A DNA stretch of 64,000 nucleotides from a virus. Lineage: Duplodnaviria; Heunggongvirae; Uroviricota; Caudoviricetes. The notes beneath the pieces are model-generated. The model was given only the letters and a program-made list of their open reading frames with translations. It was not told the origin of the DNA and did not search any database. Where the stretch lies: the IMG/VR virus record IMGVR_UViG_3300048850_000049, positions 55,864 through 119,863 of that record. One strand, 5' to 3'. The position numbers and the translations under genes were made by a program. Below are positions 1 to 64,000 of this stretch, piece by piece. Positions within the stretch are counted from its first letter, which is position 1; each line of letters starts with the position of its first letter.

Positions 1-222
1 AAGGCTTCGACGGCCAAGGCTACCGATGTCGGCGACGACTGGAACAAGGCTCGCACGGTTGATCTTATGCTGGGCATCAATGCGACTGATGCCGAGAAGG
101 CCGCAGGCGAGGCTCGTTTGACCTGGCTCTTGTCGCGTAACTCCGAGGACGGCTTCTCGCTGGCTATCAGGCAGGATCGTTCCAAGATGCAGTTCATCAA
201 GTCAGTGATCGGGCGCGTATAA
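1..222 (+). CDS. 3' end of upstream gene (last 73 codons), hypothetical protein
   Basis: Frame-1 open from the window edge to TAA 220-222, which overlaps the next ATG (TAATG coupling). Confidence 0.4.
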   Translation, partial: KASTAKATDVGDDWNKARTVDLMLGINATDAEKAAGEARLTWLLSRNSEDGFSLAIRQDRSKMQFIKSVIGRV

Positions 223-1337
223 TGGCAAGGCTGACTTTGGAGCAGATCCAGGAGGAGCTCGATATGGAGTTCCTGCTTGAGCGTGAGAGCGTCGCATTCC
301 GTGAGACGCGAGGCGTTTCCGGAACCCAGCTGAACATCAAGACCTGCCCGAATCCTGCCTGCCGGGATGAACGCTGGCGCACCTATTTCGGCGTTGATAC
401 TGGCCGAGGAAACTGTTTCGTCTGTGGTGAGAGTTTCAACAAGTTCCGTTTTATCAATTTCCACTTCGATCATGGCGATCATTGGCGCGCTACCTTCGAA
501 GCGTGTGAAGAGATCATGCGGGACCAGGGCTATCGTCCGAAGCGCAAGGCGATGGTTCAGGTTGATCACGGCGCCGTGGTGCTGCCGATCTCCCAGGCAC
601 TTCCCTTGGAAACGGGTGAGAACCTGGCCTATCTCGAACAGCGCGGCTTCGACGCCGAGATTGCCAAGTATTTTGAGCTTCGCTGGTGCCAGTTCGGTTG
701 GTGGAAGTTCATCGACGCGGACGGCGAAAGCAAGACGCAAAGCTTTAATGATCGGATCATCATCCCGGTTTTCGATCTCGACGGCACCTTGAAAACCTTT
801 CAGGGGCGCGACCTGACCGGAACGTCGCCGAAGAAATACCTATTTCCGATGGAGCTGCCTGGAACCGGTCGGTATCTGCTCAACGGTCACAATGCCGTTG
901 CGACGGAACATGTCTGCATGGGCGAGGGGGCTTTTGACGTTGCCGCGACTAAGCTGGCTTTCGATGCCGATCCGGAGCTGCGCAACATCGTCGCGATTGG
1001 ATCCTTCGGCAAGCATTTGTCTTACGGTGCTCCGGACGGCGATGACCAGCTCGGACGTTTCATCAAGCTCAAGGCAAGGGGCGTCAAGATCGTCACGATC
1101 ATGTGGGATGGGGAAAAGGCTGCTCTTTTGGCTGCACTTAGCGCCGCAAAGCTCCTTTCAGGTATCGGTCTCCAGGTTCGTATCGCCCTTCTGCCCTTCG
1201 ACAAGGATCCGAACGAGGTAACGGGTGATGTCGTCCGTAAGGCGTTCTACGCCGCAAAGGTCTGGACTCCCTCGCTCGATATCAAGTGGCGCTTGCGCAA
1301 TCCCTACCGCGATAACGTTCTCCATAGCACTGCGTAG
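222..1337 (+). CDS. DNA primase (Zn-ribbon + TOPRIM, DnaG-like)
   Basis: CxxC..CxxC ribbon (CPNPACRDE..CFVCGE) followed by a TOPRIM EGxxD motif (CMGEGAFDVAA). Confidence 0.6.
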   Translation: MARLTLEQIQEELDMEFLLERESVAFRETRGVSGTQLNIKTCPNPACRDERWRTYFGVDTGRGNCFVCGESFNKFRFINFHFDHGDHWRATFEACEEIMRDQGYRPKRKAMVQVDHGAVVLPISQALPLETGENLAYLEQRGFDAEIAKYFELRWCQFGWWKFIDADGESKTQSFNDRIIIPVFDLDGTLKTFQGRDLTGTSPKKYLFPMELPGTGRYLLNGHNAVATEHVCMGEGAFDVAATKLAFDADPELRNIVAIGSFGKHLSYGAPDGDDQLGRFIKLKARGVKIVTIMWDGEKAALLAALSAAKLLSGIGLQVRIALLPFDKDPNEVTGDVVRKAFYAAKVWTPSLDIKWRLRNPYRDNVLHSTA

Positions 1338-1342
1338 GGAAT

Positions 1343-1394
1343 AGTAAGGAAGCACTTACTTCCTGCCGCGTTCCAATGACGATCTCGCTATAAC
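1343..1394 (+). promoter_or_regulatory. Phage promoter class (palindrome GTAAGGAAGCACTTACTTCC, -35-like CTGCCGCGTTCCAATG, -10-like CGCTATAAC)
   Basis: Motif instance upstream of gene 1404. Confidence 0.5.
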
Positions 1395-1403
1395 TGAAAT
1401 CAG

Positions 1404-1988
1404 ATGAACGACAGACACGACCGGATGCGAGTGAAAGCCCGGAAGTATCTCGCGAAGAGGAAATCAATGTCTTATCCGATTAAAACGCGGTCGATCTCGC
1501 TCGACCATAGGGGCGGCACCAAGTCCTATCACCTCATGATTATTGAGGCTGCGAACGGGAATGCCGTCTTTATCAGTCGCTGGGGCAAGACCGGTCAGTT
1601 CGGCGAAATGAAGGTCGAAGAATACGACAGTCCTGCCAAGGCAATGAAGGCTTGGGAAAAGAAGGAGCGCGAAAAGACGCGAAACGGATACGGTCAGGCA
1701 GGTCCGGCGCGAGAAGGCCGCGCGGACACGTCTGACGAGTTCCCGAAGGCCGTCTCGCTGTCCATCTTCAACAAGATGGGTGCAAGTGCCGTCAAGCACC
1801 TCGACCCCGGCTTCGACACCGCAGGAATGCGTGAGGCTGATCCCGCCCAGTATGACGAGGAGACCGGCAGGAAGATCGATACGGCGCGCAAGGCTGACAT
1901 TAGCGAAGCGCTCGCGGCCGAAAAGGCTGCTTCTGAGAAAGCCGCTGCCGAGGCTTACGCCGACAATCCGATTTTTGGGAGGTTCTGA
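1404..1988 (+). CDS. WGR-domain protein; C-terminal PIFGRF tail
   Basis: RWGKTGQFGEMKVEEYDSPAKAMKAWEKKEREKTRNGY matches the WGR-domain pattern; ends ..NPIFGRF. Confidence 0.5.
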   Translation: MNDRHDRMRVKARKYLAKRKSMSYPIKTRSISLDHRGGTKSYHLMIIEAANGNAVFISRWGKTGQFGEMKVEEYDSPAKAMKAWEKKEREKTRNGYGQAGPAREGRADTSDEFPKAVSLSIFNKMGASAVKHLDPGFDTAGMREADPAQYDEETGRKIDTARKADISEALAAEKAASEKAAAEAYADNPIFGRF

Positions 1989-2536
1989 TGTCTGGACCCG
2001 TTTTGACGTTAATGAGCGCGAACAAGGCTTCGTTCACTTGCCCGATTTTCAATGTGGAAACCCGGGTTTCCCACTGCCTGCAGTTGCGCGACAAGGTTTG
2101 GGCAGGCTTCAAGCCTCCGATCCGCAAGGGCTGCCAGGCGTGCATGACGGCCGGCAAGTGCCCGATGGCGAAGATGGTCGACAAGATAATCTACGGCAAG
2201 CAGGGCAAGGATGCGCCCGAGCCTTACGCGTCGGCGGAGCCCAAGCAGGTCAAGCTGCGCGACGATCTCCTCGAACGTGTCCTGCCGGTCCTGGTCCGCC
2301 ACGAAACGATGTCCCGCTACGATGTGAGCGACAAGGAACGTGAACTGATCGAGTCCGCGAACGATCGCATCCGCAAGCAGATGCAGAATGCTCCGCTGGC
2401 TTCCAGCGACACGGTTTCAACGCCTTACCGCAGGTCTGCGCCGAAGAAGGTCGCACCGAAGCCGAGCAACACCAACAACCGCATCAACGAAGCTGCAGCT
2501 TCCGGCGATCTCGCCGCAGCCGTGAACGCAGCGTAA
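1988..2536 (+). CDS. Hypothetical Cys-rich protein; C-terminal SGDLAAAVNAA motif
   Basis: ATG overlaps the upstream TGA; N-terminal Cys cluster (CPIF..HC..C..C..C); the tail motif is shared with two other ORFs. Confidence 0.4.
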   Translation: MSGPVLTLMSANKASFTCPIFNVETRVSHCLQLRDKVWAGFKPPIRKGCQACMTAGKCPMAKMVDKIIYGKQGKDAPEPYASAEPKQVKLRDDLLERVLPVLVRHETMSRYDVSDKERELIESANDRIRKQMQNAPLASSDTVSTPYRRSAPKKVAPKPSNTNNRINEAAASGDLAAAVNAA

Positions 2537-2546
2537 GGAGAACCCG

Positions 2547-4064
2547 ATGAACGCATACGACGCAGCGCGCCTGATCGAGGAGATCGGCGCAACGTCCTCT
2601 CGCACGGAGAAGGAACGACTGACCAAGATTCTCGCAGATGCCGAGATTGGGAAGTTCATCCTACAGTGGGCTTATAACCCCTTCATCACCTTTGGGCTCA
2701 ATCCTGCGCTCAGTGAAAACGCCGGCAAGTTCAAGATTGAATTCAAGCCGAGCCTGGTCGAAGGGCTTTTGAAGCGCCTGTCGTCGCGTGAACTGACCGG
2801 CCATGCCGCAGAACGCGAGGTAGGTGAGGTTATGGGCGCGCTAGACGAAGACGGCGCACGGCTTCTCTTTCTCATCCTGTCGAAGGACTTGAAGTGCGGC
2901 ATCGCCGAGAACACGATCAATCAGGCTGTGCCTGGTCTCGTGCCGGTGTTCTCCGTGCAGCGCGCCCAGACCTACGAAGCAAAGCGCATGACCAGTGTGA
3001 TGAAGGGCGAGTATAAGCTCGACGGCAATCGCAACACGTTTCTGTGCAAGGATAATGACGGTGGGTTCTTTACGCGCACCGGAAAGCGTGTCGCGGCTCT
3101 CGATTTCATGGTTCCTCCTGTCATCAAGGCTGCCAAGGCAGTTGTGCAGCAGTCGGAGCTCCTGCAGCGTGTCATGGTCCGCAAGGGCGAGACCACGCTC
3201 AACTTCATGCTGGACGGCGAAGCAATGATGACGCTGTTCGAGGAGACCGGCGCATTCAGGCGCACTTCCGAAGATGCTCTCGGAGCGGAGCTTCATCTCT
3301 ACGACATGATGTCCTTTGACGATTTCGATGCGCCTGGCGCCGTCGGTGAGATCCTCGAAGTTCGCCGCACCTGGGTTGCCGAGTTCGTAAGGCTCGCCAA
3401 GATCGCACTCGCCGGCACGAAGGAAGCTGAAGCCATTCAGATCGTCCCGCAGTTCTTCGTCAATGACGATGCAGAGGTCCAGGCACTGTTCGACAGGGCT
3501 CGTTCAAAGACGCTCGCATCCTATCTGGCTCGCGGCAATGCCGAGCGTGAGAAGGATCTTCTGACCAAGACGATCGATAAGGCAACCGGCAAGCCGAAGG
3601 TGCTCGAGGGGATCGTCGTCAAGGATCCGAAGGCCAAGTATGAGAAGAAGAAGTCCTGGGTGTGGATGAAGCTGAAGGCGGAAGAAACCCTCGACCTTCG
3701 CATCACTGGCGCTTATCCCGGCAAGCCGCACACCGAGCTCCAGGACACGTTGGGTGGTATCCAGGTGGTGCACAAGGGCGTTCCGGTCAATGTAGGCGGT
3801 GGATACGAACGTCCTGAGCGCGACGAAATCTGGGCCTTGTGGAACGAGGACCGTCTCAACGGCACGATCGAGATCATTAAGGTCGCAAACGGCAAGAAGC
3901 TGATCTCCTACAATCCGAACCCTGGTTATACGCCGAAGCTGGTGTCGCGCCTTCTCGAGGTCGAATTTATGGAAGAGACGCCCGACGGCTCGCTTCGTCA
4001 TCCTCGCGCCATTCGCTTCCGCGACGATAAAGACGGTGAAGTCGAAGTGAAGGAGGCTGCATAG
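2547..4064 (+). CDS. ATP-dependent DNA ligase
   Basis: Adenylation motif I KxDGxR (EYKLDGNR); motifs IV/V EGIVVKD and WVWMKLK; RBS AGGAGAA upstream. Confidence 0.75.
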   Translation: MNAYDAARLIEEIGATSSRTEKERLTKILADAEIGKFILQWAYNPFITFGLNPALSENAGKFKIEFKPSLVEGLLKRLSSRELTGHAAEREVGEVMGALDEDGARLLFLILSKDLKCGIAENTINQAVPGLVPVFSVQRAQTYEAKRMTSVMKGEYKLDGNRNTFLCKDNDGGFFTRTGKRVAALDFMVPPVIKAAKAVVQQSELLQRVMVRKGETTLNFMLDGEAMMTLFEETGAFRRTSEDALGAELHLYDMMSFDDFDAPGAVGEILEVRRTWVAEFVRLAKIALAGTKEAEAIQIVPQFFVNDDAEVQALFDRARSKTLASYLARGNAEREKDLLTKTIDKATGKPKVLEGIVVKDPKAKYEKKKSWVWMKLKAEETLDLRITGAYPGKPHTELQDTLGGIQVVHKGVPVNVGGGYERPERDEIWALWNEDRLNGTIEIIKVANGKKLISYNPNPGYTPKLVSRLLEVEFMEETPDGSLRHPRAIRFRDDKDGEVEVKEAA

Positions 4065-4088
4065 CAACGTGACCCCTAAGTCGAGCGG

Positions 4089-4823
4089 CTATTCAGCAGC
4101 CCAAAACTGTAGCAACCCGCCGATCAACCCCATAATACCGGCAAGTCCCATTACGGGCCCGTCCTTATGGGTTGCAATTTGAAAAAGCACATGTTGTGCG
4201 CAAAACATAAAAGTCCAACCCACCGCACTAAAGACAATCCATAAAACAATTGAAAAATAGATGATCACAATTGCCCATAGTTCACCCATGAGGGGTGCGG
4301 TAATATACTGCCACGCTGGATCCCGGCAATGTTCAGCTGCCACACCCCAATAACAATTTGGCAAATAGTTAAGCCTCAACACTATTTCTCCTACAGCAAA
4401 CAATGTCATGCTCACCGCGACTGCTATCGACAGCTTCGTGAAAAATCTCCTGCGATTAGTTGCCTCTCCAAGGTAGCGAATTGCCTTCTTTGCGATGAAC
4501 GGATGCACTATCAACCCCAAGCCCATCATTGCCGCAAAATAAGCAACAGAGTTGGAGTCATGAAAGTCTGTTACGTCGTAATACATATGGACGTATACAG
4601 TCGTAGCCATTGCTGCTTGAAGCCACGGCGAGGATAGCGTGGACAAAAATCGACTTGTGGCATAACCGGCAGCCAAGTAGAGCCACAGGTCCTCCGACCG
4701 CCTTCTAATCCACTTCTTAGCTCCATCACTTAAAATGAAATCGAGGAGTTTAAGCCCAAATATAATGACGCCGCTCCACGCGATCACAATACCGATCAAT
4801 TGAGGTATATTCATAAGCGGCAA
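4089..4823 (-). CDS. Polytopic membrane protein, hypothetical (AT-rich island)
   Basis: Several hydrophobic helices; minority strand; local GC clearly lower than the surrounding sequence. Confidence 0.5.
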   Translation of the reverse strand: MPLMNIPQLIGIVIAWSGVIIFGLKLLDFILSDGAKKWIRRRSEDLWLYLAAGYATSRFLSTLSSPWLQAAMATTVYVHMYYDVTDFHDSNSVAYFAAMMGLGLIVHPFIAKKAIRYLGEATNRRRFFTKLSIAVAVSMTLFAVGEIVLRLNYLPNCYWGVAAEHCRDPAWQYITAPLMGELWAIVIIYFSIVLWIVFSAVGWTFMFCAQHVLFQIATHKDGPVMGLAGIMGLIGGLLQFWAAE

Positions 4824-4873
4824 CCCCCAACTCGACTTCTATTCTACTCCCACGTAAAAATCCGGTCGAGGCT

Positions 4874-5974
4874 TCAATGAGCCCTCCTTCGCCGCATGTA
4901 TCTCACGACTTCGGCGAGGTCGATCTGCCCGCGTTCGATCATCCGGACGTAATTTCGGTAGTATCCGCCTGGATTCTTGATCTTCATCGGCCCCGCCTGG
5001 TCCGCGGAATAGATTTCAAGCACCACAAAGAAGGCCGCGGCCGCTCGCATCGGCCCAATTTTCTCGACAGCCTCATCCCAGGCACTCCGGTGTATCCCAA
5101 TCGCGCCTCGCAAACCGGCCGCGGCCGATAGAAGTTCTCTATCGTTGGTGATCGTGTCGGTGTAACTCATTGCATCAGGGCAGGCAGCGCACAAATCTGG
5201 CAAGTTGATTTCGGATTCATTATCTCTTTGCCGTTTGTCACAAGACTGGTCAGGAGAATCTTTGTTGTTCTCAATGAGACGGCAGTTTTTGCCGCCACAG
5301 GCGGCATTATATTGATCCTCAAGGGTAGTTTTCAGACTTTGCCATAGAGAAAGCACAGGCTCGACCGGCTGCGATGACGTTCTACGCGGGGAGAGGGCGC
5401 TCAATCGCTCAAATTCGATCGTGAGCGCGTTCATATCGATGTTCTGACCGAGTGCGTCAAGCGCGCCCAGAAGCTCCTGAGAAGCTCTCCTGCAGATCGT
5501 AATCTGATCGAACAGAGCCATCCGCGCTCGCTGCAACTCCCGGATCGCATCGGTGCGCGCCTGCAGCTCATCTTTACGCGCCAGGAGGGGGGAGAGATCG
5601 AAGCCATAGGCATCAAGAATCTGTCCCTGCTTTGAGCGCACAGCGAAACGTTTGCCATTGGCGCTGTCTCGTGCAAGCACGCATCCTGCTCGGATCAGTT
5701 CACCCACGGCATACCTGATCGCGCGGTCGGAGAGTCCCGTTCGGTCGGAAAGGAACTCGTTTGACGGCCAGACCAGGTAAAGCCCGTTGACCGGCTCGCG
5801 AAAGAACCCGACCAGCTGCGAAAGGATCGATCTTGCGGAAGGGCGCAGGCCAAGAGCAATGGCTGCCAAGTGCGCGCTTTCAAATAGATCCTTCTTGGTG
5901 CCGGCATCCTCCGGCACGTAGGTATCCGCTGCCGGCGCAACGCGGCGCCAGCCTGAATGTCCCTCAGTTCTCAC
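4874..5974 (-). CDS. RepC-like winged-helix replication initiator / DNA-binding protein
   Basis: WPSNEFLSDRTGLSDRAIRYAVGELIRAGCVLARDSANGKRF and AYGFDLSPL resemble RepC (repABC family) N-terminal HTH motifs as I recall them. Confidence 0.5.
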   Translation of the reverse strand: MRTEGHSGWRRVAPAADTYVPEDAGTKKDLFESAHLAAIALGLRPSARSILSQLVGFFREPVNGLYLVWPSNEFLSDRTGLSDRAIRYAVGELIRAGCVLARDSANGKRFAVRSKQGQILDAYGFDLSPLLARKDELQARTDAIRELQRARMALFDQITICRRASQELLGALDALGQNIDMNALTIEFERLSALSPRRTSSQPVEPVLSLWQSLKTTLEDQYNAACGGKNCRLIENNKDSPDQSCDKRQRDNESEINLPDLCAACPDAMSYTDTITNDRELLSAAAGLRGAIGIHRSAWDEAVEKIGPMRAAAAFFVVLEIYSADQAGPMKIKNPGGYYRNYVRMIERGQIDLAEVVRYMRRRRAH

Positions 5975-6086
5975 AGTCCTATCCCTCGTTGGGACAAAGC
6001 TTCGCCGATCACCGAAATCGATGTTGACAGTGATTCGGAAAAGTGGGAAAACCTACTTGTTCACGGTGGTTCGCCACTTACTTATT

Positions 6087-6126
6087 AAAAGCCCTAGAGA
6101 CGCCAATCTCTGGGGCTTTTGCTTTG
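6087..6126. terminator. Bidirectional intrinsic terminator (AAAAGCCCTAGAGA..TCTCTGGGGCTTTT)
   Basis: GC-rich hairpin flanked by an A-run and a T-run, between the repC-like and RHH genes. Confidence 0.5.
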
Positions 6127-6131
6127 TCGGG

Positions 6132-6323
6132 TTAAGCTCCTAGTTCCTTGCTAAACTCACGCACTGCAATTTTAATCGCCTCAGACTGGTTTGCCGCGCC
6201 GAACTTCTTGGCTACGAGTTCCAGCGCTTTCTGATCATCCGGCGTGAGCCAAACGGTCGTATCGCGCATTCCTTCTTTCCGGCGTCGCTCCCGAGTGAGA
6301 GCCATTCTCTCTTTTGCAGTCAT
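6132..6323 (-). CDS. Ribbon-helix-helix (CopG/Arc-like) DNA-binding protein
   Basis: 63 aa, N-terminal basic beta-strand segment (ERMALTRERRRKEG..TVWLTPDD) then two helices; a bidirectional terminator lies downstream. Confidence 0.55.
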   Translation of the reverse strand: MTAKERMALTRERRRKEGMRDTTVWLTPDDQKALELVAKKFGAANQSEAIKIAVREFSKELGA

Positions 6324-6511
6324 GCCTGATTCTCGCTTGTCTTAGCAACTGTTGCTCCGATTCTGCGATCAGTGGCAAGGCGCTGGGGAATTTAGTCCAA
6401 CGGATTTCACTACACCCATTTGTATTACGCCAAAATCGGTCAGTAGCAGGCATTCACAATCGGGAATAAAATTTCATTGCTTTCATTCATAATTGAACAA
6501 AGGGGAAAGAA

Positions 6512-7618
6512 ATGCCAAATATTTTTCTTGAGGCTAATGGCCTTCTTAACACGACCGCTAAGCGCTCGCTCCAATATATCGTTCAAGCCTGTTCAGTGTT
6601 TTGTTTTACCGCAATTACAACTTCTACTCTATTGGCCCAGGACAATCCATTGGTGGCCGCGTGTCAGGCAGTATACGCGACCTCAACCGCAAATGTATCA
6701 ACCGAACGTCGACGCACGGCTGAATTAGAGACTCTACACGACGCCATGTGTAGCGCGGATATCGTGAAAGAAGGCTTTCAATTGGACGCTGGCCTAGAGG
6801 CAATTGTCTATGGTGTTCCCATAGCTGGCGATTTGGGGATCAACTCCACAAAAGATAGGCAGAATTATATCTGCAAGAACTTCGAATCTCTTCGCACAGC
6901 AACCGCGGCTCTTGATACATATTCTAAGACGATTGTCGTGGCGGCTCTGTCAAATTTCAACGGTTGTCTAGAACTCGCCTCCCGCGGCGTTTCTGTTCAG
7001 CCAGCGGTCGCAGCGCCCCAGTCACTGGTGGTTAAGCTAAGTCTTACAGATCCGGACGGTATGACACTCCAAGCATTCGCGAAAACCAACAACATGAATT
7101 GCATCAGTCCTCAAATCGAAGGAAAAGACAAAGTTATCGATCCGGCAAAAGAATATAGATTTAAAAACGACTTCTCTGTCGCCTGCACTCGGTCAGCAGA
7201 GAAAGGAGAGAAGGAATTTTATAAGCCCGGCCACGTAAACTTCACTACAAGCCGATCTAAGTATCCATTCACGTTCAGCCTGGCTGAAGATGAGCTGCTA
7301 GCACCCATGCTTGCCAGTCAGTCGAAAACACGTATTGACGAACTCGAAGGGATGGCGAATAGCGAAAAGGGGCGCGCCGATAAGAACCAAGCGGAGCTTA
7401 ACAAGGTAAACGCCTATACCGTGGTAACTCACGGATATGTTGTTGGACAATACAATCCTGGAGGCCGTGGAAGTCACTTCGGGTGTTACACCCTGGAAAG
7501 CGTGGCTCTAGCGCAACTCTGTCCTAACGCGGTCAAAACAGCGGTAACGCATCTCGGCTCATGGAGTGGCCACCAGTGCGGCTACGCCGCTTACACTGCG
7601 GCGTGTCTGATGCCCTGA
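6512..7618 (+). CDS. Secreted Cys-rich hypothetical protein (AT-rich island)
   Basis: Signal-peptide-like N-terminus (KRSLQYIVQACSVFCFTAITTSTLLAQ), many Cys, low-GC codon usage. Confidence 0.45.
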   Translation: MPNIFLEANGLLNTTAKRSLQYIVQACSVFCFTAITTSTLLAQDNPLVAACQAVYATSTANVSTERRRTAELETLHDAMCSADIVKEGFQLDAGLEAIVYGVPIAGDLGINSTKDRQNYICKNFESLRTATAALDTYSKTIVVAALSNFNGCLELASRGVSVQPAVAAPQSLVVKLSLTDPDGMTLQAFAKTNNMNCISPQIEGKDKVIDPAKEYRFKNDFSVACTRSAEKGEKEFYKPGHVNFTTSRSKYPFTFSLAEDELLAPMLASQSKTRIDELEGMANSEKGRADKNQAELNKVNAYTVVTHGYVVGQYNPGGRGSHFGCYTLESVALAQLCPNAVKTAVTHLGSWSGHQCGYAAYTAACLMP

Positions 7619-7712
7619 CAGGCGGAAGGTCCTTTACGCCGGCGGTATCCACCCGCCGGCAGTGAAAATCAGATAAGAGTTGTTATGGAACTGGCTTGGG
7701 TGGAGTTTCATA

Positions 7713-8300
7713 TCATGGAACCACGATCGACTTTTCCAAGCTTTCCAGTATTGCCTTGTGCCCGTTTATTTGCTTGTTCAAACGAACGATGGTGGTCTCT
7801 TTAATGCTGATGCGAAGAAACTCCACACCGATACAAAAGACGGCCTTGTTGTATTTTACGAAGCCCTTAGACCTAATCTCGTATTCGGGGATTGGCATCT
7901 TTGGACGCTGGAACCGCTCGATTTTTTCGCCGTTATAATTTTCGTGCGCCTTGCGACAGCAGTGCATCGACATAATCAGATCTTTGATGTCCGCTTTTAA
8001 GAAGTCCGCATGTTCCATATCATGAGCAAAGCGGTTTCTTAGCTTTCTGAGGATCCCGATATCCCTAAACTCATCGTCATTTATCAGCCCGAAGGCGCGA
8101 CAAATGCTGGACTTGCCTGAGAAGGTCGACAAAGGTCCATTTGAATCAAAAAGGTCAGTTGTCGCCTTTTGCGACATACCGTTCACCTGGCATTCATAGA
8201 GTAGCATCTGGCGGAGCTCAGCGTCGATTATAGAGGCCGCTAGAATGACGCAGCCACGATCTGACTCTTCCATAAGGTCGTATTTTAGCTCTTCGAACAT
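7713..8300 (-). CDS. HEPN-like (Rx4-6H) protein, Abi/DUF4145-like
   Basis: RKLRNRFAHD motif in a helical 195-aa protein; minority strand; AT-rich island. Confidence 0.5.
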   Translation of the reverse strand: MFEELKYDLMEESDRGCVILAASIIDAELRQMLLYECQVNGMSQKATTDLFDSNGPLSTFSGKSSICRAFGLINDDEFRDIGILRKLRNRFAHDMEHADFLKADIKDLIMSMHCCRKAHENYNGEKIERFQRPKMPIPEYEIRSKGFVKYNKAVFCIGVEFLRISIKETTIVRLNKQINGHKAILESLEKSIVVP

Positions 8301-8402
8301 ACCGGTCTCCGCTCCCCCATCAAAACCCTCTAAGAGCTCCTAGTCTCACATTATGAACAAATTAAAATTCGACAAGGCTTTTGTTTCAATTATGAGTGCA
8401 GA

Positions 8403-8479
8403 AAGTAAGTATGCATTGACTTACTTTTTTTTCAGTGGTCTAACGCTTCCGCTGCGATCCCGTGAGTGTCTCGCTATAA
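8403..8479 (+). promoter_or_regulatory. AAGTAAGT..ACTTACTT palindrome plus T8 (terminator-like), then -35-like GCGATCCCGTG and CGCTATAA
   Basis: Upstream of the XRE regulator gene 8532. Confidence 0.5.
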
Positions 8480-8531
8480 TTCAACTATCGAAAGCGAGAT
8501 GCAATTGATTGATAAAAACCGAACCGTATAA

Positions 8532-8963
8532 ATGGGGATTAAGAACATGACAGCGAAGACAGGAAACCAAACACGGTTTTCCACCTTCATAGAAAAGAAG
8601 CTGATGGAGAGCACAAAGACCCAAAAGGAAATTGCGCAAGCCGTCGGCTACAAGAACCAGAATATGATCACCATGCTTAAGCTTGGTGACGTAAAGCTCG
8701 CTCTCGATCGCGTGCCGGCAATGGCAAAAGCCCTTGATATGGATCCTTTGGATCTTTTCAAAATTGCCCTTACCCAATTCTATGACAACGAGTCCGTCTC
8801 CCTCCTCGTAGGGATCATTGAACGAGGCATTTCTCCGGCCGAGCGTAAGATCCTCGAAACCGTTCGGGAAGCCTCAGGAAGTGATACGCCGGAACTTACC
8901 CCAGAACGAGCCAAAAAGCTCGCGAAGGTCTTCGCCCCTGAAAAGGTGAAGGAGCCTGGATAG
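8532..8963 (+). CDS. XRE-family HTH transcriptional regulator
   Basis: QKEIAQAVGYKNQNMITMLKLGDVKL HTH; preceded by the phage promoter motif and followed by an intrinsic terminator. Confidence 0.6.
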   Translation: MGIKNMTAKTGNQTRFSTFIEKKLMESTKTQKEIAQAVGYKNQNMITMLKLGDVKLALDRVPAMAKALDMDPLDLFKIALTQFYDNESVSLLVGIIERGISPAERKILETVREASGSDTPELTPERAKKLAKVFAPEKVKEPG

Positions 8964-8993
8964 TTCACTCACGACCCACCGCGGTTCAACTGG

Positions 8994-9027
8994 AAGCCTG
9001 CTATAAGCCCAAGCAGGCTTTTCTTTT
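8994..9027 (+). terminator. Intrinsic terminator (GAAGCCTGC..GCAGGCTT plus TTCTTTTG)
   Basis: After the XRE gene stop. Confidence 0.55.
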
Positions 9028-9094
9028 GCGCCGTGACTTAAGTAATTACTGACTTATGCCTGACCACCCCTCCTCGTTCCCCAAGGATTCTACA

Positions 9095-9322
9095 ATGACC
9101 GAACGCACGCCCTTCCTTCGCAATCTGTCCCTCGCGAATGAGGACGCCTACATTCTGGCTTCCGAGCTGGAAGATAAAAAGACCGATGAGGTCAATGGCT
9201 GCACCATCTACTCCGGCAAGCACCCGGAATTTGGCAATATTCACATCGTTATTCCGGCGCTAGGCGACGCAAAGGCACTTTTTCCCTTTGAGCTGAAGCC
9301 TGTTGTTCTCCAGTCATTTTAA
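9095..9322 (+). CDS. Hypothetical small protein
   Basis: ATG with an AAGGA RBS; same orientation as the flanking genes. Confidence 0.3.
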   Translation: MTERTPFLRNLSLANEDAYILASELEDKKTDEVNGCTIYSGKHPEFGNIHIVIPALGDAKALFPFELKPVVLQSF

Positions 9323-9366
9323 GCGCAGAAGTAAGTAATCAAATACTTACAAGGAGTTAGCGAAGC

Positions 9367-11643
9367 ATGAACCGCGATATCATCGAACTGCGCGAGGTAG
9401 TTCAAAAGCTCGTTCCTCTGCTTTCTGGTAAAGGGTTGACGGTCACGCAGCGTGGCAGTCAGGCATATGTTTCAACCAACCCTCGCACGAAGCAGCCTGA
9501 GACCGTCAACATTCCCAATATTCCTGACTCCGCCCCGCCTGAGTTCGTCCAGGCGATCCAGGGCTTCATCGATCACGAAGTCGGTCACGTCCTTCATACC
9601 GACTGGAACTTCTACGGCGGCAAGGGCGGAATGTCAGTCGCGGATCTGCAGGATCCGAAGCGCCGCGCTTTTATGAACACGCACAACATCATCGAGGACG
9701 TGATGATCGAGCGGGAGATGTGCAAGACCTTCCCTGGCTCGGCTCGCAATATCTCAAGCACCCGCAAGTGGTTCCTTGAAAAGATCACCAATGAGGCTCT
9801 CAAGGCTACCAAGGATCCCAAGGAGCAGTTCCGCTACCTGATCGTCCCGATGATGCGCGCCATCGGCGGGCATGAGGAAATGCAGGATTTCATGGACGAC
9901 GGCAAGTGGTGGACGAATATCTACGTCCAGGAGCTGCTCACCAAAATGAAGCCTGCGACCATCGAACTCCTCAAGACCTGCACGAACACGGAAGAGACGC
10001 TTGTCATTTCCGAAGAGGTCCACGCGATCATCATGCCTTCTGCTGCTCCCGAAGCTCCGGTTCCGCCCAAGGAAAAGGAAGAAAAGAAGAAGGATGAGAG
10101 GGATGAAAAGAAAAAGAAGGGCAAGTCTGAGGACAAGCCCGAAAAGAAGGCTGACGAGGGCGACGGTGACGGAGAGCGTGATCATGAGGACACCAAGCCT
10201 GATGAGGACGGCGACGGCGATGCCAAGGACGACGAGAAGGATAAGGATGAGGAAGAAGATGCCGGCGCTGATGCTGGCGATGATGATGGCGCCGAGAAGG
10301 AGTCCGATGAGGCGGAATCCGGAGACGATGACGGCGACACGGATACTGACGAGCCGAGCAAGCCCGAGCCGAAAAATGCGGCTTCTGACGACGATGAGGC
10401 TGGTGAGGATGAAGCAGCTGCGGCAGGCGACGACGCCGATGACGACGCGGCTACCAGTTCAGGCGCTTCTGGTATCGGAGCTGAACCCGGCAACGCAGGC
10501 GATGGTGATGAGAGCGACGGTGATGCGGAAGGTGGCAATCCGCCGATCCGCACCGAAGGCGCCGATGGTGGTGGTGTAGGCACGATCGACGGTGGAGATG
10601 ACCACGAACGCCAGGGAGGAGGAGGCGGTGTCGGCAACGAGTCTGCCAAGTCCTTGTTCGACTATGAGGATGACGACTTTGACGAGGTTGATATGTCCTC
10701 GCAGATTGCGATCAAGATCTCCGACGAAGCCGTCCTCGCGATGGATCCCAAGCAGTATCTCGTATTCACTCGCGAAATGGATCAGATCCAGCCGGTCGAA
10801 GTGCCCGAGAAGATGAACAAGTCTTGGGTTCCGGCTATGGAAGACGAAACTCGCCTGATGACCTCAAAGATGTCGAAGGACATCGAACGCGCAATGGCTT
10901 CACAGAGCCACGTCATCCGCACGCCTGGTCACAAGACCGGCAAGCTGCACGCGCCGTCCCTCTTCCGCGTAACCCAGGGCGATCCGCGAGTATTCTCGCA
11001 GCGCCAGGAACACGTTTCAAAGGATACGGCCGTCTCGCTTGTCGTGGACAACTCCGGCTCGATGGGCGGACCCAAGATGAAGCTCGGCATGATCGCCAGT
11101 TACGCCCTCTCCTCGACGCTCGACCGTGTGAAGATCGCTCATGAGGTGATCGGCTTCACGACCGGCGGATACTGGAACGGCGTTCCCGACTCGATCCGTA
11201 GGGCAATGGCTGACGACGCTGCCAAGGCGGGCATTAACTGGGATCGGATGACGCCGATCATCATGCCTATCTACAAGTCCTTTGAAGAACGCATCACTGC
11301 AACGGTGAAGGCGCGCTTCGCCTATATGATGAATGCGCAAGCTGGTCTCAACGGCAACGTTGACGGCGAGTCCCTGCAGTATGCGGCTGAACGCCTGCTT
11401 AAGCGGCCGGAGAAGCGCAAGGTAATGCTGGTTCTGTCCGACGGACAGCCGGCAGGTTCCCACAAGTCGGGCCCTCACCTCTCGCATGTGGTCAAGGATC
11501 TGGAGCGCTTCGGCATCGAATGCGTCGGAATTGGCATCCTGGATGACAGCGTGAAGAAGTTTTATCCGAAATACACCGTCCTTCGGACTGTGGAGGATCT
11601 GCCTGGTCAGGTCATGGCCGAAATCAAGAAGATCCTCATGTAA
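9367..11643 (+). CDS. cobT: CobT-like vWA-domain protein with a long acidic tract
   Basis: C-terminal MIDAS motif DNSGSM (vWA); roughly 200-aa D/E-rich low-complexity middle; HEVGH motif near the N-terminus; paired with a CobS-like ATPase as in phage cobST pairs. Confidence 0.6.
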   Translation: MNRDIIELREVVQKLVPLLSGKGLTVTQRGSQAYVSTNPRTKQPETVNIPNIPDSAPPEFVQAIQGFIDHEVGHVLHTDWNFYGGKGGMSVADLQDPKRRAFMNTHNIIEDVMIEREMCKTFPGSARNISSTRKWFLEKITNEALKATKDPKEQFRYLIVPMMRAIGGHEEMQDFMDDGKWWTNIYVQELLTKMKPATIELLKTCTNTEETLVISEEVHAIIMPSAAPEAPVPPKEKEEKKKDERDEKKKKGKSEDKPEKKADEGDGDGERDHEDTKPDEDGDGDAKDDEKDKDEEEDAGADAGDDDGAEKESDEAESGDDDGDTDTDEPSKPEPKNAASDDDEAGEDEAAAAGDDADDDAATSSGASGIGAEPGNAGDGDESDGDAEGGNPPIRTEGADGGGVGTIDGGDDHERQGGGGGVGNESAKSLFDYEDDDFDEVDMSSQIAIKISDEAVLAMDPKQYLVFTREMDQIQPVEVPEKMNKSWVPAMEDETRLMTSKMSKDIERAMASQSHVIRTPGHKTGKLHAPSLFRVTQGDPRVFSQRQEHVSKDTAVSLVVDNSGSMGGPKMKLGMIASYALSSTLDRVKIAHEVIGFTTGGYWNGVPDSIRRAMADDAAKAGINWDRMTPIIMPIYKSFEERITATVKARFAYMMNAQAGLNGNVDGESLQYAAERLLKRPEKRKVMLVLSDGQPAGSHKSGPHLSHVVKDLERFGIECVGIGILDDSVKKFYPKYTVLRTVEDLPGQVMAEIKKILM
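10040..10690 (+). repeat. Coding low-complexity D/E-rich tract (about 215 aa) inside the cobT-like gene
   Basis: EEKKKDERDEKKKKGKSEDKPEKKADEGDGDGERDHEDTKPDEDGDGDAKDDEKDKDEEEDAG... Confidence 0.8.
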
Positions 11644-11650
11644 AAAAGTT

Positions 11651-11674
11651 AAGCGGGAGCTTACTTTCCCGCTT
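11651..11674 (+). terminator. Hairpin after the cobT stop (AAGCGGGA-GCTTACTT-TCCCGCTT), no downstream T-run
   Basis: 8-bp perfect stem. Confidence 0.3.
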
Positions 11675-11709
11675 GCATCCCACATCAGTTTTAAGTAAGC
11701 AATTACTTA
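11674..11709 (+). promoter_or_regulatory. Promoter variant (TTGCATCCCACATC .. TTTTAAG) plus palindrome TAAGTAAGCAATTACTTA
   Basis: Upstream of cobS 11750. Confidence 0.45.
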
Positions 11710-11749
11710 TGCGCAACGCGAAAGCGCTAACAGCTTAGAGGGAATATCA

Positions 11750-13054
11750 ATGAACCAGGTAGTTGAAACTGGTGCAGTCACCGCTGCACCGGACGGGAAG
11801 ATTTTGTGCCATATCGATAACGTTCGCGTTCACTCGATCCAGTCGCACATCCAGAAAAACCATAAGGGCTGGACGATCGAAAAGTATCAGGCCGATTTTC
11901 CTGGTGAACCGATTCTGTCGGACACTGCAAAAACGCTGCTCGCCAAGCGTGAGCAGGAAATGAGCGCCGCGGCTAGTGCTGCGCCGGCCGCTGCATCAGT
12001 TCAGGCGCAGATGGTCGCCGACGCGACCGGCATGTCCGCTCCCCAGGTCATCGTCAATCAAGCGTTCTTCCACGATCTATTCGAACTTGGCGCTGCACCT
12101 TCTGCGCTCTCGACCAAGGGTCAGCCCATCCCGGTCAAGACGCTCTCCGGGCATGACAGCCTCTCGGCCGATTACCTGCCCGAGATCGACAAGGCGTATG
12201 TGTTCAACATTGATCTTCTCAAGAAGGTCATTATCGGCTTGGAACTGAATATTCCCTCCTATCTATGGGGCTATCACGGCACCGGCAAGACGACGCTCCT
12301 GCAGCAGGCTGCAGCGCGCACCCGCCGTCCGTTCATGCGCGTCCAGCATACGATCAATATGCAGGAGTCGGACGTTCTTGGTCAGTGGACCGTGCGTTCG
12401 CGGCCCGTTGAGGTGGAGCAAATCGACCAGACCGGTGTCAAGCACATGGTTGTTCAGCAGCAGTCCGTCACCGAGTTCCAGCTTGGACCGTTGCCGCTCG
12501 CGATGATCAACGGCTGGGTCTACTGCGCCGATGAATACGATTTCGCGATGCCGTCTGTAACTGCGGTCTATCAGCCGGTTCTCGAAGGCCAGGCGCTGAT
12601 CATCAAGGATGCTCCTGCACACTTCCGCAAGATCGTCCCGCATCCGAACTTCCGCTTCGTTGCAACCGGCAACACCAACGGCATCGGTGACGAAACCGGT
12701 CTCTATCAAGGCACGCTTGTGCAGAACGCAGCCAACTATTCCCGCTTCGGCATCACTGTCGAGGTCGAATACATGGAAGCGAAGATCGAACAGGCGATCC
12801 TCACCTCCAAGACCGGCATCGACGCGGCGAACGCCTCGAAGATCGTCAAGATGGCGAATGAGGTGCGCAAGATGTTCCGCGATGGCAAGATCACCATGAC
12901 GATCTCGCCGCGTGAGCTGCTCCGCTGCGCTTCGCTCGGGATCGCTTACGGCGGTAACTGGACGCTCGGTATGGAGCTCGCTTTCGCAAACCGTCTGTCG
13001 CGCGTCGATAAGAAGGTTGTCCAGGAATACATGCAGCGGGTGTTCGGATCTTGA
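11750..13054 (+). CDS. cobS: CobS-like AAA+ ATPase (AAA_5/MoxR type)
   Basis: Walker A GYHGTGKTTLL; follows the vWA partner directly; RBS AGAGGGAA. Confidence 0.6.
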   Translation: MNQVVETGAVTAAPDGKILCHIDNVRVHSIQSHIQKNHKGWTIEKYQADFPGEPILSDTAKTLLAKREQEMSAAASAAPAAASVQAQMVADATGMSAPQVIVNQAFFHDLFELGAAPSALSTKGQPIPVKTLSGHDSLSADYLPEIDKAYVFNIDLLKKVIIGLELNIPSYLWGYHGTGKTTLLQQAAARTRRPFMRVQHTINMQESDVLGQWTVRSRPVEVEQIDQTGVKHMVVQQQSVTEFQLGPLPLAMINGWVYCADEYDFAMPSVTAVYQPVLEGQALIIKDAPAHFRKIVPHPNFRFVATGNTNGIGDETGLYQGTLVQNAANYSRFGITVEVEYMEAKIEQAILTSKTGIDAANASKIVKMANEVRKMFRDGKITMTISPRELLRCASLGIAYGGNWTLGMELAFANRLSRVDKKVVQEYMQRVFGS

Positions 13055-13056
13055 GT

Positions 13057-13710
13057 ATGACGCAGTATCGCGATCCGAAGGAAAGCCGCGCCCAGATTAA
13101 GGCTTTCGCTCACAAGGTTCTCCGCCGGGTGCATTCACTCGGCGCGAGGACGCAGACACTGGACGATGTTGAGGGCGAATTGTGGGTAGCATGGTGCCTC
13201 GCCTGTGAACGCTTCAATCCGGAAGCAGGCTGCGCCTTCTCGACCTATCTCTACACGGGTATGCGCCGGCACATTAATCGCTGGATCGAAAAGAATTTCG
13301 AGCGCTTCCACGATGAGACGGTCGCCGCGTCCCTAGACGCTTCCTATGGGTCAGAGATGTCTGAGGATGGTTCGGGCTCGACGCTCGGCGAGGCAGTCGC
13401 TGACACGCATATGCGTCAAGACCAGGAATACGAGCAGAAGGATTGCTTCGCTTACGCCCTCACCCGGTTGTCTGACCGCGCCAAGATGTTCCTGACCTTC
13501 CTTAAGGATCATCCGCCCGAGCTGATGGCGCAGATGAAGGATCTCGAAGCGAAAGCGAAGCACGCGAAGGAACTTGGCGTCACCTATGCCATGCCCAACC
13601 GTCTCACCAGCTTCATGATCTTCGATTTCATGGGCGCTACTCGCGTCGAACGGAAGCAAATTATGGACGAGGTTGCCCAGGTGGGGCAGCTGATTTCGAA
13701 CCAGGGTTAA
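13057..13710 (+). CDS. Sigma-70 family protein (region 2-like)
   Basis: ERFNPEAGCAFSTYLYTGMRRHINRWIEK resembles sigma region 2.1-2.4 (FNPE.G..FSTY....IR..I); start overlaps the cobS stop. Confidence 0.55.
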   Translation: MTQYRDPKESRAQIKAFAHKVLRRVHSLGARTQTLDDVEGELWVAWCLACERFNPEAGCAFSTYLYTGMRRHINRWIEKNFERFHDETVAASLDASYGSEMSEDGSGSTLGEAVADTHMRQDQEYEQKDCFAYALTRLSDRAKMFLTFLKDHPPELMAQMKDLEAKAKHAKELGVTYAMPNRLTSFMIFDFMGATRVERKQIMDEVAQVGQLISNQG

Positions 13711-13711
13711 G

Positions 13712-14260
13712 ATGACGACTATTCCTCAACTATCTCCAGGTTGCTTCGGCTCTGCCGTGGCGTTCAAAAAGGACGACACGGTATGCCGTGGCTGCAAGTT
13801 CGCGCAGCTATGTGAACCGGCACACCTGAATGCTCAAAAGGCTCTCCGCGATCGCTACGGCATCAAGACCACGCAGGAGGTTCTCACCGATCGAGCAAAG
13901 GCTCGTGCCGAAGAGAAGGCGCTGCGTGAGGCATCGCGGGACGCAGCTGCTTTGGTCCTGCCTAAAAAGACGCAGGAGCTGATCGATCGGCTGGATCGCG
14001 GTTCCTATGACGTGAAGGGCAAGCTCTCGCGCGGCGAGAATCCCTTTGGAGCATCAATGCGCTTCATGCAGATGGCAGCCCACATTCTCTTGAGAATGCC
14101 GGGCGATATCACCCGCGCCACGATCGCATCCGCCTACGTCCGAAAATTCGAATGGCAGCAGGGCACGGCTGACGCTCATGCGCGAATGGCAATCCAGGCG
14201 CTCGAGCACGTAGGCGCAATTATTAACAACGACGGCATCGTGTCGGTTCGGAGGAACTAA
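13712..14260 (+). CDS. Hypothetical protein
   Basis: Translationally coupled ORF with phage-like codon usage. Confidence 0.4.
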   Translation: MTTIPQLSPGCFGSAVAFKKDDTVCRGCKFAQLCEPAHLNAQKALRDRYGIKTTQEVLTDRAKARAEEKALREASRDAAALVLPKKTQELIDRLDRGSYDVKGKLSRGENPFGASMRFMQMAAHILLRMPGDITRATIASAYVRKFEWQQGTADAHARMAIQALEHVGAIINNDGIVSVRRN

Positions 14261-17200
14261 ATGCACTCAATTCTCGCAGCCCGCACTGACTTTTCAGTCG
14301 GTGAAAGCATCCTCACGACCAAGTTTCTCATCAAGAATGCGGTCGATGCGGGTGCCAAGGCAGTCGCGATGACGGATACCATGTCTGTCACCGGCATGAT
14401 CGACTTCACCGGCAAGGCGAAAGCTGCAGGATTGAAGCCTATTATCGGCGTCCGCCTGCGCCTGGTGGACAATCCGGAATGGCGTCCTGGCGACGGCGAG
14501 AAGAAGAAGGACATGCCGCGTCCCTACTTTCTGACGCTCTATGCGCTGAAAGAAGCTGGCATCAAGGCGATCTTCCGGCTGCTGACGCTCGCAAACGGCG
14601 CAAGTCGCTTTTATTACGAGCCGAAGCTCGGCTTCACGGATCTCTATGATGAACTGAGGGCCATCGAGGGTGACGAGTTGGCGATTGTCCTTGGCGATGC
14701 GCACTCGGTTCTGGAGCATCCTGACGCAGACGAGATCGTCCGCAATCTCAGCGCCGAGGTCACGCATCTTTATGCGCCGCTGATTCCTATCGACACGCCC
14801 TATTATGGGCGTCTTAACGAGATCGCCCTGCGGATTATCGCTGACACTTACGCCAAGCCGATTATCGTTCGTCCCGCCTTCTATGGTCAGGGCGAAGCTG
14901 ACACGCAGGAGATCATGACCGCGATCTCCGACAATCATAAGATTACCGATGGCTGGTTTAAGTCGCGTCACAACCGCGACATGCACGTCATGAGCCTGAC
15001 CGAACTCGTAGGTCAGATGAAGATTGCAGTCCAGCACCTTGAAAAGCGAGGCATTGTTGGCGCTGGCGCTGAGTTCAAGCAGGGGCTGCTCAACACGGGC
15101 GTTCTCGTCGCTGCCGTCGAATATGAATGGTCAAAGGCCGAGGTCTCGCTGCCTATCATGGCGCCTGATGAGTTCGCCGCTTTGCTGGAAGAATGCAAGA
15201 AGGGCTGGAAGATCCGCTTTGATGCTCCGGTCTTCGGACATCAACCGACGCCGGCCGAATTGTCGACCGTCTACAAGGAGCGGCTTGCCTACGAATTGCA
15301 GACGCTCAAGCGGCTCAACTTCTCGGGTTACTTCCTGCTCGTGCAGGACGTGGTGCAATTCGCCAAGAACAGCGACATTCTGGTTGGTCCTGGTCGTGGT
15401 TCCGTGGGCGGATCCCTTGTCGCTTATCTAATGGGCATTACCGAGTGCGATCCTATCCGGTTCGGGCTGCTTTTCGAGCGCTTCATCAATCCTGACCGTA
15501 TCGATCTTCCCGACGCCGATCTCGACTTCATGTCCGAGCGCCGGCACGAGATTTTCGAATACCTGGTCAAGAAGTATGGCGATGCGCGCGTCGCAGGCGT
15601 TTCGAACTTTGGAACGCTCGCTTCCGCCTCGTCAATCCGCGATGTTGGCCGCGTGACCAACATTCCTGAAAAGGACTATTCGGTCTCAAAGTTCGTGCCT
15701 AAGAAGAACGGTCAGAACATTCCCCTGCCCGACTGCCGCAAGGCAGTTCCCGAGATCGATGCGTTCGCTAACAACTATCCGGCTTTCTGGCCAATCATGG
15801 AACGGCTTGAAGGCACGATCCGCAACTTCGGACAGCACGCAGCTGGTGTGGTCGTCGGCGGAGTTGATCTTGTAGAGCGTGCCGTCATTGAACGGCGCAA
15901 GGACGGCTCTGTCGTCTGTTGGGACAAGCGCATCGTCGAGGATCAGGGCCTGGTCAAGATGGATATTCTTGGTCTTGTTACCCTCGATCTTATCAAGCTG
16001 ACGCTCGATTATGTTCGCGAACGTTCCGGCAAGCGTGTGGATATCAGCCGGATTCCCCTCGATGATGAGAAGGTTCTTGCGAACTTCGTCAAGGCGAACA
16101 CGACCGCGGTCTTTCAGTTCGAGTCCGGTGGTATGCGCCGGCTTCTGAAGGAACTCGGCTCGACCGGCTCGATCACGTTCGAGGATATCACCGCCGCAAC
16201 TGCTCTTTACCGTCCTGGTCCGATGGAATCGGGCATGATGGACAGCTTCTATCTGCGCAAGCAGGGGCATGAGACCATTGAATATGACCATCCGCTGATG
16301 GAGCCGGTGCTCGAGGAGACCTTCGGCGTCATCGTCTACCAGGAACAGGTCATGAAGATCTCCCAGGTGATTGCCGGCTACTCCGGTGCCGCTGCTGACA
16401 AGCTGCGCAAGATCATGGGTAAGAAGCTGCCCGAGGAAATGAAGAAGGAGCGCCAGAAGTTCTGCGATGGCTGCGTCGCCACGATTGCTTGCACCGAAGA
16501 ATGGGCAGGCGAGCTTTTCGACAAGATTGAAGGCTTCGCCGGCTACGGCTTCAACAAGAGCCACTCGGTCGAATACACGCTGATCTCCTACCAGGCGATG
16601 TGGCTCAAGACCTATCACGCCGTCGAGTTCTACGCGGCTGCCCTGACGCTTCTGAAGGAAGAAAAGCTGACTGGCATTATCCGCGATGCAAAGGCCCTCG
16701 GCATCGATGTATCCATGCCTGACATCAACATTTCGACCAACCGGTTCGAGATTGCGACGGACGCAAGGCTTGTGATGCCGTTCCAGCGTATCAAGGGACT
16801 GTCTCAGAAGGCGACTGACGCGATTATTAACGCTCGGGCGGCTGGTCCCTTCAAGGACAAGACCGACTTCCTCAATCGTGTGGAGAAGCGCGTCTGCAAC
16901 GTGAAGGTGCAAGGCGCTCTGGATCTTGTCGGCTCTTTTGCCCGCATCGAGCCTGGCCAGGTGGCCGCGAACGATCCGAGCCGCATCAAGGACCAGATCG
17001 AGCTCCTGCCCGGTCTCATCGCCGTCCATGTGCCTATCGATCATGAACTCAACCGCGACAAGGATACGAAGGTCGCGCTCGGCGAGCTGGTTGACGAATA
17101 TCGCGCAGCGCACGGTCCTGCCGCAACGGTCGCTGACGGATATCCGGTCAAGCCGTTCTTCGGCAAGGAAGCGTCTGCGATGGTGATCTCGGATGCTCCC

Positions 17201-17620
17201 GGCAATGAGGAAGATACGGGCGGCATCATGGGCTTCTCGATGTCAAACAACTCCGTCATCGAGGCGCTGGAAGAAAATAGCCTTGATAGAACGCATATTT
17301 ACTGGACGGCGCTCATCAAGCGTCCGAAGCGCGGCAAGCAGGTCACGCCTGACGAAATTGCGATGTATTGGCCGTATCTCGAAAAGGAGATCGAGATCCT
17401 GCAGCCGCCTATCATCGTGCTTCTCGGCTCGCAGACGGTTCGCCACTTCATGCCCGACTTCAAGGGCAAGGCGTCCGACATGGCCGGCAAGGTAGTCTAT
17501 TCGAAGAAGTATGACGCAAACCTGGTGATCGGCTTCTCGCCTGGCGAAATCTACCATGATCCGGACAAGCAGACGAACATGAATGAGGTCTTCTCCTCAG
17601 TTGCGGACATGCTGGCATGA
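14261..17620 (+). CDS. dnaE: DNA polymerase III alpha (compact DnaE) fused to a C-terminal degenerate UDG family-4-like domain
   Basis: N-terminal PHP (ILAARTDFSVGESIL..), GYGFNKSHSVEY polymerase core, HhH; C-terminal about 180 aa aligns to family-4 UDG (ISDAPGNEEDTGG, PIIVLLGSQ, GFSPGE) with GE->SD and HP->SP substitutions and no Fe-S cysteines. Confidence 0.8.
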   Translation: MHSILAARTDFSVGESILTTKFLIKNAVDAGAKAVAMTDTMSVTGMIDFTGKAKAAGLKPIIGVRLRLVDNPEWRPGDGEKKKDMPRPYFLTLYALKEAGIKAIFRLLTLANGASRFYYEPKLGFTDLYDELRAIEGDELAIVLGDAHSVLEHPDADEIVRNLSAEVTHLYAPLIPIDTPYYGRLNEIALRIIADTYAKPIIVRPAFYGQGEADTQEIMTAISDNHKITDGWFKSRHNRDMHVMSLTELVGQMKIAVQHLEKRGIVGAGAEFKQGLLNTGVLVAAVEYEWSKAEVSLPIMAPDEFAALLEECKKGWKIRFDAPVFGHQPTPAELSTVYKERLAYELQTLKRLNFSGYFLLVQDVVQFAKNSDILVGPGRGSVGGSLVAYLMGITECDPIRFGLLFERFINPDRIDLPDADLDFMSERRHEIFEYLVKKYGDARVAGVSNFGTLASASSIRDVGRVTNIPEKDYSVSKFVPKKNGQNIPLPDCRKAVPEIDAFANNYPAFWPIMERLEGTIRNFGQHAAGVVVGGVDLVERAVIERRKDGSVVCWDKRIVEDQGLVKMDILGLVTLDLIKLTLDYVRERSGKRVDISRIPLDDEKVLANFVKANTTAVFQFESGGMRRLLKELGSTGSITFEDITAATALYRPGPMESGMMDSFYLRKQGHETIEYDHPLMEPVLEETFGVIVYQEQVMKISQVIAGYSGAAADKLRKIMGKKLPEEMKKERQKFCDGCVATIACTEEWAGELFDKIEGFAGYGFNKSHSVEYTLISYQAMWLKTYHAVEFYAAALTLLKEEKLTGIIRDAKALGIDVSMPDINISTNRFEIATDARLVMPFQRIKGLSQKATDAIINARAAGPFKDKTDFLNRVEKRVCNVKVQGALDLVGSFARIEPGQVAANDPSRIKDQIELLPGLIAVHVPIDHELNRDKDTKVALGELVDEYRAAHGPAATVADGYPVKPFFGKEASAMVISDAPGNEEDTGGIMGFSMSNNSVIEALEENSLDRTHIYWTALIKRPKRGKQVTPDEIAMYWPYLEKEIEILQPPIIVLLGSQTVRHFMPDFKGKASDMAGKVVYSKKYDANLVIGFSPGEIYHDPDKQTNMNEVFSSVADMLA

Positions 17621-18243
17621 TGCCCCGGCCGGAACACTTTGTCCGGCTGGTGTCAGTGGAGCCGGAGAAGAAGACCCTGCTACAGAAGCTTGGAGATTTC
17701 GTCAGCGGGATCTTCAAGCCTGATACCGAGGCCGAAGATCGCCGCAACGCTGAATGGGCAAAGCTCCTAACGGCTAAGCAACCTGTGCCGCGGGCTCCTA
17801 TGCGAAGTCCGATGCTTATTCGGCCGCAGCAGGCGAAAATCTCAGGCAGTCCCACCAAGATTGGTTACGACGCCCCTCAACACCTGCCTGTCTGCGCAAG
17901 CGGAAACATCATTCTCTACGAGGACTTGGTTTTCGGAAGGTATTCAATGGAAGAATGGAACGACATGGAAGAGGAAGAACGCGAAGAGGTTCTCGAAGAG
18001 TGGAACGCCAACGTTGAAATGAGCGAACACGACAAGATTTCCAACCTCGCTACTTTCGGTATTCAGCCGCCCGTGCCTATCGATCCGCAAGAAGCTGCGG
18101 TTCGTCGTATGCACGAGAGGGCGGTTGCCAACAATCTCGCCCGCGACATGGAAGCCCACAAGAAGAAGCTGGAACTTGAGCTGGCAGAAGCCGAGGAGCG
18201 GGAGAAGCATTACACCGGCAACGCAATTTTCGGCGCGTTCTAA
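17617..18243 (+). CDS. Hypothetical protein with C-terminal AIFGAF tail
   Basis: ATG overlaps the dnaE stop (ATGA); ends ..GNAIFGAF. Confidence 0.45.
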   Translation: MMPRPEHFVRLVSVEPEKKTLLQKLGDFVSGIFKPDTEAEDRRNAEWAKLLTAKQPVPRAPMRSPMLIRPQQAKISGSPTKIGYDAPQHLPVCASGNIILYEDLVFGRYSMEEWNDMEEEEREEVLEEWNANVEMSEHDKISNLATFGIQPPVPIDPQEAAVRRMHERAVANNLARDMEAHKKKLELELAEAEEREKHYTGNAIFGAF

Positions 18244-18244
18244 A

Positions 18245-18275
18245 TGCGCGTCCCGAGCGCAGTCTCGCTATAATT
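18245..18275 (+). promoter_or_regulatory. Promoter (TGCGCGTCCCGAG .. TCGCTATAA), no palindrome
   Basis: Upstream of gene 18300. Confidence 0.45.
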
Positions 18276-18299
18276 TCACTCTCAACAAGGAAATAGAAC

Positions 18300-18866
18300 A
18301 TGACGACTCCGACGACGGCCGACGCCGCAAAGGAAGTTACGACCTATCCGGTCAGGGACTTTCTCGACGCTCATCAATTGAAGAAGGATCTCGCCTTCTC
18401 TCCCAACAACCTGACGGATGCCATGATTCAGCAGGCGTCGATGTTCTCGCATTATGGCGTGCTTGCGGCCGACGCATCCCGTCAGGTCGACGTGGTGAAG
18501 ATGCTGCTTGAGAATACCGAGGCAGCAGTTTCCCAGATCATCCGCGATGAAGTGGCAAAGGCCGGCGAAAAGGTGACTGAGGCCGGAATCGCAACCAAGA
18601 TCGCCCGTCATCAGCGCGTCGTATCGATGAAGAAGGCTTTGAACGAAGCCAAGCGCATCGAAGCCATCGGCAAGACCGCAGTTGAGTCCTTCCGGCACCG
18701 GCGTGACATGCTGGTGCAGCTCGGGCTCATCAGCCGTGAAGAAATGAAGGGTGAGCTTCGGATCGGCGAAAAGTCGGCCCGTGAACAGGCGGCCGAGACG
18801 TCCAAGGAGCTTGCTCTTTCGCGCCTTGCCCGGAAGAACACCGTAAGCGAAAATTCTGACAATTAA
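18300..18866 (+). CDS. Hypothetical protein
   Basis: Preceded by the GCTATAA promoter motif and an RBS. Confidence 0.45.
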   Translation: MTTPTTADAAKEVTTYPVRDFLDAHQLKKDLAFSPNNLTDAMIQQASMFSHYGVLAADASRQVDVVKMLLENTEAAVSQIIRDEVAKAGEKVTEAGIATKIARHQRVVSMKKALNEAKRIEAIGKTAVESFRHRRDMLVQLGLISREEMKGELRIGEKSAREQAAETSKELALSRLARKNTVSENSDN

Positions 18867-18867
18867 G

Positions 18868-18915
18868 TGCAATCCCTTTCATTTTGCGCTATAAAGTAAG
18901 TAAGCACTTACTTAG
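18868..18915 (+). promoter_or_regulatory. Promoter (GTGCAATCCC .. TTTGCGCTATAA) plus palindrome AGTAAGTAAGCACTTACTTAG
   Basis: Upstream of gene 18943. Confidence 0.55.
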
Positions 18916-18942
18916 TGTGAATCCTCTCTACTGGAGAATATC

Positions 18943-19206
18943 ATGAACAACCTGATCGAACTTTTACTCCGCCTCATTGGTCGCGAGCGTTCCATCGAAA
19001 CCATCACTTCCGCAGGAAACAAGGTCATCCGTGACCTGGACAATCTTGCCGCCCGTCACCAGGCAAAGCACGCCGCAGCCGCCAAGCGCGCTGCACTTGC
19101 TGCCGCCCAGGCCGAGCAGAACCGCTTTGCAGCGGAAGACGCAGCTGAACTCTCTTCCAACTGGAAGAACTCCGGATTGGTCCGCCCGAGCCGCAAGGCC
19201 GCGTAA
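18943..19206 (+). CDS. Hypothetical small helical protein
   Basis: Promoter motif plus palindrome upstream; RBS GGAGAA. Confidence 0.35.
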   Translation: MNNLIELLLRLIGRERSIETITSAGNKVIRDLDNLAARHQAKHAAAAKRAALAAAQAEQNRFAAEDAAELSSNWKNSGLVRPSRKAA

Positions 19207-19222
19207 TGGACTGATAAACTTA

Positions 19223-19279
19223 TGCGATCCCATGCCGAGGTCGCTATAAGTGAATTAGCTAAATAGCTATCTAGCTATG
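19223..19279 (+). promoter_or_regulatory. Promoter (TGCGATCCCATG .. CGCTATAA) plus a second operator type TTAGCTAAATAGCTATCTAGCTA
   Basis: Upstream of the SSB gene; the same TAGCTA-repeat operator recurs at 54861. Confidence 0.55.
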
Positions 19280-19287
19280 AAGCAGGA

Positions 19288-19322
19288 ACAAAGCACAAAG
19301 TCAAAAGAACAAAGGAACAAAG
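19288..19322 (+). repeat. (ACAAAG)x5 tandem-like repeat in the 5' leader of the SSB gene
   Basis: GAACAAAGCACAAAGTCAAAAGAACAAAGGAACAAAGC immediately before ATG 19324. Confidence 0.7.
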
Positions 19323-19323
19323 C

Positions 19324-20382
19324 ATGGCTCTTAGCCCCGAACTTAAGAAGATGGTCTCTGGCGCGAAGAATAAGTATTCTGGCGGTTCTGGAAAGACCAT
19401 CAAGCCCAAGGAAGGTCGCAACACCTACCGCATTCTGGCTCCGACCAGCGCCCAGGCTCCCTGGGTTCCTGCATCCGGTCAGTATTGGGCAGATCTTGGC
19501 GTTCACTGGATCAAGGCAGACGTAAACAGCAACAAGCCGCTCGTCGTCTGTGGCGACTGCGACACTGTTTATCAGCAGCCCTCCGTCCTGAACACCGCGA
19601 TCGAGATGGCGATTAACTCCGCTATCGATGAAGAGTCCAAGAAGCTCTACGAGGATTGGAAGGCTTCGAAGTCCGTCATCGTCAACGTGATCGACCGCTC
19701 GCTCGGTGAAGATCCGCAGGTTCTTGAACTGACGCCGACCACTTTCGGCAAGGTCATGGATCTGATCAACATCTACGACGACGCCGGCCAGGACATCACT
19801 AGTCCGCTTACCGGAACCGACATCATCGTGACCAAGACCGGCAAGGGTCTCAACACGAAGTATGACGTTGCCGTCTCGCCTGCCCCGAGTGCACCGCTTT
19901 CCGCGGACGTTCTCGGCCGCGTAACTGATCTGCACGCCTTCATTGCGCAGAACTACTTCCGCGGTGAAGAACAGAAGGCTCTGAACGCCATCGCCCAGAT
20001 TGCCGGCGTTGCTGTTCCTGCCCTGACCGGACCTTCCGGTGCGGCCGGTGTTCGCACTCCGACTGCTGCTCTGGCCTCTCCGTCTGCTACTGTTGCAGGC
20101 GCCCAGGTTGCAGCCGCTGTCGCAACTGCCCCTGCAGCTGTCGCTGCCGCCGCTGTGGCTCCGGCTGCCGCTGTTGCCGCTGCTCCTGCCGCAGAAGATC
20201 CTGCAATTGCTGCACGTCGCGCCGAAATTCTGCGTCGTCAGCAGGAAGCTGAAGCCGAGCTTGCCGCTCTGTCTCAGCCTGCAGTTGAACCTGCAGCTGC
20301 CGCGGCTCCCGCTGCCGGCATCTCCTCGCTGCCTGTTTCCGAACAGGACGCGATCCTCGCCGAACTCGATAACCTCGTGTAA
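19324..20382 (+). CDS. gp32-like ssDNA-binding protein with an Ala/Pro-rich insert and acidic C-terminal tail
   Basis: YRILAPTSAQAPW...GVHWIK..CGDCD..VYQQP...LYEDWKASKSVIVNVID resembles the T4 gp32 core (IRFLPSKNDEQAPF..H..C..C..; KEYSLVKRKTSYWANILVV); acidic C-terminus SEQDAILAELDNLV. Confidence 0.5.
   Translation: MALSPELKKMVSGAKNKYSGGSGKTIKPKEGRNTYRILAPTSAQAPWVPASGQYWADLGVHWIKADVNSNKPLVVCGDCDTVYQQPSVLNTAIEMAINSAIDEESKKLYEDWKASKSVIVNVIDRSLGEDPQVLELTPTTFGKVMDLINIYDDAGQDITSPLTGTDIIVTKTGKGLNTKYDVAVSPAPSAPLSADVLGRVTDLHAFIAQNYFRGEEQKALNAIAQIAGVAVPALTGPSGAAGVRTPTAALASPSATVAGAQVAAAVATAPAAVAAAAVAPAAAVAAAPAAEDPAIAARRAEILRRQQEAEAELAALSQPAVEPAAAAAPAAGISSLPVSEQDAILAELDNLV
19990..20340 (+). repeat. Coding Ala/Pro-rich low-complexity linker inside the SSB-like gene
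   Basis: PALTGPSGAAGVRTPTAALASPSATVAGAQVAAAVATAPAAVAAAAVAPAAAVAAAPAAE... Confidence 0.7.
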
Positions 20383-20392
20383 CGCGCTTCGT

Positions 20393-20442
20393 CCGGCGGG
20401 TTCCCCTCCCCGCCGGGCTTCCTCCATCGTCGCGGATGGAGG
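20393..20442 (+). terminator. Two tandem GC-rich hairpins after the SSB gene (CCGGCGGG..CCCGCCGG; CCTCCATC..GATGGAGG)
   Basis: Perfect 8-bp stems; no T-run. Confidence 0.35.
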
Positions 20443-20495
20443 GTCGATGGTGACGGCGCTCAATGCGTCGTCACCTTTCCCTTTGAGAGGTTTCA

Positions 20496-21446
20496 ATGTC
20501 CAAGAATTACATGCTGGTCGATGGCAACTCGCTGGGCCACTTTCACAATAACGCCGCTAGGCTGTCGATCGGCGAAATGCAGGTCCAGGCGATCTTCGGC
20601 TTTCTTCGCGCGCTGAGACAGCAGGTCGCGAACTATCAGAATTACACTCCGGTCGTCCTTTGGGATGGTGCGTCGTGGCGCAAGCTCATGTTCGCTGCCT
20701 ACAAGGAGAACCGCGACAAAAAGGAAACGAAGAACGAAGTAAAAATGCAAGCCATGAAGGACGCTTACAAGCTCCAGGTGCCATACATCAAGAAGGCTTT
20801 GCGTTTCCTCGGCATTCCCCAGGTCTGGGCCCTCAATATGGAAGCCGATGATCTCGGCGCCATCCTGACCGACCGTTACACCGCATCCGGCGCGAAGATC
20901 ATTCTTCTGACCGGCGATAAGGACTGGCTGCAGCTGGTTGGACCGGGTGTTGTCTGGCGCGACTTCGCCAATGATCGGCTGGTCAATGAGAAGAACTTTG
21001 CGGAATTCACCGGCGTCGACACCATCCGGCAGTTCATCGAGGTCAAGGCTCTAGCTGGCGACATGGGCGACAATATTGCTGGCGTAGGTGGCATCGGTCA
21101 GAAGGGCGCGGTTGATTTCATCAAGGAATATGGCTCCGTCGCCAACTTTACCAATGGCTGCATTCTCGAAAAGTCCATCGATGTCAGCAAGTTGCCGAAG
21201 AAGTATCGGAACTTGGTTGAAGATGAGGATAAGGCGATCACGTTCAATCGCAACATCGACCTGATGGACCTTCGCACCACGATGCGTCCCGCGCCCGTCA
21301 ACCTGCAGATCGATAAGGGCACGCCCGACAAGGAGAAGTTCCAGACGTTCTGCGACCTGCTCCTTTTCAAGTCGATCACCCAGGAGTTCGAGGAATGGCT
21401 CCGCGTATTCCCGCATTTCCGCGAGCAGTTCTCGCTCGCCGCTTAG
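20496..21446 (+). CDS. 5'-3' exonuclease / flap endonuclease (FEN, RNase H-like)
   Basis: LVDGNSLGHF and LLTGDKDWLQLV motifs typical of Pol I-type 5' nucleases. Confidence 0.8.
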   Translation: MSKNYMLVDGNSLGHFHNNAARLSIGEMQVQAIFGFLRALRQQVANYQNYTPVVLWDGASWRKLMFAAYKENRDKKETKNEVKMQAMKDAYKLQVPYIKKALRFLGIPQVWALNMEADDLGAILTDRYTASGAKIILLTGDKDWLQLVGPGVVWRDFANDRLVNEKNFAEFTGVDTIRQFIEVKALAGDMGDNIAGVGGIGQKGAVDFIKEYGSVANFTNGCILEKSIDVSKLPKKYRNLVEDEDKAITFNRNIDLMDLRTTMRPAPVNLQIDKGTPDKEKFQTFCDLLLFKSITQEFEEWLRVFPHFREQFSLAA

Positions 21447-21465
21447 ATTCAACGAAGGAGAAAGT

Positions 21466-22572
21466 ATGAGTAGTCCCGCAGATATTATGAAGGCGCTGAC
21501 CGGCGTCATCGGCGACAACGACGAAGAGGCAACCGTCAAGCATTATCTCGACACCGGCTTCCCGCCGCTCAACAACGCCTCGGCTTCCGATTGGAACGGT
21601 GGATTGCCTGTTGGGCGCGTGATCGAGATCGCCGGTCCTCCGTCATCCGGCAAGACCGCAATCGCAACCAAGGCAATGGCTGCGGCACAGGCTGCAGGCG
21701 GTGTTGCTGGCTTTATGGACCATGAGCGGTCGTTCTCGATGGGTTTGGCACCGAAGCTCGGTCTCGATATCACGCCTGGCCGCCTGATCTACAAGAAGCC
21801 GCAGACGTTCGAGGATTCAGTTGCGATCTTCCACCTGGCCGTCAAGACGATCCGCGATAAGAAGCTGATCGCCAAGGATGCACCGATCTGTTGGGTATTC
21901 GACAGCCTTGCCGCAATGGTCCCTCAGTCTGTTTTGACGGACTCGAAGGGCAAGGAGCGCGATGCGACTGACCGCAACATGAACGACAACACGGCACTTG
22001 CCCGTGCAACGTCGGCGCATTTCCCGGCGATCGCCATGATTGCAGAGCAGTATGACGTTCTGGTCATCTTCCTCAATCAGATCCGCACCAAGATCGGCGT
22101 TGTGTTCGGTGATCCGCGCAAGACGACGGGTGGCGACAGCCCTGCTTTCTACTTCTCGCAGCGTCTCTGGCTTTCGGCCGCACAGATCCAGGACTCGGTG
22201 ACGAAGGAAGTCATCGGCATGAAGGTTACGGGTTCGTTCGTCAAGAACAAGGTCGCCCGTCCCTTTGCAAAGGCATCCTGGCGCTTCATGTTCATGCCCG
22301 ACGGAACTGGACGCTTTGACGCCGAAGGCAGCCTGGTAGACTTCCTTGTCGATCAGAAGCTGCTTCCGACCGTCAAGCCGGACGGCAAGGATTGCCGCAA
22401 GGGCTATGTGATGTGGGATGGTAAGGAAGTCTCGCGTAACGCGCTCGGCAAGGTCATCGAGGCGGAAGGTGCTGCTGGCTATAACAAGCTGAAGGCATTG
22501 CTGCCGGCCAAGTATGAGGCGCCGGTCGTCTCTGAGGTCGAAATGGACGAGCTTGCAGCCGAAGCAGCCTAA
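21466..22572 (+). CDS. recA: RecA recombinase
   Basis: GRVIEIAGPPSSGKT Walker A; VIFLNQIRTKIGVVFGDPRKTTGG matches the RecA L2/ATPase core. Confidence 0.85.
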   Translation: MSSPADIMKALTGVIGDNDEEATVKHYLDTGFPPLNNASASDWNGGLPVGRVIEIAGPPSSGKTAIATKAMAAAQAAGGVAGFMDHERSFSMGLAPKLGLDITPGRLIYKKPQTFEDSVAIFHLAVKTIRDKKLIAKDAPICWVFDSLAAMVPQSVLTDSKGKERDATDRNMNDNTALARATSAHFPAIAMIAEQYDVLVIFLNQIRTKIGVVFGDPRKTTGGDSPAFYFSQRLWLSAAQIQDSVTKEVIGMKVTGSFVKNKVARPFAKASWRFMFMPDGTGRFDAEGSLVDFLVDQKLLPTVKPDGKDCRKGYVMWDGKEVSRNALGKVIEAEGAAGYNKLKALLPAKYEAPVVSEVEMDELAAEAA

Positions 22573-22600
22573 TCCCTGCATTCCCTCGCCCGACTTGCTA
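22566..22600 (+). promoter_or_regulatory. Promoter (CTGCATTCCCTCG .. TGCTATAA)
   Basis: Upstream of gene 22636. Confidence 0.45.
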
Positions 22601-22635
22601 TAAGTGAAAAATCGAAACAGCAGGTCGGGCGTGAA

Positions 22636-23181
22636 ATGAAGGTAATATCCATCTGGCAGCCCTTTTCGAGCTTACTCGTGAAGGGCTTTAAGATTTTTGA
22701 AACAAGAACCTGGCCTGTGCCGGCTTCTGTCGTTGGTCAAACAATTGGTATTGCATCAACCAAGGGCATCAAGTCGGCACAGCGCGCCTACTTCGACGAT
22801 GAAAACTTCCTGAAATTCTATGCGGCCACAGCTATGCCGCAACTTGAGGATTTGCCGTGCGGCTATCTCCTCGGAACGGTCAAAGTCGACTCTTGTGAGT
22901 TGATGACGCCGGAGTTCATGGAAGAGGTCTCTGATGAAGAACAGGCATACGGTCATTGGGAAGAAGGTAACTACGCCTGGCGGATGACCGACCGGCGCGT
23001 TCTTGACCATCCTATCCCGATCCGCGGCGCGCAGGGCCTCTTTGAATGGAACGGAGTCCTACCCGATGGCAGCGAAACGAGCATTTCCGAAACCGCCGCA
23101 GCGCAAGTGGATCAGCAAGGGAGTCCTTTGGGAGTTCAAGAAACGCCGAACCATTATCGGCACGGGCTCCGCCTTGTCTAA
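22636..23181 (+). CDS. ASCH (PUA-like) domain protein
   Basis: MKVISIWQPFSSLLVKGFKIFETRTW is a typical ASCH N-terminus; the C-terminal about 45 aa look out-of-frame-like. Confidence 0.5.
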   Translation: MKVISIWQPFSSLLVKGFKIFETRTWPVPASVVGQTIGIASTKGIKSAQRAYFDDENFLKFYAATAMPQLEDLPCGYLLGTVKVDSCELMTPEFMEEVSDEEQAYGHWEEGNYAWRMTDRRVLDHPIPIRGAQGLFEWNGVLPDGSETSISETAAAQVDQQGSPLGVQETPNHYRHGLRLV

Positions 23182-23503
23182 TGGGGATCTGATCTACACC
23201 GCCCGCCGCTGGCGTGGCGAAATCTGGTGCGGAGGAGAGCCCTCTATATCGGCTGCTATGTTTAAGGGTAAGGATGGCTGGGCGCTGGATCACGACCATG
23301 TTCTTGAACTGCGGCTCAAGAAGGTGAAATGGGTGGCATTTCAGGAGCGAGAACGCGATGGCAACCGTTATCTGGTGCCGTTCGAAGCGTTCACCAATCC
23401 GGCTTATCATCAGATGATGAACTTTCGCGATCGTGGTGGAGAGTTGCAGCACTACGTCAACATGCGCCATTTCCGCATCAAGCCCGGCGTCGTTAAGTTT
23501 TAA
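23066..23503 (+). CDS. Hypothetical protein (start uncertain; overlaps the ASCH 3' end)
   Basis: Protein-like composition from about aa 20 onward; 5' boundary ambiguous. Confidence 0.3.
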   Translation: MAAKRAFPKPPQRKWISKGVLWEFKKRRTIIGTGSALSNGDLIYTARRWRGEIWCGGEPSISAAMFKGKDGWALDHDHVLELRLKKVKWVAFQERERDGNRYLVPFEAFTNPAYHQMMNFRDRGGELQHYVNMRHFRIKPGVVKF

Positions 23504-23520
23504 GTTCCGCGCACAACCTG

Positions 23521-23575
23521 ACGCATCCCAACTCGTCATTTGCTATAACAAGATTAATCAGTAATTACTTACTTA
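23521..23575 (+). promoter_or_regulatory. Promoter (ACGCATCCCAAC .. TGCTATAA) plus palindrome CAGTAATTACTTACTTA
   Basis: Upstream of gene 23588. Confidence 0.5.
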
Positions 23576-23587
23576 AATGAGGTCGTC

Positions 23588-23872
23588 GTGAAAGAAGATA
23601 TTATCGAGGTTGGAGGCGTTACGCACATCAAGGTGCGTCATCTCATAAACAGTTATCAGCACCATACTCAGCTCTCCATTTCCACTAATGGCCTGATGAA
23701 GCGTCTTGGCCCTCGACTGCGCAAGCGGTTTGGTATCGCGCCGCTCTGCGAGGGAAAGATGTCAGGCTTGTTCATTCCCGAATCCAAGGTTGTTGACCTT
23801 CTCACGTGGCTCTCCAAGCGCCACAGCGCCGAGGAATACAATGAATTGGTAATGAAGGAATTCGCAGCATGA
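23588..23872 (+). CDS. Hypothetical protein (GTG start)
   Basis: Promoter motif plus palindrome upstream; RBS GAGG. Confidence 0.35.
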   Translation: MKEDIIEVGGVTHIKVRHLINSYQHHTQLSISTNGLMKRLGPRLRKRFGIAPLCEGKMSGLFIPESKVVDLLTWLSKRHSAEEYNELVMKEFAA

Positions 23873-24960
23873 TTTTCGCCGTCGTAGCCGACATTCACGC
23901 CCATAACTCGACGGTCTATTCAGGAACCGGCTCCGATGGGATCAACACGCGCCTCGCGCTCATCCTGAAGGAACTGCGCCGGACGGCAGCAACGCTTACC
24001 GCGGCGGGTGGCAAGACCATGTTCATCGCCGGAGACATCTTTCACACGCGCGGCTCGATCGATCCCGAGGTGCTTAATCCGCTGAGGTCGGCAGTTGAGG
24101 AGATCCTCGAAGCAGGAACCGACATCATCGCCATCCCTGGCAATCACGACCTGAAATCCGCAGATAGCCGGGCGCTGTCCTCACAGATCGAGAACCTCGC
24201 CCAGATCTCCATCACGGGCGGTCAGTTCCGGGTGTTCAACCAGGTGACGAGCATCAACATCGGCGACGAGTATTTTGGCTTCGTGCCTTGGCGCTCAAGC
24301 CGCGCCGACTTCCTTGAGGACATCGGCGATCTCTCGGCGCATCCGGCACACAAGAAGATGCACGTTTTCATCCACGCAGGTATCGACGGCGTGCTGTCGG
24401 GAATGCCGGCAAGTGGCCTGACTGACGGCGATCTTGCTGCTTTGGGGTTCAAGCGCATCTATGCTGGTCACTATCACAATCATGTCGTCTTCCCTGGCAG
24501 CAAGGTCGTGTCGGTTGGCGCGACCACGCATCACAACTGGGGCGACGTTGGAACGCGCGCAGGATTCCTCATCGTCGATACCGACAAGGATACGGTCACG
24601 TTTCACGATACGCTGGCGCCGAAGTTCTGTGACCTGACCGGGTTGGATGAGGTCGAGATGGAGCTGGAGTGCAAGGGCAATTACGTGCGCTTCCGTGGCC
24701 CGACCATGACGCAGAATGAGATCAACGAGTTCCGGGACCAGCTCCGCAAGTGGGGCGCACTCGGCGTCTCGATCGAGGTTCCGAAAGCGACGGTTGCAAC
24801 CCGGTCGGCTAGTCCCGTCAAGGGCGTGACGCTTGAGCAGTCCGTCGCGAACTACGTCGATGCCAAGAAGGATATTCCCGCCTCGATCGACAAGGTGCGG
24901 CTCAAGCAGCGCGCGGCCGAAGTCCTCGAACAGTCCAAGCTCGCTTTCGTAGAAGCCTGA
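23869..24960 (+). CDS. sbcD: SbcD/Mre11-like nuclease (gp47-like)
   Basis: Calcineurin-like phosphoesterase motifs DIHAH, GDIFH, GNHD. Confidence 0.75.
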   Translation: MIFAVVADIHAHNSTVYSGTGSDGINTRLALILKELRRTAATLTAAGGKTMFIAGDIFHTRGSIDPEVLNPLRSAVEEILEAGTDIIAIPGNHDLKSADSRALSSQIENLAQISITGGQFRVFNQVTSINIGDEYFGFVPWRSSRADFLEDIGDLSAHPAHKKMHVFIHAGIDGVLSGMPASGLTDGDLAALGFKRIYAGHYHNHVVFPGSKVVSVGATTHHNWGDVGTRAGFLIVDTDKDTVTFHDTLAPKFCDLTGLDEVEMELECKGNYVRFRGPTMTQNEINEFRDQLRKWGALGVSIEVPKATVATRSASPVKGVTLEQSVANYVDAKKDIPASIDKVRLKQRAAEVLEQSKLAFVEA

Positions 24961-25024
24961 CGCAATCCAAGCGCTGATATGTCAAAACATATTAACGCAC
25001 TGAAAACGCATAGGAAAATAGATC

Positions 25025-25366
25025 ATGCAGCTCTACACCGTCCACTTTTCGACCAAGCAGATCGTGTCGCAGTTCAACGCGAAAGGTCAAAAGACTGGCG
25101 AGTATCAGCTGGATTATCCGCAGACGCTGCACGCCCTGCCGCTGACGACGGCGCAGCAGTATAAGACCTGCGATAACTACAGCATCGAGCCTTACTTCAT
25201 CGAGGCGCACAAGCAGGCCGTCAACTCCTTCAAGCCCAAGTCCCGGCCGGATTATTCCGGTGCAGCCAAGCGCGGCAAGACCTTCACGAAGAAGGCAGCC
25301 AAGTCTAGCGTCAGCCATGCAGCCGAGACCGGCGATCTGGCAGCGGCACTGAACGAGGCTTACTAA
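25025..25366 (+). CDS. Hypothetical protein with C-terminal ETGDLAAALNEAY motif
   Basis: RBS plus ATG; tail motif shared with two other ORFs. Confidence 0.4.
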   Translation: MQLYTVHFSTKQIVSQFNAKGQKTGEYQLDYPQTLHALPLTTAQQYKTCDNYSIEPYFIEAHKQAVNSFKPKSRPDYSGAAKRGKTFTKKAAKSSVSHAAETGDLAAALNEAY

Positions 25367-25590
25367 TGGCTAAGAACTCAGCTGCCCGCAACGAACGCCG
25401 TCGTGCGATGGAGGACGCCTGGGAAGCTGAGGCATTGGCTAAGGCAGAGGAGCAGGCGCGCAAGGATGGCACGCCGCTCGAATTTCTCATCGATGAGGTC
25501 CGCTCCTGGGAGGAAGTTCAATACGTCCTCAAGAGGCTGGCGAAAGCCGTGGCTCTGCAAACCGAGCTACTGAAGAGGGTTGAACTCTAA
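25366..25590 (+). CDS. Hypothetical small protein
   Basis: TAATG coupling at both ends. Confidence 0.4.
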   Translation: MAKNSAARNERRRAMEDAWEAEALAKAEEQARKDGTPLEFLIDEVRSWEEVQYVLKRLAKAVALQTELLKRVEL

Positions 25591-25777
25591 TGCCGCAAGA
25601 GCTTTCCCATGCTGCGAAGAAGGATCTGCTCTGGGAGCATGTCCAGAAATTCATCGACGACCAGATATCCATTGCGCCGAGACCGTCGGCCAGAGTGACA
25701 ACGTTATCCTCAATGCCTACGAATTTATCGAGGGCTGCTGCGATATCGTCGGTTACAAAGAACCCGAGGACGACTAA
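25590..25777 (+). CDS. Small hypothetical gene with an apparent -1 frame change midway (possible frameshift or sequencing indel)
   Basis: Frame A (from 25590) is protein-like for about 30 codons and then becomes R/S/P-rich; the -1 frame is protein-like from about 25680 to the stop at 25777 (..ILNAYEFIEGCCDIVGYKEPEDD). Confidence 0.3.
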
Positions 25778-25780
25778 TCC

Positions 25781-27718
25781 ATGAAGTTCCCCGAACTCAA
25801 TATCAAAAATTTCCTCGCCCTCACCGAGGCGAAGATCAAGCTCTCGGATCGAGGCTTGGTTCTCATCCAGGGCGAGAACAAGGCTGATACCTCGGCCAAT
25901 TCGAACGGCGCCGGCAAGTCATCCATTCCAGACGCACTTTGCTGGTGCTGGTTTGGCACGACGGCTCGCGGTGTATCCGGCGACGAGGTGGTCAATCGTG
26001 ATGCGAAAAAGGATTGCGTCGTCGAGTCCGTGGTTCAGGACGGTCATATGACCTACACCGCGACCAGGCACCGCAAGCACAAGACCGGCAAGAACACCTT
26101 CACGCTGAAGTCCTTCGACGGCATGAAGGAAATCGATCTTACCAAGGGCACCGAGAAGCTGACCCAGGAGGTTGCGAGCGCCATCATCGGCTGTTCTCTC
26201 GAAGTGTTCTCGGGCTCGATCTACGCGGGCCAGGATGAGATGCCTGACCTTCCGGCAATGACCGACAAGCAGTTGAAGATGCTGATCGAGGAAGCTGCCG
26301 GCGTCACGGTGCTCGAGGCTGCCTATAAGAAGGCTCGTGAGGATCACGGCACGGCGACGACCGCTTTGACCGAAGCCCGGACCAATGTCGACAAGGCAGA
26401 GAGCCAGGCAGCGTTCATGCGCTCGCAGCTGGTCTCCGTAAAGGGCGAGGTTGGCTCCTGGGAAGGCTTGAAGGTCTTCCGGATGGATAACGTCAAGTCG
26501 GACATCAACGCGATCGTGCCCAAGCTCCGGCAGCTTATGGATGATATCGCAGCCATCGATCCCGCTGACCTTGAGGCGAAGATCAAGGATTGCGATGTAA
26601 AGATCGTCGCGGTCGCCGCGGAGCAGACTGAACTTGCACGGCTCCTCGCGAGCGCTTCAAAAGCCGAAAGCAGGCTTCGCATCGCGGAAAGCAATTACAC
26701 GCGGATGCAGCGTGAACATGCCTCTATCAAGATCGAAGTTGATGGCATTGTTCATAGGGTCGGTTGTCCTTGCAATGAATGCGGCCGTCCTCTTACTCCC
26801 GCCGAACTCGCAGACGCGACCAAGGCAGCCGAAGGAAGGCTTACGAGCAAGCATACCGAACTGATGAATGCGGAGTCGGAAAAGGAGGCTGCAGAAGCTG
26901 AATTTAACGACGCTCAGCGTGAACGGGACGAATATGCTGCATCGATGACTGACATCAGCGCGGTCAGCGCCCAGCGTCTTGTATTCGAACGTGGCCTTGC
27001 TGTTTACAACGGTCTCGTATCGCAGCAGAGCGTGCTGACCAGCCAGGCTCGAACCCTTCGCGATCAGCTTTTAGCCATTCAGGCCGAGACCAATCCGCAT
27101 GAAGCGACGGTCAAGAAGCTCGAAACGTCCCTCACCGCTCTTGAGGACAGTCTCGTCAGTCTGCGCAAGCAGGTCTTGGTAGAAGAGGAGACCGTCGCGC
27201 TTGAGGCAGAGGTAGTCAAGATCTATTCGCCGGCCGGCGTCCGCGCCCATGTCCTCGATGACGTGACGCCGTTCCTTAATACGCAGTCCGCCAAGTATCT
27301 CGTCACTCTGTCCGACGGCAACATCGAAGCCACCTGGAACACGCTGACGCCGGATGCGAAGGGTAATCTGAAGGAGAAGTTCACCATCGACGTGACCAAC
27401 GCGACGGGCGGCGAAAGCTTCAAGAGCATGTCGGGCGGTGAGAAGCGGAAGGTGCGTATCGCTACGGCGCTCGCGCTGCAGGATCTGGTCGCTACCCGCG
27501 CATCAAAGCCCATTGACCTGTTCATCGGCGATGAAATCGATGACGCGCTCGATCCGGCCGGTCTGGAACGGCTCATGATGATCCTCGAGGAGAAGGCTCG
27601 CGAACGTGGATCGGTCTTTGTGATCTCCCATAACGAGCTCCGCGACCACATCAAGCAGGTTCTCCTGGTTGAGAAGCTGCCGAACAAGACCACGAGGATT
27701 ACGGAGATTGCAGCATGA
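25781..27718 (+). CDS. sbcC: SbcC/Rad50-like ATPase (gp46-like)
   Basis: Walker A GAGKSS, zinc hook CPCNEC, signature MSGGEKRK, Walker B LFIGDEID. Confidence 0.8.
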   Translation: MKFPELNIKNFLALTEAKIKLSDRGLVLIQGENKADTSANSNGAGKSSIPDALCWCWFGTTARGVSGDEVVNRDAKKDCVVESVVQDGHMTYTATRHRKHKTGKNTFTLKSFDGMKEIDLTKGTEKLTQEVASAIIGCSLEVFSGSIYAGQDEMPDLPAMTDKQLKMLIEEAAGVTVLEAAYKKAREDHGTATTALTEARTNVDKAESQAAFMRSQLVSVKGEVGSWEGLKVFRMDNVKSDINAIVPKLRQLMDDIAAIDPADLEAKIKDCDVKIVAVAAEQTELARLLASASKAESRLRIAESNYTRMQREHASIKIEVDGIVHRVGCPCNECGRPLTPAELADATKAAEGRLTSKHTELMNAESEKEAAEAEFNDAQRERDEYAASMTDISAVSAQRLVFERGLAVYNGLVSQQSVLTSQARTLRDQLLAIQAETNPHEATVKKLETSLTALEDSLVSLRKQVLVEEETVALEAEVVKIYSPAGVRAHVLDDVTPFLNTQSAKYLVTLSDGNIEATWNTLTPDAKGNLKEKFTIDVTNATGGESFKSMSGGEKRKVRIATALALQDLVATRASKPIDLFIGDEIDDALDPAGLERLMMILEEKARERGSVFVISHNELRDHIKQVLLVEKLPNKTTRITEIAA

Positions 27719-28143
27719 ACGAGGAAATCAAGTTCGAACCCGCCTATCCCGGCGATCTGACCGAGCTGTTGAGGTTCGCGTTCTCGGCAGGCGGTGAATA
27801 TAGGCACCCGCTCGACATGACCGAAGCTGATAAGGAGCGCTGGAAGGAATACGCCAAGACTCCCGTTCCGCGCTCGACCTATCAGCGCGTCGAACATGCA
27901 CTCGCACATTCTGTCATCACCGACGAAATGGTCGAGCGCGCCGCTAAGGCTCTCGAAAAGAAGACCATGCAGGACACTTACGAGTGGACCGACGAGGAAT
28001 TCGAGATCTGGTGGAACAAAGATTCCCGTTTCATCGCGAGGAAGCGTGTTTGGGCATTCTTCGAAGGCACGGAGAGGGAAAAGTGTCTGTATGAGGCACG
28101 TATTCTCCTTGAGGCGGCATTTAATTCGGAGAAAAAGGCATGA
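27715..28143 (+). CDS. Hypothetical protein
   Basis: Coupled ORF. Confidence 0.4.
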   Translation: MNEEIKFEPAYPGDLTELLRFAFSAGGEYRHPLDMTEADKERWKEYAKTPVPRSTYQRVEHALAHSVITDEMVERAAKALEKKTMQDTYEWTDEEFEIWWNKDSRFIARKRVWAFFEGTEREKCLYEARILLEAAFNSEKKA

Positions 28144-28439
28144 ACCGACGCGAACACCTTTTGACCATCCTCGGCGAAGAAGGCGTCGAAGTCTCGCAGC
28201 GTTGCTCGAAAGCATTGCGGTTTGGTCTTGATGAGGTTCAGCCCGGCCAGGAGCTGACCAATGCGCAGCGCATCCGTGGTGAATATATCGACCTGCTCGC
28301 AGTCATGCGGATGCTTGTAGAGGAAGGCGCTATCGAGCCTTTGACGGATCCTTCCTTCATGCAGGCTATGGAAGACAAGCGACAGAAGGTCGAGAAGTTC
28401 CTCGAATACTCCCGGCAGTGCGGAACGCTCACCGAATAG
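28140..28439 (+). CDS. Hypothetical protein
   Basis: Coupled ORF. Confidence 0.4.
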   Translation: MNRREHLLTILGEEGVEVSQRCSKALRFGLDEVQPGQELTNAQRIRGEYIDLLAVMRMLVEEGAIEPLTDPSFMQAMEDKRQKVEKFLEYSRQCGTLTE

Positions 28440-28452
28440 GCGCAACAATCAG

Positions 28453-28499
28453 CGCAGTCCCGATAGATTTGCGCTATAAAGTAAGTAAGCACTTATTTA
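28453..28499 (+). promoter_or_regulatory. Promoter (CGCAGTCCCGAT .. TTTGCGCTATAA) plus palindrome AGTAAGTAAGCACTTATTTAC
   Basis: Upstream of gene 28513. Confidence 0.55.
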
Positions 28500-28512
28500 C
28501 TAGGAGATCGAA

Positions 28513-29007
28513 ATGGCAAAAGCAAAAGAGGACCTGAGCCCCGAGGCAAAGAGGATCATGGAAGAGATCGGCAACGAAGTCGTTGCGGCTCTGAAGGGTG
28601 AGTTCTTTGAGGTCGAAGGCGCGCCGATGTCGGTCGTCAAGTATGAGGATAACCGCATTCGTCAAAAGCCTCTCATGCCGACCTGGCTCTTTCAGTTCGA
28701 ATACGCCTACGTCGGCGGAATGGGCCGCATTCAGTTCGGTCTCTCGCCGGAAGACGCGCAGGAATACAAGTTCATCGAAATGAACCCGAAGGAGCTTGAT
28801 CGCGCGTTTCCGCTTGTCGGCGCAGCAGTCGCAAAGCACTACGGCGTTGAAGGTGAGAACCTGAAGATCCTGCTGGACGAAATCTTCGCCAAGCGCATCG
28901 ACACCGTGGCCGCTGCACAGGAGAAGGCGCGTGAAGAGGCTGCTGCATCCTACGAGGCAAATCCGATCTTTGGAGCCTTCTTAATTCCCAACTTTGGAGC
29001 CTTTTAA
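28513..29007 (+). CDS. Hypothetical protein with a tandem C-terminal NPIFGAF-LIPNFGAF tail
   Basis: Promoter plus palindrome upstream; RBS AGGAG; duplicated FGAF tail. Confidence 0.45.
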   Translation: MAKAKEDLSPEAKRIMEEIGNEVVAALKGEFFEVEGAPMSVVKYEDNRIRQKPLMPTWLFQFEYAYVGGMGRIQFGLSPEDAQEYKFIEMNPKELDRAFPLVGAAVAKHYGVEGENLKILLDEIFAKRIDTVAAAQEKAREEAAASYEANPIFGAFLIPNFGAF

Positions 29008-29582
29008 TGGCTAAGATTATGGTCGCAGGGCTCGATGGATCCCTTCGCAACTTTGGTATCGCTCGCATGTGGCTCGATACCGTCACCCTCGATTTGTCGG
29101 TCCAGGATCTGATCCTAATCAAGACCGAAAAGTCCAAGGACAAACAGGTTCGCAGGTCATCAGATTATCTCAGCGCCGCGATCGCGCTTAAGGAAGGCTG
29201 CCAGAAGGCCATGTTGGGTGTCACCACTGCGTTCTACGAGGTTCCGGCAGGTGGTCAGGATTACAACGCCGTCATGGGCTTTGGGATCGTTATCGGCACC
29301 TATGCGAGCCTTGCTGTTCCGGGCGCAGAGGTTTCTCCTGGCGAAACCAAGAAGGCTGCAGTTGGCACGAAGACGGCTTCGAAGCAGGAGATGATTGAAT
29401 GGGCGATGGAGAAGTTTCCCGAGGCACCCTGGCGCACCCGCAAGCTCAAGGGCGAAATCGTGCCGACCAATGACAATGAGCATCTGGCCGACGCTGTGGC
29501 GATTGTCCATGCTGGGATTATGACGCCTAGTTTCAAGCAAACGCTCGCCATCCTGAACCAGAGCTTTCCCATTGCGGCGTAA
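29007..29582 (+). CDS. ruvC: RuvC-like Holliday junction resolvase
   Basis: IMVAGLDGSLRNFGIA (RuvC N-terminal DxG motif) and NDNEHLADAVAIVHAG (RuvC C-terminal catalytic D/E-containing helix). Confidence 0.65.
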   Translation: MAKIMVAGLDGSLRNFGIARMWLDTVTLDLSVQDLILIKTEKSKDKQVRRSSDYLSAAIALKEGCQKAMLGVTTAFYEVPAGGQDYNAVMGFGIVIGTYASLAVPGAEVSPGETKKAAVGTKTASKQEMIEWAMEKFPEAPWRTRKLKGEIVPTNDNEHLADAVAIVHAGIMTPSFKQTLAILNQSFPIAA

Positions 29583-29598
29583 TTAATTTTTGTCAAGT

Positions 29599-29654
29599 CT
29601 AGTAAGTAATCACTTACTTATCTATCCTGTGAACCCAACCATCGTGTTGGGTTC
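29599..29654 (+). promoter_or_regulatory. Operator-type palindrome AGTAAGTAATCACTTACTTA followed by a 9-bp-stem leader hairpin GAACCCAAC-CATCGT-GTTGGGTTC
   Basis: Upstream of the nrdB-nrdA-grx operon; no T-run after the hairpin. Confidence 0.4.
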
Positions 29655-29683
29655 AATCAACTCAAATACCGACGGAACAGACC

Positions 29684-30649
29684 ATGCTTTTTGAACGCCA
29701 GGTCGAACGCCTTCCCGACCTCTATCCATGGGCGCAAGACTATATCGAAGCTATGCAGGAAGGCTTTTGGACTGCGAAGAAGTTCACCTTCGACAGCGAT
29801 GCCACTGACTACGAACTCAACCTCACCGACCAGGAACGGCTGATTACCAAGCGCTGTCTCGCCGCGATCGCGCAGATCGAGGTAGCGGTCAAGAAGTTCT
29901 GGACCAGGCTCGGCGATAATCTGCCTCATCCATCGATCACCGATCTTGGCATCACGATGGGCTACATCGAGGTCATTCACAACAATGCCTACGAGAAGTT
30001 GCTCCGGAAGCTCGGCCTGACCAATGTGTTCAAGGAGAACATGTCGGTCCCTGCCCTCGCCGGCCGCGTCGCTTATCTCAATAAGCACAATGACAAGACC
30101 TACGGCGACGACCGCAAGCAGTATATCTACAGCCTGATCCTCTTCACGCTGTTTGTGGAAAATGTCAGCCTTTTCAGCCAGTTCTACATCGTTCTTTGGC
30201 TCAATCGGTTCGACAACCGCTTCAAGGATCTAGCGCAGCAGGTGAAATACACCCGCAATGAGGAGTTGCTCCACGCCCAGGCCGGCACGCGGATCATCAA
30301 TACCCTCCGCAAGGAATACCCGGAGCTGTTTGACGACGAGCTCCGCGCCAAGATTCAGGAAGAGTGTGCCGTCGCTTATGACGCCGAGGCCAAGCTGATT
30401 GACTGGATGATCGGCGACTATGACCGGCCGAGGCTCAATGCAGAAATCCTCAAGGGCTATGTCGCACAGCGGCTGAACGAAAGCCTCGAGGGTATTGGCT
30501 ACGAGCCGATGTTCACCGTCACCGAAGAGCAGAAGGCTGAGACCTTCTGGATGACCGAAGGGCTTCTGGCACCTTCGAAGGTCGATTTCTTCCACTCAGA
30601 ACCCACCGAATACCAGCAGGCCGACCAGCCTGATGACGATGAATTTTAA
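29684..30649 (+). CDS. nrdB: Ribonucleotide reductase class I beta subunit (R2)
   Basis: Ferritin-like ExxH pairs (IEVIHNNAY; NEELLHAQAG) and FVENVSLFSQFY. Confidence 0.75.
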   Translation: MLFERQVERLPDLYPWAQDYIEAMQEGFWTAKKFTFDSDATDYELNLTDQERLITKRCLAAIAQIEVAVKKFWTRLGDNLPHPSITDLGITMGYIEVIHNNAYEKLLRKLGLTNVFKENMSVPALAGRVAYLNKHNDKTYGDDRKQYIYSLILFTLFVENVSLFSQFYIVLWLNRFDNRFKDLAQQVKYTRNEELLHAQAGTRIINTLRKEYPELFDDELRAKIQEECAVAYDAEAKLIDWMIGDYDRPRLNAEILKGYVAQRLNESLEGIGYEPMFTVTEEQKAETFWMTEGLLAPSKVDFFHSEPTEYQQADQPDDDEF

Positions 30650-30662
30650 TAAGGAAATGGAA

Positions 30663-32345
30663 ATGCGTGAAGACTACGCCTGGCTGAACCAGGAATCCCT
30701 TACTACGCTTTCTCGCGGCTATTTGCGGGACGGCATCAAGCGTGAAGATCTGAAGGACGCGGCGATCGCTCGCGTCAATGAGATTGTCGACACCGCTGAG
30801 CAGATCCTCGGCCGGAAGCTGCCGACGCTGCGGCACGGCATCAAGCGCGGGTGGGTATCGCCCGCCTCCCCTGTCTGGTCGAACTTCGGCGCAGGTCGTG
30901 GTTTGCCGATCTCATGCAACGGCTCCTTTATGGACGACGACATGGACTCGATCCTGTTCAAGAACGCCGAAATCGGCGCGATGACCAAGGAAGGTGCCGG
31001 CACGTCGCTCTACATGGGCAAGCTGCGCGGCTTCGGCAAGGCGATCCGTGGTGGTGGGGTTTCGGAAGGGCCGACGCACTTCGCACGTCTGCCGCAGGAA
31101 CAGGTTACGGTCGTCTCACAGGGCAATACCCGTCGCGGCAACTGTGCCGTCTACCTCGACATCGAGCATGACGACATCGACCGCTGGATGGAGATGCGTT
31201 CGACCGCAGGCGGCGTGCATCACCCGATCCAGCATCTGTCCTTTGGTGTCGTCATCGGCGACGAGTGGATGAACGCCATGCTGGCCGAGGAAAAGGGCGG
31301 CCCGAAGCGCAAGCTGATGGCGAAGATCCGCAACAAGCGCCGTGAGACTGGCTTCCCCTACATCGTTTTCCGCGACAATGCGAACAAGGCACGGCCTGAA
31401 GTTCTCAAGCGGTTGAAGCTTTATATCTACGCCTCGAATCTCTGCACCGAGATCATGCTGCACTCCGGCCCGGACGAAAGCTTCGTCTGTGATCTCTCGT
31501 CCGTGAACCTTCTCTATTACGATGAATGGAAGGGAACGAATTTCGTTCGGGAGATGATCTATCTCCTCGATGCGGTCATGACCGAATACATCGAGAAGAC
31601 CGCAGGTAAGCGCCTTCTGGCGGACGCACATCGCTTTGCTGTCCGTTGGCGCGCACTTGGCCTCGGAACGCTTGGCTGGCACTCTTATCTGCAGTCGCGG
31701 ATGATCCCGATCGAAAGCGACGATGCTCGCCGTCTGAACATCGAGATCCATGAATATGTCGGCGCAGAGTCCCACGCAGCTTCGAAGGAACTGGCGCAGC
31801 TCTTTGGCGAACCGGAAGGTCTGATTGGAACGGGCTATCGCAACCTAACGGTTAACGCGATCGCGCCGACCACTTCGTCCTCGATCATCTGCGGCCAGGT
31901 CTCGCAGTCCATCGAGCCTTGGGAAGCGGTTGTCTTTGAGAACGACAACGCCAAGAGCGTTTTCACCAACTACAACCCGATCTTCGTCGATCTGCTCAAG
32001 GCACGCGGCAAGAACACGGCCGAGGTCTGGACTTCGATCCTGCAGGCAGGCGGCCGCGTCAGTCATCTGGAATTCCTCTCACCGCTTGAAAAGGAAGTGT
32101 TCAAGCCGTGGGTTGAAATTAACCAGGAGGAGCTGGTCCGTCAGAACGCAGACCGTCAGAAGTTCATCGACCAGGGCATCTCCTTTAACGTCAAGATGCC
32201 GGCAGAGGCTTCGATGAAGGACGATATCGACCTGATCGTGCTCGGATGGAAGCTTGGGCTCAAGTCCTTCTATTACCGCAAGGGTGTCAACAAGGCGCAG
32301 GAGCTCGCTCGCGCGAACGCTTCCTGTGCGGCATGTGAGGCGTAA
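30663..32345 (+). CDS. nrdA: Ribonucleotide reductase class I alpha subunit (no ATP-cone)
   Basis: Active-site NLCTEIML; C-terminal CAACEA cysteine pair; RBS AAGGA 7 nt upstream. Confidence 0.8.
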   Translation: MREDYAWLNQESLTTLSRGYLRDGIKREDLKDAAIARVNEIVDTAEQILGRKLPTLRHGIKRGWVSPASPVWSNFGAGRGLPISCNGSFMDDDMDSILFKNAEIGAMTKEGAGTSLYMGKLRGFGKAIRGGGVSEGPTHFARLPQEQVTVVSQGNTRRGNCAVYLDIEHDDIDRWMEMRSTAGGVHHPIQHLSFGVVIGDEWMNAMLAEEKGGPKRKLMAKIRNKRRETGFPYIVFRDNANKARPEVLKRLKLYIYASNLCTEIMLHSGPDESFVCDLSSVNLLYYDEWKGTNFVREMIYLLDAVMTEYIEKTAGKRLLADAHRFAVRWRALGLGTLGWHSYLQSRMIPIESDDARRLNIEIHEYVGAESHAASKELAQLFGEPEGLIGTGYRNLTVNAIAPTTSSSIICGQVSQSIEPWEAVVFENDNAKSVFTNYNPIFVDLLKARGKNTAEVWTSILQAGGRVSHLEFLSPLEKEVFKPWVEINQEELVRQNADRQKFIDQGISFNVKMPAEASMKDDIDLIVLGWKLGLKSFYYRKGVNKAQELARANASCAACEA

Positions 32346-32348
32346 GAA

Positions 32349-32567
32349 ATGGCGTATCTCATCATGACGAGGCCGGGTTGCTCCTATTGCGTCAAGGCAA
32401 AGACGCTCCTCAAGAACAACAAGCTGCCCTTTGCGATCACCGATCACGACACTCCTGAAAAGGTCGAGACGTTTAAGGCGGCTGGCTACAAGACCTTCCC
32501 TCAGGTGTTTCACGACGGGGTTCTGGTCGGCGGTTATGACCAGCTGGTCGAATACCTGGAATTCTGA
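32349..32567 (+). CDS. Glutaredoxin/NrdH-like redoxin
   Basis: 72 aa with a CSYC active site. Confidence 0.7.
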   Translation: MAYLIMTRPGCSYCVKAKTLLKNNKLPFAITDHDTPEKVETFKAAGYKTFPQVFHDGVLVGGYDQLVEYLEF

Positions 32568-32568
32568 A

Positions 32569-32597
32569 AGGGGCGCTTCGGCGCCTCTCTCTTTTTG
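32569..32597 (+). terminator. Intrinsic terminator (AGGGGCGC-TTCG-GCGCCTCT plus CTCTTTTTG)
   Basis: After the glutaredoxin stop. Confidence 0.55.
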
Positions 32598-32645
32598 TGC
32601 AGTCCCGAGAACATTTCGCTATAAGTTAAGTAAGCACTTACTGAC
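32598..32645 (+). promoter_or_regulatory. Promoter (TGCAGTCCCGAG .. CGCTATAA) plus palindrome GTTAAGTAAGCACTTACTGAC
   Basis: Upstream of gene 32655; overlaps the upstream terminator. Confidence 0.55.
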
Positions 32646-32654
32646 GAGGCAATT

Positions 32655-33062
32655 ATGACTGATGAAGAACTGGAGAGGCGCGGAAAGCAGGTGTTCGACA
32701 AGTTCAGCACCGCTGACAAGGACGCTCTCAAGTGGTTCTTGACCGGCCAGATCCAGAACATTCTCGCGAATGAACATGGCATCGGCGGAAAGAAGGATAT
32801 CGCCAGCCAGGTGGATCGCCGGGTTGAGGCACGGATCGCTTCATTCGCCAGCGACGACAAGCTGATGCAGCGCCTGGCTACGCTCCTCGCAAAGGATCGG
32901 CGCATCGACTTCGCCAAGCTCATCACAGACGCGGCCCGACACGAGGCACAAGACGCCATCAAGAAGGCTGCCGGCACTGCCGCAAGCCGCGTCAAGGTTC
33001 ACGTCTTCATAGAGCCGGATCCCAACGAACCGGCAGAAACCACCGCTTTTGGAGCATTTTAA
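32655..33062 (+). CDS. Hypothetical protein with C-terminal TAFGAF tail
   Basis: Promoter plus palindrome upstream; ends ..ETTAFGAF. Confidence 0.45.
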   Translation: MTDEELERRGKQVFDKFSTADKDALKWFLTGQIQNILANEHGIGGKKDIASQVDRRVEARIASFASDDKLMQRLATLLAKDRRIDFAKLITDAARHEAQDAIKKAAGTAASRVKVHVFIEPDPNEPAETTAFGAF

Positions 33063-33069
33063 GGAGAAA

Positions 33070-33363
33070 ATGATGTTCAACTTCCTGCGTCGGCCTGCGC
33101 CGATCAATTTAACCGTCAATATCAGCGGCGCGGAAATCGCAAAGCAGGCAGATGTCCGGATTTCCGAGCTTCTGACCGACAACAACGCCAAGCTGCAGAC
33201 CATCCGTGACCAGAAGGCTTTGATTGCCCGCCTGGTGGACGCTGCAGACGCCGGCGAGAATCTCCTCATCGAAAAGAGCGAGTTCACCGGCTACTGCGGT
33301 TCAAACCTCGAGAAGGCTACCTTCGAGGCTATCCGTGACGGAAAGACGTTCCTCAATGTCTAA
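33070..33363 (+). CDS. Hypothetical protein
   Basis: AGGAG RBS then ATG at 33070. Confidence 0.4.
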   Translation: MMFNFLRRPAPINLTVNISGAEIAKQADVRISELLTDNNAKLQTIRDQKALIARLVDAADAGENLLIEKSEFTGYCGSNLEKATFEAIRDGKTFLNV

Positions 33364-33370
33364 GGAACGT

Positions 33371-34315
33371 ATGTTCGCGAAGGTCGTGCTTGCAAGCAAG
33401 CCGACCAACGGCGCTCTGCCGCTCTTCTCAATCCACATGCACTATCCGGACATCATCCACGGCGAAGTGCTGACGCACCGGAAGTTTGGACGAAATGCCC
33501 GTTCCATGCGGGCAACGCCCATCAAGACCTTGCTCGAGGAGATCCGCAAGGATCCGTTTGTGCCCTGGCACTGGGGTAAGAACCAGAAGGGAATGCAGGC
33601 AAGCGAGGAAAACAACTCGTTGGTCTCTGTCCCGACCTTCAACGGCGGATGCGAGGATCTTACGCGGGAAGACGCATGGCTGCGTGGCCGTGATTTTGCT
33701 GCGATGGTTGCAGAAGGCTACGCGCTTTCCGACTATCATAAGCAGGTCGCAAACCGCATCATCGCGCCCTACACCTGGAAGCATACGCTGATCAGCTCGA
33801 CCAGCTGGGCGAACTTCCTTCATCTGCGCGATCATGAGGATGCCGAACCGCATTTCCACGATCTTGCGGCTTTGGTCCGTGAAGCTCTGGCCGGCGCACA
33901 GTTCCAGCTCCTCGAGCATGGCGACTGGCACCTCCCGTATGTCACTCCGCAGGAAAAGAAGTTCCACAGCCTCGACGTTTTGCGAAAGCTGTCCGTAGCC
34001 CGCTGCGCCCGTATCTCCTACGCGCCGTTCGACGGCAATCCGTCGGTCGATCGGGAACTTGAACGCTACGACCTTCTGGTTGGATCCTCACCGCTTCACG
34101 CTTCGCCCACCGAGCATCAGGCCACTCCGGACAGTCAGTCAACCTACCGGCTTCAGGTGAAGACTTTCGAAGGCGGAAATGGGTTCGATCGCTGGGAGAC
34201 TGTCTCGGAAGACAACAGCTGGAACCACTCCGATCTTTCCGGAAACTTCGATCCTGGCTGGATCCAGTTCCGCAAGACCCTTCCTCTCGAATTCATCAAG
34301 GATATAGCAGCATGA
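33371..34315 (+). CDS. Divergent ThyX-like (flavin-dependent thymidylate synthase family) protein with a C-terminal extension
   Basis: THRKFGRNARSMRA versus the ThyX RHRxxSxxxxSxRY motif, and SWANFLHLRDHEDAE versus ThyX NARSLMNFLNLRADSHAQ; AAGGA RBS. Confidence 0.4.
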   Translation: MFAKVVLASKPTNGALPLFSIHMHYPDIIHGEVLTHRKFGRNARSMRATPIKTLLEEIRKDPFVPWHWGKNQKGMQASEENNSLVSVPTFNGGCEDLTREDAWLRGRDFAAMVAEGYALSDYHKQVANRIIAPYTWKHTLISSTSWANFLHLRDHEDAEPHFHDLAALVREALAGAQFQLLEHGDWHLPYVTPQEKKFHSLDVLRKLSVARCARISYAPFDGNPSVDRELERYDLLVGSSPLHASPTEHQATPDSQSTYRLQVKTFEGGNGFDRWETVSEDNSWNHSDLSGNFDPGWIQFRKTLPLEFIKDIAA

Positions 34316-34569
34316 AGAAGTTCGCCCTTCTCGCGGCAGTTGCCGCAACCTCGCTCCTCGCCGGCTGCGGTGTGGATCCGGACAATGCTCGCCGCGCCCT
34401 GGAAGCGCAGGGCATCACCAACGTCCAGATCGGCGGACATGCCTTCTTCGGTTGCGACAAGAATGATCAGTTCGCGTCCAATTTCACCGGCGTCGGCGTC
34501 AATGGCAAGCCTATCTCCGGCGTTCTGTGCGGCGGGATCTTCAAGGGCATCACCGTTCGCTATGACTAA
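34312..34569 (+). CDS. Small lipoprotein
   Basis: Signal peptide plus lipobox LLAGC. Confidence 0.55.
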   Translation: MKKFALLAAVAATSLLAGCGVDPDNARRALEAQGITNVQIGGHAFFGCDKNDQFASNFTGVGVNGKPISGVLCGGIFKGITVRYD

Positions 34570-34768
34570 TCGCAGCGAGACTTCCTCCCACACCGCCTTT
34601 GAGATCGTGGAGCAGCGTAACGGCTTCCACTATCGCTGGCCCGCAGACGACGAGACCGCGCTTCTTCGCGGTCCCTTCCCCAATCGTGGCGCGGCTGAAA
34701 CCGCAGCCATGAAGACGATCGAAGAATTTCTAGCCGAAAGCGTCCTGTCGGCGTTTGGCATCAACTAA
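34562..34768 (+). CDS. Hypothetical small protein
   Basis: ATG overlaps the upstream stop. Confidence 0.35.
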   Translation: MTNRSETSSHTAFEIVEQRNGFHYRWPADDETALLRGPFPNRGAAETAAMKTIEEFLAESVLSAFGIN

Positions 34769-34780
34769 GGAGAATACAAA

Positions 34781-35251
34781 ATGGGCGGATCAACTTCCAA
34801 TATCTACATGGTGCCCTACCGGCTTTTGACGGCCTGGGCGAAGGCTCCCGCTTATAGCTCTGCCGAAGCTGCAGGCGCTGATCTTTACGCCGACCTCTCG
34901 ACTCTGGACACGGAACTCATGGAAACGACCATCCAGCCCGGCAAGCGGCTCCTGGTGAAGACCGGCGTCGCCATCGAATTGCCGACTGGATCCTACGCCA
35001 AGATCGAAGGGCGCTCCGGACTTGCTAACAAGCACGGCATCTGTGTCCTCGGCGGTGTGATCGACAGCGATTATCGCGGCGACGTTGGCGTCATCCTTCT
35101 GAACACCGGCGAAGAGCCGTTCACGTTCAAGCACGGCGACCGGATCGCTCAGCTGGTCATTCATCCCTATCTCGTCGGTCACTTTGAAGAAGCCGACGCG
35201 CTGACTCACAGCGATCGTGGTGCAGCTGGTTTCGGTTCCTCGGGGTCATAA
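34781..35251 (+). CDS. dut: dUTPase
   Basis: RSGLANKHGI, GVIDSDYRGDVGVILLN and RGAAGFGSSG dUTPase motifs. Confidence 0.9.
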   Translation: MGGSTSNIYMVPYRLLTAWAKAPAYSSAEAAGADLYADLSTLDTELMETTIQPGKRLLVKTGVAIELPTGSYAKIEGRSGLANKHGICVLGGVIDSDYRGDVGVILLNTGEEPFTFKHGDRIAQLVIHPYLVGHFEEADALTHSDRGAAGFGSSGS

Positions 35252-35871
35252 TGCTGTTCGGCTTGACCGGTTCCAGCGGCACTGGAAAGACCACGCTCGC
35301 AAAGCGGGTTGCAGAGGAATTGGGCATTACTTTCATGCCCACTTCTATCACTGAATGCGCCAAGCGGCATGGATTCGACGCAGTAGCGCCGATGACGATT
35401 CAGACGCGCATTGCCCTACAGATGAAGCTGCTCGAGGACCACGTTTCGATGGTTATGGATGCAGATCGTCCGCTCATCGTGGACAGGACGCCGATCGACA
35501 TGATCGGCTATCTGCTCGCGGAGATCGATATGCACTCCAATCATCGTATGCTCTCTGAGGATATCGTTGCGGCCGAGGAATATGTCGATCTTTGCCTCGA
35601 GACCACGGCGAAGCTCTACGACTACATCTTCGTCCTGGGCCAGCTGGAGCATTACGAGATCAAGGACAGTCGGCCGGCTAACAACCGCGCCTACCAGACC
35701 CATACCCAGCTTATCATGCAGGGTGCATTGAGCCGTCTGTGGGGCCGGGTGAACTTTTCGATCGTCCGCCAGCAGGAGCTGGAGATCCGTCACGAATACG
35801 TCCACGACGCAATCGTGAAGCGTATGGATGACATTTCTCGGGAAAGGGCTTCATCGGCTCACATTCACTAA
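35251..35871 (+). CDS. P-loop NTPase, predicted nucleotide/nucleoside kinase
   Basis: Walker A GSSGTGKTT at the N-terminus; sits inside the nucleotide-metabolism cluster. Confidence 0.5.
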   Translation: MLFGLTGSSGTGKTTLAKRVAEELGITFMPTSITECAKRHGFDAVAPMTIQTRIALQMKLLEDHVSMVMDADRPLIVDRTPIDMIGYLLAEIDMHSNHRMLSEDIVAAEEYVDLCLETTAKLYDYIFVLGQLEHYEIKDSRPANNRAYQTHTQLIMQGALSRLWGRVNFSIVRQQELEIRHEYVHDAIVKRMDDISRERASSAHIH

Positions 35872-35890
35872 CTTCCCGCGAACAACCTAA

Positions 35891-35945
35891 TGCGCTCCAA
35901 CGAGCGCATCGCTATAACTCTGAATGTAAGTAAGCACATACTGAC
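35891..35945 (+). promoter_or_regulatory. Promoter (TGCGCTCCAAC .. GCTATAAC) plus an imperfect palindrome
   Basis: Upstream of gene 36056. Confidence 0.45.
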
Positions 35946-36055
35946 AAGCACGAGGCGACAAACATGAGTTTACGTTTCGCACAGGCCGCGTTCGCCGCCT
36001 CATTCTGCTTCATTGTCGGTCTTGTTCTTTTTCAATTCTAATCCAGGAGCCATGA

Positions 36056-36478
36056 ATGCCCGATACAAACGACCAGAGTGCCGCTGAGGTGGTGAAAGTC
36101 GAACCGACGCTTGCCATTATCCGCGGTGAGCGTGAAGAGTCCGCTGCAGCCGCTGAGAAGGCTAAGGCTGAACGCGAGGAAAACTACCGTTTGCAGCTGA
36201 AGCGCTCCGCTTTGGGCCGCGTTTTCGACATGTCCCAGGACGTGGACAAGAAGCTCGCTGAGATCAAGGCGCAGAAGAAGCTCCTCAAGAGCTTGCGCGA
36301 TGATCTGGCCGCTGCCGAAAAGGACGAAAGCCTGACGGTTGGCGATCTGAATGTCCTGATCGATCGCGGCGTCGAAGCTGTATATGGGAGCAAGGTCCAT
36401 ACCGGCGGGATCGTTTTCAATCCGATTTCTATTCTTGCGCGCTCGCCGCTTGAAGATTTGGTCTATCGGGTTTCTTAA
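36056..36478 (+). CDS. Hypothetical coiled-coil protein
   Basis: AGGAG RBS; charged helical sequence. Confidence 0.4.
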   Translation: MPDTNDQSAAEVVKVEPTLAIIRGEREESAAAAEKAKAEREENYRLQLKRSALGRVFDMSQDVDKKLAEIKAQKKLLKSLRDDLAAAEKDESLTVGDLNVLIDRGVEAVYGSKVHTGGIVFNPISILARSPLEDLVYRVS

Positions 36479-36491
36479 CCGGTAGGCTTTG

Positions 36492-36538
36492 GAGATCCGG
36501 ACTAAAACGCCGGATCTTCTCTTCCGGGTAGCTCCCGG
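36492..36538 (+). terminator. Two hairpins (GAGATCCGG..CCGGATCTT; CCGGG-TAGCT-CCCGG)
   Basis: After gene 36056..36478, before the tRNA-like region. Confidence 0.35.
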
Positions 36539-36573
36539 TAATCAGCAGAACGAGAATTGATAGGGGTCGTTAC

Positions 36574-36641
36574 GCCCCGGTAGCACAGGGCCGTGCAGTG
36601 GTTGAAAGCCAAAGGTCGTGGTTCGACTCCACGCCGGGGAT
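36574..36641 (+). tRNA. tRNA-like element 1 (acceptor/D/T arms; no canonical anticodon stem found by eye)
   Basis: 6-bp acceptor CCCCGG/CCGGGG, U8A9, D-stem GCAC/GUGC, T-arm CGUGG-UUCGACU-CCACG. Confidence 0.35.
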
Positions 36642-36859
36642 GCCTATCAAGCCCGCAAGGGTGCTGTAAAACGAGGCGTCATAACCCACGCCTATCGTCT
36701 GCAAAGCCGGAGTAGCGCTCCGGCAACGAATAAAGATCGTGGCACACGGCAGTCCGCTCATTGCGATTGGAAGCCAGGTGCCCGTTCTCGAGCCCCTGCT
36801 TTGTATCGCGTTAGTCAGGCTAGTAGGTTCACCGTATGGGGACCGGCTCCGAGTTAAGT

Positions 36860-36990
36860 CCCGCCGCTCGAAGGCTAAAGGATGGACTGTTCGAAACGTC
36901 CTTCTGGTGCCAGGGGTGGCCCTAGAGAGAGCAAGTGACCAAGGCTCACGCAAGGCCAAGGTCCAAGAGGTTCGATTCCTCGGCGGGGCA
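36860..36990 (+). ncRNA. Structured RNA region with a tRNA-type T-arm (GAGG-UUCGAUU-CCUC); 5' boundary unresolved
   Basis: T-arm at 36966-36982 followed by 3' strand CGGCGGG; the only complementary 5' strand (CCCGCCG) lies at 36860, giving about 130 nt, which is too long for a normal tRNA. Confidence 0.25.
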
Positions 36991-37145
36991 TCACATTCGC
37001 CCGAATGGGCAAAAGTTTGAGGAAGTGGGGAGGTAGCGTGCTCCGCGGGATTTGAGACACTGATGCGCTTGTGTCTCTCGGCGAACAACCGCCCGCCCTC
37101 ATTACCGTCGGACGAACGGCCCTTCCCTGGGTCGCCGACGGTCAT

Positions 37146-37213
37146 GCTGAGGTCGTCTAGCTGGTTAGGACGCAACGTATACCGAAACGTGGGTTCGACT
37201 CCCACCCTCAGCC
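37146..37213 (+). tRNA. tRNA-like element 3 (7-bp acceptor, D-arm, T-arm; anticodon arm not canonical)
   Basis: GCUGAGG/CCUCAGC acceptor, D-stem CGUC/GACG with loop UAGCUGGUUAG, T-arm GUGGG-UUCGACU-CCCAC. Confidence 0.35.
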
Positions 37214-37227
37214 CAACCACACATCCC

Positions 37228-37285
37228 CTGCCGCATTCCACTTCGACATTTGCTACTTTGAGTAATCAGTAAGCACTTACTTAAC
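37228..37285 (+). promoter_or_regulatory. Promoter variant (CTGCCGCATTCCAC .. TGCTACTTT) plus palindrome AGTAATCAGTAAGCACTTACTTAAC
   Basis: Upstream of the lipoprotein gene 37301. Confidence 0.45.
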
Positions 37286-37300
37286 GAAAGGAATTCAGAC

Positions 37301-37543
37301 ATGAAGAAGTCACTTATCTCCGTCGGCGTGATGCTGGCGCTTAGCGCCTGCTCTACAACGGGTTTCCAGCCCAATGACAAATACGAGACGGTCGCCGGCT
37401 ATCCGTTCAAGACGAACCTGAGCTGCACGCGCACCAAGCCGGTCGGCCTGTTTGATCCCAAGTGCGACTATCCCCGTCTCGGCTTCAAGGGCTTCTCGCC
37501 CATGCCCGATTTCAGCGTCGGAAGTGGCGTCAGCGGCAGCTAA
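37301..37543 (+). CDS. Small lipoprotein
   Basis: MKKSLISVGVMLALSAC signal plus lipobox. Confidence 0.5.
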   Translation: MKKSLISVGVMLALSACSTTGFQPNDKYETVAGYPFKTNLSCTRTKPVGLFDPKCDYPRLGFKGFSPMPDFSVGSGVSGS

Positions 37544-37587
37544 GTCAACTGGCGCGCTCTTCGGGGCGCGCCACCCTCACTCATTAC

Positions 37588-37645
37588 CTACCGCATCCCA
37601 ACAATTGCTGCGCTATAACGATGTCAGTAAGTAGTTACTTAAGAG
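37588..37645 (+). promoter_or_regulatory. Promoter (CTACCGCATCCCAAC .. CGCTATAAC) plus palindrome CAGTAAGTAGTTACTTAAG
   Basis: Upstream of the GHKL ATPase gene. Confidence 0.55.
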
Positions 37646-37651
37646 GCACAA

Positions 37652-40018
37652 ATGCAGGTTTCCACAATCGCAGAGCTTGATACGCACGCCGTTATTGGCG
37701 GTGGGCAAGCCCAGGCTTTCGGAATGTCCGACAGCGCTGAATTCTTCACCGTTCTTTCCGACACCCTTTATCGCGACAAGAAGCGCGCCGTGATCCGCGA
37801 AGTGATCTGCAACGCCCATGATGCTCACGTCATGGTCGGTAAAACCGATGTGCCGCTGGAAATCACGCTCACCGAAAACGAGCTAACCATCAAGGATTTC
37901 GGGCCTGGCATCGCCAAGGACAAGATCGGTCCCGTCTACTGCGTTTATGGCGCATCGACCAAGGTCAAGGATGCAACTCAGACCGGTGGCTTCGGGCTCG
38001 GCTGCAAGGCGCCGTTTGCGTATTCCGACCACTTCACGGTTACGAGCTGCATCGATGGGTTCCGCACGCTTTGGGCGATCTCTCGCGGCGGGGCTGCAAC
38101 CGATGGTAAGCCGGACTTTCGTGCGATGGTGTCCGTGCCCTCGACTGAAACTGGTATCACCGTGTCGATCCCGCTCAAGAACAGCGGCGATGTGCAGGTG
38201 TTTACGACGCTCATCAAGGAAGTGGTCCGCAACGGCGGGATGCTCGCCAAGCTCAATGGCGAACGCCTGGAGCGCTTCGACTACACCGAGGCTCGCAAGA
38301 ATGGTTTCGCAATCGCACCGCGCGGCAGCTACTCGTCATTCCGCGAGTCCCGCGTCTATCTGCTCTACGCGACCGTTCTCTATCCGGTTCTGACGACCGA
38401 TGAAGAGATTATGGCGAAGGTCGACGATTTTGACCGCCTGATCGAAAGCAATGGCCGCGCTGTGCTTATTGCCAAGCCGAACACGATTGGCGTGCAGCCC
38501 TCGCGTGAAGGTCTCTCCTACTCCGAGCTGACGACCGGCACGCTCCACTCTCTGCTCGATCAGGCGATCGCGACGTTGAAGGCGACTGGCCCTCTCATCG
38601 CTCGCAAGATCGTTCGGGCACATGCCAGGTCGATAATGAAGGATCGTTACGCCCTTACGGTCTCATCGCCCACGTCCTCCAATACGCCCTGCCGTGAATT
38701 GCTGTCGGATCCCAAGGTTATTGCTGAACGTGCCGTCCGGGAGCGCCTGTCCAACTACCTTCCGGACGCGCAACGCAGGAAGATTGCGATAAGCGAGATG
38801 GCGAAGAAGTTTCGTGATGATCGCCGCATTTTCAGGCGCGGCGCGGCCGACTATCGGTTCAACCTGGAACGAGAGCGGTTCGATCACTCCCGAAGGCTGA
38901 TTTTGCGCCTGGCTTCGAAGGCAGACGTTCTCGACAACGTGGTTCTTTTCACGAAGGATTCCGGTTACGTCCGCTGGGTAGGTTCCAAGATCGATGAAAA
39001 GCGCTTCAATCGCCCGATGATCCAGCGCTTGATTATCGGACCTTCTCGCAAGCTGGTCGATGAACAGCTTCGCAAGGAGTTCGATAGCAAGAGCCGCTCC
39101 GCCTATGACGATCAATCCAGCGACATCATTCCGGCTCTCATTCTCAACGCGCCGAGCGAGAAGCTGCTTATGTCAGTCCTTGAGATTGCAGAAGCTCTCA
39201 AGATCCCGACGACGCTGTTGGAATTTCCGAAGCGCAAGAAGTCGGCCAAGATTGGTGATCTGTTCACCGGACTGCTCGACCTTACGCACAATTCCAAAAA
39301 CTACACCTGGCGCGCGGTTAAGGCGAATGTGAGTGAGCCGAAGCACTATATACGCGCCTACGGCACGCAGGAGCGCCTTGAGCTAGGTTTTGCCCGTTAC
39401 AGCGAGGACAAGTCCGCGTTCAAGAAGATCGAGAATATGTTTCCCGGCACCGTCGTCGCCTGGACCGTCAAGCAAGAAGCCAAGTTAAAGTCGAAGGGTA
39501 TTCCGAACCTCGACGTGGTGATCGCTAAGGAGCTGAAGGCGCTCGAAAACAGCCGTGAGGTTCAGTATGCGACGATGATGCAGGGTGGTCACTTCATCTC
39601 CTCGCAGGAGTATCGTCACTCCATCTCCGGCAAGATTGCAGTTATGTGTTCGCAGTCCCTGACCATGTGCAAGTTTTTCTTCCCCGATCGCGCCAAGTTG
39701 GGCGACAAGACCGATCGTTTGCACAAGCTCTGCGAAATCGCCGGCATGATCGGCAATGAACGTGGCTATGCGTGTCCAAATGGCACTATCGCCCGCGAGA
39801 CGATGAAGAATATCGCAACGAAGGCGAAGATCACGTTCAAGGACATGATTATGGATAGCAGGGCGGTCGAAAAGAAGTTCGACTACATGCGACTGATCGC
39901 CAACATCAATTACAGCCCGGCCGATGACGAGCAGATCCTCGGCCTCATTAAGTTCCTCGCCAAGCAGGCGAAGGCTGCCTCATCTGCAAACACTGAAACC
40001 CAGAAGGAAGCTGCATAA
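37652..40018 (+). CDS. GHKL-family ATPase (HATPase_c-like N-terminal domain), 788 aa
   Basis: N-box VICNAHDA, G1 KDFGPGI and G2 TGGFGLG motifs at the N-terminus; long uncharacterised C-terminal region. Confidence 0.55.
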   Translation: MQVSTIAELDTHAVIGGGQAQAFGMSDSAEFFTVLSDTLYRDKKRAVIREVICNAHDAHVMVGKTDVPLEITLTENELTIKDFGPGIAKDKIGPVYCVYGASTKVKDATQTGGFGLGCKAPFAYSDHFTVTSCIDGFRTLWAISRGGAATDGKPDFRAMVSVPSTETGITVSIPLKNSGDVQVFTTLIKEVVRNGGMLAKLNGERLERFDYTEARKNGFAIAPRGSYSSFRESRVYLLYATVLYPVLTTDEEIMAKVDDFDRLIESNGRAVLIAKPNTIGVQPSREGLSYSELTTGTLHSLLDQAIATLKATGPLIARKIVRAHARSIMKDRYALTVSSPTSSNTPCRELLSDPKVIAERAVRERLSNYLPDAQRRKIAISEMAKKFRDDRRIFRRGAADYRFNLERERFDHSRRLILRLASKADVLDNVVLFTKDSGYVRWVGSKIDEKRFNRPMIQRLIIGPSRKLVDEQLRKEFDSKSRSAYDDQSSDIIPALILNAPSEKLLMSVLEIAEALKIPTTLLEFPKRKKSAKIGDLFTGLLDLTHNSKNYTWRAVKANVSEPKHYIRAYGTQERLELGFARYSEDKSAFKKIENMFPGTVVAWTVKQEAKLKSKGIPNLDVVIAKELKALENSREVQYATMMQGGHFISSQEYRHSISGKIAVMCSQSLTMCKFFFPDRAKLGDKTDRLHKLCEIAGMIGNERGYACPNGTIARETMKNIATKAKITFKDMIMDSRAVEKKFDYMRLIANINYSPADDEQILGLIKFLAKQAKAASSANTETQKEAA

Positions 40019-41490
40019 TGGCAAACATTCGCATTGCCGCTGCTATCGCAAGTCAGCACGGCATTACGCTCTACCTCGAAAACGGCAAGGAAATGAACCT
40101 GCCGACGACGAGCTGGCGCACCAAGGCTATTCTCGATGATATTCTCAAGCGCCTTTCGGTAGGTGAGATCGTTGAAATCGATCCGGAAACCTATTCGATC
40201 GAGGCTCGCGTCGAGAAGGAAACGAAGGGGTTGCTTCGCTTCACGAAGAAGACCAAGAGCTTCGTAGCCGGTCTGTTCGGCAAGAACGCCGCAAATGACG
40301 ACTTTGTTTCTGTCGTTCTCGCGCCTGCTGATCCGGTCAAGAAGTTCTCTGCATCCGTGGCTCCCGCTGCCGTTAGCGTCCAGGAAGAGGAAACTGAGCT
40401 GGTCGCTATTGTGACGAATAAGGCAACTGGCAAGGAAACCATGATTCCTGGCGTCGCTGCGCTTGAAAAGCACGTCGAGTCCGCCGTCATGAACAACAAT
40501 GTCGCCGGATTGCAGCGCTTCATGGAGCGTCTGGCCTCAATGCAGGCTAAGCGGTCGCACACGGTTCAGGAGCTCTTGCGCTTCATGGAACGCGGTGATC
40601 TTCCGATCGCTGATGACGGCTGCATCGTCGCCTACAAGGTCTTGCAGTCCAGCGGCTCGAATGGCTACTTCGTCGATTGCCACACGAAGCGCATTCAGCA
40701 GCGTGTCGGGTCGAAGGTGCAGCAGGCCGAAAGCCTGATTGACCAGGATAGGCGCCATGAATGCTCCACCGGTCTGCATATCGCCCGCCGTGGTTACTTG
40801 AAGCAGTTTGGCGGTGACATCATCACCATCGTCAAGGTCGCTCCGGAAGATGTGGTTGCAGTTCCGAATTACGACGCCAACAAGATGCGCGCGGCGTCAT
40901 ATCATATCGTCGGGCAGCTTCCGTCTGAAATTCATAGCGTCCTGCGTGCTGACAAGCCGATGACCGGGAACGTGGTCGCGGCAAAGATCCTCGCAGACGT
41001 GATCGCCGGCAACCATATCGGTGTTGTTGAAACGGTCAGCATCACGGAAGCGAATGGGGGAAGCTTCATTGTCACGCCTGTCAGCGACGGTGGAACGTTC
41101 GTGTCGGGCCAGGCAGGCTTCGCCAGGGCGTTGGATGCTCCGGTCGATGGTCTGAAGCCTGCCGACATTCGCGCCGCTGTAGAGGCCAATGTCGCAGCGA
41201 AGAAGGAAGAGATCAAGAAGGTCAAGGCTGTGAAGAGTGCGGCTGAGACCGGCGACCTCGCCGCTGCTCTGAGCGTGTCCGCGGCTCCCGCGAAGGCTAA
41301 GAAGCCGAAGCCTGAACCGAAGAAGAAGTTGGTCGCTACCAAGCCTAACAATCTCGACGCCGAGCAGCTTCCTACGAAGCACCTTCAGGCTCTGGAAATG
41401 CGCAAGAGCGGAATGTCCAACCGTGCGATCGAGGCTGAGCTCCATATCTGCCGCAAGACCTTGAAGAAGCTCTTCGACAAGCACGGCTGA
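40018..41490 (+). CDS. Hypothetical protein with a C-terminal LuxR/GerE-type HTH
   Basis: TAATG coupling to the GHKL gene; C-terminal LQALEMRKSGMSNRAIEAELHICRKTLKKLFDK; internal AAETGDLAAAL motif and a K/P-rich linker. Confidence 0.5.
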   Translation: MANIRIAAAIASQHGITLYLENGKEMNLPTTSWRTKAILDDILKRLSVGEIVEIDPETYSIEARVEKETKGLLRFTKKTKSFVAGLFGKNAANDDFVSVVLAPADPVKKFSASVAPAAVSVQEEETELVAIVTNKATGKETMIPGVAALEKHVESAVMNNNVAGLQRFMERLASMQAKRSHTVQELLRFMERGDLPIADDGCIVAYKVLQSSGSNGYFVDCHTKRIQQRVGSKVQQAESLIDQDRRHECSTGLHIARRGYLKQFGGDIITIVKVAPEDVVAVPNYDANKMRAASYHIVGQLPSEIHSVLRADKPMTGNVVAAKILADVIAGNHIGVVETVSITEANGGSFIVTPVSDGGTFVSGQAGFARALDAPVDGLKPADIRAAVEANVAAKKEEIKKVKAVKSAAETGDLAAALSVSAAPAKAKKPKPEPKKKLVATKPNNLDAEQLPTKHLQALEMRKSGMSNRAIEAELHICRKTLKKLFDKHG

Positions 41491-41521
41491 TAACTCCCGA
41501 CAATATAGCGCGCAAAATCGA

Positions 41522-41568
41522 AGCACTCCCTCGACTTGCGCGCTATAAAGTAAGTAAGCACTTAATTA
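41522..41568 (+). promoter_or_regulatory. Promoter (GCACTCCCTCGAC .. GCGCTATAA) plus palindrome AGTAAGTAAGCACTTAATTAT
   Basis: Upstream of the RNA ligase gene. Confidence 0.55.
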
Positions 41569-41572
41569 TAAT

Positions 41573-42187
41573 GTGGAGAATGCAGTGACCATCACCATTC
41601 CTGATCGCGAATTCAAGTCCTTCGAAAAGATCAACCGCGCCAAGACCGGCTTCGGTTGTGTCATGACCGAGAAGCTCGACGGTTCAAACGCCCAGATCCT
41701 CATCGAGGACGGCAAGATCGTCGGCGTCGGATCCCGTCAGCGCTGGATCAAGCCTGGTAAGGAACACGACAACTTCGGATTTGCCGCCTGGGTTGAGCGA
41801 AACGAGGAAGAACTCCTCCGGCTCGGCGACGGCGCTCACTTCGGTGAATGGTATGGGTCCGGCATTCAGCGCGCATACGGTCTGACTGGCGGTGACAAGC
41901 GCTTCGCTCTGTTCAACACGGGTCGCTGGTCAAACGATGAGATCCGCCCTGCCTGCTGCGAATGCGTGCCTGTCCTGTTTGCCGGCGAGTTCACTCGCGA
42001 GAACGTCAACATGGTCATGCGGAATCTCGCCGAAGAGGGTTCGCGCCATGTGCCCGGTTTCATGCGCCCCGAAGGAATCGTCATTTTCATCCCTGGCTCA
42101 CGTTCGCTCCTCAAGGAAACTTTCGAGTTCTCCGACGGCAAGTGGAAGGCCGATAACGCAAATGCCTCAGCTGTCGCTGTCGCTTAA
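41573..42187 (+). CDS. Rnl2-like RNA ligase nucleotidyltransferase domain protein
   Basis: Motif I TEKLDGSN, motif III HFGEWYGSGIQ (compare T4 Rnl2 FGEFAGPGIQ), motif IV EGIVIF; GTG start. Confidence 0.6.
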   Translation: MENAVTITIPDREFKSFEKINRAKTGFGCVMTEKLDGSNAQILIEDGKIVGVGSRQRWIKPGKEHDNFGFAAWVERNEEELLRLGDGAHFGEWYGSGIQRAYGLTGGDKRFALFNTGRWSNDEIRPACCECVPVLFAGEFTRENVNMVMRNLAEEGSRHVPGFMRPEGIVIFIPGSRSLLKETFEFSDGKWKADNANASAVAVA

Positions 42188-42196
42188 GGAACAATC

Positions 42197-42880
42197 ATGA
42201 CGATCACTCACCGTCACAGCGGCATCAACACCCCGACGACGGCTCCCGTCGCCACTGGTCGCGGACCTTACATGCACTCCTCCAACGGCCGGAAGATTTA
42301 TCCGTTCGATCCGCGCCCGGAGGAATTGAACATCAACGTGATCGCGCACCACCTGGCCTGCAATAATCGCTGGAACGGCGCAACGCAGCACAAGCGGTTC
42401 AAGTCGCGCATCTCCTTCTCCGTTGCAGAGCATTCGGTCCTGGTCGCAAGGTATATGGTCGAACACCTGAAGCGTCCTGACCTGGAGCTGGAAGCGTTAA
42501 TGCACGACGCACCGGAATATCTCCTTTCTGACATGATCCGGCCGATCAAGCACGATCCGCGCGTCTATCCGGTTTACAAGCCGCTTGAAGACAGGGCCGA
42601 GAAGGTGATCGCTGAGCGGTTTGGCCTGATCTATCCGCTTCCGCCCGAGGTCAAGATGGCTGACGAGGCTGTCTGCGCGGCCGAGGCCATTCAGATCGTT
42701 CCCAAGGATGAGCGCGACGAATGGATCTCCGGCAAGATGCACGATGATAGCCGGGTTGCTCCTTACGAAATCCAGATGCTCGGCGCCTACGCCGCGAAGG
42801 AATTGTTCCTGGTCGCCTATGAAGAAGCCATTCGTCGCCGGCCTGACTTCCACATGCTTCCGTCTTCTGTTGAGCTATAA
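42197..42880 (+). CDS. HD-domain phosphohydrolase (YfbR-like 5'-deoxynucleotidase family)
   Basis: H..SVAEHS ... LMHDAPE HD motifs. Confidence 0.6.
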   Translation: MTITHRHSGINTPTTAPVATGRGPYMHSSNGRKIYPFDPRPEELNINVIAHHLACNNRWNGATQHKRFKSRISFSVAEHSVLVARYMVEHLKRPDLELEALMHDAPEYLLSDMIRPIKHDPRVYPVYKPLEDRAEKVIAERFGLIYPLPPEVKMADEAVCAAEAIQIVPKDERDEWISGKMHDDSRVAPYEIQMLGAYAAKELFLVAYEEAIRRRPDFHMLPSSVEL

Positions 42881-42900
42881 CATAAGTAAGAAAATACTTA
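42853..42900 (+). promoter_or_regulatory. Promoter (CATGCTTCCGTC .. AGCTATAAC) plus palindrome TAAGTAAGAAAATACTTA
   Basis: Overlaps the 3' end of the HD-domain gene; upstream of 42914. Confidence 0.5.
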
Positions 42901-42913
42901 TGCAGAGGTTTAA

Positions 42914-43165
42914 ATGATCGACGCTGATAACTGGCCGAGTTTGGGCGCTGAACTCGGCCGCAAGACTGCCGGCGTCATCGAAAGATGGATGGCGCAATAC
43001 GAAGCCGGCCGACTGACGTTCAGGGAATTCTACCTCATCGTCAACGCGCTTTACGACACGACCAGCGGCCTCGCGCCGCAAGATATCAGCGACATGCTGG
43101 CAACGATTGAAAAGGAACTGCGAAATGAGGCATCGAGTCGAAAGAAGGCACAAGCTGCATTGTGA
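42914..43165 (+). CDS. Hypothetical protein
   Basis: Promoter plus palindrome upstream. Confidence 0.4.
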   Translation: MIDADNWPSLGAELGRKTAGVIERWMAQYEAGRLTFREFYLIVNALYDTTSGLAPQDISDMLATIEKELRNEASSRKKAQAAL

Positions 43166-43421
43166 CAGCTGCCATGAAGAGGTCGAAATCGATCGCGTGA
43201 GCCTTGCCTGGGTGGATACGCCCTGCCCCGTCTGCCAGTCCAACATGCTGCCCGAAGAGGACTTCCGCGAATACTGCCGCGTTGAACATCGTTTGGTCTG
43301 GATGGAGCGCTTCGCCCGGTTTCTCAACTTCTTCGGGCTGCTGCCCGCTGGTGGACTTAGCCGCACGACCATCAAGCACGGCGAAACTGTGACCAGGCTC
43401 CGCGAGGGCAGCCTGCTTTGA
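43125..43421 (+). CDS. Hypothetical zinc-ribbon protein
   Basis: CDSCHEE...CPVCQ; AAGGA RBS. Confidence 0.35.
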   Translation: MRHRVERRHKLHCDSCHEEVEIDRVSLAWVDTPCPVCQSNMLPEEDFREYCRVEHRLVWMERFARFLNFFGLLPAGGLSRTTIKHGETVTRLREGSLL

Positions 43422-43993
43422 GCAAGTTTCCAAAGGACAAGTGGATTATGATGGCGGTGCGAAACCGCTATCTAATTCCCCATGAGGACGGCACCATTCA
43501 GCGCGCCAACAAGGCCGACGCAAAAGGTGTTGTAGATCCTGCCAGGGGTTATTCGCAGGTCGCCGTTCAGATTCACAAGAAGTCGGGTCGCGTTTACTTC
43601 AATATGACCTATCTGGGCTTCACGAAGTCCGTCCTGGTCAACAGGGTAATAGCGCTCGCCTTCCGCCCGAACCCGCTCGATCTGCCGCAGGTGAATCACG
43701 TCGACGGCGACAAAGAGCACAACTATCTCCGGCAGCCAACCAAGGAGCTGCGCGCCAAGTGGGGCGAGTATCAACTCGAATGGTCCAGCGGCTCAGATAA
43801 CGAGAAGCACGCCCATCGAACCGGTCTTAAGTCCGGCCGTGGCAGCGCCAATTCGAATGCAAAGCTGACGGCGCCGGAAGTAATCGAAATTCGTGCCAGC
43901 CAGTTATCCGTTCCTGAACTCATGGCAAAGCACGGCGTCAGCCGTTCAACCATCACCAACATTTTAAATGAGACCACCTGGAGTCACATCTGA
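43418..43993 (+). CDS. HNH homing endonuclease
   Basis: VNHVDGDKEHN HNH motif plus a C-terminal NUMOD-like HTH (AKHGVSRSTITNIL). Confidence 0.75.
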   Translation: MSKFPKDKWIMMAVRNRYLIPHEDGTIQRANKADAKGVVDPARGYSQVAVQIHKKSGRVYFNMTYLGFTKSVLVNRVIALAFRPNPLDLPQVNHVDGDKEHNYLRQPTKELRAKWGEYQLEWSSGSDNEKHAHRTGLKSGRGSANSNAKLTAPEVIEIRASQLSVPELMAKHGVSRSTITNILNETTWSHI

Positions 43994-44280
43994 TGGCATT
44001 CGCGGCTCGTAACGAGGATGGCTGGCGCCTCTGCTATCGCATGGGAAGAACCATCAAGCACGTTTGCTCTGCAGAGGCTCCAGGAGTCGATATCAGGTTC
44101 TCGTCGCAGACTGTGACGAAGAAGTGCGCCGACGCGCTCAATGACCGGTTCTGGGCCGAATACGAGCGACATGAACGCTTGGCACACGGGCAGGAAAACC
44201 CCTGCTACGCCGGAATGCTCGAAATCATCTTCGAACACGGCGGATTATCATCCGCAGACTACGAAAGGGTAAAACCATGA
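43993..44280 (+). CDS. Hypothetical protein
   Basis: ATGA coupling. Confidence 0.4.
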   Translation: MAFAARNEDGWRLCYRMGRTIKHVCSAEAPGVDIRFSSQTVTKKCADALNDRFWAEYERHERLAHGQENPCYAGMLEIIFEHGGLSSADYERVKP

Positions 44281-44840
44281 GCCTTCCGATTATCGCAGGT
44301 CTCGATTGGGAAACGACGGGCAAGTTCGAGCCGGACCATCGCATTATCGAAGCCTATATCGGGCTATATCGCGGTGGAAAGCGGATCTGGTCTTATGAGC
44401 AGCGCATCGACCCGCAGCGTTCAATCTCCGCGGATGCTCAGCGCGTTCACAAGATTTCGTCATCCGATCTGATTGGAATGCCCATCTGGTCAGCCGTGGC
44501 TCCCACGATCAATTCGATCCTTGCCCGCTGTGATTTCGTGGTCGCTCACAACGGCAATGAGTTCGATAGGCCGTTTGCCGAACAGGAGATGACTCGGATC
44601 GGTCTCACCCTGACCGAGAAGCCGTGGGTCGATACGATGCAGGATGGTCTTTGGGCCACCTCTGACGGCAAGAAGCCTCGCCTGGGCGAACTCGCCTTTG
44701 CTTGCGGCGTCGAATACGACCCCTCGATGGCTCATGCCGCGGCCTATGACGTTGACCGCATGATGGAGTGCTACTTCAAGGGCCTGGAATGGGGCTTCTA
44801 TACGCAGCCGAAGCTGGAAGGCTTCGCACTCGCTGCGTAA
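44277..44840 (+). CDS. DnaQ-like 3'-5' exonuclease (DEDDh)
   Basis: Exo I GLDWETTG, Exo II VVAHNGNEFDRPF, Exo III HAAAYDV. Confidence 0.75.
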   Translation: MSLPIIAGLDWETTGKFEPDHRIIEAYIGLYRGGKRIWSYEQRIDPQRSISADAQRVHKISSSDLIGMPIWSAVAPTINSILARCDFVVAHNGNEFDRPFAEQEMTRIGLTLTEKPWVDTMQDGLWATSDGKKPRLGELAFACGVEYDPSMAHAAAYDVDRMMECYFKGLEWGFYTQPKLEGFALAA

Positions 44841-44845
44841 CTCTC

Positions 44846-44880
44846 CTGCCGCATCCCAAAGCTGTCTGCGATACAACTAA
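44846..44880 (+). promoter_or_regulatory. Promoter variant (CTGCCGCATCCCAA .. GCGATACAAC)
   Basis: Upstream of gene 44922. Confidence 0.4.
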
Positions 44881-44921
44881 AACATAGAAAACGCAGTCAC
44901 TTAGGAACAGGAGCTAACGAA

Positions 44922-45686
44922 ATGACCAACGCAGCAACGGACGTGAATACATTGGCAGCCGCAGAAATCGACGCGCTCGACGCCGTTCTTGCCGACTTCG
45001 ATCTCGAAGGCGGTGAAGAAGTCATCGGCGAGGAAATTCTCGAGGCTGATGCCGGTGAAGCCGAAGTGATTGAGGAGGCGACCGTTCTTGGGGACGATGC
45101 CCTCGCCGATCTCGACCTCGCTCTCAACCGCAGCGAGATCTACGAGGAACAGACCTCTGACGCCATCGCAAGCGTTGAGCCGGTCGATCCGACGGCTGCC
45201 AAGGCGCCGAAGAAGCCTCGCGTCGCAAAGGCAGCCGGTGCTGCCGCATCGACCCGCACGCCTCGCGACATGAACTCCGTCGCATCCGAGTTCTTCGTTC
45301 TGCGCGGCGACGTGTCGACTATGAGCGACGAAGATAAGGACGCGGCCAAGGCGGCAACCATCGCCACGAAGCCTGCCCAGGTGAAGATCGCCGAGAAGTT
45401 CGAGAACCTCTTCACTGCGCTCTCCGTCAACAAGGCACCGTCCACCTACGTGATGATCGCCTTCGCGCTGCTTGAGGCGAAGAAGTCCGTCACTTCCGGC
45501 GATATCGTCGGCGCCTACAAGGCATCTGGCCTCGGCGAAGGCACTGCTCGCTCGCAGTCCGGTCAGATCATGCACCTCTTTGCGACTGTCGGGATCGCCA
45601 CGCGCTCCAGCCAGACGCTCACCTTGAACGCTGACAGCCTCGTTGCTGAGCGTTTGCGTAGCCTGCCGGTCGTCGCCGCAAGCTGA
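44922..45686 (+). CDS. Hypothetical protein with an acidic N-terminal region
   Basis: Promoter variant upstream; D/E-rich N-terminus. Confidence 0.45.
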   Translation: MTNAATDVNTLAAAEIDALDAVLADFDLEGGEEVIGEEILEADAGEAEVIEEATVLGDDALADLDLALNRSEIYEEQTSDAIASVEPVDPTAAKAPKKPRVAKAAGAAASTRTPRDMNSVASEFFVLRGDVSTMSDEDKDAAKAATIATKPAQVKIAEKFENLFTALSVNKAPSTYVMIAFALLEAKKSVTSGDIVGAYKASGLGEGTARSQSGQIMHLFATVGIATRSSQTLTLNADSLVAERLRSLPVVAAS

Positions 45687-45743
45687 TAGGCCGCTACGCA
45701 AAGCGGGCGGTGAATCCCACCAGGTTCATCGCCCGCTCACTAC

Positions 45744-45795
45744 CTACCGCACTCCAAATTCAATCGCGCTATAAACTAAGTAAGAAATTACTTAG
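45744..45795 (+). promoter_or_regulatory. Promoter (CTACCGCACTCCAA .. CGCGCTATAAAC) plus palindrome CTAAGTAAGAAATTACTTAG
   Basis: Ends 1 nt before ATG 45797. Confidence 0.55.
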
Positions 45796-45796
45796 C

Positions 45797-46045
45797 ATGA
45801 GGATGCAGATCGTGAGCACTCGTAAATTCCTTCAGCGTTTAGCCCTTGGTGTGAGCCTCTATCTCTGTGGATACGCGCTGACCTTCGGCTACGTCTGGAA
45901 CGAAAAATACGTTCTCGCCAAGCAAGATTGGCCGAGCCTCGGTGAAAATGTCTGGCAGTCGAGCGCGAATATGCCTGCTCATTTTACCGGCTGCATCTGG
46001 CCGCTCTATTGGCTGGTTCGTGCTGGAATCGAGGTGACGAAGTGA
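45797..46045 (+). CDS. Small membrane protein
   Basis: Promoter plus palindrome immediately upstream; two hydrophobic helices. Confidence 0.4.
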   Translation: MRMQIVSTRKFLQRLALGVSLYLCGYALTFGYVWNEKYVLAKQDWPSLGENVWQSSANMPAHFTGCIWPLYWLVRAGIEVTK

Positions 46046-46305
46046 CCTTAAGCTCTCTCGCGCTCACCGCTTCACTGCTGGTCAACACGTTCTATCCGAT
46101 CTGCGTCAGCCTTGCTGATGAGGTCGTAACGACCGTTCAGGAGGAGCTGGATGCCAAATCCTCCGAGCAGGCTGTCGCCATCGAGGAAGTTTACAGCGTC
46201 GAGCCTTCATCGCCCTGGATCTGCACCGCGACCGGGTTCGGGTCCAAGCCTCGCTGCTACGCAAGGCCATTGATGCTGGAAGAGGATGCTACCAATGTGG
46301 ATTAA
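46042..46305 (+). CDS. Hypothetical protein (GTG start overlapping the upstream stop)
   Basis: GTGA start/stop overlap. Confidence 0.3.
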   Translation: MTLSSLALTASLLVNTFYPICVSLADEVVTTVQEELDAKSSEQAVAIEEVYSVEPSSPWICTATGFGSKPRCYARPLMLEEDATNVD

Positions 46306-46768
46306 TCTCCCCAAGGAAGATCTCGACCTGCTCTGGTCGCTCCTGACGACGAGCGCTGATGCGGAACGCAAAGATGCCGCGCTCTTCTGGCGCCGCGAGG
46401 ACGGTGAATTGTCGAAGCGCCTGAATTTGCGCGCGGACAAATACGTCAACATCGCCAACACGATTCAAAAGGCGCAAGCCGTCGATCCCTCTGATGCAGC
46501 CTATCGTGCAGCGGCTCAGGCTCAAGCAGACGATGAGCTTGAGGTGGACGAGGACGCGATCGTGTCCGTTGGATCTGATCCGGGTGCCTTCGTTCAAGCC
46601 TGGATTTGGATCTCCAACGAAGAAGCCGGAATTAAGGACGACGACGAAGATACTTGCCGCACCTGCGGCGAGGAATACCCGGAGGGCGGTGACGGGTTCG
46701 ATGGCGAATGCCCGAACTGCGCCGACAAGACCGACCAGAAGCTTCACCCTGAGAATTACGAGGACTGA
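46286..46768 (+). CDS. Hypothetical acidic protein with a C-terminal CxxC..CxxC ribbon
   Basis: CRTCGEE...CPNCAD. Confidence 0.4.
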   Translation: MLPMWINLPKEDLDLLWSLLTTSADAERKDAALFWRREDGELSKRLNLRADKYVNIANTIQKAQAVDPSDAAYRAAAQAQADDELEVDEDAIVSVGSDPGAFVQAWIWISNEEAGIKDDDEDTCRTCGEEYPEGGDGFDGECPNCADKTDQKLHPENYED

Positions 46769-47119
46769 ATGACCGACATTTTCGTGTTTGGTTCGAACCT
46801 TGCCGGCCGTCATGGCGCAGGTGCCGCTCGTTATGCGCTTGAGAAGAAAGGCGCCGTCCTCTTCCAGGGCGAAGGCTTGCAGGGCGAATCCTATGGCATT
46901 GCAACCAAGGATGACTGGTTGCGCACCCGTGGCCTCGTCGAAATCGAGCGCTCCGTGATCGAGTTCATCCGCTTTGCCGAGCTTCATCCCGAGCTGACCT
47001 TCGACGTGACGCCGATCGGCTGCGGTCTCGCCGGCTACAAGCGTGAACAAATCCGCCCGATGTTCGCCGATATGCCGGCAAACTGCCGCTTCAACGCAAC
47101 TTGGGAGGATCCAGACTGA
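46769..47119 (+). CDS. Hypothetical protein with a Rossmann-like FGSNLAGRHGAGAA motif (macro/SLOG-like?)
   Basis: ATGA coupling; motif resemblance only. Confidence 0.35.
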   Translation: MTDIFVFGSNLAGRHGAGAARYALEKKGAVLFQGEGLQGESYGIATKDDWLRTRGLVEIERSVIEFIRFAELHPELTFDVTPIGCGLAGYKREQIRPMFADMPANCRFNATWEDPD

Positions 47120-47535
47120 TGTCGCGCCGTTTCCCAAAGCTTCGGGTCAATAAGAAGGGCATGGCTGTTCTATCTGGGATTCATATCCGAGACCTACAGT
47201 CGATCTTCACCTCTGCCTCGATCCATCATTATGAGACGGAGCGCACTATCAAGGCCAAGGCCGAAAAGGTGGAGCGCGACGCCCAGGAGGACAATCTCGG
47301 CCTCGCCGATGTTATCCGCGAGAACTATAAGAGCGACCAGACCTGGGCAAGGCGAATGCGCCTGCTGATCAATGCATTGGAAACGCCAGGCTACAACCAT
47401 GGCTACGACAACATTCCTGTCATTCAGCTAGATGGCCTCGGCCGTTTCTGTCGGCTCCGCGCCGTCAAGGAAGAGCGCAAGGGTCGCTTGGTCATCGAGG
47501 ATATCATGAAGAGTTTCGGCAAGGGGCGCTCTTAA
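47101..47535 (+). CDS. Hypothetical protein
   Basis: Coupled ORF. Confidence 0.4.
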   Translation: MGGSRLMSRRFPKLRVNKKGMAVLSGIHIRDLQSIFTSASIHHYETERTIKAKAEKVERDAQEDNLGLADVIRENYKSDQTWARRMRLLINALETPGYNHGYDNIPVIQLDGLGRFCRLRAVKEERKGRLVIEDIMKSFGKGRS

Positions 47536-47536
47536 C

Positions 47537-47570
47537 CTACCGCGCTCCAACAGCATTCACGCTATAACTT
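47537..47570 (+). promoter_or_regulatory. Promoter (CTACCGCGCTCCAAC .. CGCTATAAC), no palindrome
   Basis: Upstream of the 663-aa gene. Confidence 0.5.
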
Positions 47571-47647
47571 AATCACTAACGAAATCAAAGACTTGTCGCA
47601 TTGCGCGGCGTGTCTTTGCTCGTCCAAATCACGGAGTAAAGACCCGA

Positions 47648-49639
47648 ATGAGTGCCGATTTTCCAAAGTTTGCGAAGGCGATTGAAGCCCACTTCAACGA
47701 GATGGCAAAGGGCGATCTTTATATCGTCGATGCCGTTGATCTGTTCGACCGATATCTGGCTGCCTTTCCTGAAGGCACCAACCCGATTTACCGCGTTCGC
47801 ACCGAGCATGACGGCTCCTATGACAAGCAGTTCATCCGGAACGTCGGTCATGTCGTCAAGATCAAGGGCTCGAAGATCGAAACCCTCTGGGACGTGAAGG
47901 GCTTGCCGCATCCATATGATGTCGTCGCCGCTGCGCTTGCCAATTATATTCGCTCCTTGCCGATCCGGTCGATCTTCAAGACCAAGGAAGGCAAGTTCTC
48001 GATGGAATCCAACATCGAGTTGAAGGACGGCGTTACGACGAAGTTCAACCACTTCTTCTGCGTTGTGCCGAACTCGCACCGCTCCGCTACGCCGGAAGCT
48101 GACAAGGGCACGAAGACCACGAACATCGGCGTCTTCCGTCGCGGCCTCGAGGAGCTGACCGCAGACGCTCTCGAAACGGTTCTCGACCTGATCAAGAGCA
48201 ACGGGCTCTATCGCGGCGACGAACACAAGCGCGCTGTTACCGAATTCCTCGCTCTGCACCGTGCCTACCCGCGCGGTGGCTCCCAGGCTGAGAAGGACGT
48301 ATTTCTCTGGTCGAATATCTTCATGCCGGCCGCACTCTTCCGCAACACCGTCATTGGCACGCTGATTGTGGATATTTCCGCCGGCATCGATCTTGAGGCC
48401 GCTGTCCGCAAGTTCGAAAGCAAGGTCGCTCCCGAAAACTACAAGCGCCCCACGGCTCTGATTACGCCCAAGATGATCGATGACGGTCTCGCCAAGCTGC
48501 GTGAACTCGGTCTTGAGTCCGCTGTCGAGCGCCGCTTCGCCAAGATCTCCGACGTGTCCGTCAACAACGTCCTGTTCGTTGACAACTCGGTCAAGGGCCA
48601 GATGAAGGGTGGTCTGGAAGGTCTGCTCAACGAGGCTGTGAAGCCTGCCACGGTCGACATCAAGCACGCCGAAGAGATCACGATGGATGACTTCCTGGCG
48701 CGCATCGTGCCGCAGGCGTCCTCGATCGACCTTCTCCTGCAGAACACGCACCTCGCAAACTTCATGAGCCTGACTGCACCGGTCGATCCGGCAGCCGGAC
48801 AGTTGTTCAAGTGGGCAAATGGCTTCGCCTGGTCCTATGACGGCGACGTAACCGACAGTCTGAAGGAGCGTGTCAAGGCTGCAGGCGGCAACGTCAAGGC
48901 TGACTTCCGTATCTCACTTGGTTGGTTCAACTTCGACGACCTCGATATTCACGTCCGCTGGCCGGGTGGCCCCGAAATCTACTACGCCAACAAGCAGGGT
49001 CATCAGGACGTTGATATGAACGTTTCGCCTGACAGCCGCAAGGCAGTCGAGAACGTGGTCTTCAATGGCCGCGACGTGAAGGATGGCGAATACATCGTCA
49101 TGGTTCACAACTTCACGAAGCGCGAGTCCACCGATGTCGGGTTCGAGCTTGAAGTTGAGAGCCGCGGCGTAATTCATCGCTTCACCCACAGCAAGGCTGT
49201 TCCCTCTCGCGCTGTGGTCGTCGCTCTGTCGATCACGGTCAAGGGCGGCGTTGTCACCGGCGTCAAGACTGGCCTTAACGTCACGGGTGGCTCGTTCGCC
49301 CAGGAAAAGTGGGGCGTCAGCACTGAAACGCTCGTTCCTGTCGACACGCTCATGGCGTCTCCGAACCACTGGGACGGTCAGGGCGTCGGCAACAAGCATT
49401 GGTTCTTCCTCTTGAAGAACTGCCTCAATCCGGGCTCTGCACGCGGCATCTACAACGAGTTCCTCAAGTCCGAACTCGATCCGCACCGCAAGGTGTTCGA
49501 GGTGCTTGGCGCCAAGTCCAAGGCGCCGTTCGTCACTGAACAGCTGTCCGGTGTCGGCTTCTCATCCACTCGCGACGACCAGGTGAAGGTCGTCGTTAAG
49601 GGCAATCGCATCAACAAGGCATTCAACATCAGCTTCTAA
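47648..49639 (+). CDS. Large conserved hypothetical protein (663 aa)
   Basis: Promoter motif upstream; long, clean ORF. Confidence 0.5.
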   Translation: MSADFPKFAKAIEAHFNEMAKGDLYIVDAVDLFDRYLAAFPEGTNPIYRVRTEHDGSYDKQFIRNVGHVVKIKGSKIETLWDVKGLPHPYDVVAAALANYIRSLPIRSIFKTKEGKFSMESNIELKDGVTTKFNHFFCVVPNSHRSATPEADKGTKTTNIGVFRRGLEELTADALETVLDLIKSNGLYRGDEHKRAVTEFLALHRAYPRGGSQAEKDVFLWSNIFMPAALFRNTVIGTLIVDISAGIDLEAAVRKFESKVAPENYKRPTALITPKMIDDGLAKLRELGLESAVERRFAKISDVSVNNVLFVDNSVKGQMKGGLEGLLNEAVKPATVDIKHAEEITMDDFLARIVPQASSIDLLLQNTHLANFMSLTAPVDPAAGQLFKWANGFAWSYDGDVTDSLKERVKAAGGNVKADFRISLGWFNFDDLDIHVRWPGGPEIYYANKQGHQDVDMNVSPDSRKAVENVVFNGRDVKDGEYIVMVHNFTKRESTDVGFELEVESRGVIHRFTHSKAVPSRAVVVALSITVKGGVVTGVKTGLNVTGGSFAQEKWGVSTETLVPVDTLMASPNHWDGQGVGNKHWFFLLKNCLNPGSARGIYNEFLKSELDPHRKVFEVLGAKSKAPFVTEQLSGVGFSSTRDDQVKVVVKGNRINKAFNISF

Positions 49640-49649
49640 GGAGAGCAAC

Positions 49650-50072
49650 ATGAACCTTTTCGAAATCGCTTCGCGCAAGAAGCTCCGTTTTCCCTCCGTT
49701 AAGGGCGATCTAACTGCAGAACAGCTGTGGGATCTTCCCCTGACCATCACGTCCGCAACCCGCGACGTGAAGGCCGACCTCGACACCATCGCCCGCTCCG
49801 TCAATGCGGAACTCAAGTCGGTGACGGAAGAGACCTTTGTCGCTGTGAAGCCCGATCCGCGCAAGCCGGACCTGGAAACGAAGCTTGAGATCCTCAAGCA
49901 CATCATCGCCTTTAAGGTGAAGGTCTCAGAGGATGCCAAGGCAAGCGCCGAACGCGCTGAAAAGCGCCGGAAGCTGGTCGAGGCTCTTGCTTCGAAGGAA
50001 GACCAGGCGCTCGCCACGATGTCGAAGGAGGACATCCTCAAGCAGCTGGCCGAACTTGAGGCCAACGGCTGA
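49650..50072 (+). CDS. Hypothetical protein
   Basis: RBS AAGGAGAG. Confidence 0.45.
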   Translation: MNLFEIASRKKLRFPSVKGDLTAEQLWDLPLTITSATRDVKADLDTIARSVNAELKSVTEETFVAVKPDPRKPDLETKLEILKHIIAFKVKVSEDAKASAERAEKRRKLVEALASKEDQALATMSKEDILKQLAELEANG

Positions 50073-50115
50073 TCCCACTTGCGGCTCACACTCGATGGGC
50101 CGCAACTCCCCTCTC

Positions 50116-50150
50116 GGAAGCGTTCATCACCTGATGCGCTTCCGTTTTCA
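50116..50150 (+). terminator. Intrinsic terminator (GGAAGCG..CGCTTCC plus GTTTTCATTTG) that overlaps the next promoter
   Basis: After gene 49650..50072. Confidence 0.45.
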
Positions 50151-50185
50151 TTTGCGCTATAAGATCAGTAAGAACTTACTTACTC
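50133..50185 (+). promoter_or_regulatory. Promoter (GATGCGCTTCCG .. TTTGCGCTATAAG) plus palindrome CAGTAAGAACTTACTTACTC
   Basis: Upstream of gene 50200 and the nadM-nadV genes. Confidence 0.55.
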
Positions 50186-50199
50186 AGCAAGGGAAAGCA

Positions 50200-50412
50200 A
50201 TGAGCGATACCATTCAGATCACCGGCACCATCAAGAATGCGCGGTTCTTCGATATCGGCAGCAAGCAGATCGTCTGCGGCCAGATCTACGGCGATGCCGG
50301 CAACCGCTTCGAAGATGGCACGCAGATCAACACGTCCGAGGTCATCAGCGTTGATGGCGATCTCGTGACGACCCGCAATTCGGTCTATCGGATCGAACGG
50401 AGGGCCGCTTAA
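50200..50412 (+). CDS. Hypothetical small protein
   Basis: Promoter plus palindrome upstream. Confidence 0.4.
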   Translation: MSDTIQITGTIKNARFFDIGSKQIVCGQIYGDAGNRFEDGTQINTSEVISVDGDLVTTRNSVYRIERRAA

Positions 50413-51453
50413 ATGCGGGACTACCATTACGGCGTGTATATCGGCCGGTTTCAGCCGCTGCATGTCGGGCATGAGACTATCATCCGCGAGGCGCTTGAGC
50501 GGGTCGAGACCCTGATCATCGTCGTAGGTTCGAGCTTCGTGTCGCGCACGCCGGTCAACCCGTTCTCCTTTACCGAGCGCGAGCAAATGCTGCGCATGGT
50601 CTTCGGGCACGAGATTGCGTCAGGCCGGATCATCATTCTCCCGCTCTACGACTATGAGCATGACCATGCTTGGATCTCGAACCTTAAGTCCGTGGTCAAT
50701 GAGGCTATTCTCGATCATGCCAATCAAGGCGGTGTTCGTTTGCATGGCACTCGCGACTTCAAGGTTGCGCTGACCGGATACGGTAAGGACGCCTCGTCCT
50801 ACTATCTCAAGATGTTCCCCAACTGGGACAGCATCCAGATCGAGACGCAGCACGGCACGATCAATGCGTCCGATATCCGCTACGACTACCTGCGCCGGCT
50901 CCCGCGTTACCCGAGCCACGCTGTCAATCCGCGTGTGAACTTGTGGCTGGAAGGCTTTTCGCTCAGCGAGGAGTTCAAGCACCTGGTCGCGGAAAAGCAG
51001 CAGCTGCAGGACGATAAGGTGGCGTTCGGCGCGGGTCCGTTCCTGACGGCTGACGCTCTTGTGACCTGGCGCGGCAAGGTTCTCCTCGTCACGCGGGGCG
51101 GCAAGATTGGCTACGGCCTGTTCGCCATGCCGGGCGGCTTCGTCAATCCGGGTGAGCGCATGTTCGACGCCGCGCTGCGCGAGCTCCAGGAGGAGACCAA
51201 GATCGAGGGCGTGAACATCGATGACTTCTACGCCGGTCACATGCTCGCGGACAATCCGAAGCGCTCCCTGCGCGGGCGCGTCGTTTCGATGGTCTTCCAC
51301 TTTGATATCCCGAGCGATGTCGAGGTCCAGAAGCCCGAAGGCTCCGACGATGCCAGGCACGCCGATTGGTATTCATTCGAGGAGCTGAACACCTCTCAGT
51401 TCTTCGACGACCATCACACTCTCATCTCCAACATGTTGAAGGACGCCGCATAA
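50413..51453 (+). CDS. nadM: Bifunctional NMN adenylyltransferase (NadM-type) / Nudix hydrolase
   Basis: GRFQPLHVGH nucleotidyltransferase motif; C-terminal Nudix box GGFVNPGERMFDAALRELQEETKIEG. Confidence 0.8.
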   Translation: MRDYHYGVYIGRFQPLHVGHETIIREALERVETLIIVVGSSFVSRTPVNPFSFTEREQMLRMVFGHEIASGRIIILPLYDYEHDHAWISNLKSVVNEAILDHANQGGVRLHGTRDFKVALTGYGKDASSYYLKMFPNWDSIQIETQHGTINASDIRYDYLRRLPRYPSHAVNPRVNLWLEGFSLSEEFKHLVAEKQQLQDDKVAFGAGPFLTADALVTWRGKVLLVTRGGKIGYGLFAMPGGFVNPGERMFDAALRELQEETKIEGVNIDDFYAGHMLADNPKRSLRGRVVSMVFHFDIPSDVEVQKPEGSDDARHADWYSFEELNTSQFFDDHHTLISNMLKDAA

Positions 51454-52892
51454 TGGCAAGCAACATCATCCTTGCGACCGACAGTTACAAGCACAGCCAC
51501 TTCCTGCAGTATCCCGCCGGCGCAAAGCACGTTTCGAGCTACATCGAGGCGCGCATCGGTGCGGACCATAAGCAGGTGACGCAGTTCTTCGGGATCGACG
51601 CTTATATTCTCGAGAACCTCATGAGTCCGCTCTGCAGCGACGACATCGCCGAGGCGAAGGAGCTTCTTGAGGCGCACGGTCTGCCGTTCAACGAGGTTGA
51701 TTGGAACTATATCCGCGATCATCACGAAGGCTATCTGCCGATCGAGATCCAGGCGCTACCTGAAGGTCTGGTCGTGCCGCGCGGTATTCCCCTCATCCAG
51801 GTGCGCAACACTGATCCGAAGCTTCCCTGGCTGACCAGCTTCATCGAGACGGGATTGCTTCGCGCCGTTTGGTATCCGTCCTCCGTGGCAACTCTGTCGT
51901 TCCTGACCAAGGCGATTATCTGGGAAGCCCTGCAGCGCACGTCCGACGATCCGGACGGTCAGATCGGCTTCAAGCTGCATGACTTCGGTGCGCGCGGTTG
52001 TTCGTCGGCCGAAACTGCCGCTCTCGGCGGTATGGCGCATCTGCTGAACTTCAAGGGCTCGGATACGCTTGAAGCCATTCATGCAGTCCAGCGCTACTAC
52101 TGCACTTCGGACATGCCCGGGTTTTCCATTCCGGCGTCTGAACATTCGACCATGACCAGCTGGGGCAAGGATCGCGAGAGCGAAGCCTACGCGAACATGA
52201 TGGACACGTTCGGCAGCGGCATGTTCTCGATCGTGTCCGACAGCTACGACATCTTCAACGCCGTCGAGAACATCTTCGGCAATGAGTTGAAGGATAAGAT
52301 CCTGAACCTCGAAGGCAAGCTGATCGTGCGGCCGGACAGCGGAAATCCCGTTCTGACGCCGATCGCCGTTCTTGAAAAGCTTTGGGCGAGCTTCGGTGGG
52401 TCGGTCAACTCGAAGGGCTATAAGGTTCTGAACCCGAAGATCGGTCTGATCCAGGGCGACGGCATGAACGCTCACTCGATTGCCGCACTTGTGGCCGGCG
52501 TCGCCGCTGCAGGATTCTCGGTAGACAACATCGCTTTCGGTATGGGCGGTGGACTGCTCCAGGGCCACATGCGCGATGATATGCGTTTTGCCATGAAGGC
52601 CAACGCCATCGACTTCGGTGAAGGCTGGGTTGACGTGCAGAAGAAGCCTGCGTCGGATCCCACGAAGACCTCGAAGGCCGGTCGTCAGGCTGTTTACCGT
52701 GTTGGCACCGAGTATTTCGATTGCCGCGAGGACCAGCTGCCGCAGGGCGAGGTCAATCTCCTTGAGACTGTCTACCGCGATGGCGAGTGCTTCTTGAGCG
52801 AAGAGTGGTCCGACCTGACCAAGCGCGCCCACGAAGAGCTTCTGACGTTCCACGGCGAGGCGTTCTATGAGCGGAAGGAGGCGGCTGAATAA
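51453..52892 (+). CDS. nadV: Nicotinamide phosphoribosyltransferase (NAMPT/NadV)
   Basis: ILATDSYKHSHF N-terminus, GFKLHDFGARG, overall NAMPT-like. Confidence 0.8.
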   Translation: MASNIILATDSYKHSHFLQYPAGAKHVSSYIEARIGADHKQVTQFFGIDAYILENLMSPLCSDDIAEAKELLEAHGLPFNEVDWNYIRDHHEGYLPIEIQALPEGLVVPRGIPLIQVRNTDPKLPWLTSFIETGLLRAVWYPSSVATLSFLTKAIIWEALQRTSDDPDGQIGFKLHDFGARGCSSAETAALGGMAHLLNFKGSDTLEAIHAVQRYYCTSDMPGFSIPASEHSTMTSWGKDRESEAYANMMDTFGSGMFSIVSDSYDIFNAVENIFGNELKDKILNLEGKLIVRPDSGNPVLTPIAVLEKLWASFGGSVNSKGYKVLNPKIGLIQGDGMNAHSIAALVAGVAAAGFSVDNIAFGMGGGLLQGHMRDDMRFAMKANAIDFGEGWVDVQKKPASDPTKTSKAGRQAVYRVGTEYFDCREDQLPQGEVNLLETVYRDGECFLSEEWSDLTKRAHEELLTFHGEAFYERKEAAE

Positions 52893-52908
52893 GCCGCTCA
52901 CTCCCTTC

Positions 52909-52950
52909 AGCACTCCGTCACGATCAACGCTATAAGTAATTCATTACTTA
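52909..52950 (+). promoter_or_regulatory. Promoter (AGCACTCCGTCAC .. CGCTATAAG) plus palindrome AGTAATTCATTACTTA
   Basis: Upstream of the small-TM/SPFH module. Confidence 0.5.
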
Positions 52951-52960
52951 ACTCTCTCAG

Positions 52961-53095
52961 GAGCAGACAATGAACACCATCAACGATGACCGCAAGGCGT
53001 TCAACGGCAACTACGGCCCGCTGATCATTGGCGTGGTTTACGCCACTGGCGTGCTCATCGCCTTTGTCGGCAACGCGCTCTTTGGCGCCAGCTGA
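52961..53095 (+). CDS. Small single-TM protein (44 aa)
   Basis: Promoter plus palindrome upstream; RBS GGAGCAG. Confidence 0.35.
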   Translation, partial: EQTMNTINDDRKAFNGNYGPLIIGVVYATGVLIAFVGNALFGAS

Positions 53096-53205
53096 TGCTG
53101 AAGGTCATCGGAGCGACCGTCGTCGCAATCATCATCGCAATGGGTGTCGTCAAGGCACTCGAAATCGCCCGCAAGCGCGTGGGTAACAACGAAAAGAAGG
53201 ACTAA
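53095..53205 (+). CDS. Small single-TM protein (36 aa)
   Basis: TGATG coupling; hydrophobic core. Confidence 0.35.
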   Translation: MLKVIGATVVAIIIAMGVVKALEIARKRVGNNEKKD

Positions 53206-53206
53206 C

Positions 53207-54061
53207 ATGAACCTGTTCAAGATTATTCCGGCGGCAATCGTCGGGCTCCTCTTCATTGGCATTGCCGGTGGATCATTCTTCACCGTCGACGAAGGCGAGA
53301 GGGCCGTCGTTGTTAGTCAGGGCAAGATTTCCGGCGTCTATGGCGCAGGATTCCACGGCAAGACGCCGTTCATCGCTGACACTCACTACATCTCCACGCG
53401 CACTCAGGCCGTCGAGTTTCCGGAAGAGCCGGTCTACACTGCCGATCGTCAGACGGCGACCGTGAGCTTCTCTGTCAACTATGCCGCGGTGCCGACCGAC
53501 AAGGAGATCACTGCGATCTATCGCGACTTCCAGACCCTTGAAGGTCTCGAAACGCGGGCCTTGAAGCGTCAGATCCGCGAGCAGATCAAGAATATCTTCG
53601 GCACGTTCACCGCTGACATCGCTATCCGCGAACGTGGGCGTCTGAACAACGAGGTCGCTGCAGCTATTGCTGATCTTGGTGGTGGGCTGATTAAGATCGA
53701 AGGCGTCAATATCGAGAATATCAACTTCTCCGATGGCGTCGAACGTGCGGCTGAGGAACGCGCCCAGGCCGAAATGAAGGTCCAGACCAAGAAGCAGGAG
53801 CTGGATATCGCAAGGAAGGATGCTGAAATCACTGTGGCTAAGGCTCAGGCGACTGCCGACAGTCAGCTTGCCCAGGCAAAGGCTACTGCCGAAGGTGTTC
53901 GTCTGACCGGTGAAGCCGAGGCTGCCGCTATTAAGGCGAAGTCCGAAGCTTTGCGTGAAAGCCCGAACCTGGTCGAACTGACCAAGGCTGAGCGCTGGGA
54001 TGGAAAGCTGCCGACGAGCTTCGTGCCTGGGTCTGCGATCCCGTTCGTCAACATCAAGTAA
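53207..54061 (+). CDS. SPFH/band-7 (prohibitin/HflK-like) membrane protein
   Basis: N-terminal TM then SPFH core and a coiled-coil AEERAQAEMKVQTKKQELDIARKDAEITVAKAQA; a strong terminator follows. Confidence 0.7.
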   Translation: MNLFKIIPAAIVGLLFIGIAGGSFFTVDEGERAVVVSQGKISGVYGAGFHGKTPFIADTHYISTRTQAVEFPEEPVYTADRQTATVSFSVNYAAVPTDKEITAIYRDFQTLEGLETRALKRQIREQIKNIFGTFTADIAIRERGRLNNEVAAAIADLGGGLIKIEGVNIENINFSDGVERAAEERAQAEMKVQTKKQELDIARKDAEITVAKAQATADSQLAQAKATAEGVRLTGEAEAAAIKAKSEALRESPNLVELTKAERWDGKLPTSFVPGSAIPFVNIK

Positions 54062-54085
54062 TCCGCGGCTCCCGCTGCGAATTGA

Positions 54086-54113
54086 GAGGCGCCCTTGTGG
54101 CGCCTTTTTCTTT
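54086..54113 (+). terminator. Strong intrinsic terminator (GAGGCGCC-CTTGT-GGCGCCTC plus TTTTTCTTTG)
   Basis: After the SPFH gene. Confidence 0.65.
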
Positions 54114-54146
54114 GTCCGAGAGTCCCGTCCAAACCCGGCAATTGTC

Positions 54147-54180
54147 CTGCCGCACTCCAATTCTTAATTCGATAAAATGA
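54147..54180 (+). promoter_or_regulatory. Promoter variant (CTGCCGCACTCCAA .. CGATAAAA)
   Basis: Upstream of gene 54212. Confidence 0.45.
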
Positions 54181-54211
54181 TCTTGTCAGCAACATCGGCG
54201 GAGATCGAAAA

Positions 54212-54523
54212 ATGTATTTCTATAGCGACAATGCTCCAAAGGGCTCATCAGACATAAACGTTTGGAAGATGAACGGGTCAAAGGGTTATCTTCGGCACTT
54301 TGATAACTACCTGTTTCTGCAGTTTATTGCGAAAGAGGGGACTCGGGATGAGAGGGCGTCCGTAGAGAAGGAAATTATCATTTGTGAGCGTAAGCTCGCA
54401 TTCTGGGAACGCCATCCGAATTACGACGCGGATTTGGTCAAGCGCGAGAAAGAACGCAAGATCCGCGAATGGCGTCAGGCTCCGGGTGGCGCAACGTGTT
54501 CAGGAAATACCTCGGCACCGTAA
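54212..54523 (+). CDS. Hypothetical protein (AT-rich island)
   Basis: Promoter variant at 54147-54180; the 3' tail converges on and overlaps a minus-strand gene. Confidence 0.4.
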   Translation: MYFYSDNAPKGSSDINVWKMNGSKGYLRHFDNYLFLQFIAKEGTRDERASVEKEIIICERKLAFWERHPNYDADLVKREKERKIREWRQAPGGATCSGNTSAP

Positions 54524-54684
54524 ATGAGCGTCTCCTTGCTCAGTTGTTCGAGGTCGGTTTCGGTCTGGCTACGGAAGGACGCCAGGCTGAAAACAATGCT
54601 GTTCTTGGAAAGATAGAGTTGGATGGCCGACTCAATGGCCCGCCGGACTCCTTCGGCATGGTGATAGAACTCTACGTGATGCAT
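54475..54684 (-). CDS. Small hypothetical protein, paralog of 55723..55920 (MHxxEF...GAEVFP)
   Basis: ATGCAT start with an AGGA RBS; equal-length alignment with about 33% identity to the second copy. Confidence 0.4.
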   Translation of the reverse strand: MHHVEFYHHAEGVRRAIESAIQLYLSKNSIVFSLASFRSQTETDLEQLSKETLIYGAEVFPEHVAPPGA

Positions 54685-54860
54685 TTATTCCTGTCCTGTT
54701 AATGCTTGTAGGATGACATTCCTATACGCTGGGTAAACAGAGTCAACCGTGATTCATCGGTTTTATTGTGGAAGAGAAGAAGCCTGCCGCAAACCAAGCT
54801 GCGCTGAGATACATTTAAACATGTCAAACATCAAGAGTCGGAGCGAAAAGATTTAGCCAT

Positions 54861-54879
54861 ATAGCTATTTAGCTAGTAT
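54861..54879 (+). promoter_or_regulatory. TAGCTA-repeat operator ATAGCTATTTAGCTAGTAT (second copy of the 19255 element)
   Basis: Upstream of gene 55015. Confidence 0.4.
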
Positions 54880-55014
54880 ATTGCTCCGATTGAGTAAAAG
54901 GAGCAGAGACAATGGTGAATCCTGTAGCGAAATCATTACGATCCCCGATGTTGCGGCAGCAGAAGTTGAAGCCCCGCAAGGGGCGTGGATCCTATACCCG
55001 GAAGGATAAAAACA

Positions 55015-55419
55015 ATGAAAATCAACAAACTCGACCGCGCAGAACACCGCCTGCTTTCGACGGCGATGATTGCAGCCCTTAAAGATGTTGGGGATAAGTT
55101 CGGCGTCGACTTCACCGCAGCCGGCGGGGTCATCGGTATGGGCGATGGCGTCGTGAAGATCGGTGTCAAGATCCGGGATACCGGCAATGGTGTTTCCGGC
55201 GCGAAGCGGGATTGGAACATCTGGGCAGAGCGCTACGGTTTGACCAAGGAAATGTTCGGCGAGACTATCGTTCTCCAGAACACCGCCTACAAGATCGTAG
55301 GAATCAAGCCCGGCAGCCCGAAATACACGGTCCAGATCGAACGGCTCTACGACAAGAAGATTTTCGGCACCACTGTATTGTCAGTCACCCGCGCGTTGCC
55401 TAAGAAGATCGCTGCTTAA
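55015..55419 (+). CDS. Hypothetical protein
   Basis: TAGCTA-repeat operator upstream; RBS GAAGGA. Confidence 0.45.
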   Translation: MKINKLDRAEHRLLSTAMIAALKDVGDKFGVDFTAAGGVIGMGDGVVKIGVKIRDTGNGVSGAKRDWNIWAERYGLTKEMFGETIVLQNTAYKIVGIKPGSPKYTVQIERLYDKKIFGTTVLSVTRALPKKIAA

Positions 55420-55440
55420 TCACTTAAACAGAGATCACCC

Positions 55441-55692
55441 ATGCACCAGCTTGCCTATATTGCCGTCGTAATGACTATACTTGGAGGAGGAGACAAGCCG
55501 GAGACGCAGCTTGTCCCTCAGGGCATATGGGAACAGGCTGAATGCTTGGCCTGGCAGAAGGACATGGAGAGCACGAAGCCGACAGCGGTGAACGCTGCCG
55601 GCCGACCGGTGATCGCCAAGCAATATATCTGCCAATTGGTATCAGTGAATGATCTGCAGGGCTTTATCGATAAGATCAAAAAGCCTCAGTAA
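55441..55692 (+). CDS. Small hypothetical protein with an N-terminal TM
   Basis: A bidirectional terminator follows. Confidence 0.4.
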   Translation: MHQLAYIAVVMTILGGGDKPETQLVPQGIWEQAECLAWQKDMESTKPTAVNAAGRPVIAKQYICQLVSVNDLQGFIDKIKKPQ

Positions 55693-55698
55693 ACGCTT

Positions 55699-55722
55699 AT
55701 GGCCCGACATCGGGCCATTTTG
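55699..55722. terminator. Bidirectional intrinsic terminator (ATGGCCCGA-CA-TCGGGCCAT plus TTTTG)
   Basis: Between convergent genes 55441..55692 (+) and 55723..55920 (-). Confidence 0.6.
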
Positions 55723-55920
55723 CTATTCCTGGCTGATCGGGAAGACTTCTGCGCCGACGAAGAACGCCTCTCTCAATATCTGATCGAGGTTAACTTCGCT
55801 CGCCTCGAGAAACTGGACTACATCAAAGGAGTATTTCCTTTGCGCAAAGTGATGTTCCACGACATTAAGAACAGCAGCCCTCAATTCAGTCAGCTGCCCT
55901 TCAAATTCACACCTATGCAT
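55723..55920 (-). CDS. Small hypothetical protein, paralog of 54475..54684
   Basis: ATGCAT start with an AAGGAAAA RBS; shares a terminator with the convergent + gene. Confidence 0.4.
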   Translation of the reverse strand: MHRCEFEGQLTELRAAVLNVVEHHFAQRKYSFDVVQFLEASEVNLDQILREAFFVGAEVFPISQE

Positions 55921-56053
55921 AGCGTATTTTCCTTTTACACCCCTCCCCTTAAACCTTTGGTTTAAAGCGGAACTCGCGCGGCAGGTATTAGCTCAAATTG
56001 ATGTATTGGCAATAGGCATGTTTGCGGCATCAGTCGCAAGAAAGTCAGATTCT

Positions 56054-56090
56054 GTGCGTTTCCTACACTGGCACGCTATAAGTAATATAT
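56054..56090 (+). promoter_or_regulatory. Promoter (TGCGTTTCCTAC .. CGCTATAAG)
   Basis: Upstream of gene 56133. Confidence 0.45.
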
Positions 56091-56132
56091 ATGCAACAAC
56101 AAGAACAGCTTGAGCGCTGATGGAGATTTTTA

Positions 56133-56456
56133 ATGACTGACTCGAAGGGTATGTTTTCAAAGGCGCTAACCCTGGAAGAAAGACGGCCGATTATCGAGGC
56201 GGGCGATGTTGCACTTTTGTTGAAGAAGGACGGAACCGCTCAGGCGTTAACTTTTGGCTATGATTGCAGCAAGTTATCGCAGCCCAACGCGGTTTTGACC
56301 GATGAAGATAACCATATGGTCGAACAGGGTAAGAAGCTGTTTGCCCTGGCTTTTGCGGCCAGCCATCCGAAGCTTCTCCAGGTGTTGATGGATATCGCTT
56401 CCGACCCTGATGTCGTGGATGTTGAGACCCTTAAGGCTGCAACTGTCCGTCATTAG
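56133..56456 (+). CDS. Hypothetical protein
   Basis: Promoter motif upstream. Confidence 0.4.
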   Translation: MTDSKGMFSKALTLEERRPIIEAGDVALLLKKDGTAQALTFGYDCSKLSQPNAVLTDEDNHMVEQGKKLFALAFAASHPKLLQVLMDIASDPDVVDVETLKAATVRH

Positions 56457-56475
56457 TAACGATTGCGTGATCGCC

Positions 56476-56727
56476 ATGAATGTTATCAACCGACAGCGGC
56501 TCGAGTTTGCAGCCGCTGGGTTTCTCAATGAGATGCGCAAGCAATGGGTGCAGATGCACCCCGAGGATCCCTGCCCCATTAAGTCTCTTGCTGAATATCC
56601 GCCGGCGCAACGTTCTGCTCTGATGGCCGGTATTCAAAAGTCGATCCAGTTCGCCGGCACTGACACCGATGTCGCCTTTGCGGCCTGGGTAGAGCGAAGG
56701 GAAGAAGAGAAGGCGCGCACGACCTGA
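56476..56727 (+). CDS. Hypothetical protein
   Basis: ORF on the coding strand. Confidence 0.4.
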   Translation: MNVINRQRLEFAAAGFLNEMRKQWVQMHPEDPCPIKSLAEYPPAQRSALMAGIQKSIQFAGTDTDVAFAAWVERREEEKARTT

Positions 56728-56774
56728 CGCAATCCCATTTTCTTTTGCGCTATAACATAAGTAATCGCTTACTT
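56726..56774 (+). promoter_or_regulatory. Promoter (ACGCAATCCCAT .. TTTGCGCTATAAC) plus palindrome TAAGTAATCGCTTACTTA
   Basis: Upstream of gene 56793. Confidence 0.55.
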
Positions 56775-56792
56775 ACTGCAGGAGACTCCCCC

Positions 56793-57110
56793 ATGTTAAT
56801 GCCTTTGCTTCTTCAGATGGCGCTCGGATCCGGCAAGGTCCAGGTCGTCGAGACTGAGGATGAATATCGCCTGATGGCCCCTGCCCTCGGCGTGAAGATC
56901 AAGCTGGCAGCGGTCAAGAAGGAAGACTACTACCAGATGATCCGCACACCTGAGATGCCTGCGACGCTCACAGAGGCAATTGCACAGCGGGCAGAGCAGA
57001 TGGCGCTCGATGCGCCGAAGCCTCTCCTGGCCGTTGCTGGTGACTCCCAGCAAGTATCCGAGGCGCCTCGCCCGCCGAAGGGCAAGCCCACGCTCACGGT
57101 GGTGAAATGA
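56793..57110 (+). CDS. Hypothetical protein
   Basis: Promoter plus palindrome upstream; RBS GGAGA. Confidence 0.4.
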   Translation: MLMPLLLQMALGSGKVQVVETEDEYRLMAPALGVKIKLAAVKKEDYYQMIRTPEMPATLTEAIAQRAEQMALDAPKPLLAVAGDSQQVSEAPRPPKGKPTLTVVK

Positions 57111-57334
57111 GCGCCCGTCTGATCACAGAGATTGAGCGCCGGGCCAAGGCTCGCCCCAACACGGGCAAGCCTGCCTATGTGACCATCATCACCCAGTCTG
57201 GCGACTTCAAGGGCATCATTGGCAAGCTTGATACGGGCTCCGGCTATGTGGAGCTCGATTGCAGCTACACGTCCAGTGGAATCCTGCTAATTAACCTCGA
57301 CAAGATCGTCGCTGTGCGTCCGGGATGGTCCTGA
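57107..57334 (+). CDS. Hypothetical small protein
   Basis: ATGA coupling. Confidence 0.35.
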   Translation: MSARLITEIERRAKARPNTGKPAYVTIITQSGDFKGIIGKLDTGSGYVELDCSYTSSGILLINLDKIVAVRPGWS

Positions 57335-57888
57335 TGGCGCTAACCGAACTCTCTGAATGGCTCAACTTGGCAGACAAGCCGGGCTTCAGCGTTGGCGAGC
57401 TGGCGCCGTTCCTCGCCATGTCACGCGGCAACGGCAAGTCCACGTTCATGCGCGACTTCATGCAGGAGATAATCACGTCCGCAGAAGCCGAGCCTATCAA
57501 TCAAATCGTCGTCGGCACGCGCGGCATCCTTTCGATGATTGACGAGCTGCAGCCGGCCATCAAGTTTGAGCCTGACCTAATCAAGAGGTTCTCCGATCCG
57601 GATTGGCCGGCAGCGGACGTGACCGTCACTCTCGAAAAGCTCGACAAGAAGGATCCACGGCATCCTAACCCTGAAGCCGGCACCATTCGGCGTTTTTACG
57701 TGAATGCAAGTGGCCGTCGATCCAATCAGAAGAACAAGACGGCTGCGCTCAATCATGGCAAGCGAACGCATGAGCGCCTGGTCGCAGCCCTCGTCAAGGA
57801 TCGTGACGACAGGATCGCCGCTGAGAAGCGCGAGCTGCTGGAGCGTCACGCCTACCTCAACAGCTTACCAACCTTTGGAGATTACTGA
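57325..57888 (+). CDS. Hypothetical protein (ends ..LPTFGDY, a variant of the FGAF tail)
   Basis: Coupled ORF. Confidence 0.4.
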   Translation: MVLMALTELSEWLNLADKPGFSVGELAPFLAMSRGNGKSTFMRDFMQEIITSAEAEPINQIVVGTRGILSMIDELQPAIKFEPDLIKRFSDPDWPAADVTVTLEKLDKKDPRHPNPEAGTIRRFYVNASGRRSNQKNKTAALNHGKRTHERLVAALVKDRDDRIAAEKRELLERHAYLNSLPTFGDY

Positions 57889-58100
57889 TGCCCCTGCTGA
57901 ACCTTGAGGATCGCGTTTACTCGACCGTTCGCACCGAATGCGAGATCACCTTTGACGAGGGCGTTCCGCACGATCTCTACATCGAGGAGATCGAGCGAGT
58001 CCGGACTCAGATGGAGCGCCAGATCCCGCTCCTGGTCCAGAAGCGCGTTCTTGAGCGCCGTTTGGCCGTCATCGATCAGATGCTGGAGAGTGCGGCATGA
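57888..58100 (+). CDS. Hypothetical small protein
   Basis: Coupled ORF. Confidence 0.35.
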   Translation: MPLLNLEDRVYSTVRTECEITFDEGVPHDLYIEEIERVRTQMERQIPLLVQKRVLERRLAVIDQMLESAA

Positions 58101-58435
58101 CAGAGGAGCAACGCAAGGCGCGCATCCGCGAACTGAATGATGAACTGCGCACCGGCGCCCAGCCGCTCAACGGCAAGGTTATCGTAACCGGAAGATTGGC
58201 TCAGATGGACGCTAACCTGCAATATATGGTTGCACGGAACGCCGCCCGGTTCAACGCCTTCAGCGAGGATAACGATCCCCATGGCGAGCATGACTGCGCG
58301 GTCTTCGAGGTCGGCGACCGGTTCATGTTCAAAATCGACTACTACGCCTTGGACGAGGAGACCCTTTCGGAGCACCCGGAAGATCCAAACGTCACGATCA
58401 GGGTTATGTCCCTCTTCTACGCGGACGATTATTGA
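58097..58435 (+). CDS. Hypothetical protein
   Basis: Coupled ORF. Confidence 0.4.
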   Translation: MTEEQRKARIRELNDELRTGAQPLNGKVIVTGRLAQMDANLQYMVARNAARFNAFSEDNDPHGEHDCAVFEVGDRFMFKIDYYALDEETLSEHPEDPNVTIRVMSLFYADDY

Positions 58436-58452
58436 TGTCCGAGCGGGGTTCG

Positions 58453-58513
58453 CTCACTTCCAAGCGCAAGCCGAATTCTTTTGCGCTATAAGTTAAGTAA
58501 TTGCTTACTTATA
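58453..58513 (+). promoter_or_regulatory. Promoter (CTCACTTCCAAGCGC .. TTTGCGCTATAAG) plus palindrome GTTAAGTAATTGCTTACTTATA
   Basis: Upstream of gene 58561. Confidence 0.55.
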
Positions 58514-58560
58514 AAGGACTTACAGATGCTTAATCCACCACTGAGGCACAAGGTTTTCCA

Positions 58561-58812
58561 ATGAGCGTTCAAAAACGAAAGCGCGACCTTCTGAAAATGG
58601 CGCGCGCTATCTGTCCGAAGGCCACGGTGGATCACACGAGCGGGTCACACCTGGTCGTCACCATCTTTGGGCCGGAAGGCAGTCGCAAGATATTTTGCGC
58701 CGCTACAGCGTCCGATCATCGCGATTCCAAGAACGTGAAGCGCGACCTGATGGGCGCGGCCCGTGCAGTAGGCATTGTTGCTAACCGTAATGATCCTCCC
58801 GCTTCCCAATAG
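58561..58812 (+). CDS. Hypothetical protein
   Basis: Promoter plus palindrome at 58453-58513. Confidence 0.4.
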   Translation: MSVQKRKRDLLKMARAICPKATVDHTSGSHLVVTIFGPEGSRKIFCAATASDHRDSKNVKRDLMGAARAVGIVANRNDPPASQ

Positions 58813-58855
58813 CGTTCTTGCTACTTTTTACATCTGCAATTCAGGAGATTTGAGC

Positions 58856-59410
58856 ATGGCCCAGTATTCCGTTCACGGCAGCAGCATGATCCAAAAAGCG
58901 TTTGCGTTCGCTTATGGCGCGCACGGCGCGATTGACCAGCGCCGTAAATACACCAATGAGCCATATATTGTGCATCCCAAGGCCGTCGCTGAATTGGTGC
59001 AGTCGGTTGCGACACACATCTGGCAACAGGTTGTTGTGGCTTGGCTCCACGATACCGTCGAAGACACGGCGATCACGCTGCGCGACATCGAGGAGATGTT
59101 CGGTGGCGATATTGCTATGGGTGTTATGCACCTGACCAATGTCGGGCATGAGATGGGCAATCGCGCCAAGCGGTTCGAATTGAACCTCACCCGGCTGATG
59201 AATGCGCCAGATTGGGTGAAGACCGTCAAGGTTGCGGATCTGATCGACAATACCAGGACCATCGTCGAAAACGATCCGCAGTTCGCCGTTCTCTATCTGC
59301 GCGAGAAGGCCGTCACCCTTGAAGCGATTAAGGGCGCGGACGCTGATCTGTGGCAGAGGGCATGGCAGCAGCTTGAGAAGGAGCGCGCATCGCTCAAGGT
59401 GCCGGCATGA
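58856..59410 (+). CDS. Small alarmone hydrolase (SpoT/RelA-type HD domain, Mesh1-like)
   Basis: NEPYIVHPKAVAELV ... WLHDTVEDTAIT ... FGGDIAMGVMHLTN match the (p)ppGpp hydrolase HD motifs; RBS AGGAGA. Confidence 0.7.
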   Translation: MAQYSVHGSSMIQKAFAFAYGAHGAIDQRRKYTNEPYIVHPKAVAELVQSVATHIWQQVVVAWLHDTVEDTAITLRDIEEMFGGDIAMGVMHLTNVGHEMGNRAKRFELNLTRLMNAPDWVKTVKVADLIDNTRTIVENDPQFAVLYLREKAVTLEAIKGADADLWQRAWQQLEKERASLKVPA

Positions 59411-59790
59411 AGCTGACACAAGCTGAAATGAATACGCTACGCCAATGCTGGCTTATGACCGAAGGCAAGGCATGGGAGCCCCGACGCGGAACAAATTCCA
59501 AGGGCATAAAACGATTGGTCGAAGCCGGATATATTCGTGTCGTTGACGGTCGTTGCGGATTTGAACTTCTCAAAGACGCAATGGTTGATTGGACCGAAGC
59601 GGGGCGCGCAGCGCTCGCCGCGTCGTCAGTTAAGCCGCTGGAGTTGTTCGATCCCAAGGACGAAGAAGCGATAAAGTGGATCACCGAGAACCTGTCCGGG
59701 TTGCGGCGCGATGACGGATCGATCGAATATACCCTCGTGGCCGTTGTCCGAGCCTTCCAGGCGGGCAAGCATGAGGCAGCGGACTCATGA
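59407..59790 (+). CDS. Hypothetical protein
   Basis: ATGA coupling. Confidence 0.4.
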   Translation: MKLTQAEMNTLRQCWLMTEGKAWEPRRGTNSKGIKRLVEAGYIRVVDGRCGFELLKDAMVDWTEAGRAALAASSVKPLELFDPKDEEAIKWITENLSGLRRDDGSIEYTLVAVVRAFQAGKHEAADS

Positions 59791-60323
59791 GAGGCGATAT
59801 CATTGTCCACGATATCTATACCTTGCCGGACGCAGTAACCACGCTGCAGGTGATCTCCATCGAGGATTCTTCTCTCAGCACGCCGCAGTTTTATGTCCGA
59901 TTGAAAGAGGGCGATGAATGTGCGGATGAACCGTTTGAGGACTATCCGCAAGCCTGTGCGCATTGGCGTAACTGCCTGCGTCAGATGGGTATTGTTGTTC
60001 CGTATCAGGCGCCGGTCGCCGAGATCAATCTTAAAGGCGAGATTGATGCCCAAGAGAAGACCGCGACTGAGGTCTACTACCACTACCATTCGCTTCTAGC
60101 GGCCCAGAGACAGCCCAATGACGAGGCGACCAGGATCCGTGACTGCATGATCCAGGATCCCGACTTTGTTCGCTTCGCGCAGGATATCCTGCTTATTGTG
60201 CCAGAGAAGGCCCATGACTGGATTAGTGCCTCAATGCGCGTGTGCTGCAAGAGGGTTGCCGCTCTCCAGCGGATGACAGAATTCAAGGCGCTCGAGGTCA
60301 TACCGGGTTTCGGCTCCTTCTGA
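59787..60323 (+). CDS. Hypothetical protein
   Basis: ATGA coupling. Confidence 0.4.
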   Translation: MRGDIIVHDIYTLPDAVTTLQVISIEDSSLSTPQFYVRLKEGDECADEPFEDYPQACAHWRNCLRQMGIVVPYQAPVAEINLKGEIDAQEKTATEVYYHYHSLLAAQRQPNDEATRIRDCMIQDPDFVRFAQDILLIVPEKAHDWISASMRVCCKRVAALQRMTEFKALEVIPGFGSF

Positions 60324-60350
60324 TGGGAACACGCTTCGAGCGATCATCAC

Positions 60351-60385
60351 CTACCGCACTCCAACGCTGTAATTGCTAAAACTGT
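60351..60385 (+). promoter_or_regulatory. Promoter variant (CTACCGCACTCCAAC .. TGCTAAAAC)
   Basis: Upstream of gene 60416. Confidence 0.45.
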
Positions 60386-60415
60386 AAACAGATACAGCAT
60401 GAAGCAGAGTGAGGT

Positions 60416-60826
60416 TTGAAAATGGTAAGCGTGCCGAACATCGAGCGCGTTATAGCGTCAATCAAGGGCGAACTGCCCGAGACGCAACACCTGGGGTTCA
60501 ACATGGGCGGCTATGTCAGCCGCACCAGCTTCAACCTTCCTGACCATTCCGGCCGCAACTGCGCCTGGGTTGGTTGTATCGCCGGTCACGCCTACACGCT
60601 CAGCACTGGTGAGCTGCCTGACACCGTAGCCAACACTCTGCCGGATCCGATCGACAAGATCGCAGGCGAGTTCCTTCAAATCGATGAGAACCAGGCGCGC
60701 GAACTCTTCTTCGACCTGCCTTCGTTCATCACCCTCGCATTCGTTCCGCAGAGTGTCGCCCTCGAGGTGCTTGAGCGCCTGAAGGAAGCTGGAACGATCG
60801 AGTGGGAGAAAGTTGCAAATGCCTGA
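60416..60826 (+). CDS. Hypothetical protein
   Basis: Promoter variant at 60351-60385. Confidence 0.4.
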   Translation: MKMVSVPNIERVIASIKGELPETQHLGFNMGGYVSRTSFNLPDHSGRNCAWVGCIAGHAYTLSTGELPDTVANTLPDPIDKIAGEFLQIDENQARELFFDLPSFITLAFVPQSVALEVLERLKEAGTIEWEKVANA

Positions 60827-61109
60827 TCTCCAGCCAGGTTGGACCCAGATGAAAGGTATCTCCGGCGCTGGCTGGGATATCTGGCTGGGAACGGGTCCTC
60901 ACATGCCGGAAGGTTCACGCTTCGCCATGTTTCGCCGGCGGATCGCGGATGAGGAGACCTACACCAAGGGCCTCACCTACCCGACGCTGACTACGGCCGA
61001 GGAAGCGCTCACGCAGATCAAGCACCAGTTCCACCTGGGCAAATACCAATTCGACGACCTCTTTCCCAATGAAGTCGTTATCGACCATCCCTACTTCGGA
61101 GCCTTTTGA
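60813..61109 (+). CDS. Hypothetical protein with C-terminal HPYFGAF tail
   Basis: Ends ..VIDHPYFGAF. Confidence 0.4.
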   Translation: MQMPDLQPGWTQMKGISGAGWDIWLGTGPHMPEGSRFAMFRRRIADEETYTKGLTYPTLTTAEEALTQIKHQFHLGKYQFDDLFPNEVVIDHPYFGAF

Positions 61110-61309
61110 TGAAGATCCAGTCAACCTTCTGCCTGCTCGATGTAAAGCGGGGCCGCAAGAAGCTCGCCAAGTTCTTTAACTTCGAGGCCGCGCCGGAAGG
61201 GCTGCGCATTCCAGTGACCATCACCGGCTACGTGACGGGCGTCTGGGGCAACGATGACGGCGAGAGCCAGGAGTTCACCGTCGAAGTCACTAAGGCGAAA
61301 TTGTCATGA
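61106..61309 (+). CDS. Hypothetical small protein
   Basis: ATGA coupling. Confidence 0.35.
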   Translation: MMKIQSTFCLLDVKRGRKKLAKFFNFEAAPEGLRIPVTITGYVTGVWGNDDGESQEFTVEVTKAKLS

Positions 61310-61665
61310 ACGCCTATGTGATCCTCACCACGAACGGCGACGACACCTTCATGACGATCGTCAATCAGAAGACCTGGGATTGGTTTCAGAAGCGCATCAA
61401 TGACCCTCATCTGGTTACGGAAGATCCGCCTGAGGCCCAGATCGTCGGCTGCATGGAAGCTAACGAATGCACACGGCTTGAGGCGCTGAGTTACCTCAAA
61501 GGTAATCCCGACAGCCGATCGCATGACAACGACATTGCCCTGATGCTCGTCGGTGACGAGTTCAACGGCGAACACTTCACCGAAGGCAGTCTGCCGGCGC
61601 TGTTCGCATTTCTCTCCCAGCGCGGCATCACCCTGGCCGACCAATACATAGGAATGGTTTACTGA
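61306..61665 (+). CDS. Hypothetical protein
   Basis: Coupled ORF. Confidence 0.4.
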   Translation: MNAYVILTTNGDDTFMTIVNQKTWDWFQKRINDPHLVTEDPPEAQIVGCMEANECTRLEALSYLKGNPDSRSHDNDIALMLVGDEFNGEHFTEGSLPALFAFLSQRGITLADQYIGMVY

Positions 61666-61970
61666 TGAAGATCTACCTCGCAGCCGTTCACCACAAGCAT
61701 GGTGTCAATCTCTACGCCGGCGCCTCGAAGGATGAGCTCCTTGGCAAGCTCGCCGGCTATGTCCGCGAACAAGGCGGCCCGGAAGAGTGGTGCGGATCCT
61801 ACGCACCGGTCAGTCAGGCAGCAATTGACGCCATGCCTGATGAGGATCTGGTCGAGAATTACTTCCAGGATCATCCGTCAGAGTATGTGACGGAGGATTC
61901 GGATGAGATCAGCGAGTCCGTCTGGTTTGTGAGCATGGGGAATCCTGAGCCTAGAAAGGCACCGTTATGA
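61665..61970 (+). CDS. Hypothetical protein
   Basis: Coupled ORF. Confidence 0.4.
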   Translation: MKIYLAAVHHKHGVNLYAGASKDELLGKLAGYVREQGGPEEWCGSYAPVSQAAIDAMPDEDLVENYFQDHPSEYVTEDSDEISESVWFVSMGNPEPRKAPL

Positions 61971-62518
61971 CCGAGGTTCCGTTTGTTCATGCAGAGCCTT
62001 TCCAGAGCCATCGTGCGGCTATGTCCTTCATCACTGCCAACTACCCGCCCAACACGGTGACGCTTGAACCCGTTCAGAGCGGCGATAACGTCAATTGGCG
62101 CATTGTGCCATTGGGCGAAACCCCTCCCCTGCTAGATTGGACGAAGACCGAGGAGCTCACCTTCTCTTCTAAGGACTTGCACAACATGCAGCGCCATCTG
62201 GCAAGGGCGCCGGATCCCGCTGAGGCGTTGAAGCAGCTCATGGCAGAGAAGATCGATGAGAAGGCGGTCCAGGAAGCTCAGCGCCGCATGGAGCGCATGA
62301 CTAAGGATGCTGCGCGTATCAGCGCCACTGACCGCTGGTGGGACAAGCGCCAGCTGTTTGTGAAGTCTCAGCCCTGGATCACGGAAAGCACGGGACAGAT
62401 GCGCTCGGGCGTCATCGCACCACACGACATTCTGACGGTCGCGGTAAATGGAAATGGACTGACCCTCGAGAAGTTCGACACGATCGAGGATCTGGTCAAG
62501 ATTTGGAGCGTGGACTGA
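61967..62518 (+). CDS. Hypothetical protein
   Basis: Coupled ORF. Confidence 0.4.
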   Translation: MTEVPFVHAEPFQSHRAAMSFITANYPPNTVTLEPVQSGDNVNWRIVPLGETPPLLDWTKTEELTFSSKDLHNMQRHLARAPDPAEALKQLMAEKIDEKAVQEAQRRMERMTKDAARISATDRWWDKRQLFVKSQPWITESTGQMRSGVIAPHDILTVAVNGNGLTLEKFDTIEDLVKIWSVD

Positions 62519-62781
62519 TGAACCTGAATGGACACAAGGAATGGCGCAACAAGGTGATCGATCATTATGGCTCGATCGACGCCTTTGAGGATGCGCGCAC
62601 CATCCGCACCATGCTCCGGTTTCTTCATGAGAAATCCTTTGAGGATGAGCGGATCGCCAGCGAAGCGACCCCTGCTGGGCTCAAGATGTGGCGCGAAGCA
62701 TTTGCCGAGGAACGCGCCGAGATCGTCACCTATAAGAAGGAGCTCGAGGATTGGCTTACGAAGCGGGGCTTGGCGCTCTAA
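62518..62781 (+). CDS. Hypothetical protein (last gene of the + strand run)
   Basis: TGATG coupling; a hairpin follows. Confidence 0.4.
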   Translation: MNLNGHKEWRNKVIDHYGSIDAFEDARTIRTMLRFLHEKSFEDERIASEATPAGLKMWREAFAEERAEIVTYKKELEDWLTKRGLAL

Positions 62782-62802
62782 GTGATTCGTAATTCGAAGT
62801 GA

Positions 62803-62822
62803 TTAGGGCGCTACAGCCCTAA
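62803..62822 (+). terminator. Hairpin TTAGGGC-GCTACA-GCCCTAA after the last + strand gene
   Basis: Weak T content downstream. Confidence 0.3.
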
Positions 62823-63114
62823 GTTTGGCCTCTGTCGTGCCCTCTTTTGGTCATTTTTCCTCCACGTTGCATTTGCGCAACAACGGCTTGTTTCGGGCCA
62901 AAACTGACCATTTTTGCCGCTTTTTGAACCAGATGCGTTCCAAAGATACCTATTCGGAAGCCCAAGGCTGCCCGAATCAGGAGTTTTCTAAAATCCTTCG
63001 TTGATCTCTCGTTAATGCCCCTCATCCAAACGTGTTGCACGATCTCGAAGCTTCGGCGAATTTCCGTATTGGTAAGAATTCGACCTGGGGAAGGTCACAC
63101 GAGCGGGAGGGCAA

Positions 63115-64000
63115 ATGCCTAAGTCAATTACATCAATCGTCGGTAGTGCGCTGCTAATCACCAGCATCGCCACGTCTGCACAGGCCGGTGGCCTCGAGCG
63201 CAATGGCTATAACTGGGACCTGCTCTTCGATCAGGAACGCTTCGCTTCGGAAGCCGGCGTCATCTACGTCATGCCGGATCGCAGAATAAAGAATGCCGAG
63301 GACACAAATCCAGCCAATGGTTTGGGGTCCGATGGTATTAATGGCGGAGCTCGCTCCGTAGACGAGACGCCTAATTACACTGTGCCGCGCTTCGGTGCGA
63401 AGGTCGGTCTCACTCCTGAAGCCGACTGCCTGGCGACCTACAGCCAGCCATGGGGCGTTCATACCAATCCCGGCTATGATTGGGTTGGCGCGAACGAAAA
63501 CATCGAAACCAAGATCAAGAGCGACGATTACGGACTGACCTGCTCCTACAAGTTCGACATGACCAAGGGCTATGTTCGTGCCATCGGCGGTGTCTCTTAT
63601 CAGGAAGTCTCAGGCTACAAGCGTCGACTCGTCAATGGCCTGCTCGCACAGACGCCGTTTGCCGGATTGGGCTTTGACGGAACCGGACTTCTCGACCTCG
63701 AGGCGGATGGTTGGGGCTGGCGCGTTGGTGCTTCCTACGAAATCCCTGAAATCGCGTTCCGCGCAAGTCTTATCTACAACGCGGAAGTCGATCTCGGGCA
63801 GATCAACGGCACGGTCGACCTGACGGAAATACCGGCCATCCTGGCAGGCCCGACCGGCAATCCATTCGTGGGCCAGGTAACCGACGTTTACGGCACCGCG
63901 ACTATGCCTCAGTCCGTGGAATTCAAGTGGCAGACGGGTATTGCTCCTGATTGGCTGGCATTCGGAACGGTGAAGTGGGTCGACTGGAGCGTTCTCCAGG
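63115..64000 (+). CDS. FadL/OmpP1/TodX-family outer-membrane protein (5' partial; continues past the window)
   Basis: Signal peptide ..SIATSAQA then GGLERNGYNWDLLF, typical of the FadL family; RBS GGGAGGG; about 330 bp non-coding region upstream. Confidence 0.55.
   Translation, partial: MPKSITSIVGSALLITSIATSAQAGGLERNGYNWDLLFDQERFASEAGVIYVMPDRRIKNAEDTNPANGLGSDGINGGARSVDETPNYTVPRFGAKVGLTPEADCLATYSQPWGVHTNPGYDWVGANENIETKIKSDDYGLTCSYKFDMTKGYVRAIGGVSYQEVSGYKRRLVNGLLAQTPFAGLGFDGTGLLDLEADGWGWRVGASYEIPEIAFRASLIYNAEVDLGQINGTVDLTEIPAILAGPTGNPFVGQVTDVYGTATMPQSVEFKWQTGIAPDWLAFGTVKWVDWSVLQ

Follow-up and report, generated by a model that had tools for sequence, protein, structure and literature searches.

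An 18-bp two-fold-symmetric motif dispersed over the promoters of a phage-plasmid group is a probable operator of a phage-encoded repressor

The 64,000-nt stretch of phage DNA analysed here (hereafter, the window) carries, at about 20 promoters and gene junctions, an 18-bp two-fold-symmetric motif, T-AAGTAA-N4-TTACTT-A. This motif is probably a double-stranded DNA operator of a dimeric repressor encoded by the phage itself, for which an XRE/HTH_3 regulator is the best candidate. Rhizobium phage RHph_X66 (X66) and the plasmid-prophage pLM21S1 are related to the window, and all belong to a phage-plasmid group; the complete genomes of X66 and pLM21S1 contain 41-43 copies of the motif at no more than 1 mismatch, 29 of them perfect in X66 and 29 in pLM21S1.

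Sequence and symmetry of the motif

The palindrome had been described, in a sequence-only reading of the window, as an inverted repeat with 8-bp arms and a spacer of 2-6 nt. All 13 coordinates given in that reading (18895, 28480, 32625, 37626, 41548, 42883, 45776, 50166, 52935, 56757, 58492, 1343, and 8403) correspond to genuine sites, but the geometry is tighter: the arms are 7 bp (T-AAGTAA), with exact 8-bp arms at one site only, and the spacing between AAGTAA and TTACTT is constant at 4 nt, the spacer sequence alone being variable. The literal pattern TAAGTAAG-N2-8-CTTACTTA has a single match in the window, at 18897, and was replaced for counting by AAGTAA-N4-TTACTT, which at no more than 1 mismatch matches 18 times in the window versus 0.02 expected from shuffles; the degenerate pattern ARTMA-N4-TKAYT matches 17 times versus 0.34 expected. 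Altogether, the window contains 20 sites, all of them intergenic, and AAGTAA-N4-TTACTT ranks first among palindromes in the window as well as in X66 and pLM21S1. The apparent 8-nt centre at 8403 is no exception: the site there (8406-8423) has the usual N4 centre and two mismatches, and longer periodic arms enclose it. The sites are listed below by position in the window, with no strand assigned; the -10 elements are predicted.

1345..1362: site with 1 mismatch, tAAGGAAgcacTTACTTc; followed some 25 nt later by the -10 at 1387; orthologues at X66 53444 and pLM21S1 114629
8406..8423: variant site, tAAGTATgcatTGACTTa, hybrid AGTAA/AGTCA halves, part of a longer palindrome (8402-8427); precedes the XRE promoter (-10 at 8473); orthologues at X66 59649 and pLM21S1 1689, also hybrid (AAGTAA-N4-TGACTT)
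9039..9056: hybrid site, tAAGTAAttacTGACTTa; directly 3' of the XRE gene terminator; orthologues at X66 60251 and pLM21S1 2298
9332..9349: site, tAAGTAAtcaaATACTTa; 2 nt upstream of the Shine-Dalgarno sequence of the CobT-like gene (9367), without upstream GCTATAA
11692..11709: perfect site, tAAGTAAgcaaTTACTTa; takes the -10 position, 11 nt after the upstream box GCATCCC; upstream of the CobS-like gene (11750)
18897..18914: site flagged in the sequence-only reading, tAAGTAAgcacTTACTTa; 3 nt after GCTATAA (18888), so that 18888-18914 reads GCTATAA-AGT-AAGTAAGCACTTACTTA; the orthologous position in phage RHEph10 reads AGTCAGTCAATATTGACTGACT
23558..23575: site, tCAGTAAttacTTACTTa; gap of 10 nt from the -10 at 23542
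28482..28499: site, tAAGTAAgcacTTATTTa; 3 nt after the -10 at 28473
29603..29620: perfect site; follows 29007..29582 and precedes the RNR beta gene (29684), without recognisable GCTATAA; kept at X66 80416 and pLM21S1 23394
32627..32644: site, tAAGTAAgcacTTACTGa; 3 nt after the -10 at 32618
35927..35944: degenerate site with 2 mismatches, tAAGTAAgcacATACTGa; gap of 10 nt from the -10 at 35911; X66 orthologue (86536), AAGTAAgcacATACTT
37266..37283: site, tCAGTAAgcacTTACTTa; 8 nt after the variant -10 GCTACTT (37252)
37624..37641: site, tCAGTAAgtagTTACTTa; gap of 6 nt from the -10 at 37612; precedes rIIA
41551..41568: site, tAAGTAAgcacTTAATTa; 3 nt after the -10 at 41542
42883..42900: site, tAAGTAAgaaaATACTTa; 3 nt after the -10 at 42874
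45777..45794: perfect site, tAAGTAAgaaaTTACTTa; gap of 3 nt from the -10 at 45768
50165..50182: site, tCAGTAAgaacTTACTTa; 3 nt after the -10 at 50156
52933..52950: perfect site, GCTATAAGTAA; overlaps the -10 itself (gap -2), an arrangement repeated at X66 103197 and pLM21S1 46334
56758..56775: perfect site, tAAGTAAtcgcTTACTTa; gap of 3 nt from the -10 at 56749
58494..58511: perfect site, tAAGTAAttgcTTACTTa; gap of 3 nt from the -10 at 58485

The two-fold symmetry extends beyond the arms. Among 74 perfect sites, the flanking T is present in 68 and the mirror A in 69, and the four central positions follow a self-complementary degenerate rule (K in 97%, Y in 82%, R in 85%, and M in 89%), which gives the consensus T-A-A-G-T-A-A-K-Y|R-M-T-T-A-C-T-T-A. 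Within individual sites of this set, complementarity at centre positions 1/4 is close to chance (38 observed versus 35.6 expected), and that at positions 2/3 is below chance (15 versus 27.6). Thus, each half is under a constraint of its own, and a flexible YR step sits on the dyad. The G-to-C distance is 11 bp, and the centres of the half-sites lie about 11 bp, that is, one helical turn, apart. In orthologous sites, the arms are invariant and the sequence of the centre has changed. Many copies are nearly identical, those with GCAC centres included. The arms also display a 4-nt periodicity (AAGT AAGT AAG).

Location of the sites relative to promoters and genes

On the plus strand of the window, GCTATAA occurs 24 times versus 2.2 expected. 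The earlier description placed the palindrome immediately downstream of the -10 at about 15 promoters; a GCTATAA-like -10 precedes 14 sites, with a gap of 3 nt to AAGTAA in 9 of the 14 and of -2, 6, 8, 10, and 10 nt in the remaining five. The 3-nt gap is modal in X66 and pLM21S1 as well. If transcription begins about 7 nt past a TATAAN -10, the predicted start falls within the left half-site, and under this canonical promoter geometry, with starts predicted rather than mapped, this is the case at 9 of the 14 promoters. Five sites have no -10 upstream (9039, 9332, 11692, 29603, and 1345). The sites reported at 1343 and 8403 are indeed upstream of their -10 elements. A further GCTATAA, at 9000, was rejected as a promoter because it sits in the loop of a terminator hairpin. 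The promoter class defined by GCTATAA and an unusual upstream box may depend on the phage sigma factor (13051..13710).

The position just after the -10 is not the only one that the motif occupies. In 20 kb of the X66 late region, all four sigma70-like promoter predictions coincide with sites: in three of these predicted promoters, the site fills the 17-nt spacer between the -35 and the -10, and in the fourth it directly adjoins the -10, and another site lies upstream of the -35. The same placements are seen in pLM21S1. Overlap with the core promoter, as predicted and not mapped, is therefore seen both in the window and in the X66 late region. The motif is also found between genes inside operons (for example, at X66 33056, before the tape-measure gene) and, at X66 8664, before a tRNA gene, which argues that translation is not the target. 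Many sites precede a Shine-Dalgarno sequence by 2-15 nt, among them intra-operon sites without a visible promoter (9332 and 29603; X66 33056).

Half-site lineages among relatives

Half-site types are mutually exclusive between genomes and shift in concert over all copies. The AGTAA half-site is characteristic of the window, X66, pLM21S1, and Shinella; AGTCA is found in Methylobacterium and L153; and mixed half-sites are present in RHEph10 and Pararhizobium. Such concerted change between lineages points to a common reader of the sites rather than to common descent of promoter cassettes. Searching IMG/VR with an XRE alignment yielded 12 useful loci. A scan of the same database with TAAGTAA-N4-TTACTTA returned mainly lone chance matches and a few multi-hit contigs. 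A search of GTDB genomes with a 4-sequence XRE alignment recovered chromosomal XRE homologues only, at 34-41% identity, and the motif was absent there. A Cereibacter plasmid encoding a 44%-identical XRE protein was dropped as a relative, being an ordinary CRISPR-bearing plasmid.

Two members of the group, pLM21S1 and pRlX6, are plasmids, and the group has been called phage-plasmid-like (PMC12509600, PMC4447125, PMC7969092), so that a maintenance repressor would be expected. A point on the other side is that X66, RHEph10, and B1VFA were plaque-forming phages at isolation.

DNA operator versus RNA hairpin

The sequence-only reading offered a protein-bound DNA site and a 5'-terminal RNA hairpin as alternatives. 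In its fullest form, the latter has 5' leaders and intercistronic regions carrying a short AU-rich stem-loop, the stem of which is read by a phage RNA-binding protein or endoribonuclease and which could be a processing site, an RNase E/RNase J stabiliser, or a translational control element. We consider this explanation unlikely, its several points of appeal notwithstanding. The sites are nearly always a few nucleotides upstream of the Shine-Dalgarno sequence, promoter-less intercistronic ones included; the hairpin would be fully transcribed where the gap from the -10 is at least 6-10 nt (23558, 35927, 37266, and 37624; X66 50963); the predicted start in Methylobacterium is the first base of the stem; and the RNA-repair genes of the phage (Rnl2-like, RtcB) show that it does manipulate RNA. 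However, at the dominant promoters with a 3-nt gap, the left arm is predicted to remain untranscribed, and the sites that fill the spacer between the -35 and the -10 would lie wholly outside the transcript, so that, judged by predicted and not mapped starts, transcription of the whole stem-loop is not the rule. The putative loop is the two-fold-symmetric K-Y-R-M centre, which shows no excess of pairing.

Covariation had been proposed as the arbiter. A concerted change from A:T to C:G fits DNA and RNA alike, and covariation alone thus cannot discriminate; we relied instead on within-site independence, symmetry of the centre, and strand bias. What did prove informative is compensation within sites. 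In the 35 sites of RHEph10, AGTAA, AGTCA, and AATCA halves are freely combined, symmetric sites number 9 versus 11 expected under independence, and 18 of the 35 have one arm pair that is A.G or C.T; compensation is not seen. The arm changes in Pararhizobium are likewise uncompensated. A third of the RHEph10 sites fold no better than about -2 kcal/mol, and many sites of RHEph10 and Pararhizobium fail to fold. In general, the stems are weak and A+U-rich, at -1.5 to -7.5 kcal/mol.

The ratio of sites that are more stable in the sense strand to those more stable in the antisense strand is 6:9 in the window, 16:8 in X66, 18:15 in pLM21S1, and 5:6 in Methylobacterium, and a sense bias is absent in 4 of the 6 genome types, the AGTAA-type genomes and Methylobacterium showing none. 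RHEph10 has a mild sense bias (21 sites fold better in sense versus 12 in antisense), G.T outnumbers A.C among its arm pairs (16 to 6), and its commonest asymmetric site can adopt a shifted-register fold with two G.U pairs; these features favour a hairpin. Across the genomes, the combination of compensatory or G.U pairing with sense bias was not found. A scan of the window against Rfam 15 at the gathering threshold gave 0 matches, and one site precedes a tRNA gene. As for intrinsic terminators, the sites have no G+C-rich stem, and a T run is present only at 8427.

On balance, a double-stranded DNA operator is better supported than an RNA hairpin. The symmetric centre, the filling of promoter spacers, and the predicted start inside the left arm all agree with the site of a dimeric DNA-binding protein as originally suggested; binding itself we infer from these sequence features. 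IHF consensus sites, terminators, N4-type hairpin promoters, and ParB centromeres were set aside on grounds of sequence or geometry.

Candidate binding proteins

The best candidate for the binder, already named in the sequence-only reading, is encoded as follows.

8532..8963, plus strand: XRE/HTH_3 regulator (Pfam HTH_3, 25.6 bits, above the cut-off)

The chance that this phage-encoded protein is the repressor bound at the sites we put somewhat below even; the pointers are circumstantial and of several kinds. Its PHROG match is to a transcriptional regulator/repressor, its gene adjoins RepC in every relative, and the gene is flanked by the conserved hybrid sites. Moreover, residues 41-42, which open the recognition helix and which we take, from the HTH_3 alignment and the known structure, to correspond to Thr27-Gln28 of the 434 repressor, track the half-site type: they are [K/S/A/N]-N in genomes with AGTAA sites, E-R or E-N, in two separate deep lineages, with AGTCA sites, and [T/S]-Q with mixed sites, a correlation that spans some five or six lineages with kinship disregarded. 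The C-terminus of the protein has no recognisable peptidase or CI domain, comparison with solved chains by sequence gave no significant match (best E=0.74), and sites of this kind are absent near its homologues in other bacterial contexts. The promoter of the XRE gene belongs to the same class as those that the protein would repress, which calls for an explanation if this class depends on a phage sigma factor.

Two other proteins of the phage were rejected. The product of 40018..41490, previously suggested as a LuxR-HTH binder, is an RIIB homologue (PHROG 2886, E=5e-113), and its short C-terminal HTH-like tail is identical in RHEph10, the sites of which differ. The ribbon-helix-helix (RHH) protein (CopG-like, 6132..6323) shows 20% identity between the window and X66, which have the motif in common.

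That a DNA operator exists and is bound by something other than the XRE protein, be it another phage protein, such as one of two ParB-like proteins in the role of a KorB-like global regulator, or a conserved host factor, appears distinctly improbable. The relatives do encode ParA, two proteins with ParB N-domains, and the RHH protein, and the half-site TAAGTA recurs in a Klebsiella SSU5-like plasmid (9 matches versus 0.05 expected), which shows the recognising factor to be ancient. Against this, a host factor is hard to reconcile with the different half-sites of RHEph10 and X66, both of which infect Rhizobium; the beta-strand of the RHH protein differs between genomes that share the motif, and the RIIB tail does not differ between genomes with different motifs; ParB-type centromeres are normally clustered rather than spread over some 40 promoters; and the helix of the XRE protein alone tracks the motif. 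Least probable of all is that no trans-acting factor exists and the palindrome is intrinsic to a duplicated promoter cassette like those of T4-type phages, as an initiation-region element or a module-shuffling recombination hotspot: the fixed 3-nt gap at most middle promoters, the many near-identical copies (GCAC centres among them), and the arm periodicity, suggestive of slippage, would fit, but the palindrome accompanies at least two unrelated promoter types in differing registers, or no promoter at all, and all copies change in concert between lineages.

Proposed mechanism and implications

Under the repressor reading, a dimeric protein from the phage would bind the 18-bp site through its two inverted half-sites, and each bound copy would cover a part of the promoter that RNA polymerase needs, namely, the start-site region after the GCTATAA -10, the spacer between the -35 and the -10, or a flank of the promoter. 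At intra-operon copies, the bound protein might act as a roadblock. About 40 transcription units would thereby be silenced together by one protein, and the outcome could be either maintenance of the plasmid-prophage state or a global temporal switch in lytic growth.

The SSU5-like phage-plasmid supercommunity (Klebsiella, Acinetobacter, Salmonella, Yersinia, and others) includes 799 plasmids that encode a homologue of the XRE protein. We tentatively raise the more doubtful possibility that the protein is a master immunity repressor throughout this supercommunity, acting via TAAGTA-type palindromes and intra-operon roadblocks, and that the half-site change from A to C, together with the helix change from K/N to E, defines heteroimmune groups. 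Published accounts of the RHEph10/pLM21S1 group and of the SSU5-like supercommunity provide gene lists, and the lysis-lysogeny circuitry is not described (PMC12509600, PMC4447125, PMC5537653, PMC7969092, PMC9928086). If the operator reading holds, the 18-bp motif would give a complete map of the repressible transcription units, nature would have supplied a specificity switch (AGTAA, AGTCA, AATCA) in a repressor and operator that can be tested as a pair, and immunity groups would be predictable from sequence alone. Should the RNA reading be true instead, sequence-specific hairpins would mark nearly every mRNA of the phage, a more unusual case.

Comparison with known systems

Several known systems resemble the arrangement described here in part. 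The PeSL cassettes of T4-type phages also place a promoter and stem-loop unit upstream of many genes; PeSLs are thought to be recombination or mobile regulatory cassettes and RNA stem-loops, whereas here the palindrome is independent of promoter type, and it is sequence, not structure, that is conserved. In RK2/RP4, a palindromic operator for KorA or KorB is repeated over the promoters of the plasmid backbone and affords co-ordinated repression; there are 12 KorB or 7 KorA sites, and KorB is a ParB-family protein that also acts at a distance. XRE dimers of the 434/lambda type share inverted half-sites one helical turn apart and a flexible, non-contacted centre, with specificity set by the first residues of the recognition helix, as proposed here; in contrast to the 3+3 operators at one switch region of lambdoid phages, the sites in this group form a genome-wide set.

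The closest analogues are the P1 C1 operators and the stoperators of Cluster A mycobacteriophages (L5 gp71). P1 is likewise a phage-plasmid in which one repressor silences most lytic functions through scattered operators that overlap promoters. The C1 operators are 17-bp and asymmetric, number roughly 15-20, and are bound by monomeric C1, which lacks the XRE fold, whereas the sites here are two-fold symmetric, about 40 per genome, and located also inside operons; the sequences are unrelated. Stoperators are present in tens of copies, as are the 41-43 sites of X66 and pLM21S1, which in this respect resemble a dispersed immunity regulon; they, too, occupy short intergenic regions and promoter-less positions inside operons, and site and repressor co-vary between immunity groups (immunity evolution is reviewed in PMC6550527). 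Unlike the sites described here, the L5 stoperators are asymmetric, span 13-14 bp, and point in the direction of transcription; the AGTAA-type sites are symmetric, and a left/right bias is seen in the RHEph10 type only. The motif would thus be, if the repressor reading is correct, a symmetric-site counterpart to the asymmetric dispersed operators of P1 and L5.

A repeated palindrome with a fixed centre

The sequence at 18888-18914 of the window reads GCTATAA-AGT-AAGTAAGCACTTACTTA, and its palindromic part recurs throughout the window. The pattern AAGTAA-N4-TTACTT, with at most one mismatch, matches 18 times compared with 0.02 expected from dinucleotide-preserving shuffles, which confirms the repeated palindrome reported in the sequence-only reading; the degenerate form ARTMA-N4-TKAYT matches 17 times (0.34 expected). 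Including two weaker copies known via orthologues (8406 and 35927), the window contains 20 sites, all intergenic. Almost every site is preceded by T and followed by A; we therefore define the unit as the 18-bp T-AAGTAA-N4-TTACTT-A. The 8-bp arms with a variable spacer proposed in that reading had to be revised: taken literally, the pattern matches one place only, 18888-18914, and the centre of every window site is 4 nt. Where the centre begins and ends with G...C or T...A, the arms can look longer, hence the seeming N2-N6 range. The claim that the arms are conserved while the spacer varies holds for the sequence: centres differ freely among orthologous sites, and the arms are constant in sequence, not just in pairing. 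The arms consist of a 4-nt tandem unit (TAAG-TAAG in the window phage, for example, at 18894-18904, 28479-28489, 50175-50184 and many other places; TCAG-TCAA in RHEph10), so that many sites contain overlapping half-sites 4 bp out of register.

The window DNA is 76% identical to the Rhizobium phages RHph_X66 (hereafter X66), B1VFA and V1VFA-S and to the plasmids pLM21S1 (Sinorhizobium) and pRlX6, and about 70% identical to RHEph10-like phages and plasmids of Shinella, Pararhizobium and Methylobacterium. These relatives are siphoviruses of about 115-122 kb with RepC, ParA/ParB, a ribbon-helix-helix (RHH) protein and an XRE regulator, described as phage-plasmid-like or as plasmid prophages (PMC12509600, PMC4447125, PMC7969092); we found no mention of the palindrome or the promoters in the published accounts consulted. 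AAGTAA-N4-TTACTT ranks first among the palindromes counted de novo in the window, X66 and pLM21S1; each of the latter two has 29 perfect copies, and allowing up to one mismatch gives 41-43 per complete genome.

In the same three sequences, the palindrome ranked second by enrichment is an element of two or three TAGCTA palindromes with an 8-bp period (TTAGCTAAATAGCTATCTAGCTA). It is located immediately downstream of the SSB promoter and in a few other places, and may be an operator of another regulator or a centromere-like site.

Copies of the TAGCTA element
19256-19277 and 54862-54875, window
70489-70510 and 30288-30309, X66
12777-12798, pLM21S1

Sites at two classes of promoters

GCTATAA occurs 24 times on the plus strand of the window (2.2 expected). 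Downstream of a GCTATAA-like -10 element lie 14 of the sites, with a gap to AAGTAA of exactly 3 nt in nine and of -2, 6, 8, 10 and 10 nt in the remaining five; site 52933 overlaps the -10 itself. The proposed operator just after the -10 at about 15 promoters stands for 14 sites and is too narrow for the rest; the palindromes placed upstream of the -10 at 1343 and 8403 are indeed there.

Window sites in other positions
1345 and 8406, upstream of a promoter
9039, after a terminator
9332, 11692 and 29603, intergenic, no recognizable -10

The GCTATAA at 9000 is not a promoter but part of the loop in the hairpin that terminates the XRE gene (8985-9030, AGCCTGC...GCAGGCT followed by a T run), an arrangement kept in X66 and pLM21S1. 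After site 29603, upstream of the ribonucleotide reductase beta gene, there is a hairpin with a 9-bp stem (GAACCCAAC-catcgt-GTTGGGTTC, 29628-29655); the structure is also present in X66 (80440) and pLM21S1 (23420), with altered sequence.

At about 20 window promoters, a conserved box GC(R)CA-n-TCC(C) lies a fixed 11-12 nt upstream of GCTATAA, often accompanied by a second conserved stretch, CGCTCAC-n3-ACCTGAC; altogether, such promoters span about 50 bp and lack a TTGACA-like -35 (for example, 18843-18894, 45723-45774 and 56704-56755). Methylobacterium has an identical -10 and a different upstream box (GAAACGCCGC). The -10, GCTATAAC/A/G, agrees with that of alphaproteobacterial housekeeping promoters, for which the consensus is GCTANAWC in Caulobacter and CTATAT in Sinorhizobium. 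The class defined by the upstream box and GCTATAA may be read by a phage sigma factor.

Regulatory genes of the window
4874..5974, RepC
8532..8963 (+), HTH_3 (XRE) protein
13051..13710, sigma-70-region-2 protein, the candidate sigma factor

Copies are also found in the structural (late) region of X66 and pLM21S1, in a different sequence context. A consensus scan of 20 kb of the X66 late region yielded four sigma70-like promoters, all four coinciding with sites. In three (20749-20777, 24533-24561 and 38069-38097), the 17 nt separating TTGCAA/TTGCTA from TACAAT/TATTAT are occupied by the palindrome; in the fourth (31346-31375), it begins directly 3' of the -10, and another copy sits just 5' of the -35. 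The X66 major-capsid promoter is likewise flanked by two sites (23516 and 23571), and these late arrangements are kept in pLM21S1. Other X66 copies lie in the tail operon, in the gap separating one stop codon from the ribosome-binding site that follows (33056), and upstream of a tRNA-Met gene (8664). The motif is genome-wide and tied to no single type of promoter.

Downstream of the major capsid gene, no more than 2 nt separate the site-bearing sigma70-like promoter TTGCTA-N17-TATTAT (X66 24533-24590; RHEph10 469-520) from a strong terminator hairpin (GGGCGGGA...TCCCGCCC and a T run), and the predicted start falls within the stem of that hairpin. Transcripts initiated here might, for instance, escape a terminator that halts those from upstream.

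DNA operator or RNA hairpin

Of the two readings of the palindrome, a DNA operator is the best supported and probably correct, whereas a transcribed RNA hairpin, the main rival, appears unlikely. Assuming the hexamer TATAAN and a start about 7 nt downstream (starts are predicted, not mapped), transcription from promoters with the 3-nt gap would begin at the fourth or fifth base of AAGTAA; hence, the left arm would remain untranscribed at these dominant promoters, as would the entire site at late promoters of the spacer type, which does not suit an RNA element. The centre is also informative. Among 74 perfect AGTAA-N4-TTACT sites of the window, X66 and pLM21S1, its four positions are K (97%), Y (82%), R (85%) and M (89%), a rule that is self-complementary in degenerate form and that a tetraloop would have no reason to follow. 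Complementarity within individual sites is not enriched (positions 1/4, 38 observed vs 35.6 expected; positions 2/3, 15 vs 27.6), and the pattern would fit a pair of half-sites (TAAGTAAKY) that are read independently around a flexible pyrimidine-purine step at the dyad.

In RHEph10 (35 sites) and the Pararhizobium plasmid (13 sites), the half-sites AGTAA, AGTCA and AATCA occur in nearly any combination. We found no compensation between the arms in RHEph10 (9 symmetric sites vs 11 expected under independence), and 18 of its 35 sites have A.G or C.T at one arm pair. Predicted folding energies of the window sites range from -1.5 to -7.5 kcal/mol, and for about a third of the RHEph10 sites the value is no better than about -2 kcal/mol. 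There is no systematic excess of sense-strand stability (sense:antisense 6:9 in the window, 16:8 in X66, 18:15 in pLM21S1 and 5:6 in Methylobacterium). Nevertheless, we keep the RNA hairpin as a live rival because, in RHEph10, the sense strand is mildly favoured (21:12), G.T exceeds A.C (16:6) and the most frequent asymmetric site can fold in a shifted register with two G.U pairs, and because the recurrent position just upstream of Shine-Dalgarno sequences would also suit an RNA element.

The commonest site in RHEph10 and Pararhizobium is itself asymmetric, gtcAGTAA-atat-TGATTga, with the AGTAA half promoter-proximal 16 times and reversed 4 times; several copies abut the upstream box (TGATTGCGTCCC).

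Half-site variants and the candidate reader

Between lineages, the half-site shifts in all copies together. Perfect AGTCA sites are absent from AGTAA-type genomes and vice versa, and orthologous positions bear the variant of their own lineage; for example, RHEph10 has AGTCAGTCAATATTGACTGACT upstream of the orthologue of gene 18943. The sites thus appear to share a common reader that co-evolves with them. Because phages of one host genus carry different variants, a phage-encoded reader is favoured over a host one.

Half-site types and residues 41-42 of the XRE regulator
AGTAA: window, X66, pLM21S1, Shinella, IMG/VR loci L144-L152; [K/S/A/N]-N in all genomes of this type (three groups, 42-47% identical to one another)
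AGTCA: Methylobacterium (14 of 15 sites), deep lineage L153/L154; E-R in Methylobacterium, E-N in L153 (only 33% identical to each other)
Mixed: RHEph10, Pararhizobium; [T/S]-Q

Of the canonical HTH regulators, only the XRE protein, one of the binders suggested previously, stays next to RepC in all relatives. Its gene is flanked by hybrid sites, AAGTAA-N4-TGACTT (window 8406 and 9039; X66 59649 and 60251; pLM21S1 1689 and 2298), and its promoter (-10 at 8473) is among the few of the GCTATAA class without a site over the start. Residues 41-42, which open the recognition helix and which, from the HTH_3 alignment, we take to correspond to Thr27-Gln28 of the 434 repressor, vary with the half-site type, a suggestive correlation across few lineages. 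The XRE regulator is, tentatively, the best candidate for the protein that binds the sites. XRE homologues in unrelated chromosomal contexts are not accompanied by such sites.

The other suggested binder, a "LuxR-HTH protein" (40018..41490), turned out to be RIIB (PHROG 2886, E=5e-113; 63% identical to the annotated X66 RIIB), and its C-terminal HTH-like match is weak (17.8 bits vs a cut-off of 27). This tail was rejected as the reader, being identical in the window and RHEph10 although the motif differs, as was the RHH protein (6132..6323), only 20% identical between the window and X66 although the motif is common to both. The RIIB tail, about 35 residues (41380-41487), resembles a LuxR/sigma-region-4 HTH (SNRAIEAELHICRKTLKKLF), unexpected on RIIB; it is kept in X66, pLM21S1 and RHEph10 and, in altered form, in Methylobacterium. 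Between the RHH and XRE genes, 6512-8300 (GC 51% vs about 56%) encodes two proteins on opposite strands, one of 368 aa without a family match and an MtlR-like one of 195 aa; X66 and pLM21S1 lack these genes at the equivalent position, and the segment may represent an insertion of accessory or defence cargo into the regulatory region.

A tblastn search detected XRE homologues in 799 plasmids, the majority being SSU5-like phage-plasmids of Klebsiella, Acinetobacter, Enterobacter, Yersinia and Salmonella. In one of these, from Klebsiella oxytoca (NZ_OW969661.1), a related palindrome, TAAGTA-N2-TACTTA(CC), has 9 matches in 38.6 kb compared with 0.05 expected (18133, 23031, 26144 and others), frequently adjoining a TATnAT -10. 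The start codon of the XRE homologue, whose gene is here divergent from the replication genes, is directly preceded by a zero-spacer variant, GGTAAGTACTTACC. The half-site resembles that of the window, but the halves are 4 bp closer.

A putative dispersed regulon

The positions and symmetry of the sites point to a model in which a dimeric phage repressor would bind the 18-bp sites and exclude RNA polymerase, or block its escape, at both promoter classes, the phage-specific class with the upstream box and GCTATAA and the sigma70-like late class; intra-operon copies may act as roadblocks. About 40 units would be switched together, either in plasmid-prophage maintenance or as a temporal switch in lytic growth. 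This would be a previously undescribed example of a dispersed repressor-operator regulon of a temperate phage, useful in offering an initial map of regulation, and a specificity switch open to testing, for a little-studied group of phage-plasmids. P1 C1 and mycobacteriophage L5 gp71 likewise keep prophages silent via dispersed sites; however, their sites are asymmetric and the proteins unrelated, whereas the present sites are symmetric.

Follow-up and report, generated by a model that had tools for sequence, protein, structure and literature searches.

The gene V protein of the filamentous phages f1 and M13 binds ssDNA cooperatively, and any surplus of it represses gene II translation by binding an unstructured leader in the mRNA. 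In T4, the operator of gene 32 starts with a folded element at its 5′ end; the RNA beyond it, over 40 nt long and less structured, carries short A-rich repeats and the ribosome-binding site, and gp32 binds it cooperatively (PMC535899). We analysed a window of 64,000 nt (64 kb; the whole stretch of viral DNA studied here) that carries a gene for a single-stranded DNA-binding protein (SSB) of the gp32 family, preceded by a leader that is a candidate operator of this kind.

Genomic setting of the SSB gene

The SSB belongs to a ~120-kb Rhizobium siphophage with phage-plasmid features, and related phages are phage-plasmids carrying repC, parA and parB (PMC12509600). Its gene sits in a PolIII-alpha/SSB/FEN/RecA module, relatives carry an SSB annotation and the product is the SSB of replication and recombination. 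The locus is composed of the following features:

19224–19249, + strand: phage promoter-like motif, GCGATCCC-N11-GCTATAA (recurrent, conserved in relatives)
19256–19277, + strand: TAGCTA ×3, period 8 (U1 at 19256, U2 at 19264, U3 at 19272)
19284–19323, + strand: unstructured A-rich, U-poor leader tract, which includes the Shine–Dalgarno (SD) sequence and abuts the ATG
19324–20382, + strand: SSB gene, 352 aa, gp32 family (N-terminal helix 5–18, core ~25–227, disordered tail 228–337, acidic tip helix 338–351)
19504–19593, + strand: gp32 zinc-subdomain remnant (family alignment, hhalign to T4 gp32, ligand patterns)
20005–20334, + strand: disordered Ala/Pro-rich C-terminal region (pLDDT, composition, tail alignment)
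20335–20379, + strand: acidic amphipathic C-terminal tip, SEQDAILAELDNLV (conservation, predicted helix 338–351)
20391–20484, + strand: three strong hairpins 3′ of the stop codon (~20391–20418, ~20420–20443 and 20449–20475)

Flanked by the promoter-like motif on one side and by terminator-like hairpins on the other, the gene has the appearance of a separate transcription unit. Neither of these elements, nor the TAGCTA repeats, had featured in the earlier note on this DNA. The window has 30 matches to GCTATAW where 4.4 would be expected, most of them on the + strand and 26–88 nt ahead of the starts of open reading frames (ORFs); GCnnTCCC-N11–12-GCTATAA is common to about 20 of them, and the GCTATAA promoter motif is conserved upstream of the SSB genes of relatives. 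A scan of 18000–21000 with the sigma-70 consensus found no promoter, which we attribute to the phage using its own GCTATAA motif. Downstream, the segment 20380–20498 folds with a minimum free energy (MFE) of −63.1 kcal/mol (z = −5.5), and the hairpin at 20449–20475, followed by UUUCCCUUU, was returned as terminator-like by a terminator scan. The FEN leaders of relatives show a similar hairpin plus T-run. Two overlapping ORFs were rejected as genes: an 82-aa out-of-frame ORF from an upstream ATG at 19277 is unconserved (V1VFA-S reads ATG CCG CAA GTC TAA), and a 409-aa antisense ORF at 19267–20496 is of the kind that GC-rich codon usage commonly produces.

A distant member of the gp32 family

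The protein matches the Pfam gp32 family PF08804 at 39.5 bits (E = 7.9e-10; gathering score 26.8), with residues 30–217 aligned to profile positions 2–199 of 208, and most homologues carry the same precomputed match. PHROG 1192 (SSB) is matched at E = 8e-39. The AF2 model is confident over residues 25–227 (pLDDT > 93), and its only significant Foldseek matches in the PDB are gp32 cores (2A1K, E = 1e-6; 1GPC, 5.3e-6; 8GME, 9.6e-6; probability 1.00), which make up the best five (E = 1e-6 to 7e-5) before the next match at E = 0.26. A single-sequence search of the PDB did not find gp32, returning only chance matches to coronavirus spike at E = 0.005 or worse, and a 46-sequence family profile gave no PDB matches; the assignment to the family is accordingly based on Pfam and the fold search. 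An hhalign comparison of the family with the T4 gp32 sequence alone was weak (E = 0.059) yet collinear, and was used only for residue mapping. We place the SSB in the T4 gp32 family as a distant member. This agrees with the gp32-like identity proposed in the earlier note, and the gp32 fold that it expected was recovered from the PDB by structure comparison (1GPC among the matches) but not by sequence or profile searches.

The N terminus is conserved among homologues as MALxPALxKMVSxAKNKY, with M1, P5 and L7 nearly invariant, which fits a start at ATG 19324. It has no KRKST-like motif, and the helix predicted within it is likely to be the cooperativity segment.

Zinc subdomain and C-terminal tail

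From the sequence, an H..C..C..C ligand set had been proposed for the zinc subdomain. The whole protein contains two cysteines only, C76 and C79, both non-canonical; the equivalents of T4 C77, C87 and C90 are D78, S87 and N90, with H61 kept, and the zinc-binding claim fails on these grounds. Across the family the pattern HDSN is present in 67 of 121 sequences and HCCC in five, so, because a few distant relatives retain H-C-C-C, loss of the site is taken as secondary. By sequence comparison, this SSB belongs to a clade that lost the His-Cys3 zinc site. A structural zinc could in principle still be held by H61, by the two cysteines of a CGDC knuckle (C76 and C79) and by one further ligand, for example D78 or D80. 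H61 is indeed kept almost throughout (44 of 46 aligned homologues) and, in this protein alone, a CxxC spans the end of strand 74–77 and the start of helix 79–83. However, C76 is unique to this protein (Val, Leu or Ile in 45/46 homologues), only 23 of the 46 have C79, the closest relatives (77–84% identity) have one cysteine in the region, the family-wide replacement of the canonical cysteines runs against it and AF2 models the subdomain confidently (pLDDT ~96) without metal information; residual zinc binding is very unlikely. Secondary loss of His-Cys3 across most of the family provides a natural experiment on the contribution of zinc to gp32 stability and cooperativity.

The stretch of residues 228–337, which is 53% Ala+Pro, had been regarded as an unusual linker or insert. 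Its length argues otherwise, since the 142 aa that follow the core are typical of the family (median 132 aa, range 72–165), and conserved elements lie inside it: the motif RTPTAALAS spans residues 243–251, and T245, P246, A249, L250 and S252 are nearly invariant among homologues. Residues 237–287 fall below pLDDT 50 in the AF2 model, and a helix at 293–316 (20200–20271) reaches 83–90. The Ala/Pro-rich region is the family's normal disordered tail, with no insert. At the tip, D342, L345 and L348 are nearly invariant and the net charge is −4; the acidic tail reported earlier is upheld by four acidic and no basic residues among the last 21. The tip resembles the DLDDLLNDL of T4 gp32 (a comparison by eye; T4 sequence verified) and is likely to be a docking site for partner proteins.

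An unstructured leader of 7–8-nt units

Immediately before the ATG, the leader contains four exact copies of ACAAAG (19288, 19295, 19309 and 19317) and one variant, CAAAAG, at 19302, together spanning 19288–19322. The spacing of these units is 7, 7, 7 and 8 nt (TRF period 7 or 8), and the SD, AAGGA at 19312–19316, lies within the tract. The 40 nt of 19284–19323 comprise 24 A and a single T, with no pairing in either the MFE or the centroid structure. Across the 64-kb window, ACAAAG is seen 23 times against 24.2 expected, and four copies within 35 nt arose in none of 300 Markov simulations (largest cluster, 2; Poisson bound ~8e-6). The repeat is real and non-random. Five ACAAAG-like units had been described here from the outset, and both the units and their clustering above chance hold, with the correction that they recur every 7–8 nt and do not form a hexamer tandem; the unstructured nature of the leader, also claimed at that point, is confirmed by the fully unpaired centroid. 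Tract and TAGCTA element together form the most 7/8-periodic stretch in the 64 kb, and no unstructured stretch longer than the tract was found in the genome. An Rfam scan of 19100–20600 gave no credible family.

Upstream of the tract, U2 and U3 of the TAGCTA element form an inverted repeat and a predicted RNA hairpin of −8.7 kcal/mol, a simple fold in which general secondary-structure prediction shows no pseudoknot. T[AC]GC[TG]A ×3 is present in 36 of 56 dereplicated relatives; U2 and U3 keep their complementarity through double changes (91.5% paired, 18 double-change cells), a result equalled by 0/500 shuffles. A second TAGCTA copy lies at 54854–54875 in the window, and V1VFA-S has period-8 arrays at no fewer than seven intergenic sites. 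TAGCTA ×3 is thus a separate regulatory site, shared with other loci, and this recurrence led us to drop it as an SSB-specific nucleation site.

The architecture of the leader is retained in the 56 dereplicated relatives, down to ~40% protein identity, as a U-poor, unstructured tract of 40–60 nt built of 7–8-nt units with the SD inside. Autocorrelation over the 56 leaders peaks at lags 7 (z = 13.3) and 8 (z = 12.5) with harmonics at 14–16, and the periodicity is strict in 41 lineages. The recurring (consensus) unit is AAAGCAC, with 42 copies in 28 of the 56 leaders, and 28–41 leaders have a recurring core of AAAGCAC or AAGCA. Unit sequences vary by lineage (CAAAGC; CCAAGC; CGAAC in L027 and L029; ATCTGC in L020) on the same architecture, and primary-sequence conservation of the tract among close relatives is modest (0.65 versus 0.56 at four-fold sites). 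Positions −45 to −1 of 51 unique relatives are 45% A and 9% T, whereas the leaders of neighbouring genes (FEN, RecA and others) have 16–35% A and 18–27% T. The mean MFE of −50 to +15 is −7.0 kcal/mol for SSB, −16.2 for FEN and −13.4 for RecA; because shuffled SSB leaders fold alike (−7.5 versus −7.0 kcal/mol), base composition by itself accounts for the lack of structure.

The tract is unique to the SSB gene, both within the window and across the complete V1VFA-S genome, where the one in the SSB leader has no strongly periodic, A-rich and T-poor counterpart. An A-rich leader at V1VFA-S 69659 was rejected as the same element, since it lacks strong periodicity and contains a hairpin. No such tract is present in the other GCTATAA-promoter leaders of the window (26–88 nt from −10 motif to start; 74 nt for SSB). 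A search of viral contigs for AAAGCAC-N0–2-AAAGCAC was dominated by chance matches and so carries no weight; none of the 120 matches listed precedes a gp32-like ORF. The gene 32 leader of a T4-like Stenotrophomonas phage, which is unrelated, also has two copies of AAAGCAC.

Possible functions of the leader

The family and fold of the protein, the loss of its Cys ligands and the anatomy, conservation and uniqueness of the leader are established directly. By analogy with gp32, we assign a probability of about 0.5 to the leader being an autogenous translational operator. This reading, which we infer from sequence and which the earlier note had already suggested, is strengthened by the comparison, in that the architecture is held by 56 relatives and the tract is confined to SSB. 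The transcript would start near TAGCTA ×3 and continue into ~45 nt of unfoldable A/C/G with a single U, an open stretch of five 7–8-nt units that takes in the SD and runs right up to the AUG. As long as ssDNA is available, SSB would be titrated onto it and the open leader efficiently translated; an excess of free SSB would coat the tract cooperatively, cover the SD and AUG and stop its own translation. Such feedback would follow the T4 gene 32 model, with RNA binding and repression presumed for this SSB. Set against it are the single hairpin in place of a pseudoknot, the occurrence of TAGCTA at other intergenic sites (which makes it an unlikely SSB-specific nucleation point) and the modest sequence conservation of the tract. 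In a stricter form of the operator, each 7–8-nt unit would seat one SSB monomer in register. Unit length does match the ~7–8-nt occluded site of a gp32 monomer, and a short preference repeated at least five times could, with cooperativity, confer mRNA specificity without a pseudoknot. We consider such phasing unlikely: the T4 repeats (TTAAA) have period 5, so a match of period to footprint is without precedent and is treated as speculation.

The strongest competing explanation sees the tract as an element for constitutive expression and message stability that acts without SSB feedback. It would offer an open 30S standby site and an accessible SD in a GC-rich transcriptome, with U-depletion shielding it from RNase E; the outcome would be high and steady production of a protein that is required stoichiometrically. 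In E. coli, A-rich and CA-rich leaders are known to enhance translation, and single-stranded sites that contain U are the preferred targets of RNase E. The tract is unstructured with the SD inside, composition accounts for its low folding energy and its openness would equally suit a purely expression-enhancing leader; the drift of the units among lineages (CAAAGC, CCAAGC, CGAAC) is likewise expected if composition alone matters. A generic high-expression leader is nevertheless disfavoured, because the major capsid, portal and tape-measure genes of V1VFA-S, presumed to be highly expressed, have no such leader; the restriction of the tract to SSB in that whole genome points the same way, and strict 7–8-nt periodicity in 41 of 56 lineages is unneeded for a function of composition only. 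On balance this explanation is somewhat unlikely by itself, and it is compatible with the operator, as both could hold together.

The units might instead be an array for another sequence-specific RNA-binding regulator (a phage protein, a host factor or a small RNA) that tunes or times SSB translation. Tandem arrays are typical targets of multivalent RNA binders, and the recurrence of the AAAGCAC or AAGCA core, down to the two copies in the Stenotrophomonas phage leader, would suit one. CsrA-type sites have GGA, however, and Hfq distal-face sites a 3-nt ARN period; by inspection the units have neither. With no candidate regulator identified, no Rfam match and units that change (ATCTGC, CGAAC) under a constant architecture, we regard this as quite improbable. 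Action of the repeats as DNA, in an operator, iteron or origin-like array, finds some encouragement in the adjacent TAGCTA ×3, which is operator-like, palindromic and recurs at several intergenic sites, and in the repC, parA and parB of the related phage-plasmids (PMC12509600). Yet the tract always lies between a −10-like motif and the start codon, merging with the SD; it is strand-asymmetric (sense strand A-rich, T-poor), its 7–8-bp period mismatches the DNA helical repeat and there is one copy per genome. A DNA-level role is accordingly remote, and the autogenous operator remains our preferred reading.

Comparison with known systems

The E. coli SSB tip recruits partner proteins, and E. coli-type SSBs share with the phage protein a long, low-complexity disordered linker ending in a short, conserved, acidic hydrophobic tip. 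They are non-homologous, with another core fold, whereas gp32 is monomeric and cooperative; their linker is Gly/Gln/Pro-rich, in contrast to the Ala/Pro-rich tail here with its RTPTAAL(T/A)S motif and helix. With the gene V protein of f1 and M13 the likeness is one of concept, namely repression by excess SSB through an unstructured leader; the fold is unrelated, the target is the mRNA of another gene and there is no comparable repeat array.

As a protein, the SSB is ordinary, a gp32-family member already so annotated in related Rhizobium phages. It shares with T4 and RB69 gp32 the core fold (Foldseek probability 1.00, TM ~0.62 on the target), the Pfam family PF08804, a role in the phage replication and recombination module and the order of N-terminal segment, core and flexible C-terminal region with an acidic amphipathic tip; in a profile alignment that is collinear over 184 columns, H61 lies opposite T4 H64. 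It differs in having only 13–15% identity in structural alignment (PDB sequence searches do not recover gp32), in the replacement of the zinc cysteines by D78, S87 and N90 and, by inspection, in the absence of the N-terminal KRKST 'LAST' motif. The C-terminal region is ~125 aa, Ala/Pro-rich, with a neutral bulk and an internal helix, against ~50 Ser/Asp-rich residues in T4 (PMC535899).

What is new is that a large lineage far from T4, with GC-rich hosts and phage-plasmid-like genomes, keeps a gene-specific unstructured repeat leader. Like the gene 32 operator of T4 and RB69, it begins with a foldable 5′ element, after which over 40 nt of unstructured sequence lead up to the AUG, with the SD inside and short A-rich repeats, and it is specific to the SSB gene. 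The units here are (C)AAAGC(AC) with period 7–8 and near-zero U, whereas T4 repeats UUAAA every 5 nt and has 27% U; the SSB leader has no tandem UUAAA or UAAA, and the likeness to T4 is one of form, not sequence. The 5′ element is a simple inverted repeat common to other loci, in place of the T4 pseudoknot. If the leader is an autogenous operator, gp32-style translational feedback would greatly predate the T4-like phages and reach well beyond them, and would work without a pseudoknot, U-rich repeats or a zinc site. How gp32 tells its own mRNA apart is still called unclear in the T4 literature (PMC535899); should the operator reading be true, the recognition of its own message by a non-specific SSB could be studied by comparing 56 diverged leaders and the zinc-less gp32 proteins that go with them.

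A predicted zinc-less member of the gp32 family

The SSB gene is flanked by replication and recombination genes.

Features around the SSB gene and at the second TAGCTA-type repeat (window coordinates)
13051–13710, sigma-70-family factor (phrog_351)
14261–17620, PolIII-alpha gene, 1119 aa
19224–19249 (+), promoter-like motif copy before SSB
19256–19277 (+), TAGCTA x3 element, kept in 36 of 56 relatives
19284–19323, leader tract, abutting the SSB ATG
19324–20382 (+), SSB ORF, 352 aa, ATG start
20050–20076 (+), motif (R/K)TPTAAL(T/A)S, SSB residues 243–251
20496–21446, 5'-3' exonuclease (FEN)
21466–22572, RecA/UvsX-like recombinase
54854–54882, element upstream of the ArfA-like ORF
54912–55082 (+), ArfA-like ORF, 56 aa, MVNPVAKSLRSPMLRQQKLKPRKGRGSYTRK...

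The SSB ATG lies 7 nt downstream of AAGGA (19312–19316), and the start call is sound, since the N-terminus (MAL.P.L.KMVS.AKNKY) is kept in homologues. The protein matches Pfam PF08804 (gp32; 39.5 bits, gathering score 26.8) and PHROG 1192 (SSB; E 8e-39). PDB sequence searches with the single SSB sequence or a 46-sequence profile did not reach gp32, and hhalign of the SSB family against T4 gp32 alone (a reference matching the GenBank T4 protein at every position of residues 1–275) gave a weak match (E 0.059) over 184 collinear columns. The AlphaFold2 model (pLDDT >93 for residues ~25–227) has the RB69 and T4 gp32 cores as its only significant PDB neighbours (2A1K, 1GPC and 8GME; E 1e-6 to 7e-5, probability 1.00; next match E 0.26). 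The predicted fold settles assignment to the gp32 family, in agreement with the gp32-like SSB recognized in the earlier note.

The H..C..C..C ligand set proposed in the same note is absent. The whole protein contains two cysteines, C76 and C79; alignment within the family and to T4 shows H61 to be the nearly invariant equivalent of T4 H64, with D78, S87 and N90 at the positions of T4 C77, C87 and C90. Among the window protein and 120 homologues, 67 sequences have HDSN at the four ligand positions and 5 distant members, which keep a T4-like CPVC, retain HCCC, a distribution from which it follows that this clade lost its zinc ligands secondarily. A makeshift site formed by H61, C76 and C79 is conceivable in the window SSB alone, although it is without evolutionary support; C76 occurs in this protein only, 45 of 46 others having Val, Leu or Ile there, and 23 of 46 aligned sequences carry C79. 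Judged by sequence, the protein is a zinc-less new member of a known family; its homologues in GenBank already bear the SSB label and contain the Pfam domain.

Residues 228–337 are 53% Ala+Pro, with disorder predicted over most of their length. This region had been regarded as an insert, a view we abandon because the post-core length (142 aa) lies within the family range (72–165, median 132). A disordered linker with an acidic tip at its end is the usual SSB design, and Ala/Pro richness is the expected product of a 56% GC genome. Within this otherwise variable tail the (R/K)TPTAAL(T/A)S motif (RTPTAALAS in the window) is nearly invariant and probably serves in docking or regulation; many members share a helix predicted at residues 293–316. 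The acidic C-terminal tail noted earlier is confirmed: the last 15 residues, SEQDAILAELDNLV, form a conserved, predicted acidic amphipathic helix of net charge −4, with D342, L345 and L348 nearly invariant in a tip that by eye resembles the C-terminal DLDDLLNDL of T4 gp32.

Genomic context and transcription unit

PolIII-alpha and three small ORFs lie on one side of SSB, and FEN followed by the recombinase on the other, an order found in all named relatives, some of which annotate the gene as SSB. The nearest are Rhizobium phages V1VFA-S, B1VFA and RHph_X66 (~74–75% nucleotide identity), with RHEph10-like phages more distant; B1VFA and V1VFA-S are siphophages whose parA, parB and repC make them phage-plasmid-like (PMC12509600). 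PolIII-alpha apparently has a C-terminal extension, and the annotation of its RHEph10 homologue includes a uracil-DNA-glycosylase-like domain.

A promoter-like motif, GCnnTCCC-N11-12-GCTATAA, is present in ~20 copies in the window (including 8473, 18267, 18888, 19243, 23542, 28473, 32618, 37612, 41542, 45768, 50156 and 56749), and the window has 30 GCTATAW sites (4.4 expected), almost all on the coding strand and 26–88 nt before ORF starts. The sigma factor encoded in the window could read this motif. Three consecutive strong hairpins (20391–20484), the last followed by a U-run, occupy the 113-nt SSB–FEN spacer (MFE −63.1 kcal/mol, z = −5.5). With its promoter copy and hairpins after the stop codon, the SSB gene looks like its own transcription unit with a putative start site. 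The spacer holds more structure than a single terminator requires.

Immediately after ~13 of the phage promoters lies a conserved inverted repeat, (A)AGTAAG-N4-CTTACT(T) (for example, 18895–18914, 28480–28500, 32625–32645, 41549–41568, 45775–45795 and 56756–56776), which in V1VFA-S also precedes the capsid, portal, tape-measure and helicase genes; it is either a common operator or the 5' stem-loop of most phage transcripts.

A periodic, open leader

Exact ACAAAG copies at 19288, 19295, 19309 and 19317, with CAAAAG at 19302, together fill 19288–19322. The leader had been described as (ACAAAG)5; five units are indeed there, four exact and one variant, but not with a hexamer period, the spacing being 7, 7, 7 and 8 nt (Tandem Repeats Finder period 7 or 8). 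ACAAAG is not over-represented across the whole window (23 copies, 24.2 expected), and four within 35 nt appeared in none of 300 first-order Markov simulations (largest simulated cluster 2; Poisson bound ~8e-6). Of the 40 nt upstream of the ATG, 24 are A and one is T, an A-richness equalled elsewhere in the 64 kb by one 40-nt stretch only, in coding sequence; the two most 7/8-periodic 42-nt stretches both lie in the SSB upstream region. Elsewhere in the window, the promoter-to-start leaders identified measure 26–88 nt from −10 motif to start codon (74 nt for SSB). None contains such a tract, and most consist of the AGTAAG-N4-CTTACT repeat with an SD soon after.

We compared the 130 nt upstream of each SSB start at 79 viral-contig loci and in 5 GenBank phages. 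The order is near-universal: a −10-like GCTATAA, three T[AC]GC[TG]A units (period 8), a tract of 40–60 nt that is A/C-rich, U-poor and built of repeated units, SD and ATG. Positions −45 to −1 average A 45%, C 26%, G 20% and T 9% over 51 unique sequences, T making up 18–27% of the leaders at FEN, RecA and other neighbouring genes. In 56 dereplicated leaders (median T fraction 0.089), autocorrelation peaks at lags 7 (z = 13.3) and 8 (z = 12.5) with harmonics at 14–16, 41 of them scoring best at lag 7 or 8. AAAGCAC is the commonest heptamer (42 copies in 28 leaders); some lineages have CGAAC-type, even ATCTGC-type units in an unchanged layout. Tract identity between close relatives is ~0.65, that of four-fold sites little lower (~0.56), and the conserved feature is the architecture. 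Mean folding of −50 to +15 is −7.0 kcal/mol for SSB, while FEN and RecA reach −16.2 and −13.4; composition accounts for the weaker folding at SSB, shuffled sequences giving −7.5.

The gene 32 leader of an unrelated T4-like phage, Stenotrophomonas phage BUCT608, carries AAAGCACAgtAAAGCACA, two copies of the commonest Rhizobium-phage heptamer, ~45 nt before the start at 224; it is also U-poor (12% T).

A shared upstream element

Complementarity between units 2 and 3 of TAGCTA x3 survives double changes, all four complementary combinations being present (91.5% of cells paired, 18 double-change cells; reached by 0 of 500 shuffles). Pairing of units 1 and 2 is no different from shuffles, and that of 1 and 3 is weaker. 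The covariation fits either a DNA palindrome or a 5' RNA hairpin (−8.7 kcal/mol). The window has one other TAGCTA-type triple repeat (54854–54875, period 8), before the ArfA-like ORF, and V1VFA-S has period-8 arrays of TAGCTA-like hexamers at seven or more intergenic sites (near 1443, 11510, 13441, 20173, 26421 and 46746 in its part L085; 36055 in part L086, genome coordinate 86055). Owing to this recurrence we take the element for a shared regulatory site, most probably an operator or generic 5' hairpin, rather than an equivalent of the T4 pseudoknot dedicated to SSB. The arrays suggest a regulon, including the SSB gene, controlled through it.

The 56-aa ORF matches Pfam PF03889 (ArfA, alternative ribosome-rescue factor A; 29.1 bits, cut-off 25.5) and would be a phage-encoded ArfA. 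The repeat before it and TATATT form a sigma-70-promoter-like TAGCCA-N17-TATATT.

Candidate autoregulation and the T4 operator

In this GC-rich phage no other RNA lattice is nearly as open as the SSB leader, of which literature searches found no published description. As a candidate operator, the tract would be bound by the SSB, which would thereby repress its own translation. We favour such autogenous repression, with a probability of about 0.5, because the leader follows the same logic as the T4 gene 32 operator, in which a 5' pseudoknot is followed by >40 nt of less structured RNA, comprising UUAAA/UAAA repeats and the RBS, that gp32 coats cooperatively after ssDNA saturation (PMC535899). 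Its main rival, a constitutively open leader promoting ribosome loading, which being U-poor may also escape RNase E, is a tenable but distinctly weaker candidate, and feedback may coexist with it. Across the complete V1VFA-S genome (118,231 bp), strong 7-nt periodicity in an A-rich, T-poor tract occurs in the SSB leader alone, and the leaders of the major capsid, portal, tape-measure and helicase genes are ordinary; this confinement to SSB argues against a generic high-expression device. Two further readings rank below a constitutive leader: we think it improbable that the array serves another RNA-binding regulator, and the chances of the repeats acting at the DNA level are slight.

The SSB leader is gene-specific, 40–60 nt long, unfoldable, repeat-built and continuous through the SD to the AUG. 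It has the T4 layout without the UUAAA repeats or the pseudoknot, and the missing pseudoknot counts against autogenous repression, as does the period of 5 in the T4 repeats, against 7–8 here. The 7–8-nt period matches the gp32 occluded site of 8 ± 2 nt (PMC12893549), a match that the T4 period makes only suggestive. Conserved in >50 diverged lineages, a candidate operator that is periodic and has no pseudoknot would offer comparative leverage on how gp32-type proteins choose their own mRNA.

Follow-up and report, generated by a model that had tools for sequence, protein, structure and literature searches.

Known terminal docking peptides and the present tag

In bacteriophage T4, the proteins gp43, gp55, and gp33 carry interchangeable hydrophobic C-terminal tails for clamp binding, which follow divergent connectors of variable length and bind one hub, gp45 (PMC2988020). 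The tag described here was found in a stretch of 64,000 nucleotides of a Caudoviricetes genome (IMG/VR record IMGVR_UViG_3300048850_000049, positions 55,864 to 119,863; hereafter the window). It resembles the T4 tails in that unrelated proteins end in a short hydrophobic peptide behind a divergent connector, and also in its genomic context, which is a T4-like replication/recombination module. In contrast to T4, no gp45-like or DnaN-like gene is detectable here, and the T4 tails are hydrophobic as well as acidic, without an invariant Gly or an aromatic-only rule. Moreover, the carriers of the present tag are small accessory proteins, whereas those of T4 include the polymerase and a sigma factor.

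A similar core is known from the FGDF (or FGxF) motif, through which alphavirus nsP3, USP10, and HSV ICP8 bind G3BP at its NTF2-like domain. The motif requires its two Phe residues and its Gly, and the Gly allows the two rings to insert into a hydrophobic groove (PMC4450067). FGDF resembles the present tag in its F-G-x-F core (which is conserved in every tail), in its tolerant third position, and in bringing unrelated proteins to one partner. In nsP3 the motif is duplicated near the C-terminus (PMC4450067), similar to the tandem copy at 28960-29004 of the window. On the other hand, G3BP is a eukaryotic host factor, and FGDF is internal or N-terminal whereas the window tag is strictly terminal. 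FGDF also prefers Asp at the x position and downstream acidic residues, whereas here x is A, S, or T and N-P and Tyr are found upstream. In the window ORFs, which cover about half of the genome and whose orphan folds were partly modelled, Pfam detected no NTF2/SnoaL-type family. The resemblance to FGDF is convergent, not homologous.

The tip of bacterial SSB (DDDIPF) and the acidic tails of T7 gp2.5 and gp4 have a terminal Phe. Tails of this type organise replication and repair proteins, with the last aromatic residue and the free carboxylate being read by a pocket. They share with the window tag a disordered or extended spacer and a terminal aromatic peptide, but the polarity is reversed, as one hub carries the tail there and many partners carry the pockets. 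Furthermore, SSB tails are strongly acidic, whereas the window tails are not acidic and sit on non-SSB proteins. Another three-part architecture is that of SspB-type adaptors, in which a substrate-binding domain is followed by a flexible linker and a C-terminal ClpX-binding XB peptide. The window carriers are built in the same way, here alongside an ssrA-like AA-COOH end on many proteins of the same genome; however, the XB peptide is unrelated in sequence (basic/aliphatic), and it would be unusual for one genome to encode six to eight different adaptors. Finally, the P-protein tail of the ribosomal stalk (..SDDDMGFGLFD) has Omega-G-x-Omega (Omega = F, W, or Y) near its C-terminus, a flexible spacer, and several docking factors (PMC3280276). 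It is an analogy only, as the system is eukaryotic/archaeal, belongs to another machinery, and has an acidic context and a trailing Asp. Searches of the literature, both by motif string and for C-terminal docking motifs of phages, returned no description of the tag and only the FGDF and ribosomal-stalk analogies.

The tag and its seven carriers in the window

Seven proteins of the window, all small and otherwise unrelated, end in [FY]-G-x-[FY]-COOH. A reading made earlier from the sequence alone had pointed to ORF ends at 1988, 18243, 29007, 33062, 61109, and 57888, all of which are present as described. It spoke of five to six carriers; the cited ones are real, but the ending at 60323 (..VIPGFGSF) had been overlooked. 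The PTFGDY end at 57888, which it had called a variant, belongs to a true member of the set, because the orthologues of this protein end in ..PEFGGF or ..PAFGGF.

All seven genes lie on the plus strand. A WGR-domain protein of 194 aa (1404..1988; Pfam WGR, E=1.9e-12) is encoded between primase and ligase, and its tail ..AY-AD-NPIFGRF (codons 1965-1985, stop 1986-1988) leads into a TGATG overlap with the next gene. Directly downstream of DnaE, a 208-aa protein (17617..18243) ends in ..HY-TG-NAIFGAF (18220-18240) and has no relative in Pfam, PHROG, or PDB. The gene between the Rad50-like and RuvC-like genes (28513..29007; 164 aa) overlaps the latter via TAATG and carries two tandem tails (..ANPIFGAF-LIPNFGAF), NPIFGAF at 28960-28980 and IPNFGAF at 28984-29004, with the stop at 29005-29007. 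Since each of its 12 homologues has one tail (..NELFGAF, ..LPTFGAF, or ..NPNFARF), the tandem copy looks like a duplication of ~24 nt comprising the whole motif/SD/stop-start junction. A 135-aa protein (32655..33062), encoded after RNR alpha and glutaredoxin, ends in ..ETTAFGAF (33039-33059), and its orthologue is carried as a CDS in the annotation of phage V1VFA-S. The remaining three genes belong to the early region and encode a 187-aa protein (57325..57888; tail ..SLPTFGDY, 57865-57885), a 178-aa protein (59787..60323; tail at 60300-60320), and a protein of ~98 aa (60813..61109; tail ..DHPYFGAF, 61086-61106); the first and the last of these have a TGATG overlap with the next gene. Sequence searches of the PDB gave no match, either for two of the tailed proteins or for two of the tail peptides.

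The sequence-only reading had also held that the carriers share no other similarity, and this was borne out by an all-vs-all BLASTP of the seven proteins, which found nothing outside the linker and tail. The sole match (1404..1988 against 28513..29007) fell from E=5e-5 to 0.07 after trimming of 12 residues. Hidden paralogy of the carriers was thereby ruled out.

For the counts, the gene set of the window consisted of 84 plus-strand genes. In this set FGx[FY] stands at the extreme C-terminus seven times, while 0.014 occurrences are expected from amino-acid composition (Poisson P=2.5e-17; a terminal excess of ~500-fold). Internally it occurs at the chance level (4 vs 3.1 expected, one of the four being the tandem copy), and none of the 439 non-gene ORFs of the window ends in it; the enrichment is therefore confined to the termini of real genes. 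These counts answer the check proposed with the first reading, as they contradict the notion that the motif might not be enriched at C-termini relative to internal positions. In the deposited V1VFA-S annotation, the tail is found on 6 of 157 CDS (0.075 expected), all six being non-structural. A chance origin of the tag was ruled out by the terminal counts in the window and in the V1VFA-S CDS.

The core of the tag is [FYW]-G-x-[FYW]-COOH, often with N-P before it and a Tyr further upstream, and the conserved element (Y..NP.OmegaG.Omega) spans ~10 residues. Examples, given as the last 12-15 residues, are EAYADNPIFGRF and AYADNPMWGTW. In 48 tails from 15 genomes, positions -3 and 0 are occupied only by F, W, or Y and never by L, I, M, or other aliphatics, N is found at -6 in 28 tails, and P at -5 in 31. 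Gly at -2 is present in all 48 by definition of the scan, and within families in 25 of 25 and 12 of 13 proteins.

Ribosome-binding sites at the tagged gene ends

The DNA repeat TTTGGAGCCTT before TAATG gives a hint that the peptide might be a Shine-Dalgarno (SD) sequence read in frame, in which case F-G-A-F would be a by-product of a GGAG SD and the stop-start overlap of the downstream gene. Four of the seven window tails do indeed coincide with a TGATG or TAATG overlap and have GGAG or GGGAGG at SD distance, and the SD-type Gly codon tracks coupling (12 of 22 coupled vs 1 of 26 uncoupled tails; Fisher P=1.4e-4). Such an origin is nevertheless hardly credible. The tails ending at 18243 (TTC GGC GCG TTC) and 60323 (TTC GGC TCC TTC) lack an SD and are not followed by a coupled gene, the SD-like Gly codon is missing from 35 of the 48 tails in the 15 genomes, and W-type tails use TGG GGN NNN TGG. 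An SD also leaves the Phe or Trp codons on either side unexplained, and among the 18 coupled gene ends of the window that bear an SD, 14 encode unrelated peptides. An RBS/overlap artefact was thus ruled out by codon data and control junctions. Given the SD-free tails and the unrelated peptides at other SD-bearing ends, the RBS exploits the synonymous freedom at the Gly codon and does not create the motif.

Conservation and carrier architecture

The window stems from a Rhizobium-type phage with ~77% nucleotide identity to V1VFA-S, B1VFA, and RHph_X66. In 7 of 7 families, orthologues from V1VFA-S and/or B1VFA (30-63% identity) keep the tail, while its flanks and codons drift. The orthologues of the protein downstream of DnaE (39% identity) end in ..IPNFGAF and ..NPTFGAF, those of the 32655..33062 protein (54-57%) in ..APNFGTF and ..APDFGKF, those of the 57325..57888 protein (31%) in ..HPEFGGF and ..HPAFGGF, and those of the 59787..60323 protein (43-45%) in ..LSTFGAF and ..LSNFGAF; the B1VFA orthologue of the 60813..61109 protein (51%) ends in ..RHPNYGTF. 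Another example of a tail kept among orthologues is PIFGRF, ELYGRF, and DLYGRF. All 25 WGR homologues from the database end in A-Y-x-x-N-x-x-[FY]-G-x-F, with Y(-9), N(-6), G(-2), and F(0) present in 25 of 25, and the preceding linker is only 30-60% conserved.

Every carrier family has a common layout consisting of a globular domain, a linker, and the terminal tail. The spacer before the tail is a charged helix of 25-35 aa, and the linkers are net acidic or mixed, not basic. In an AF2 model of the 28513..29007 protein, an alpha/beta domain (residues 10-110) and a long helix (117-149) are confidently predicted, and the tail has low confidence (pLDDT below 50); no structural neighbour of this model was found. 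The carrier domains include WGR and ExoX-C-like modules, both of which are DNA-associated.

Spread of the tag and concerted variation

In distant relatives, identified as viral-contig loci anchored on the RecA/UvsX-like gene, the tag takes the form N-P-x-W-G-x-W, W-G-x-F, or [FW]-G-x-W, and up to three or four consecutive genes carry it. When 2.9 million viral contigs were scanned for the DNA form of N-P-x-W-G-x-W-stop, 114 matches were obtained, of which 56 end an ORF of at least 40 aa. Lineage marker genes adjoin 52 of these 56 matches compared with 4 of the 58 without such an ORF, and the tailed gene is always located in one of two syntenic slots (Rad50/RuvC or primase/ligase). Many of the matches are non-mobilizable Klebsiella plasmids of ~110 kb. 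The complete Klebsiella element pRHB30-C05_4 matches the Rhizobium phage in gene organisation and carries two tails (..ENPLWGSW and ..ANPIWGTW). An SSU5/pKpn supergroup of phage-plasmids has been described in enterobacteria, and the phage-plasmid pLM21S1 of Sinorhizobium has a relative in Rhizobium phage RHEph10 (PMC7969092); we infer from size, gene content, and host that pRHB30-C05_4 is a member of this supergroup. A RepC genome scan returned solely another relative, a Phyllobacterium contig of 118 kb. Virtually no other phage in the viral-contig scan had the W-type tag, and this applies also to phages of the same host groups. Judged from these sequences, the tag appears essentially exclusive to one phage/phage-plasmid lineage of ~110 kb with alpha- and gamma-proteobacterial hosts.

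Each of the 11 genomes with two or more tails uses a single type of terminal aromatic residue. The window, V1VFA-S, B1VFA, and locus L016 have F (once Y), and W is found in the Klebsiella element, in contigs 2918987250 and 3300020594, and in loci L062, L014, L020, and L022. In a permutation test this uniformity was matched by 0 of 200,000 permutations, even when the clade of the window was collapsed to one unit. The x position is likewise typical of the genome, being S or T in W-type genomes, M, I, or L in L016, L018, L019, and L023, and mostly A in the clade of the window. Even orthologous WGR proteins are F-type in one lineage and W-type in another, where they end in ..ANPNWGSW. The phylogeny fits only one or two F/W switches, and as the tree is consistent with a single switch, the co-variation amounts to few independent events. 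Unrelated proteins that change in step are what a single shared and co-evolving reader predicts; a host factor differing between hosts could explain the concerted variation equally well.

It might be argued that the two aromatic rings act on a non-protein target, either by stacking on ssDNA or damaged bases or by anchoring at a membrane interface. The restriction to F, W, and Y, with no L, I, or M, would suit stacking or interfacial partitioning, and the DNA-associated WGR and ExoX-C-like carriers would fit as well. However, a genome-wide concerted choice of W or F and of x is unexpected for DNA or lipid, the linkers are not basic, and the strict extreme terminus together with the upstream Y..N-P points to a shaped protein pocket. 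We therefore consider a non-protein target very improbable.

Genomic context and candidate receptors

The tailed genes lie among genes for primase, an ATP-dependent ligase, a pair of MoxR-type AAA+ and VWA (CobT-like) proteins, a sigma factor, DnaE, a gp32-like SSB, FEN, a RecA/UvsX-like protein, Mre11/Rad50, a RuvC-like resolvase, RNR, glutaredoxin, thymidylate synthase, dUTPase, rIIA/rIIB, a DnaQ-like exonuclease, NAD-salvage enzymes, and an SPFH protein. As far as gene content tells, the tag sits on non-structural genes in a T4-like replication/recombination module. A conserved hypothetical protein (18300-18866) was modelled as a long helical hairpin, and each of the 19 best PDB matches to it is T4 UvsY (probability 1.00, target TM 0.65-0.82). 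By its model this protein is UvsY-like, which informs the context and is no evidence of tail binding. The gp32-like SSB consists of an OB core, an Ala/Pro-rich linker, and a conserved acidic tip (DAILAELDNLV), its end being ..SEQDAILAELDNLV. We take this tip to be reminiscent of the T4 gp32 C-terminus.

The sequence-only reading had suggested a common terminal docking peptide for a hub such as a clamp or the SSB. The docking idea gains indirect support from the terminal position, the conservation, the charged spacer helix, and the co-variation of the aromatics, but the hubs proposed lack support. No clamp was found by Pfam in all 84 window ORFs or by PHROGs in the conserved unknowns (the window being about half of the genome), none is annotated in the complete genomes of V1VFA-S, B1VFA, or the Klebsiella element, and neither a clamp loader nor a PDZ-like domain is detectable in the window. 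The tail also does not show the Gln/aliphatic pattern of beta-clamp motifs. The phage gp32-like SSB, for its part, has its own, different acidic tip.

In another explanation the tail binds a universal host replication hub, namely the host beta sliding clamp, which the phage DnaE would need, or the host SSB. The phage has DnaE and a DnaQ-like exonuclease without a recognisable clamp or loader, and one tailed gene follows directly after dnaE. The beta-clamp-binding consensus (QL[SD]LF or QLxLxL) begins with Gln, uses Leu or Met as hydrophobic residues, and ends in Leu or Phe. By comparison, the 48 tails contain no conserved Gln, have Gly where an aliphatic residue is expected, and use aromatic residues only. 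C-terminal hydrophobic clamp motifs as such are common (PMC2988020). The present motif, however, is restricted to one lineage and is not common to other phages of these hosts, and the tails are not acidic like SSB tips, which moreover are ligands and not receptors. As the clamp pocket is highly conserved, a concerted switch from F to W would be unnecessary. A universal host hub is therefore regarded as quite unlikely.

We favour the reading that the tail is a tethered docking peptide for one co-evolving, probably element-encoded candidate receptor, and on the available sequences we put its probability at somewhat better than even (about 0.55). The lineage-specific motif (Y-x-[DE])-N-P-x-Omega-G-x-Omega-COOH ends a charged helical spacer, and its Gly would let the two aromatic rings and the free carboxylate plug into a pocket or groove of the common receptor. 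Through such docking, small accessory modules (WGR, ExoX-C-like, and orphan folds) may reach the T4-like replication/recombination machinery. That the free carboxylate is probably read too is suggested by the strictly terminal position of the tag, unlike that of FGDF. The receptor would co-evolve with the tag and would probably be encoded by the element, which is favoured because the tag is virtually confined to one lineage across alpha- and gamma-proteobacterial hosts. We infer three points here, namely protein binding by the tail, the existence of one receptor only, and the genome that encodes it. The non-structural core shared by the Rhizobium phage and the Klebsiella element makes up the list of receptor candidates and singles out none of them. 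In our own ranking the gp32-like SSB comes first, followed by the UvsX/UvsY-like proteins or DnaB-primase/DnaE, and then by Mre11-Rad50 or the MoxR-VWA pair.

A second terminal tag and a possible role in protein turnover

Another C-terminal signal was observed in the same genomes. AA-COOH ends are found on 14 of the 84 window genes (0.9 expected, P about 1e-12) and on 27 of the 157 V1VFA-S CDS (~17%; 1.8 expected, P about 2e-22), where 26 occur among 127 non-structural genes and 1 among 30 structural genes. Down to 33-45% identity, the AA end is kept by FEN and by the UvsX-like and RuvC-like proteins, and for the most part by Rad50 and ligase, while the residues before it vary. No AA-COOH enrichment was seen in the Klebsiella relative, and a small sample of CDS from the R. 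etli plasmid p42d gave 1 of 42. ssrA/CtrA-type ClpXP signals resemble AA-COOH. The Omega-G-x-Omega tails are unlike ssrA/ClpX-type ends (..(L/A)AA-COOH), and the AA ends sit on a separate set of proteins. With the AA-COOH tag a separate question arises, namely whether the turnover of the proteins of these elements is programmed by the elements themselves.

The main rival explanation for the aromatic tail is that it serves as a degron for a host AAA+ protease (Lon, ClpAP, or ClpXP), or as a tether that docks the carriers as adaptors in an SspB-XB-like manner; the tail would then time the turnover of early and middle proteins. In favour of this explanation are the strictly terminal position and aromatic nature of the motif and its restriction to non-structural proteins, the presence of AA-COOH as a second terminal tag conserved in orthologues, and the layout of globular domain, linker, and terminal peptide, which equals that of SspB. 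The F/W differences could mirror different hosts. However, an element of ~10 residues on a dedicated long spacer exceeds the needs of typical C-degrons, and aliphatics never replace the aromatics. Furthermore, the W-type tag is virtually missing from other phages of the same host groups, and the Klebsiella relatives keep the aromatic tag without the AA enrichment. Overall, we consider a role as degron or adaptor tether unlikely.

With long odds, both ends could belong to a two-tag C-terminal addressing system for the non-structural proteome. Omega-G-x-Omega-COOH would then mark accessory or adaptor proteins that tether to the MoxR-VWA pair, the UvsY ring, or host ClpX. AA-COOH, in turn, would mark enzymes to be delivered, remodelled, or destroyed on schedule, including FEN, the UvsX-like protein, Rad50, the RuvC-like resolvase, ligase, and the DnaQ-like exonuclease. 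If true, the phage would thereby encode a proteostasis or assembly code for its replication factory, which might also safeguard the plasmid-prophage state.

Significance for the lineage

As a cheap sequence signature, the tag may be used to annotate members of the network, and it is also a candidate portable tether for engineering. It provides a function-level handle on six to eight orphan proteins per genome. Read as a docking peptide, it predicts one receptor, and the F-type and W-type forms would constitute a natural specificity switch for studying the co-evolution of motif and pocket. If the docking reading is true, the tag would reveal a hidden interaction network in a large and poorly studied lineage of DnaE-encoding siphoviruses and phage-plasmids, which spans from rhizobial phages (V1VFA-S, B1VFA, and pLM21S1-type) to the ~110-kb Klebsiella plasmids.

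Coding and duplication of the tail

In the tails (the aromatic-Gly-x-aromatic peptides at the extreme C-terminus of seven otherwise unrelated window proteins and of proteins in related genomes), the glycine codon serves two functions where a translationally coupled gene comes next: it is written as GGA-G or GGG-AGG and doubles as the Shine-Dalgarno sequence (for example, at window positions 1977-1982, 28996-29001, 57877-57882, and 61098-61103). Tails without a coupled gene, in contrast, mostly use GGC, GGT, GGG, or GGA without a following G (coupling versus codon type, Fisher P=1.4e-4). The tandem tail at 28960-29007 looks like a duplication of about 24 nt comprising the entire motif/Shine-Dalgarno/stop-start junction, with TTTGGAGCCTT present twice. 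As the stop of the first copy has been lost, translation continues into the second copy. All 12 of 12 homologues of this protein carry a single tail.

Tailed proteins in related phages

In the related rhizobial phage B1VFA, an annotated ORF of 52 aa (103921-104079 of the record; 3921-4079 of locus L006) lies 3' of the post-DnaE tailed gene and consists solely of a highly acidic, disordered-looking segment and the tail (..PYADNPAFGAF). It could be a free tail reduced to a minimum, a putative competitor for the common receptor or a putative regulator of it.

In genomes distant from the window, small proteins with W-type tails (ending in tryptophan) carry an ExoX-like C-terminal (DUF3820-type) module (L020, 11394-11732; L022, 5151-5516; L066, 12724-13068), and those of L020 and L022 are encoded just 3' of a UvsX-like gene. 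Two further relatives contain arrays of three to four adjacent, mutually dissimilar genes, each of which is tag-terminated (L061, 10168-12015; L016, 17701-19171), with tails such as NPLFGTW, NPLWGTW, KRWGTW, and RPLYGTW. Such runs of dissimilar tagged genes suggest a hotspot that may accumulate tailed accessory genes.

Replication and recombination neighborhood

A CobT-like VWA protein (9367-11643) and a MoxR/CbbQ-type AAA+ ATPase (11750-13054) are encoded on the plus strand immediately 5' of the genes for the sigma factor and DnaE. This pair is retained in the Klebsiella relative (a plasmid of about 110 kb) and, speculatively, can be counted among the candidates for the receptor of the tails.

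The hypothetical protein encoded at 18300-18866 (plus strand) is highly conserved (334 database homologues) and has no Pfam family. Its predicted structure is a long helical hairpin, for which all of the top 19 PDB matches are T4 UvsY; accordingly, a full gp32/UvsX/UvsY/gp46-47-like recombination set surrounds the DnaE polymerase of this phage. The gp32-like SSB (19324-20382, plus strand) is composed of an OB core, a low-complexity linker of about 100 residues rich in Ala, Pro, and Val, and an acidic amphipathic tip (..SEQDAILAELDNLV). The tip is conserved, and its pattern across distant relatives is D-x-[IL]-L-x-[DE]-L-[DE]-x-[LV].

A second terminal tag

A second conserved C-terminal tag, ..AA-COOH, terminates 14 of the 84 window genes (0.9 expected), namely those ending at 2536, 4064, 21446, 22572, 23872, 27718, 29582, 34315, 40018, 44840, 50412, 51453, 55419, and 58100, as well as 27 of 157 CDS (1.8 expected) in the related rhizobial phage V1VFA-S (L001-L003). 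The carriers in both phages are nearly all non-structural, and orthologues of FEN, the UvsX-like and RuvC-like proteins, Rad50, and ligase keep the AA end down to 33-45% identity. Neither the Klebsiella relative nor a small sample of host-plasmid genes shows such an enrichment of AA ends. By its resemblance to ssrA/CtrA-type signals, the tag is a candidate ClpXP signal.

Probable phage-plasmid character

The window encodes a RepC-type replication initiator (4874-5974, minus strand), and a RepC 88% identical to it is found on a 118-kb contig of Phyllobacterium myrsinacearum. Moreover, the window gene order is common to Klebsiella plasmids of about 110 kb, which look like SSU5/pKpn-type phage-plasmids. 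Given the initiator, its Phyllobacterium match, and the shared gene order (loci L141 and L138-L140), the window phage is probably itself a phage-plasmid.
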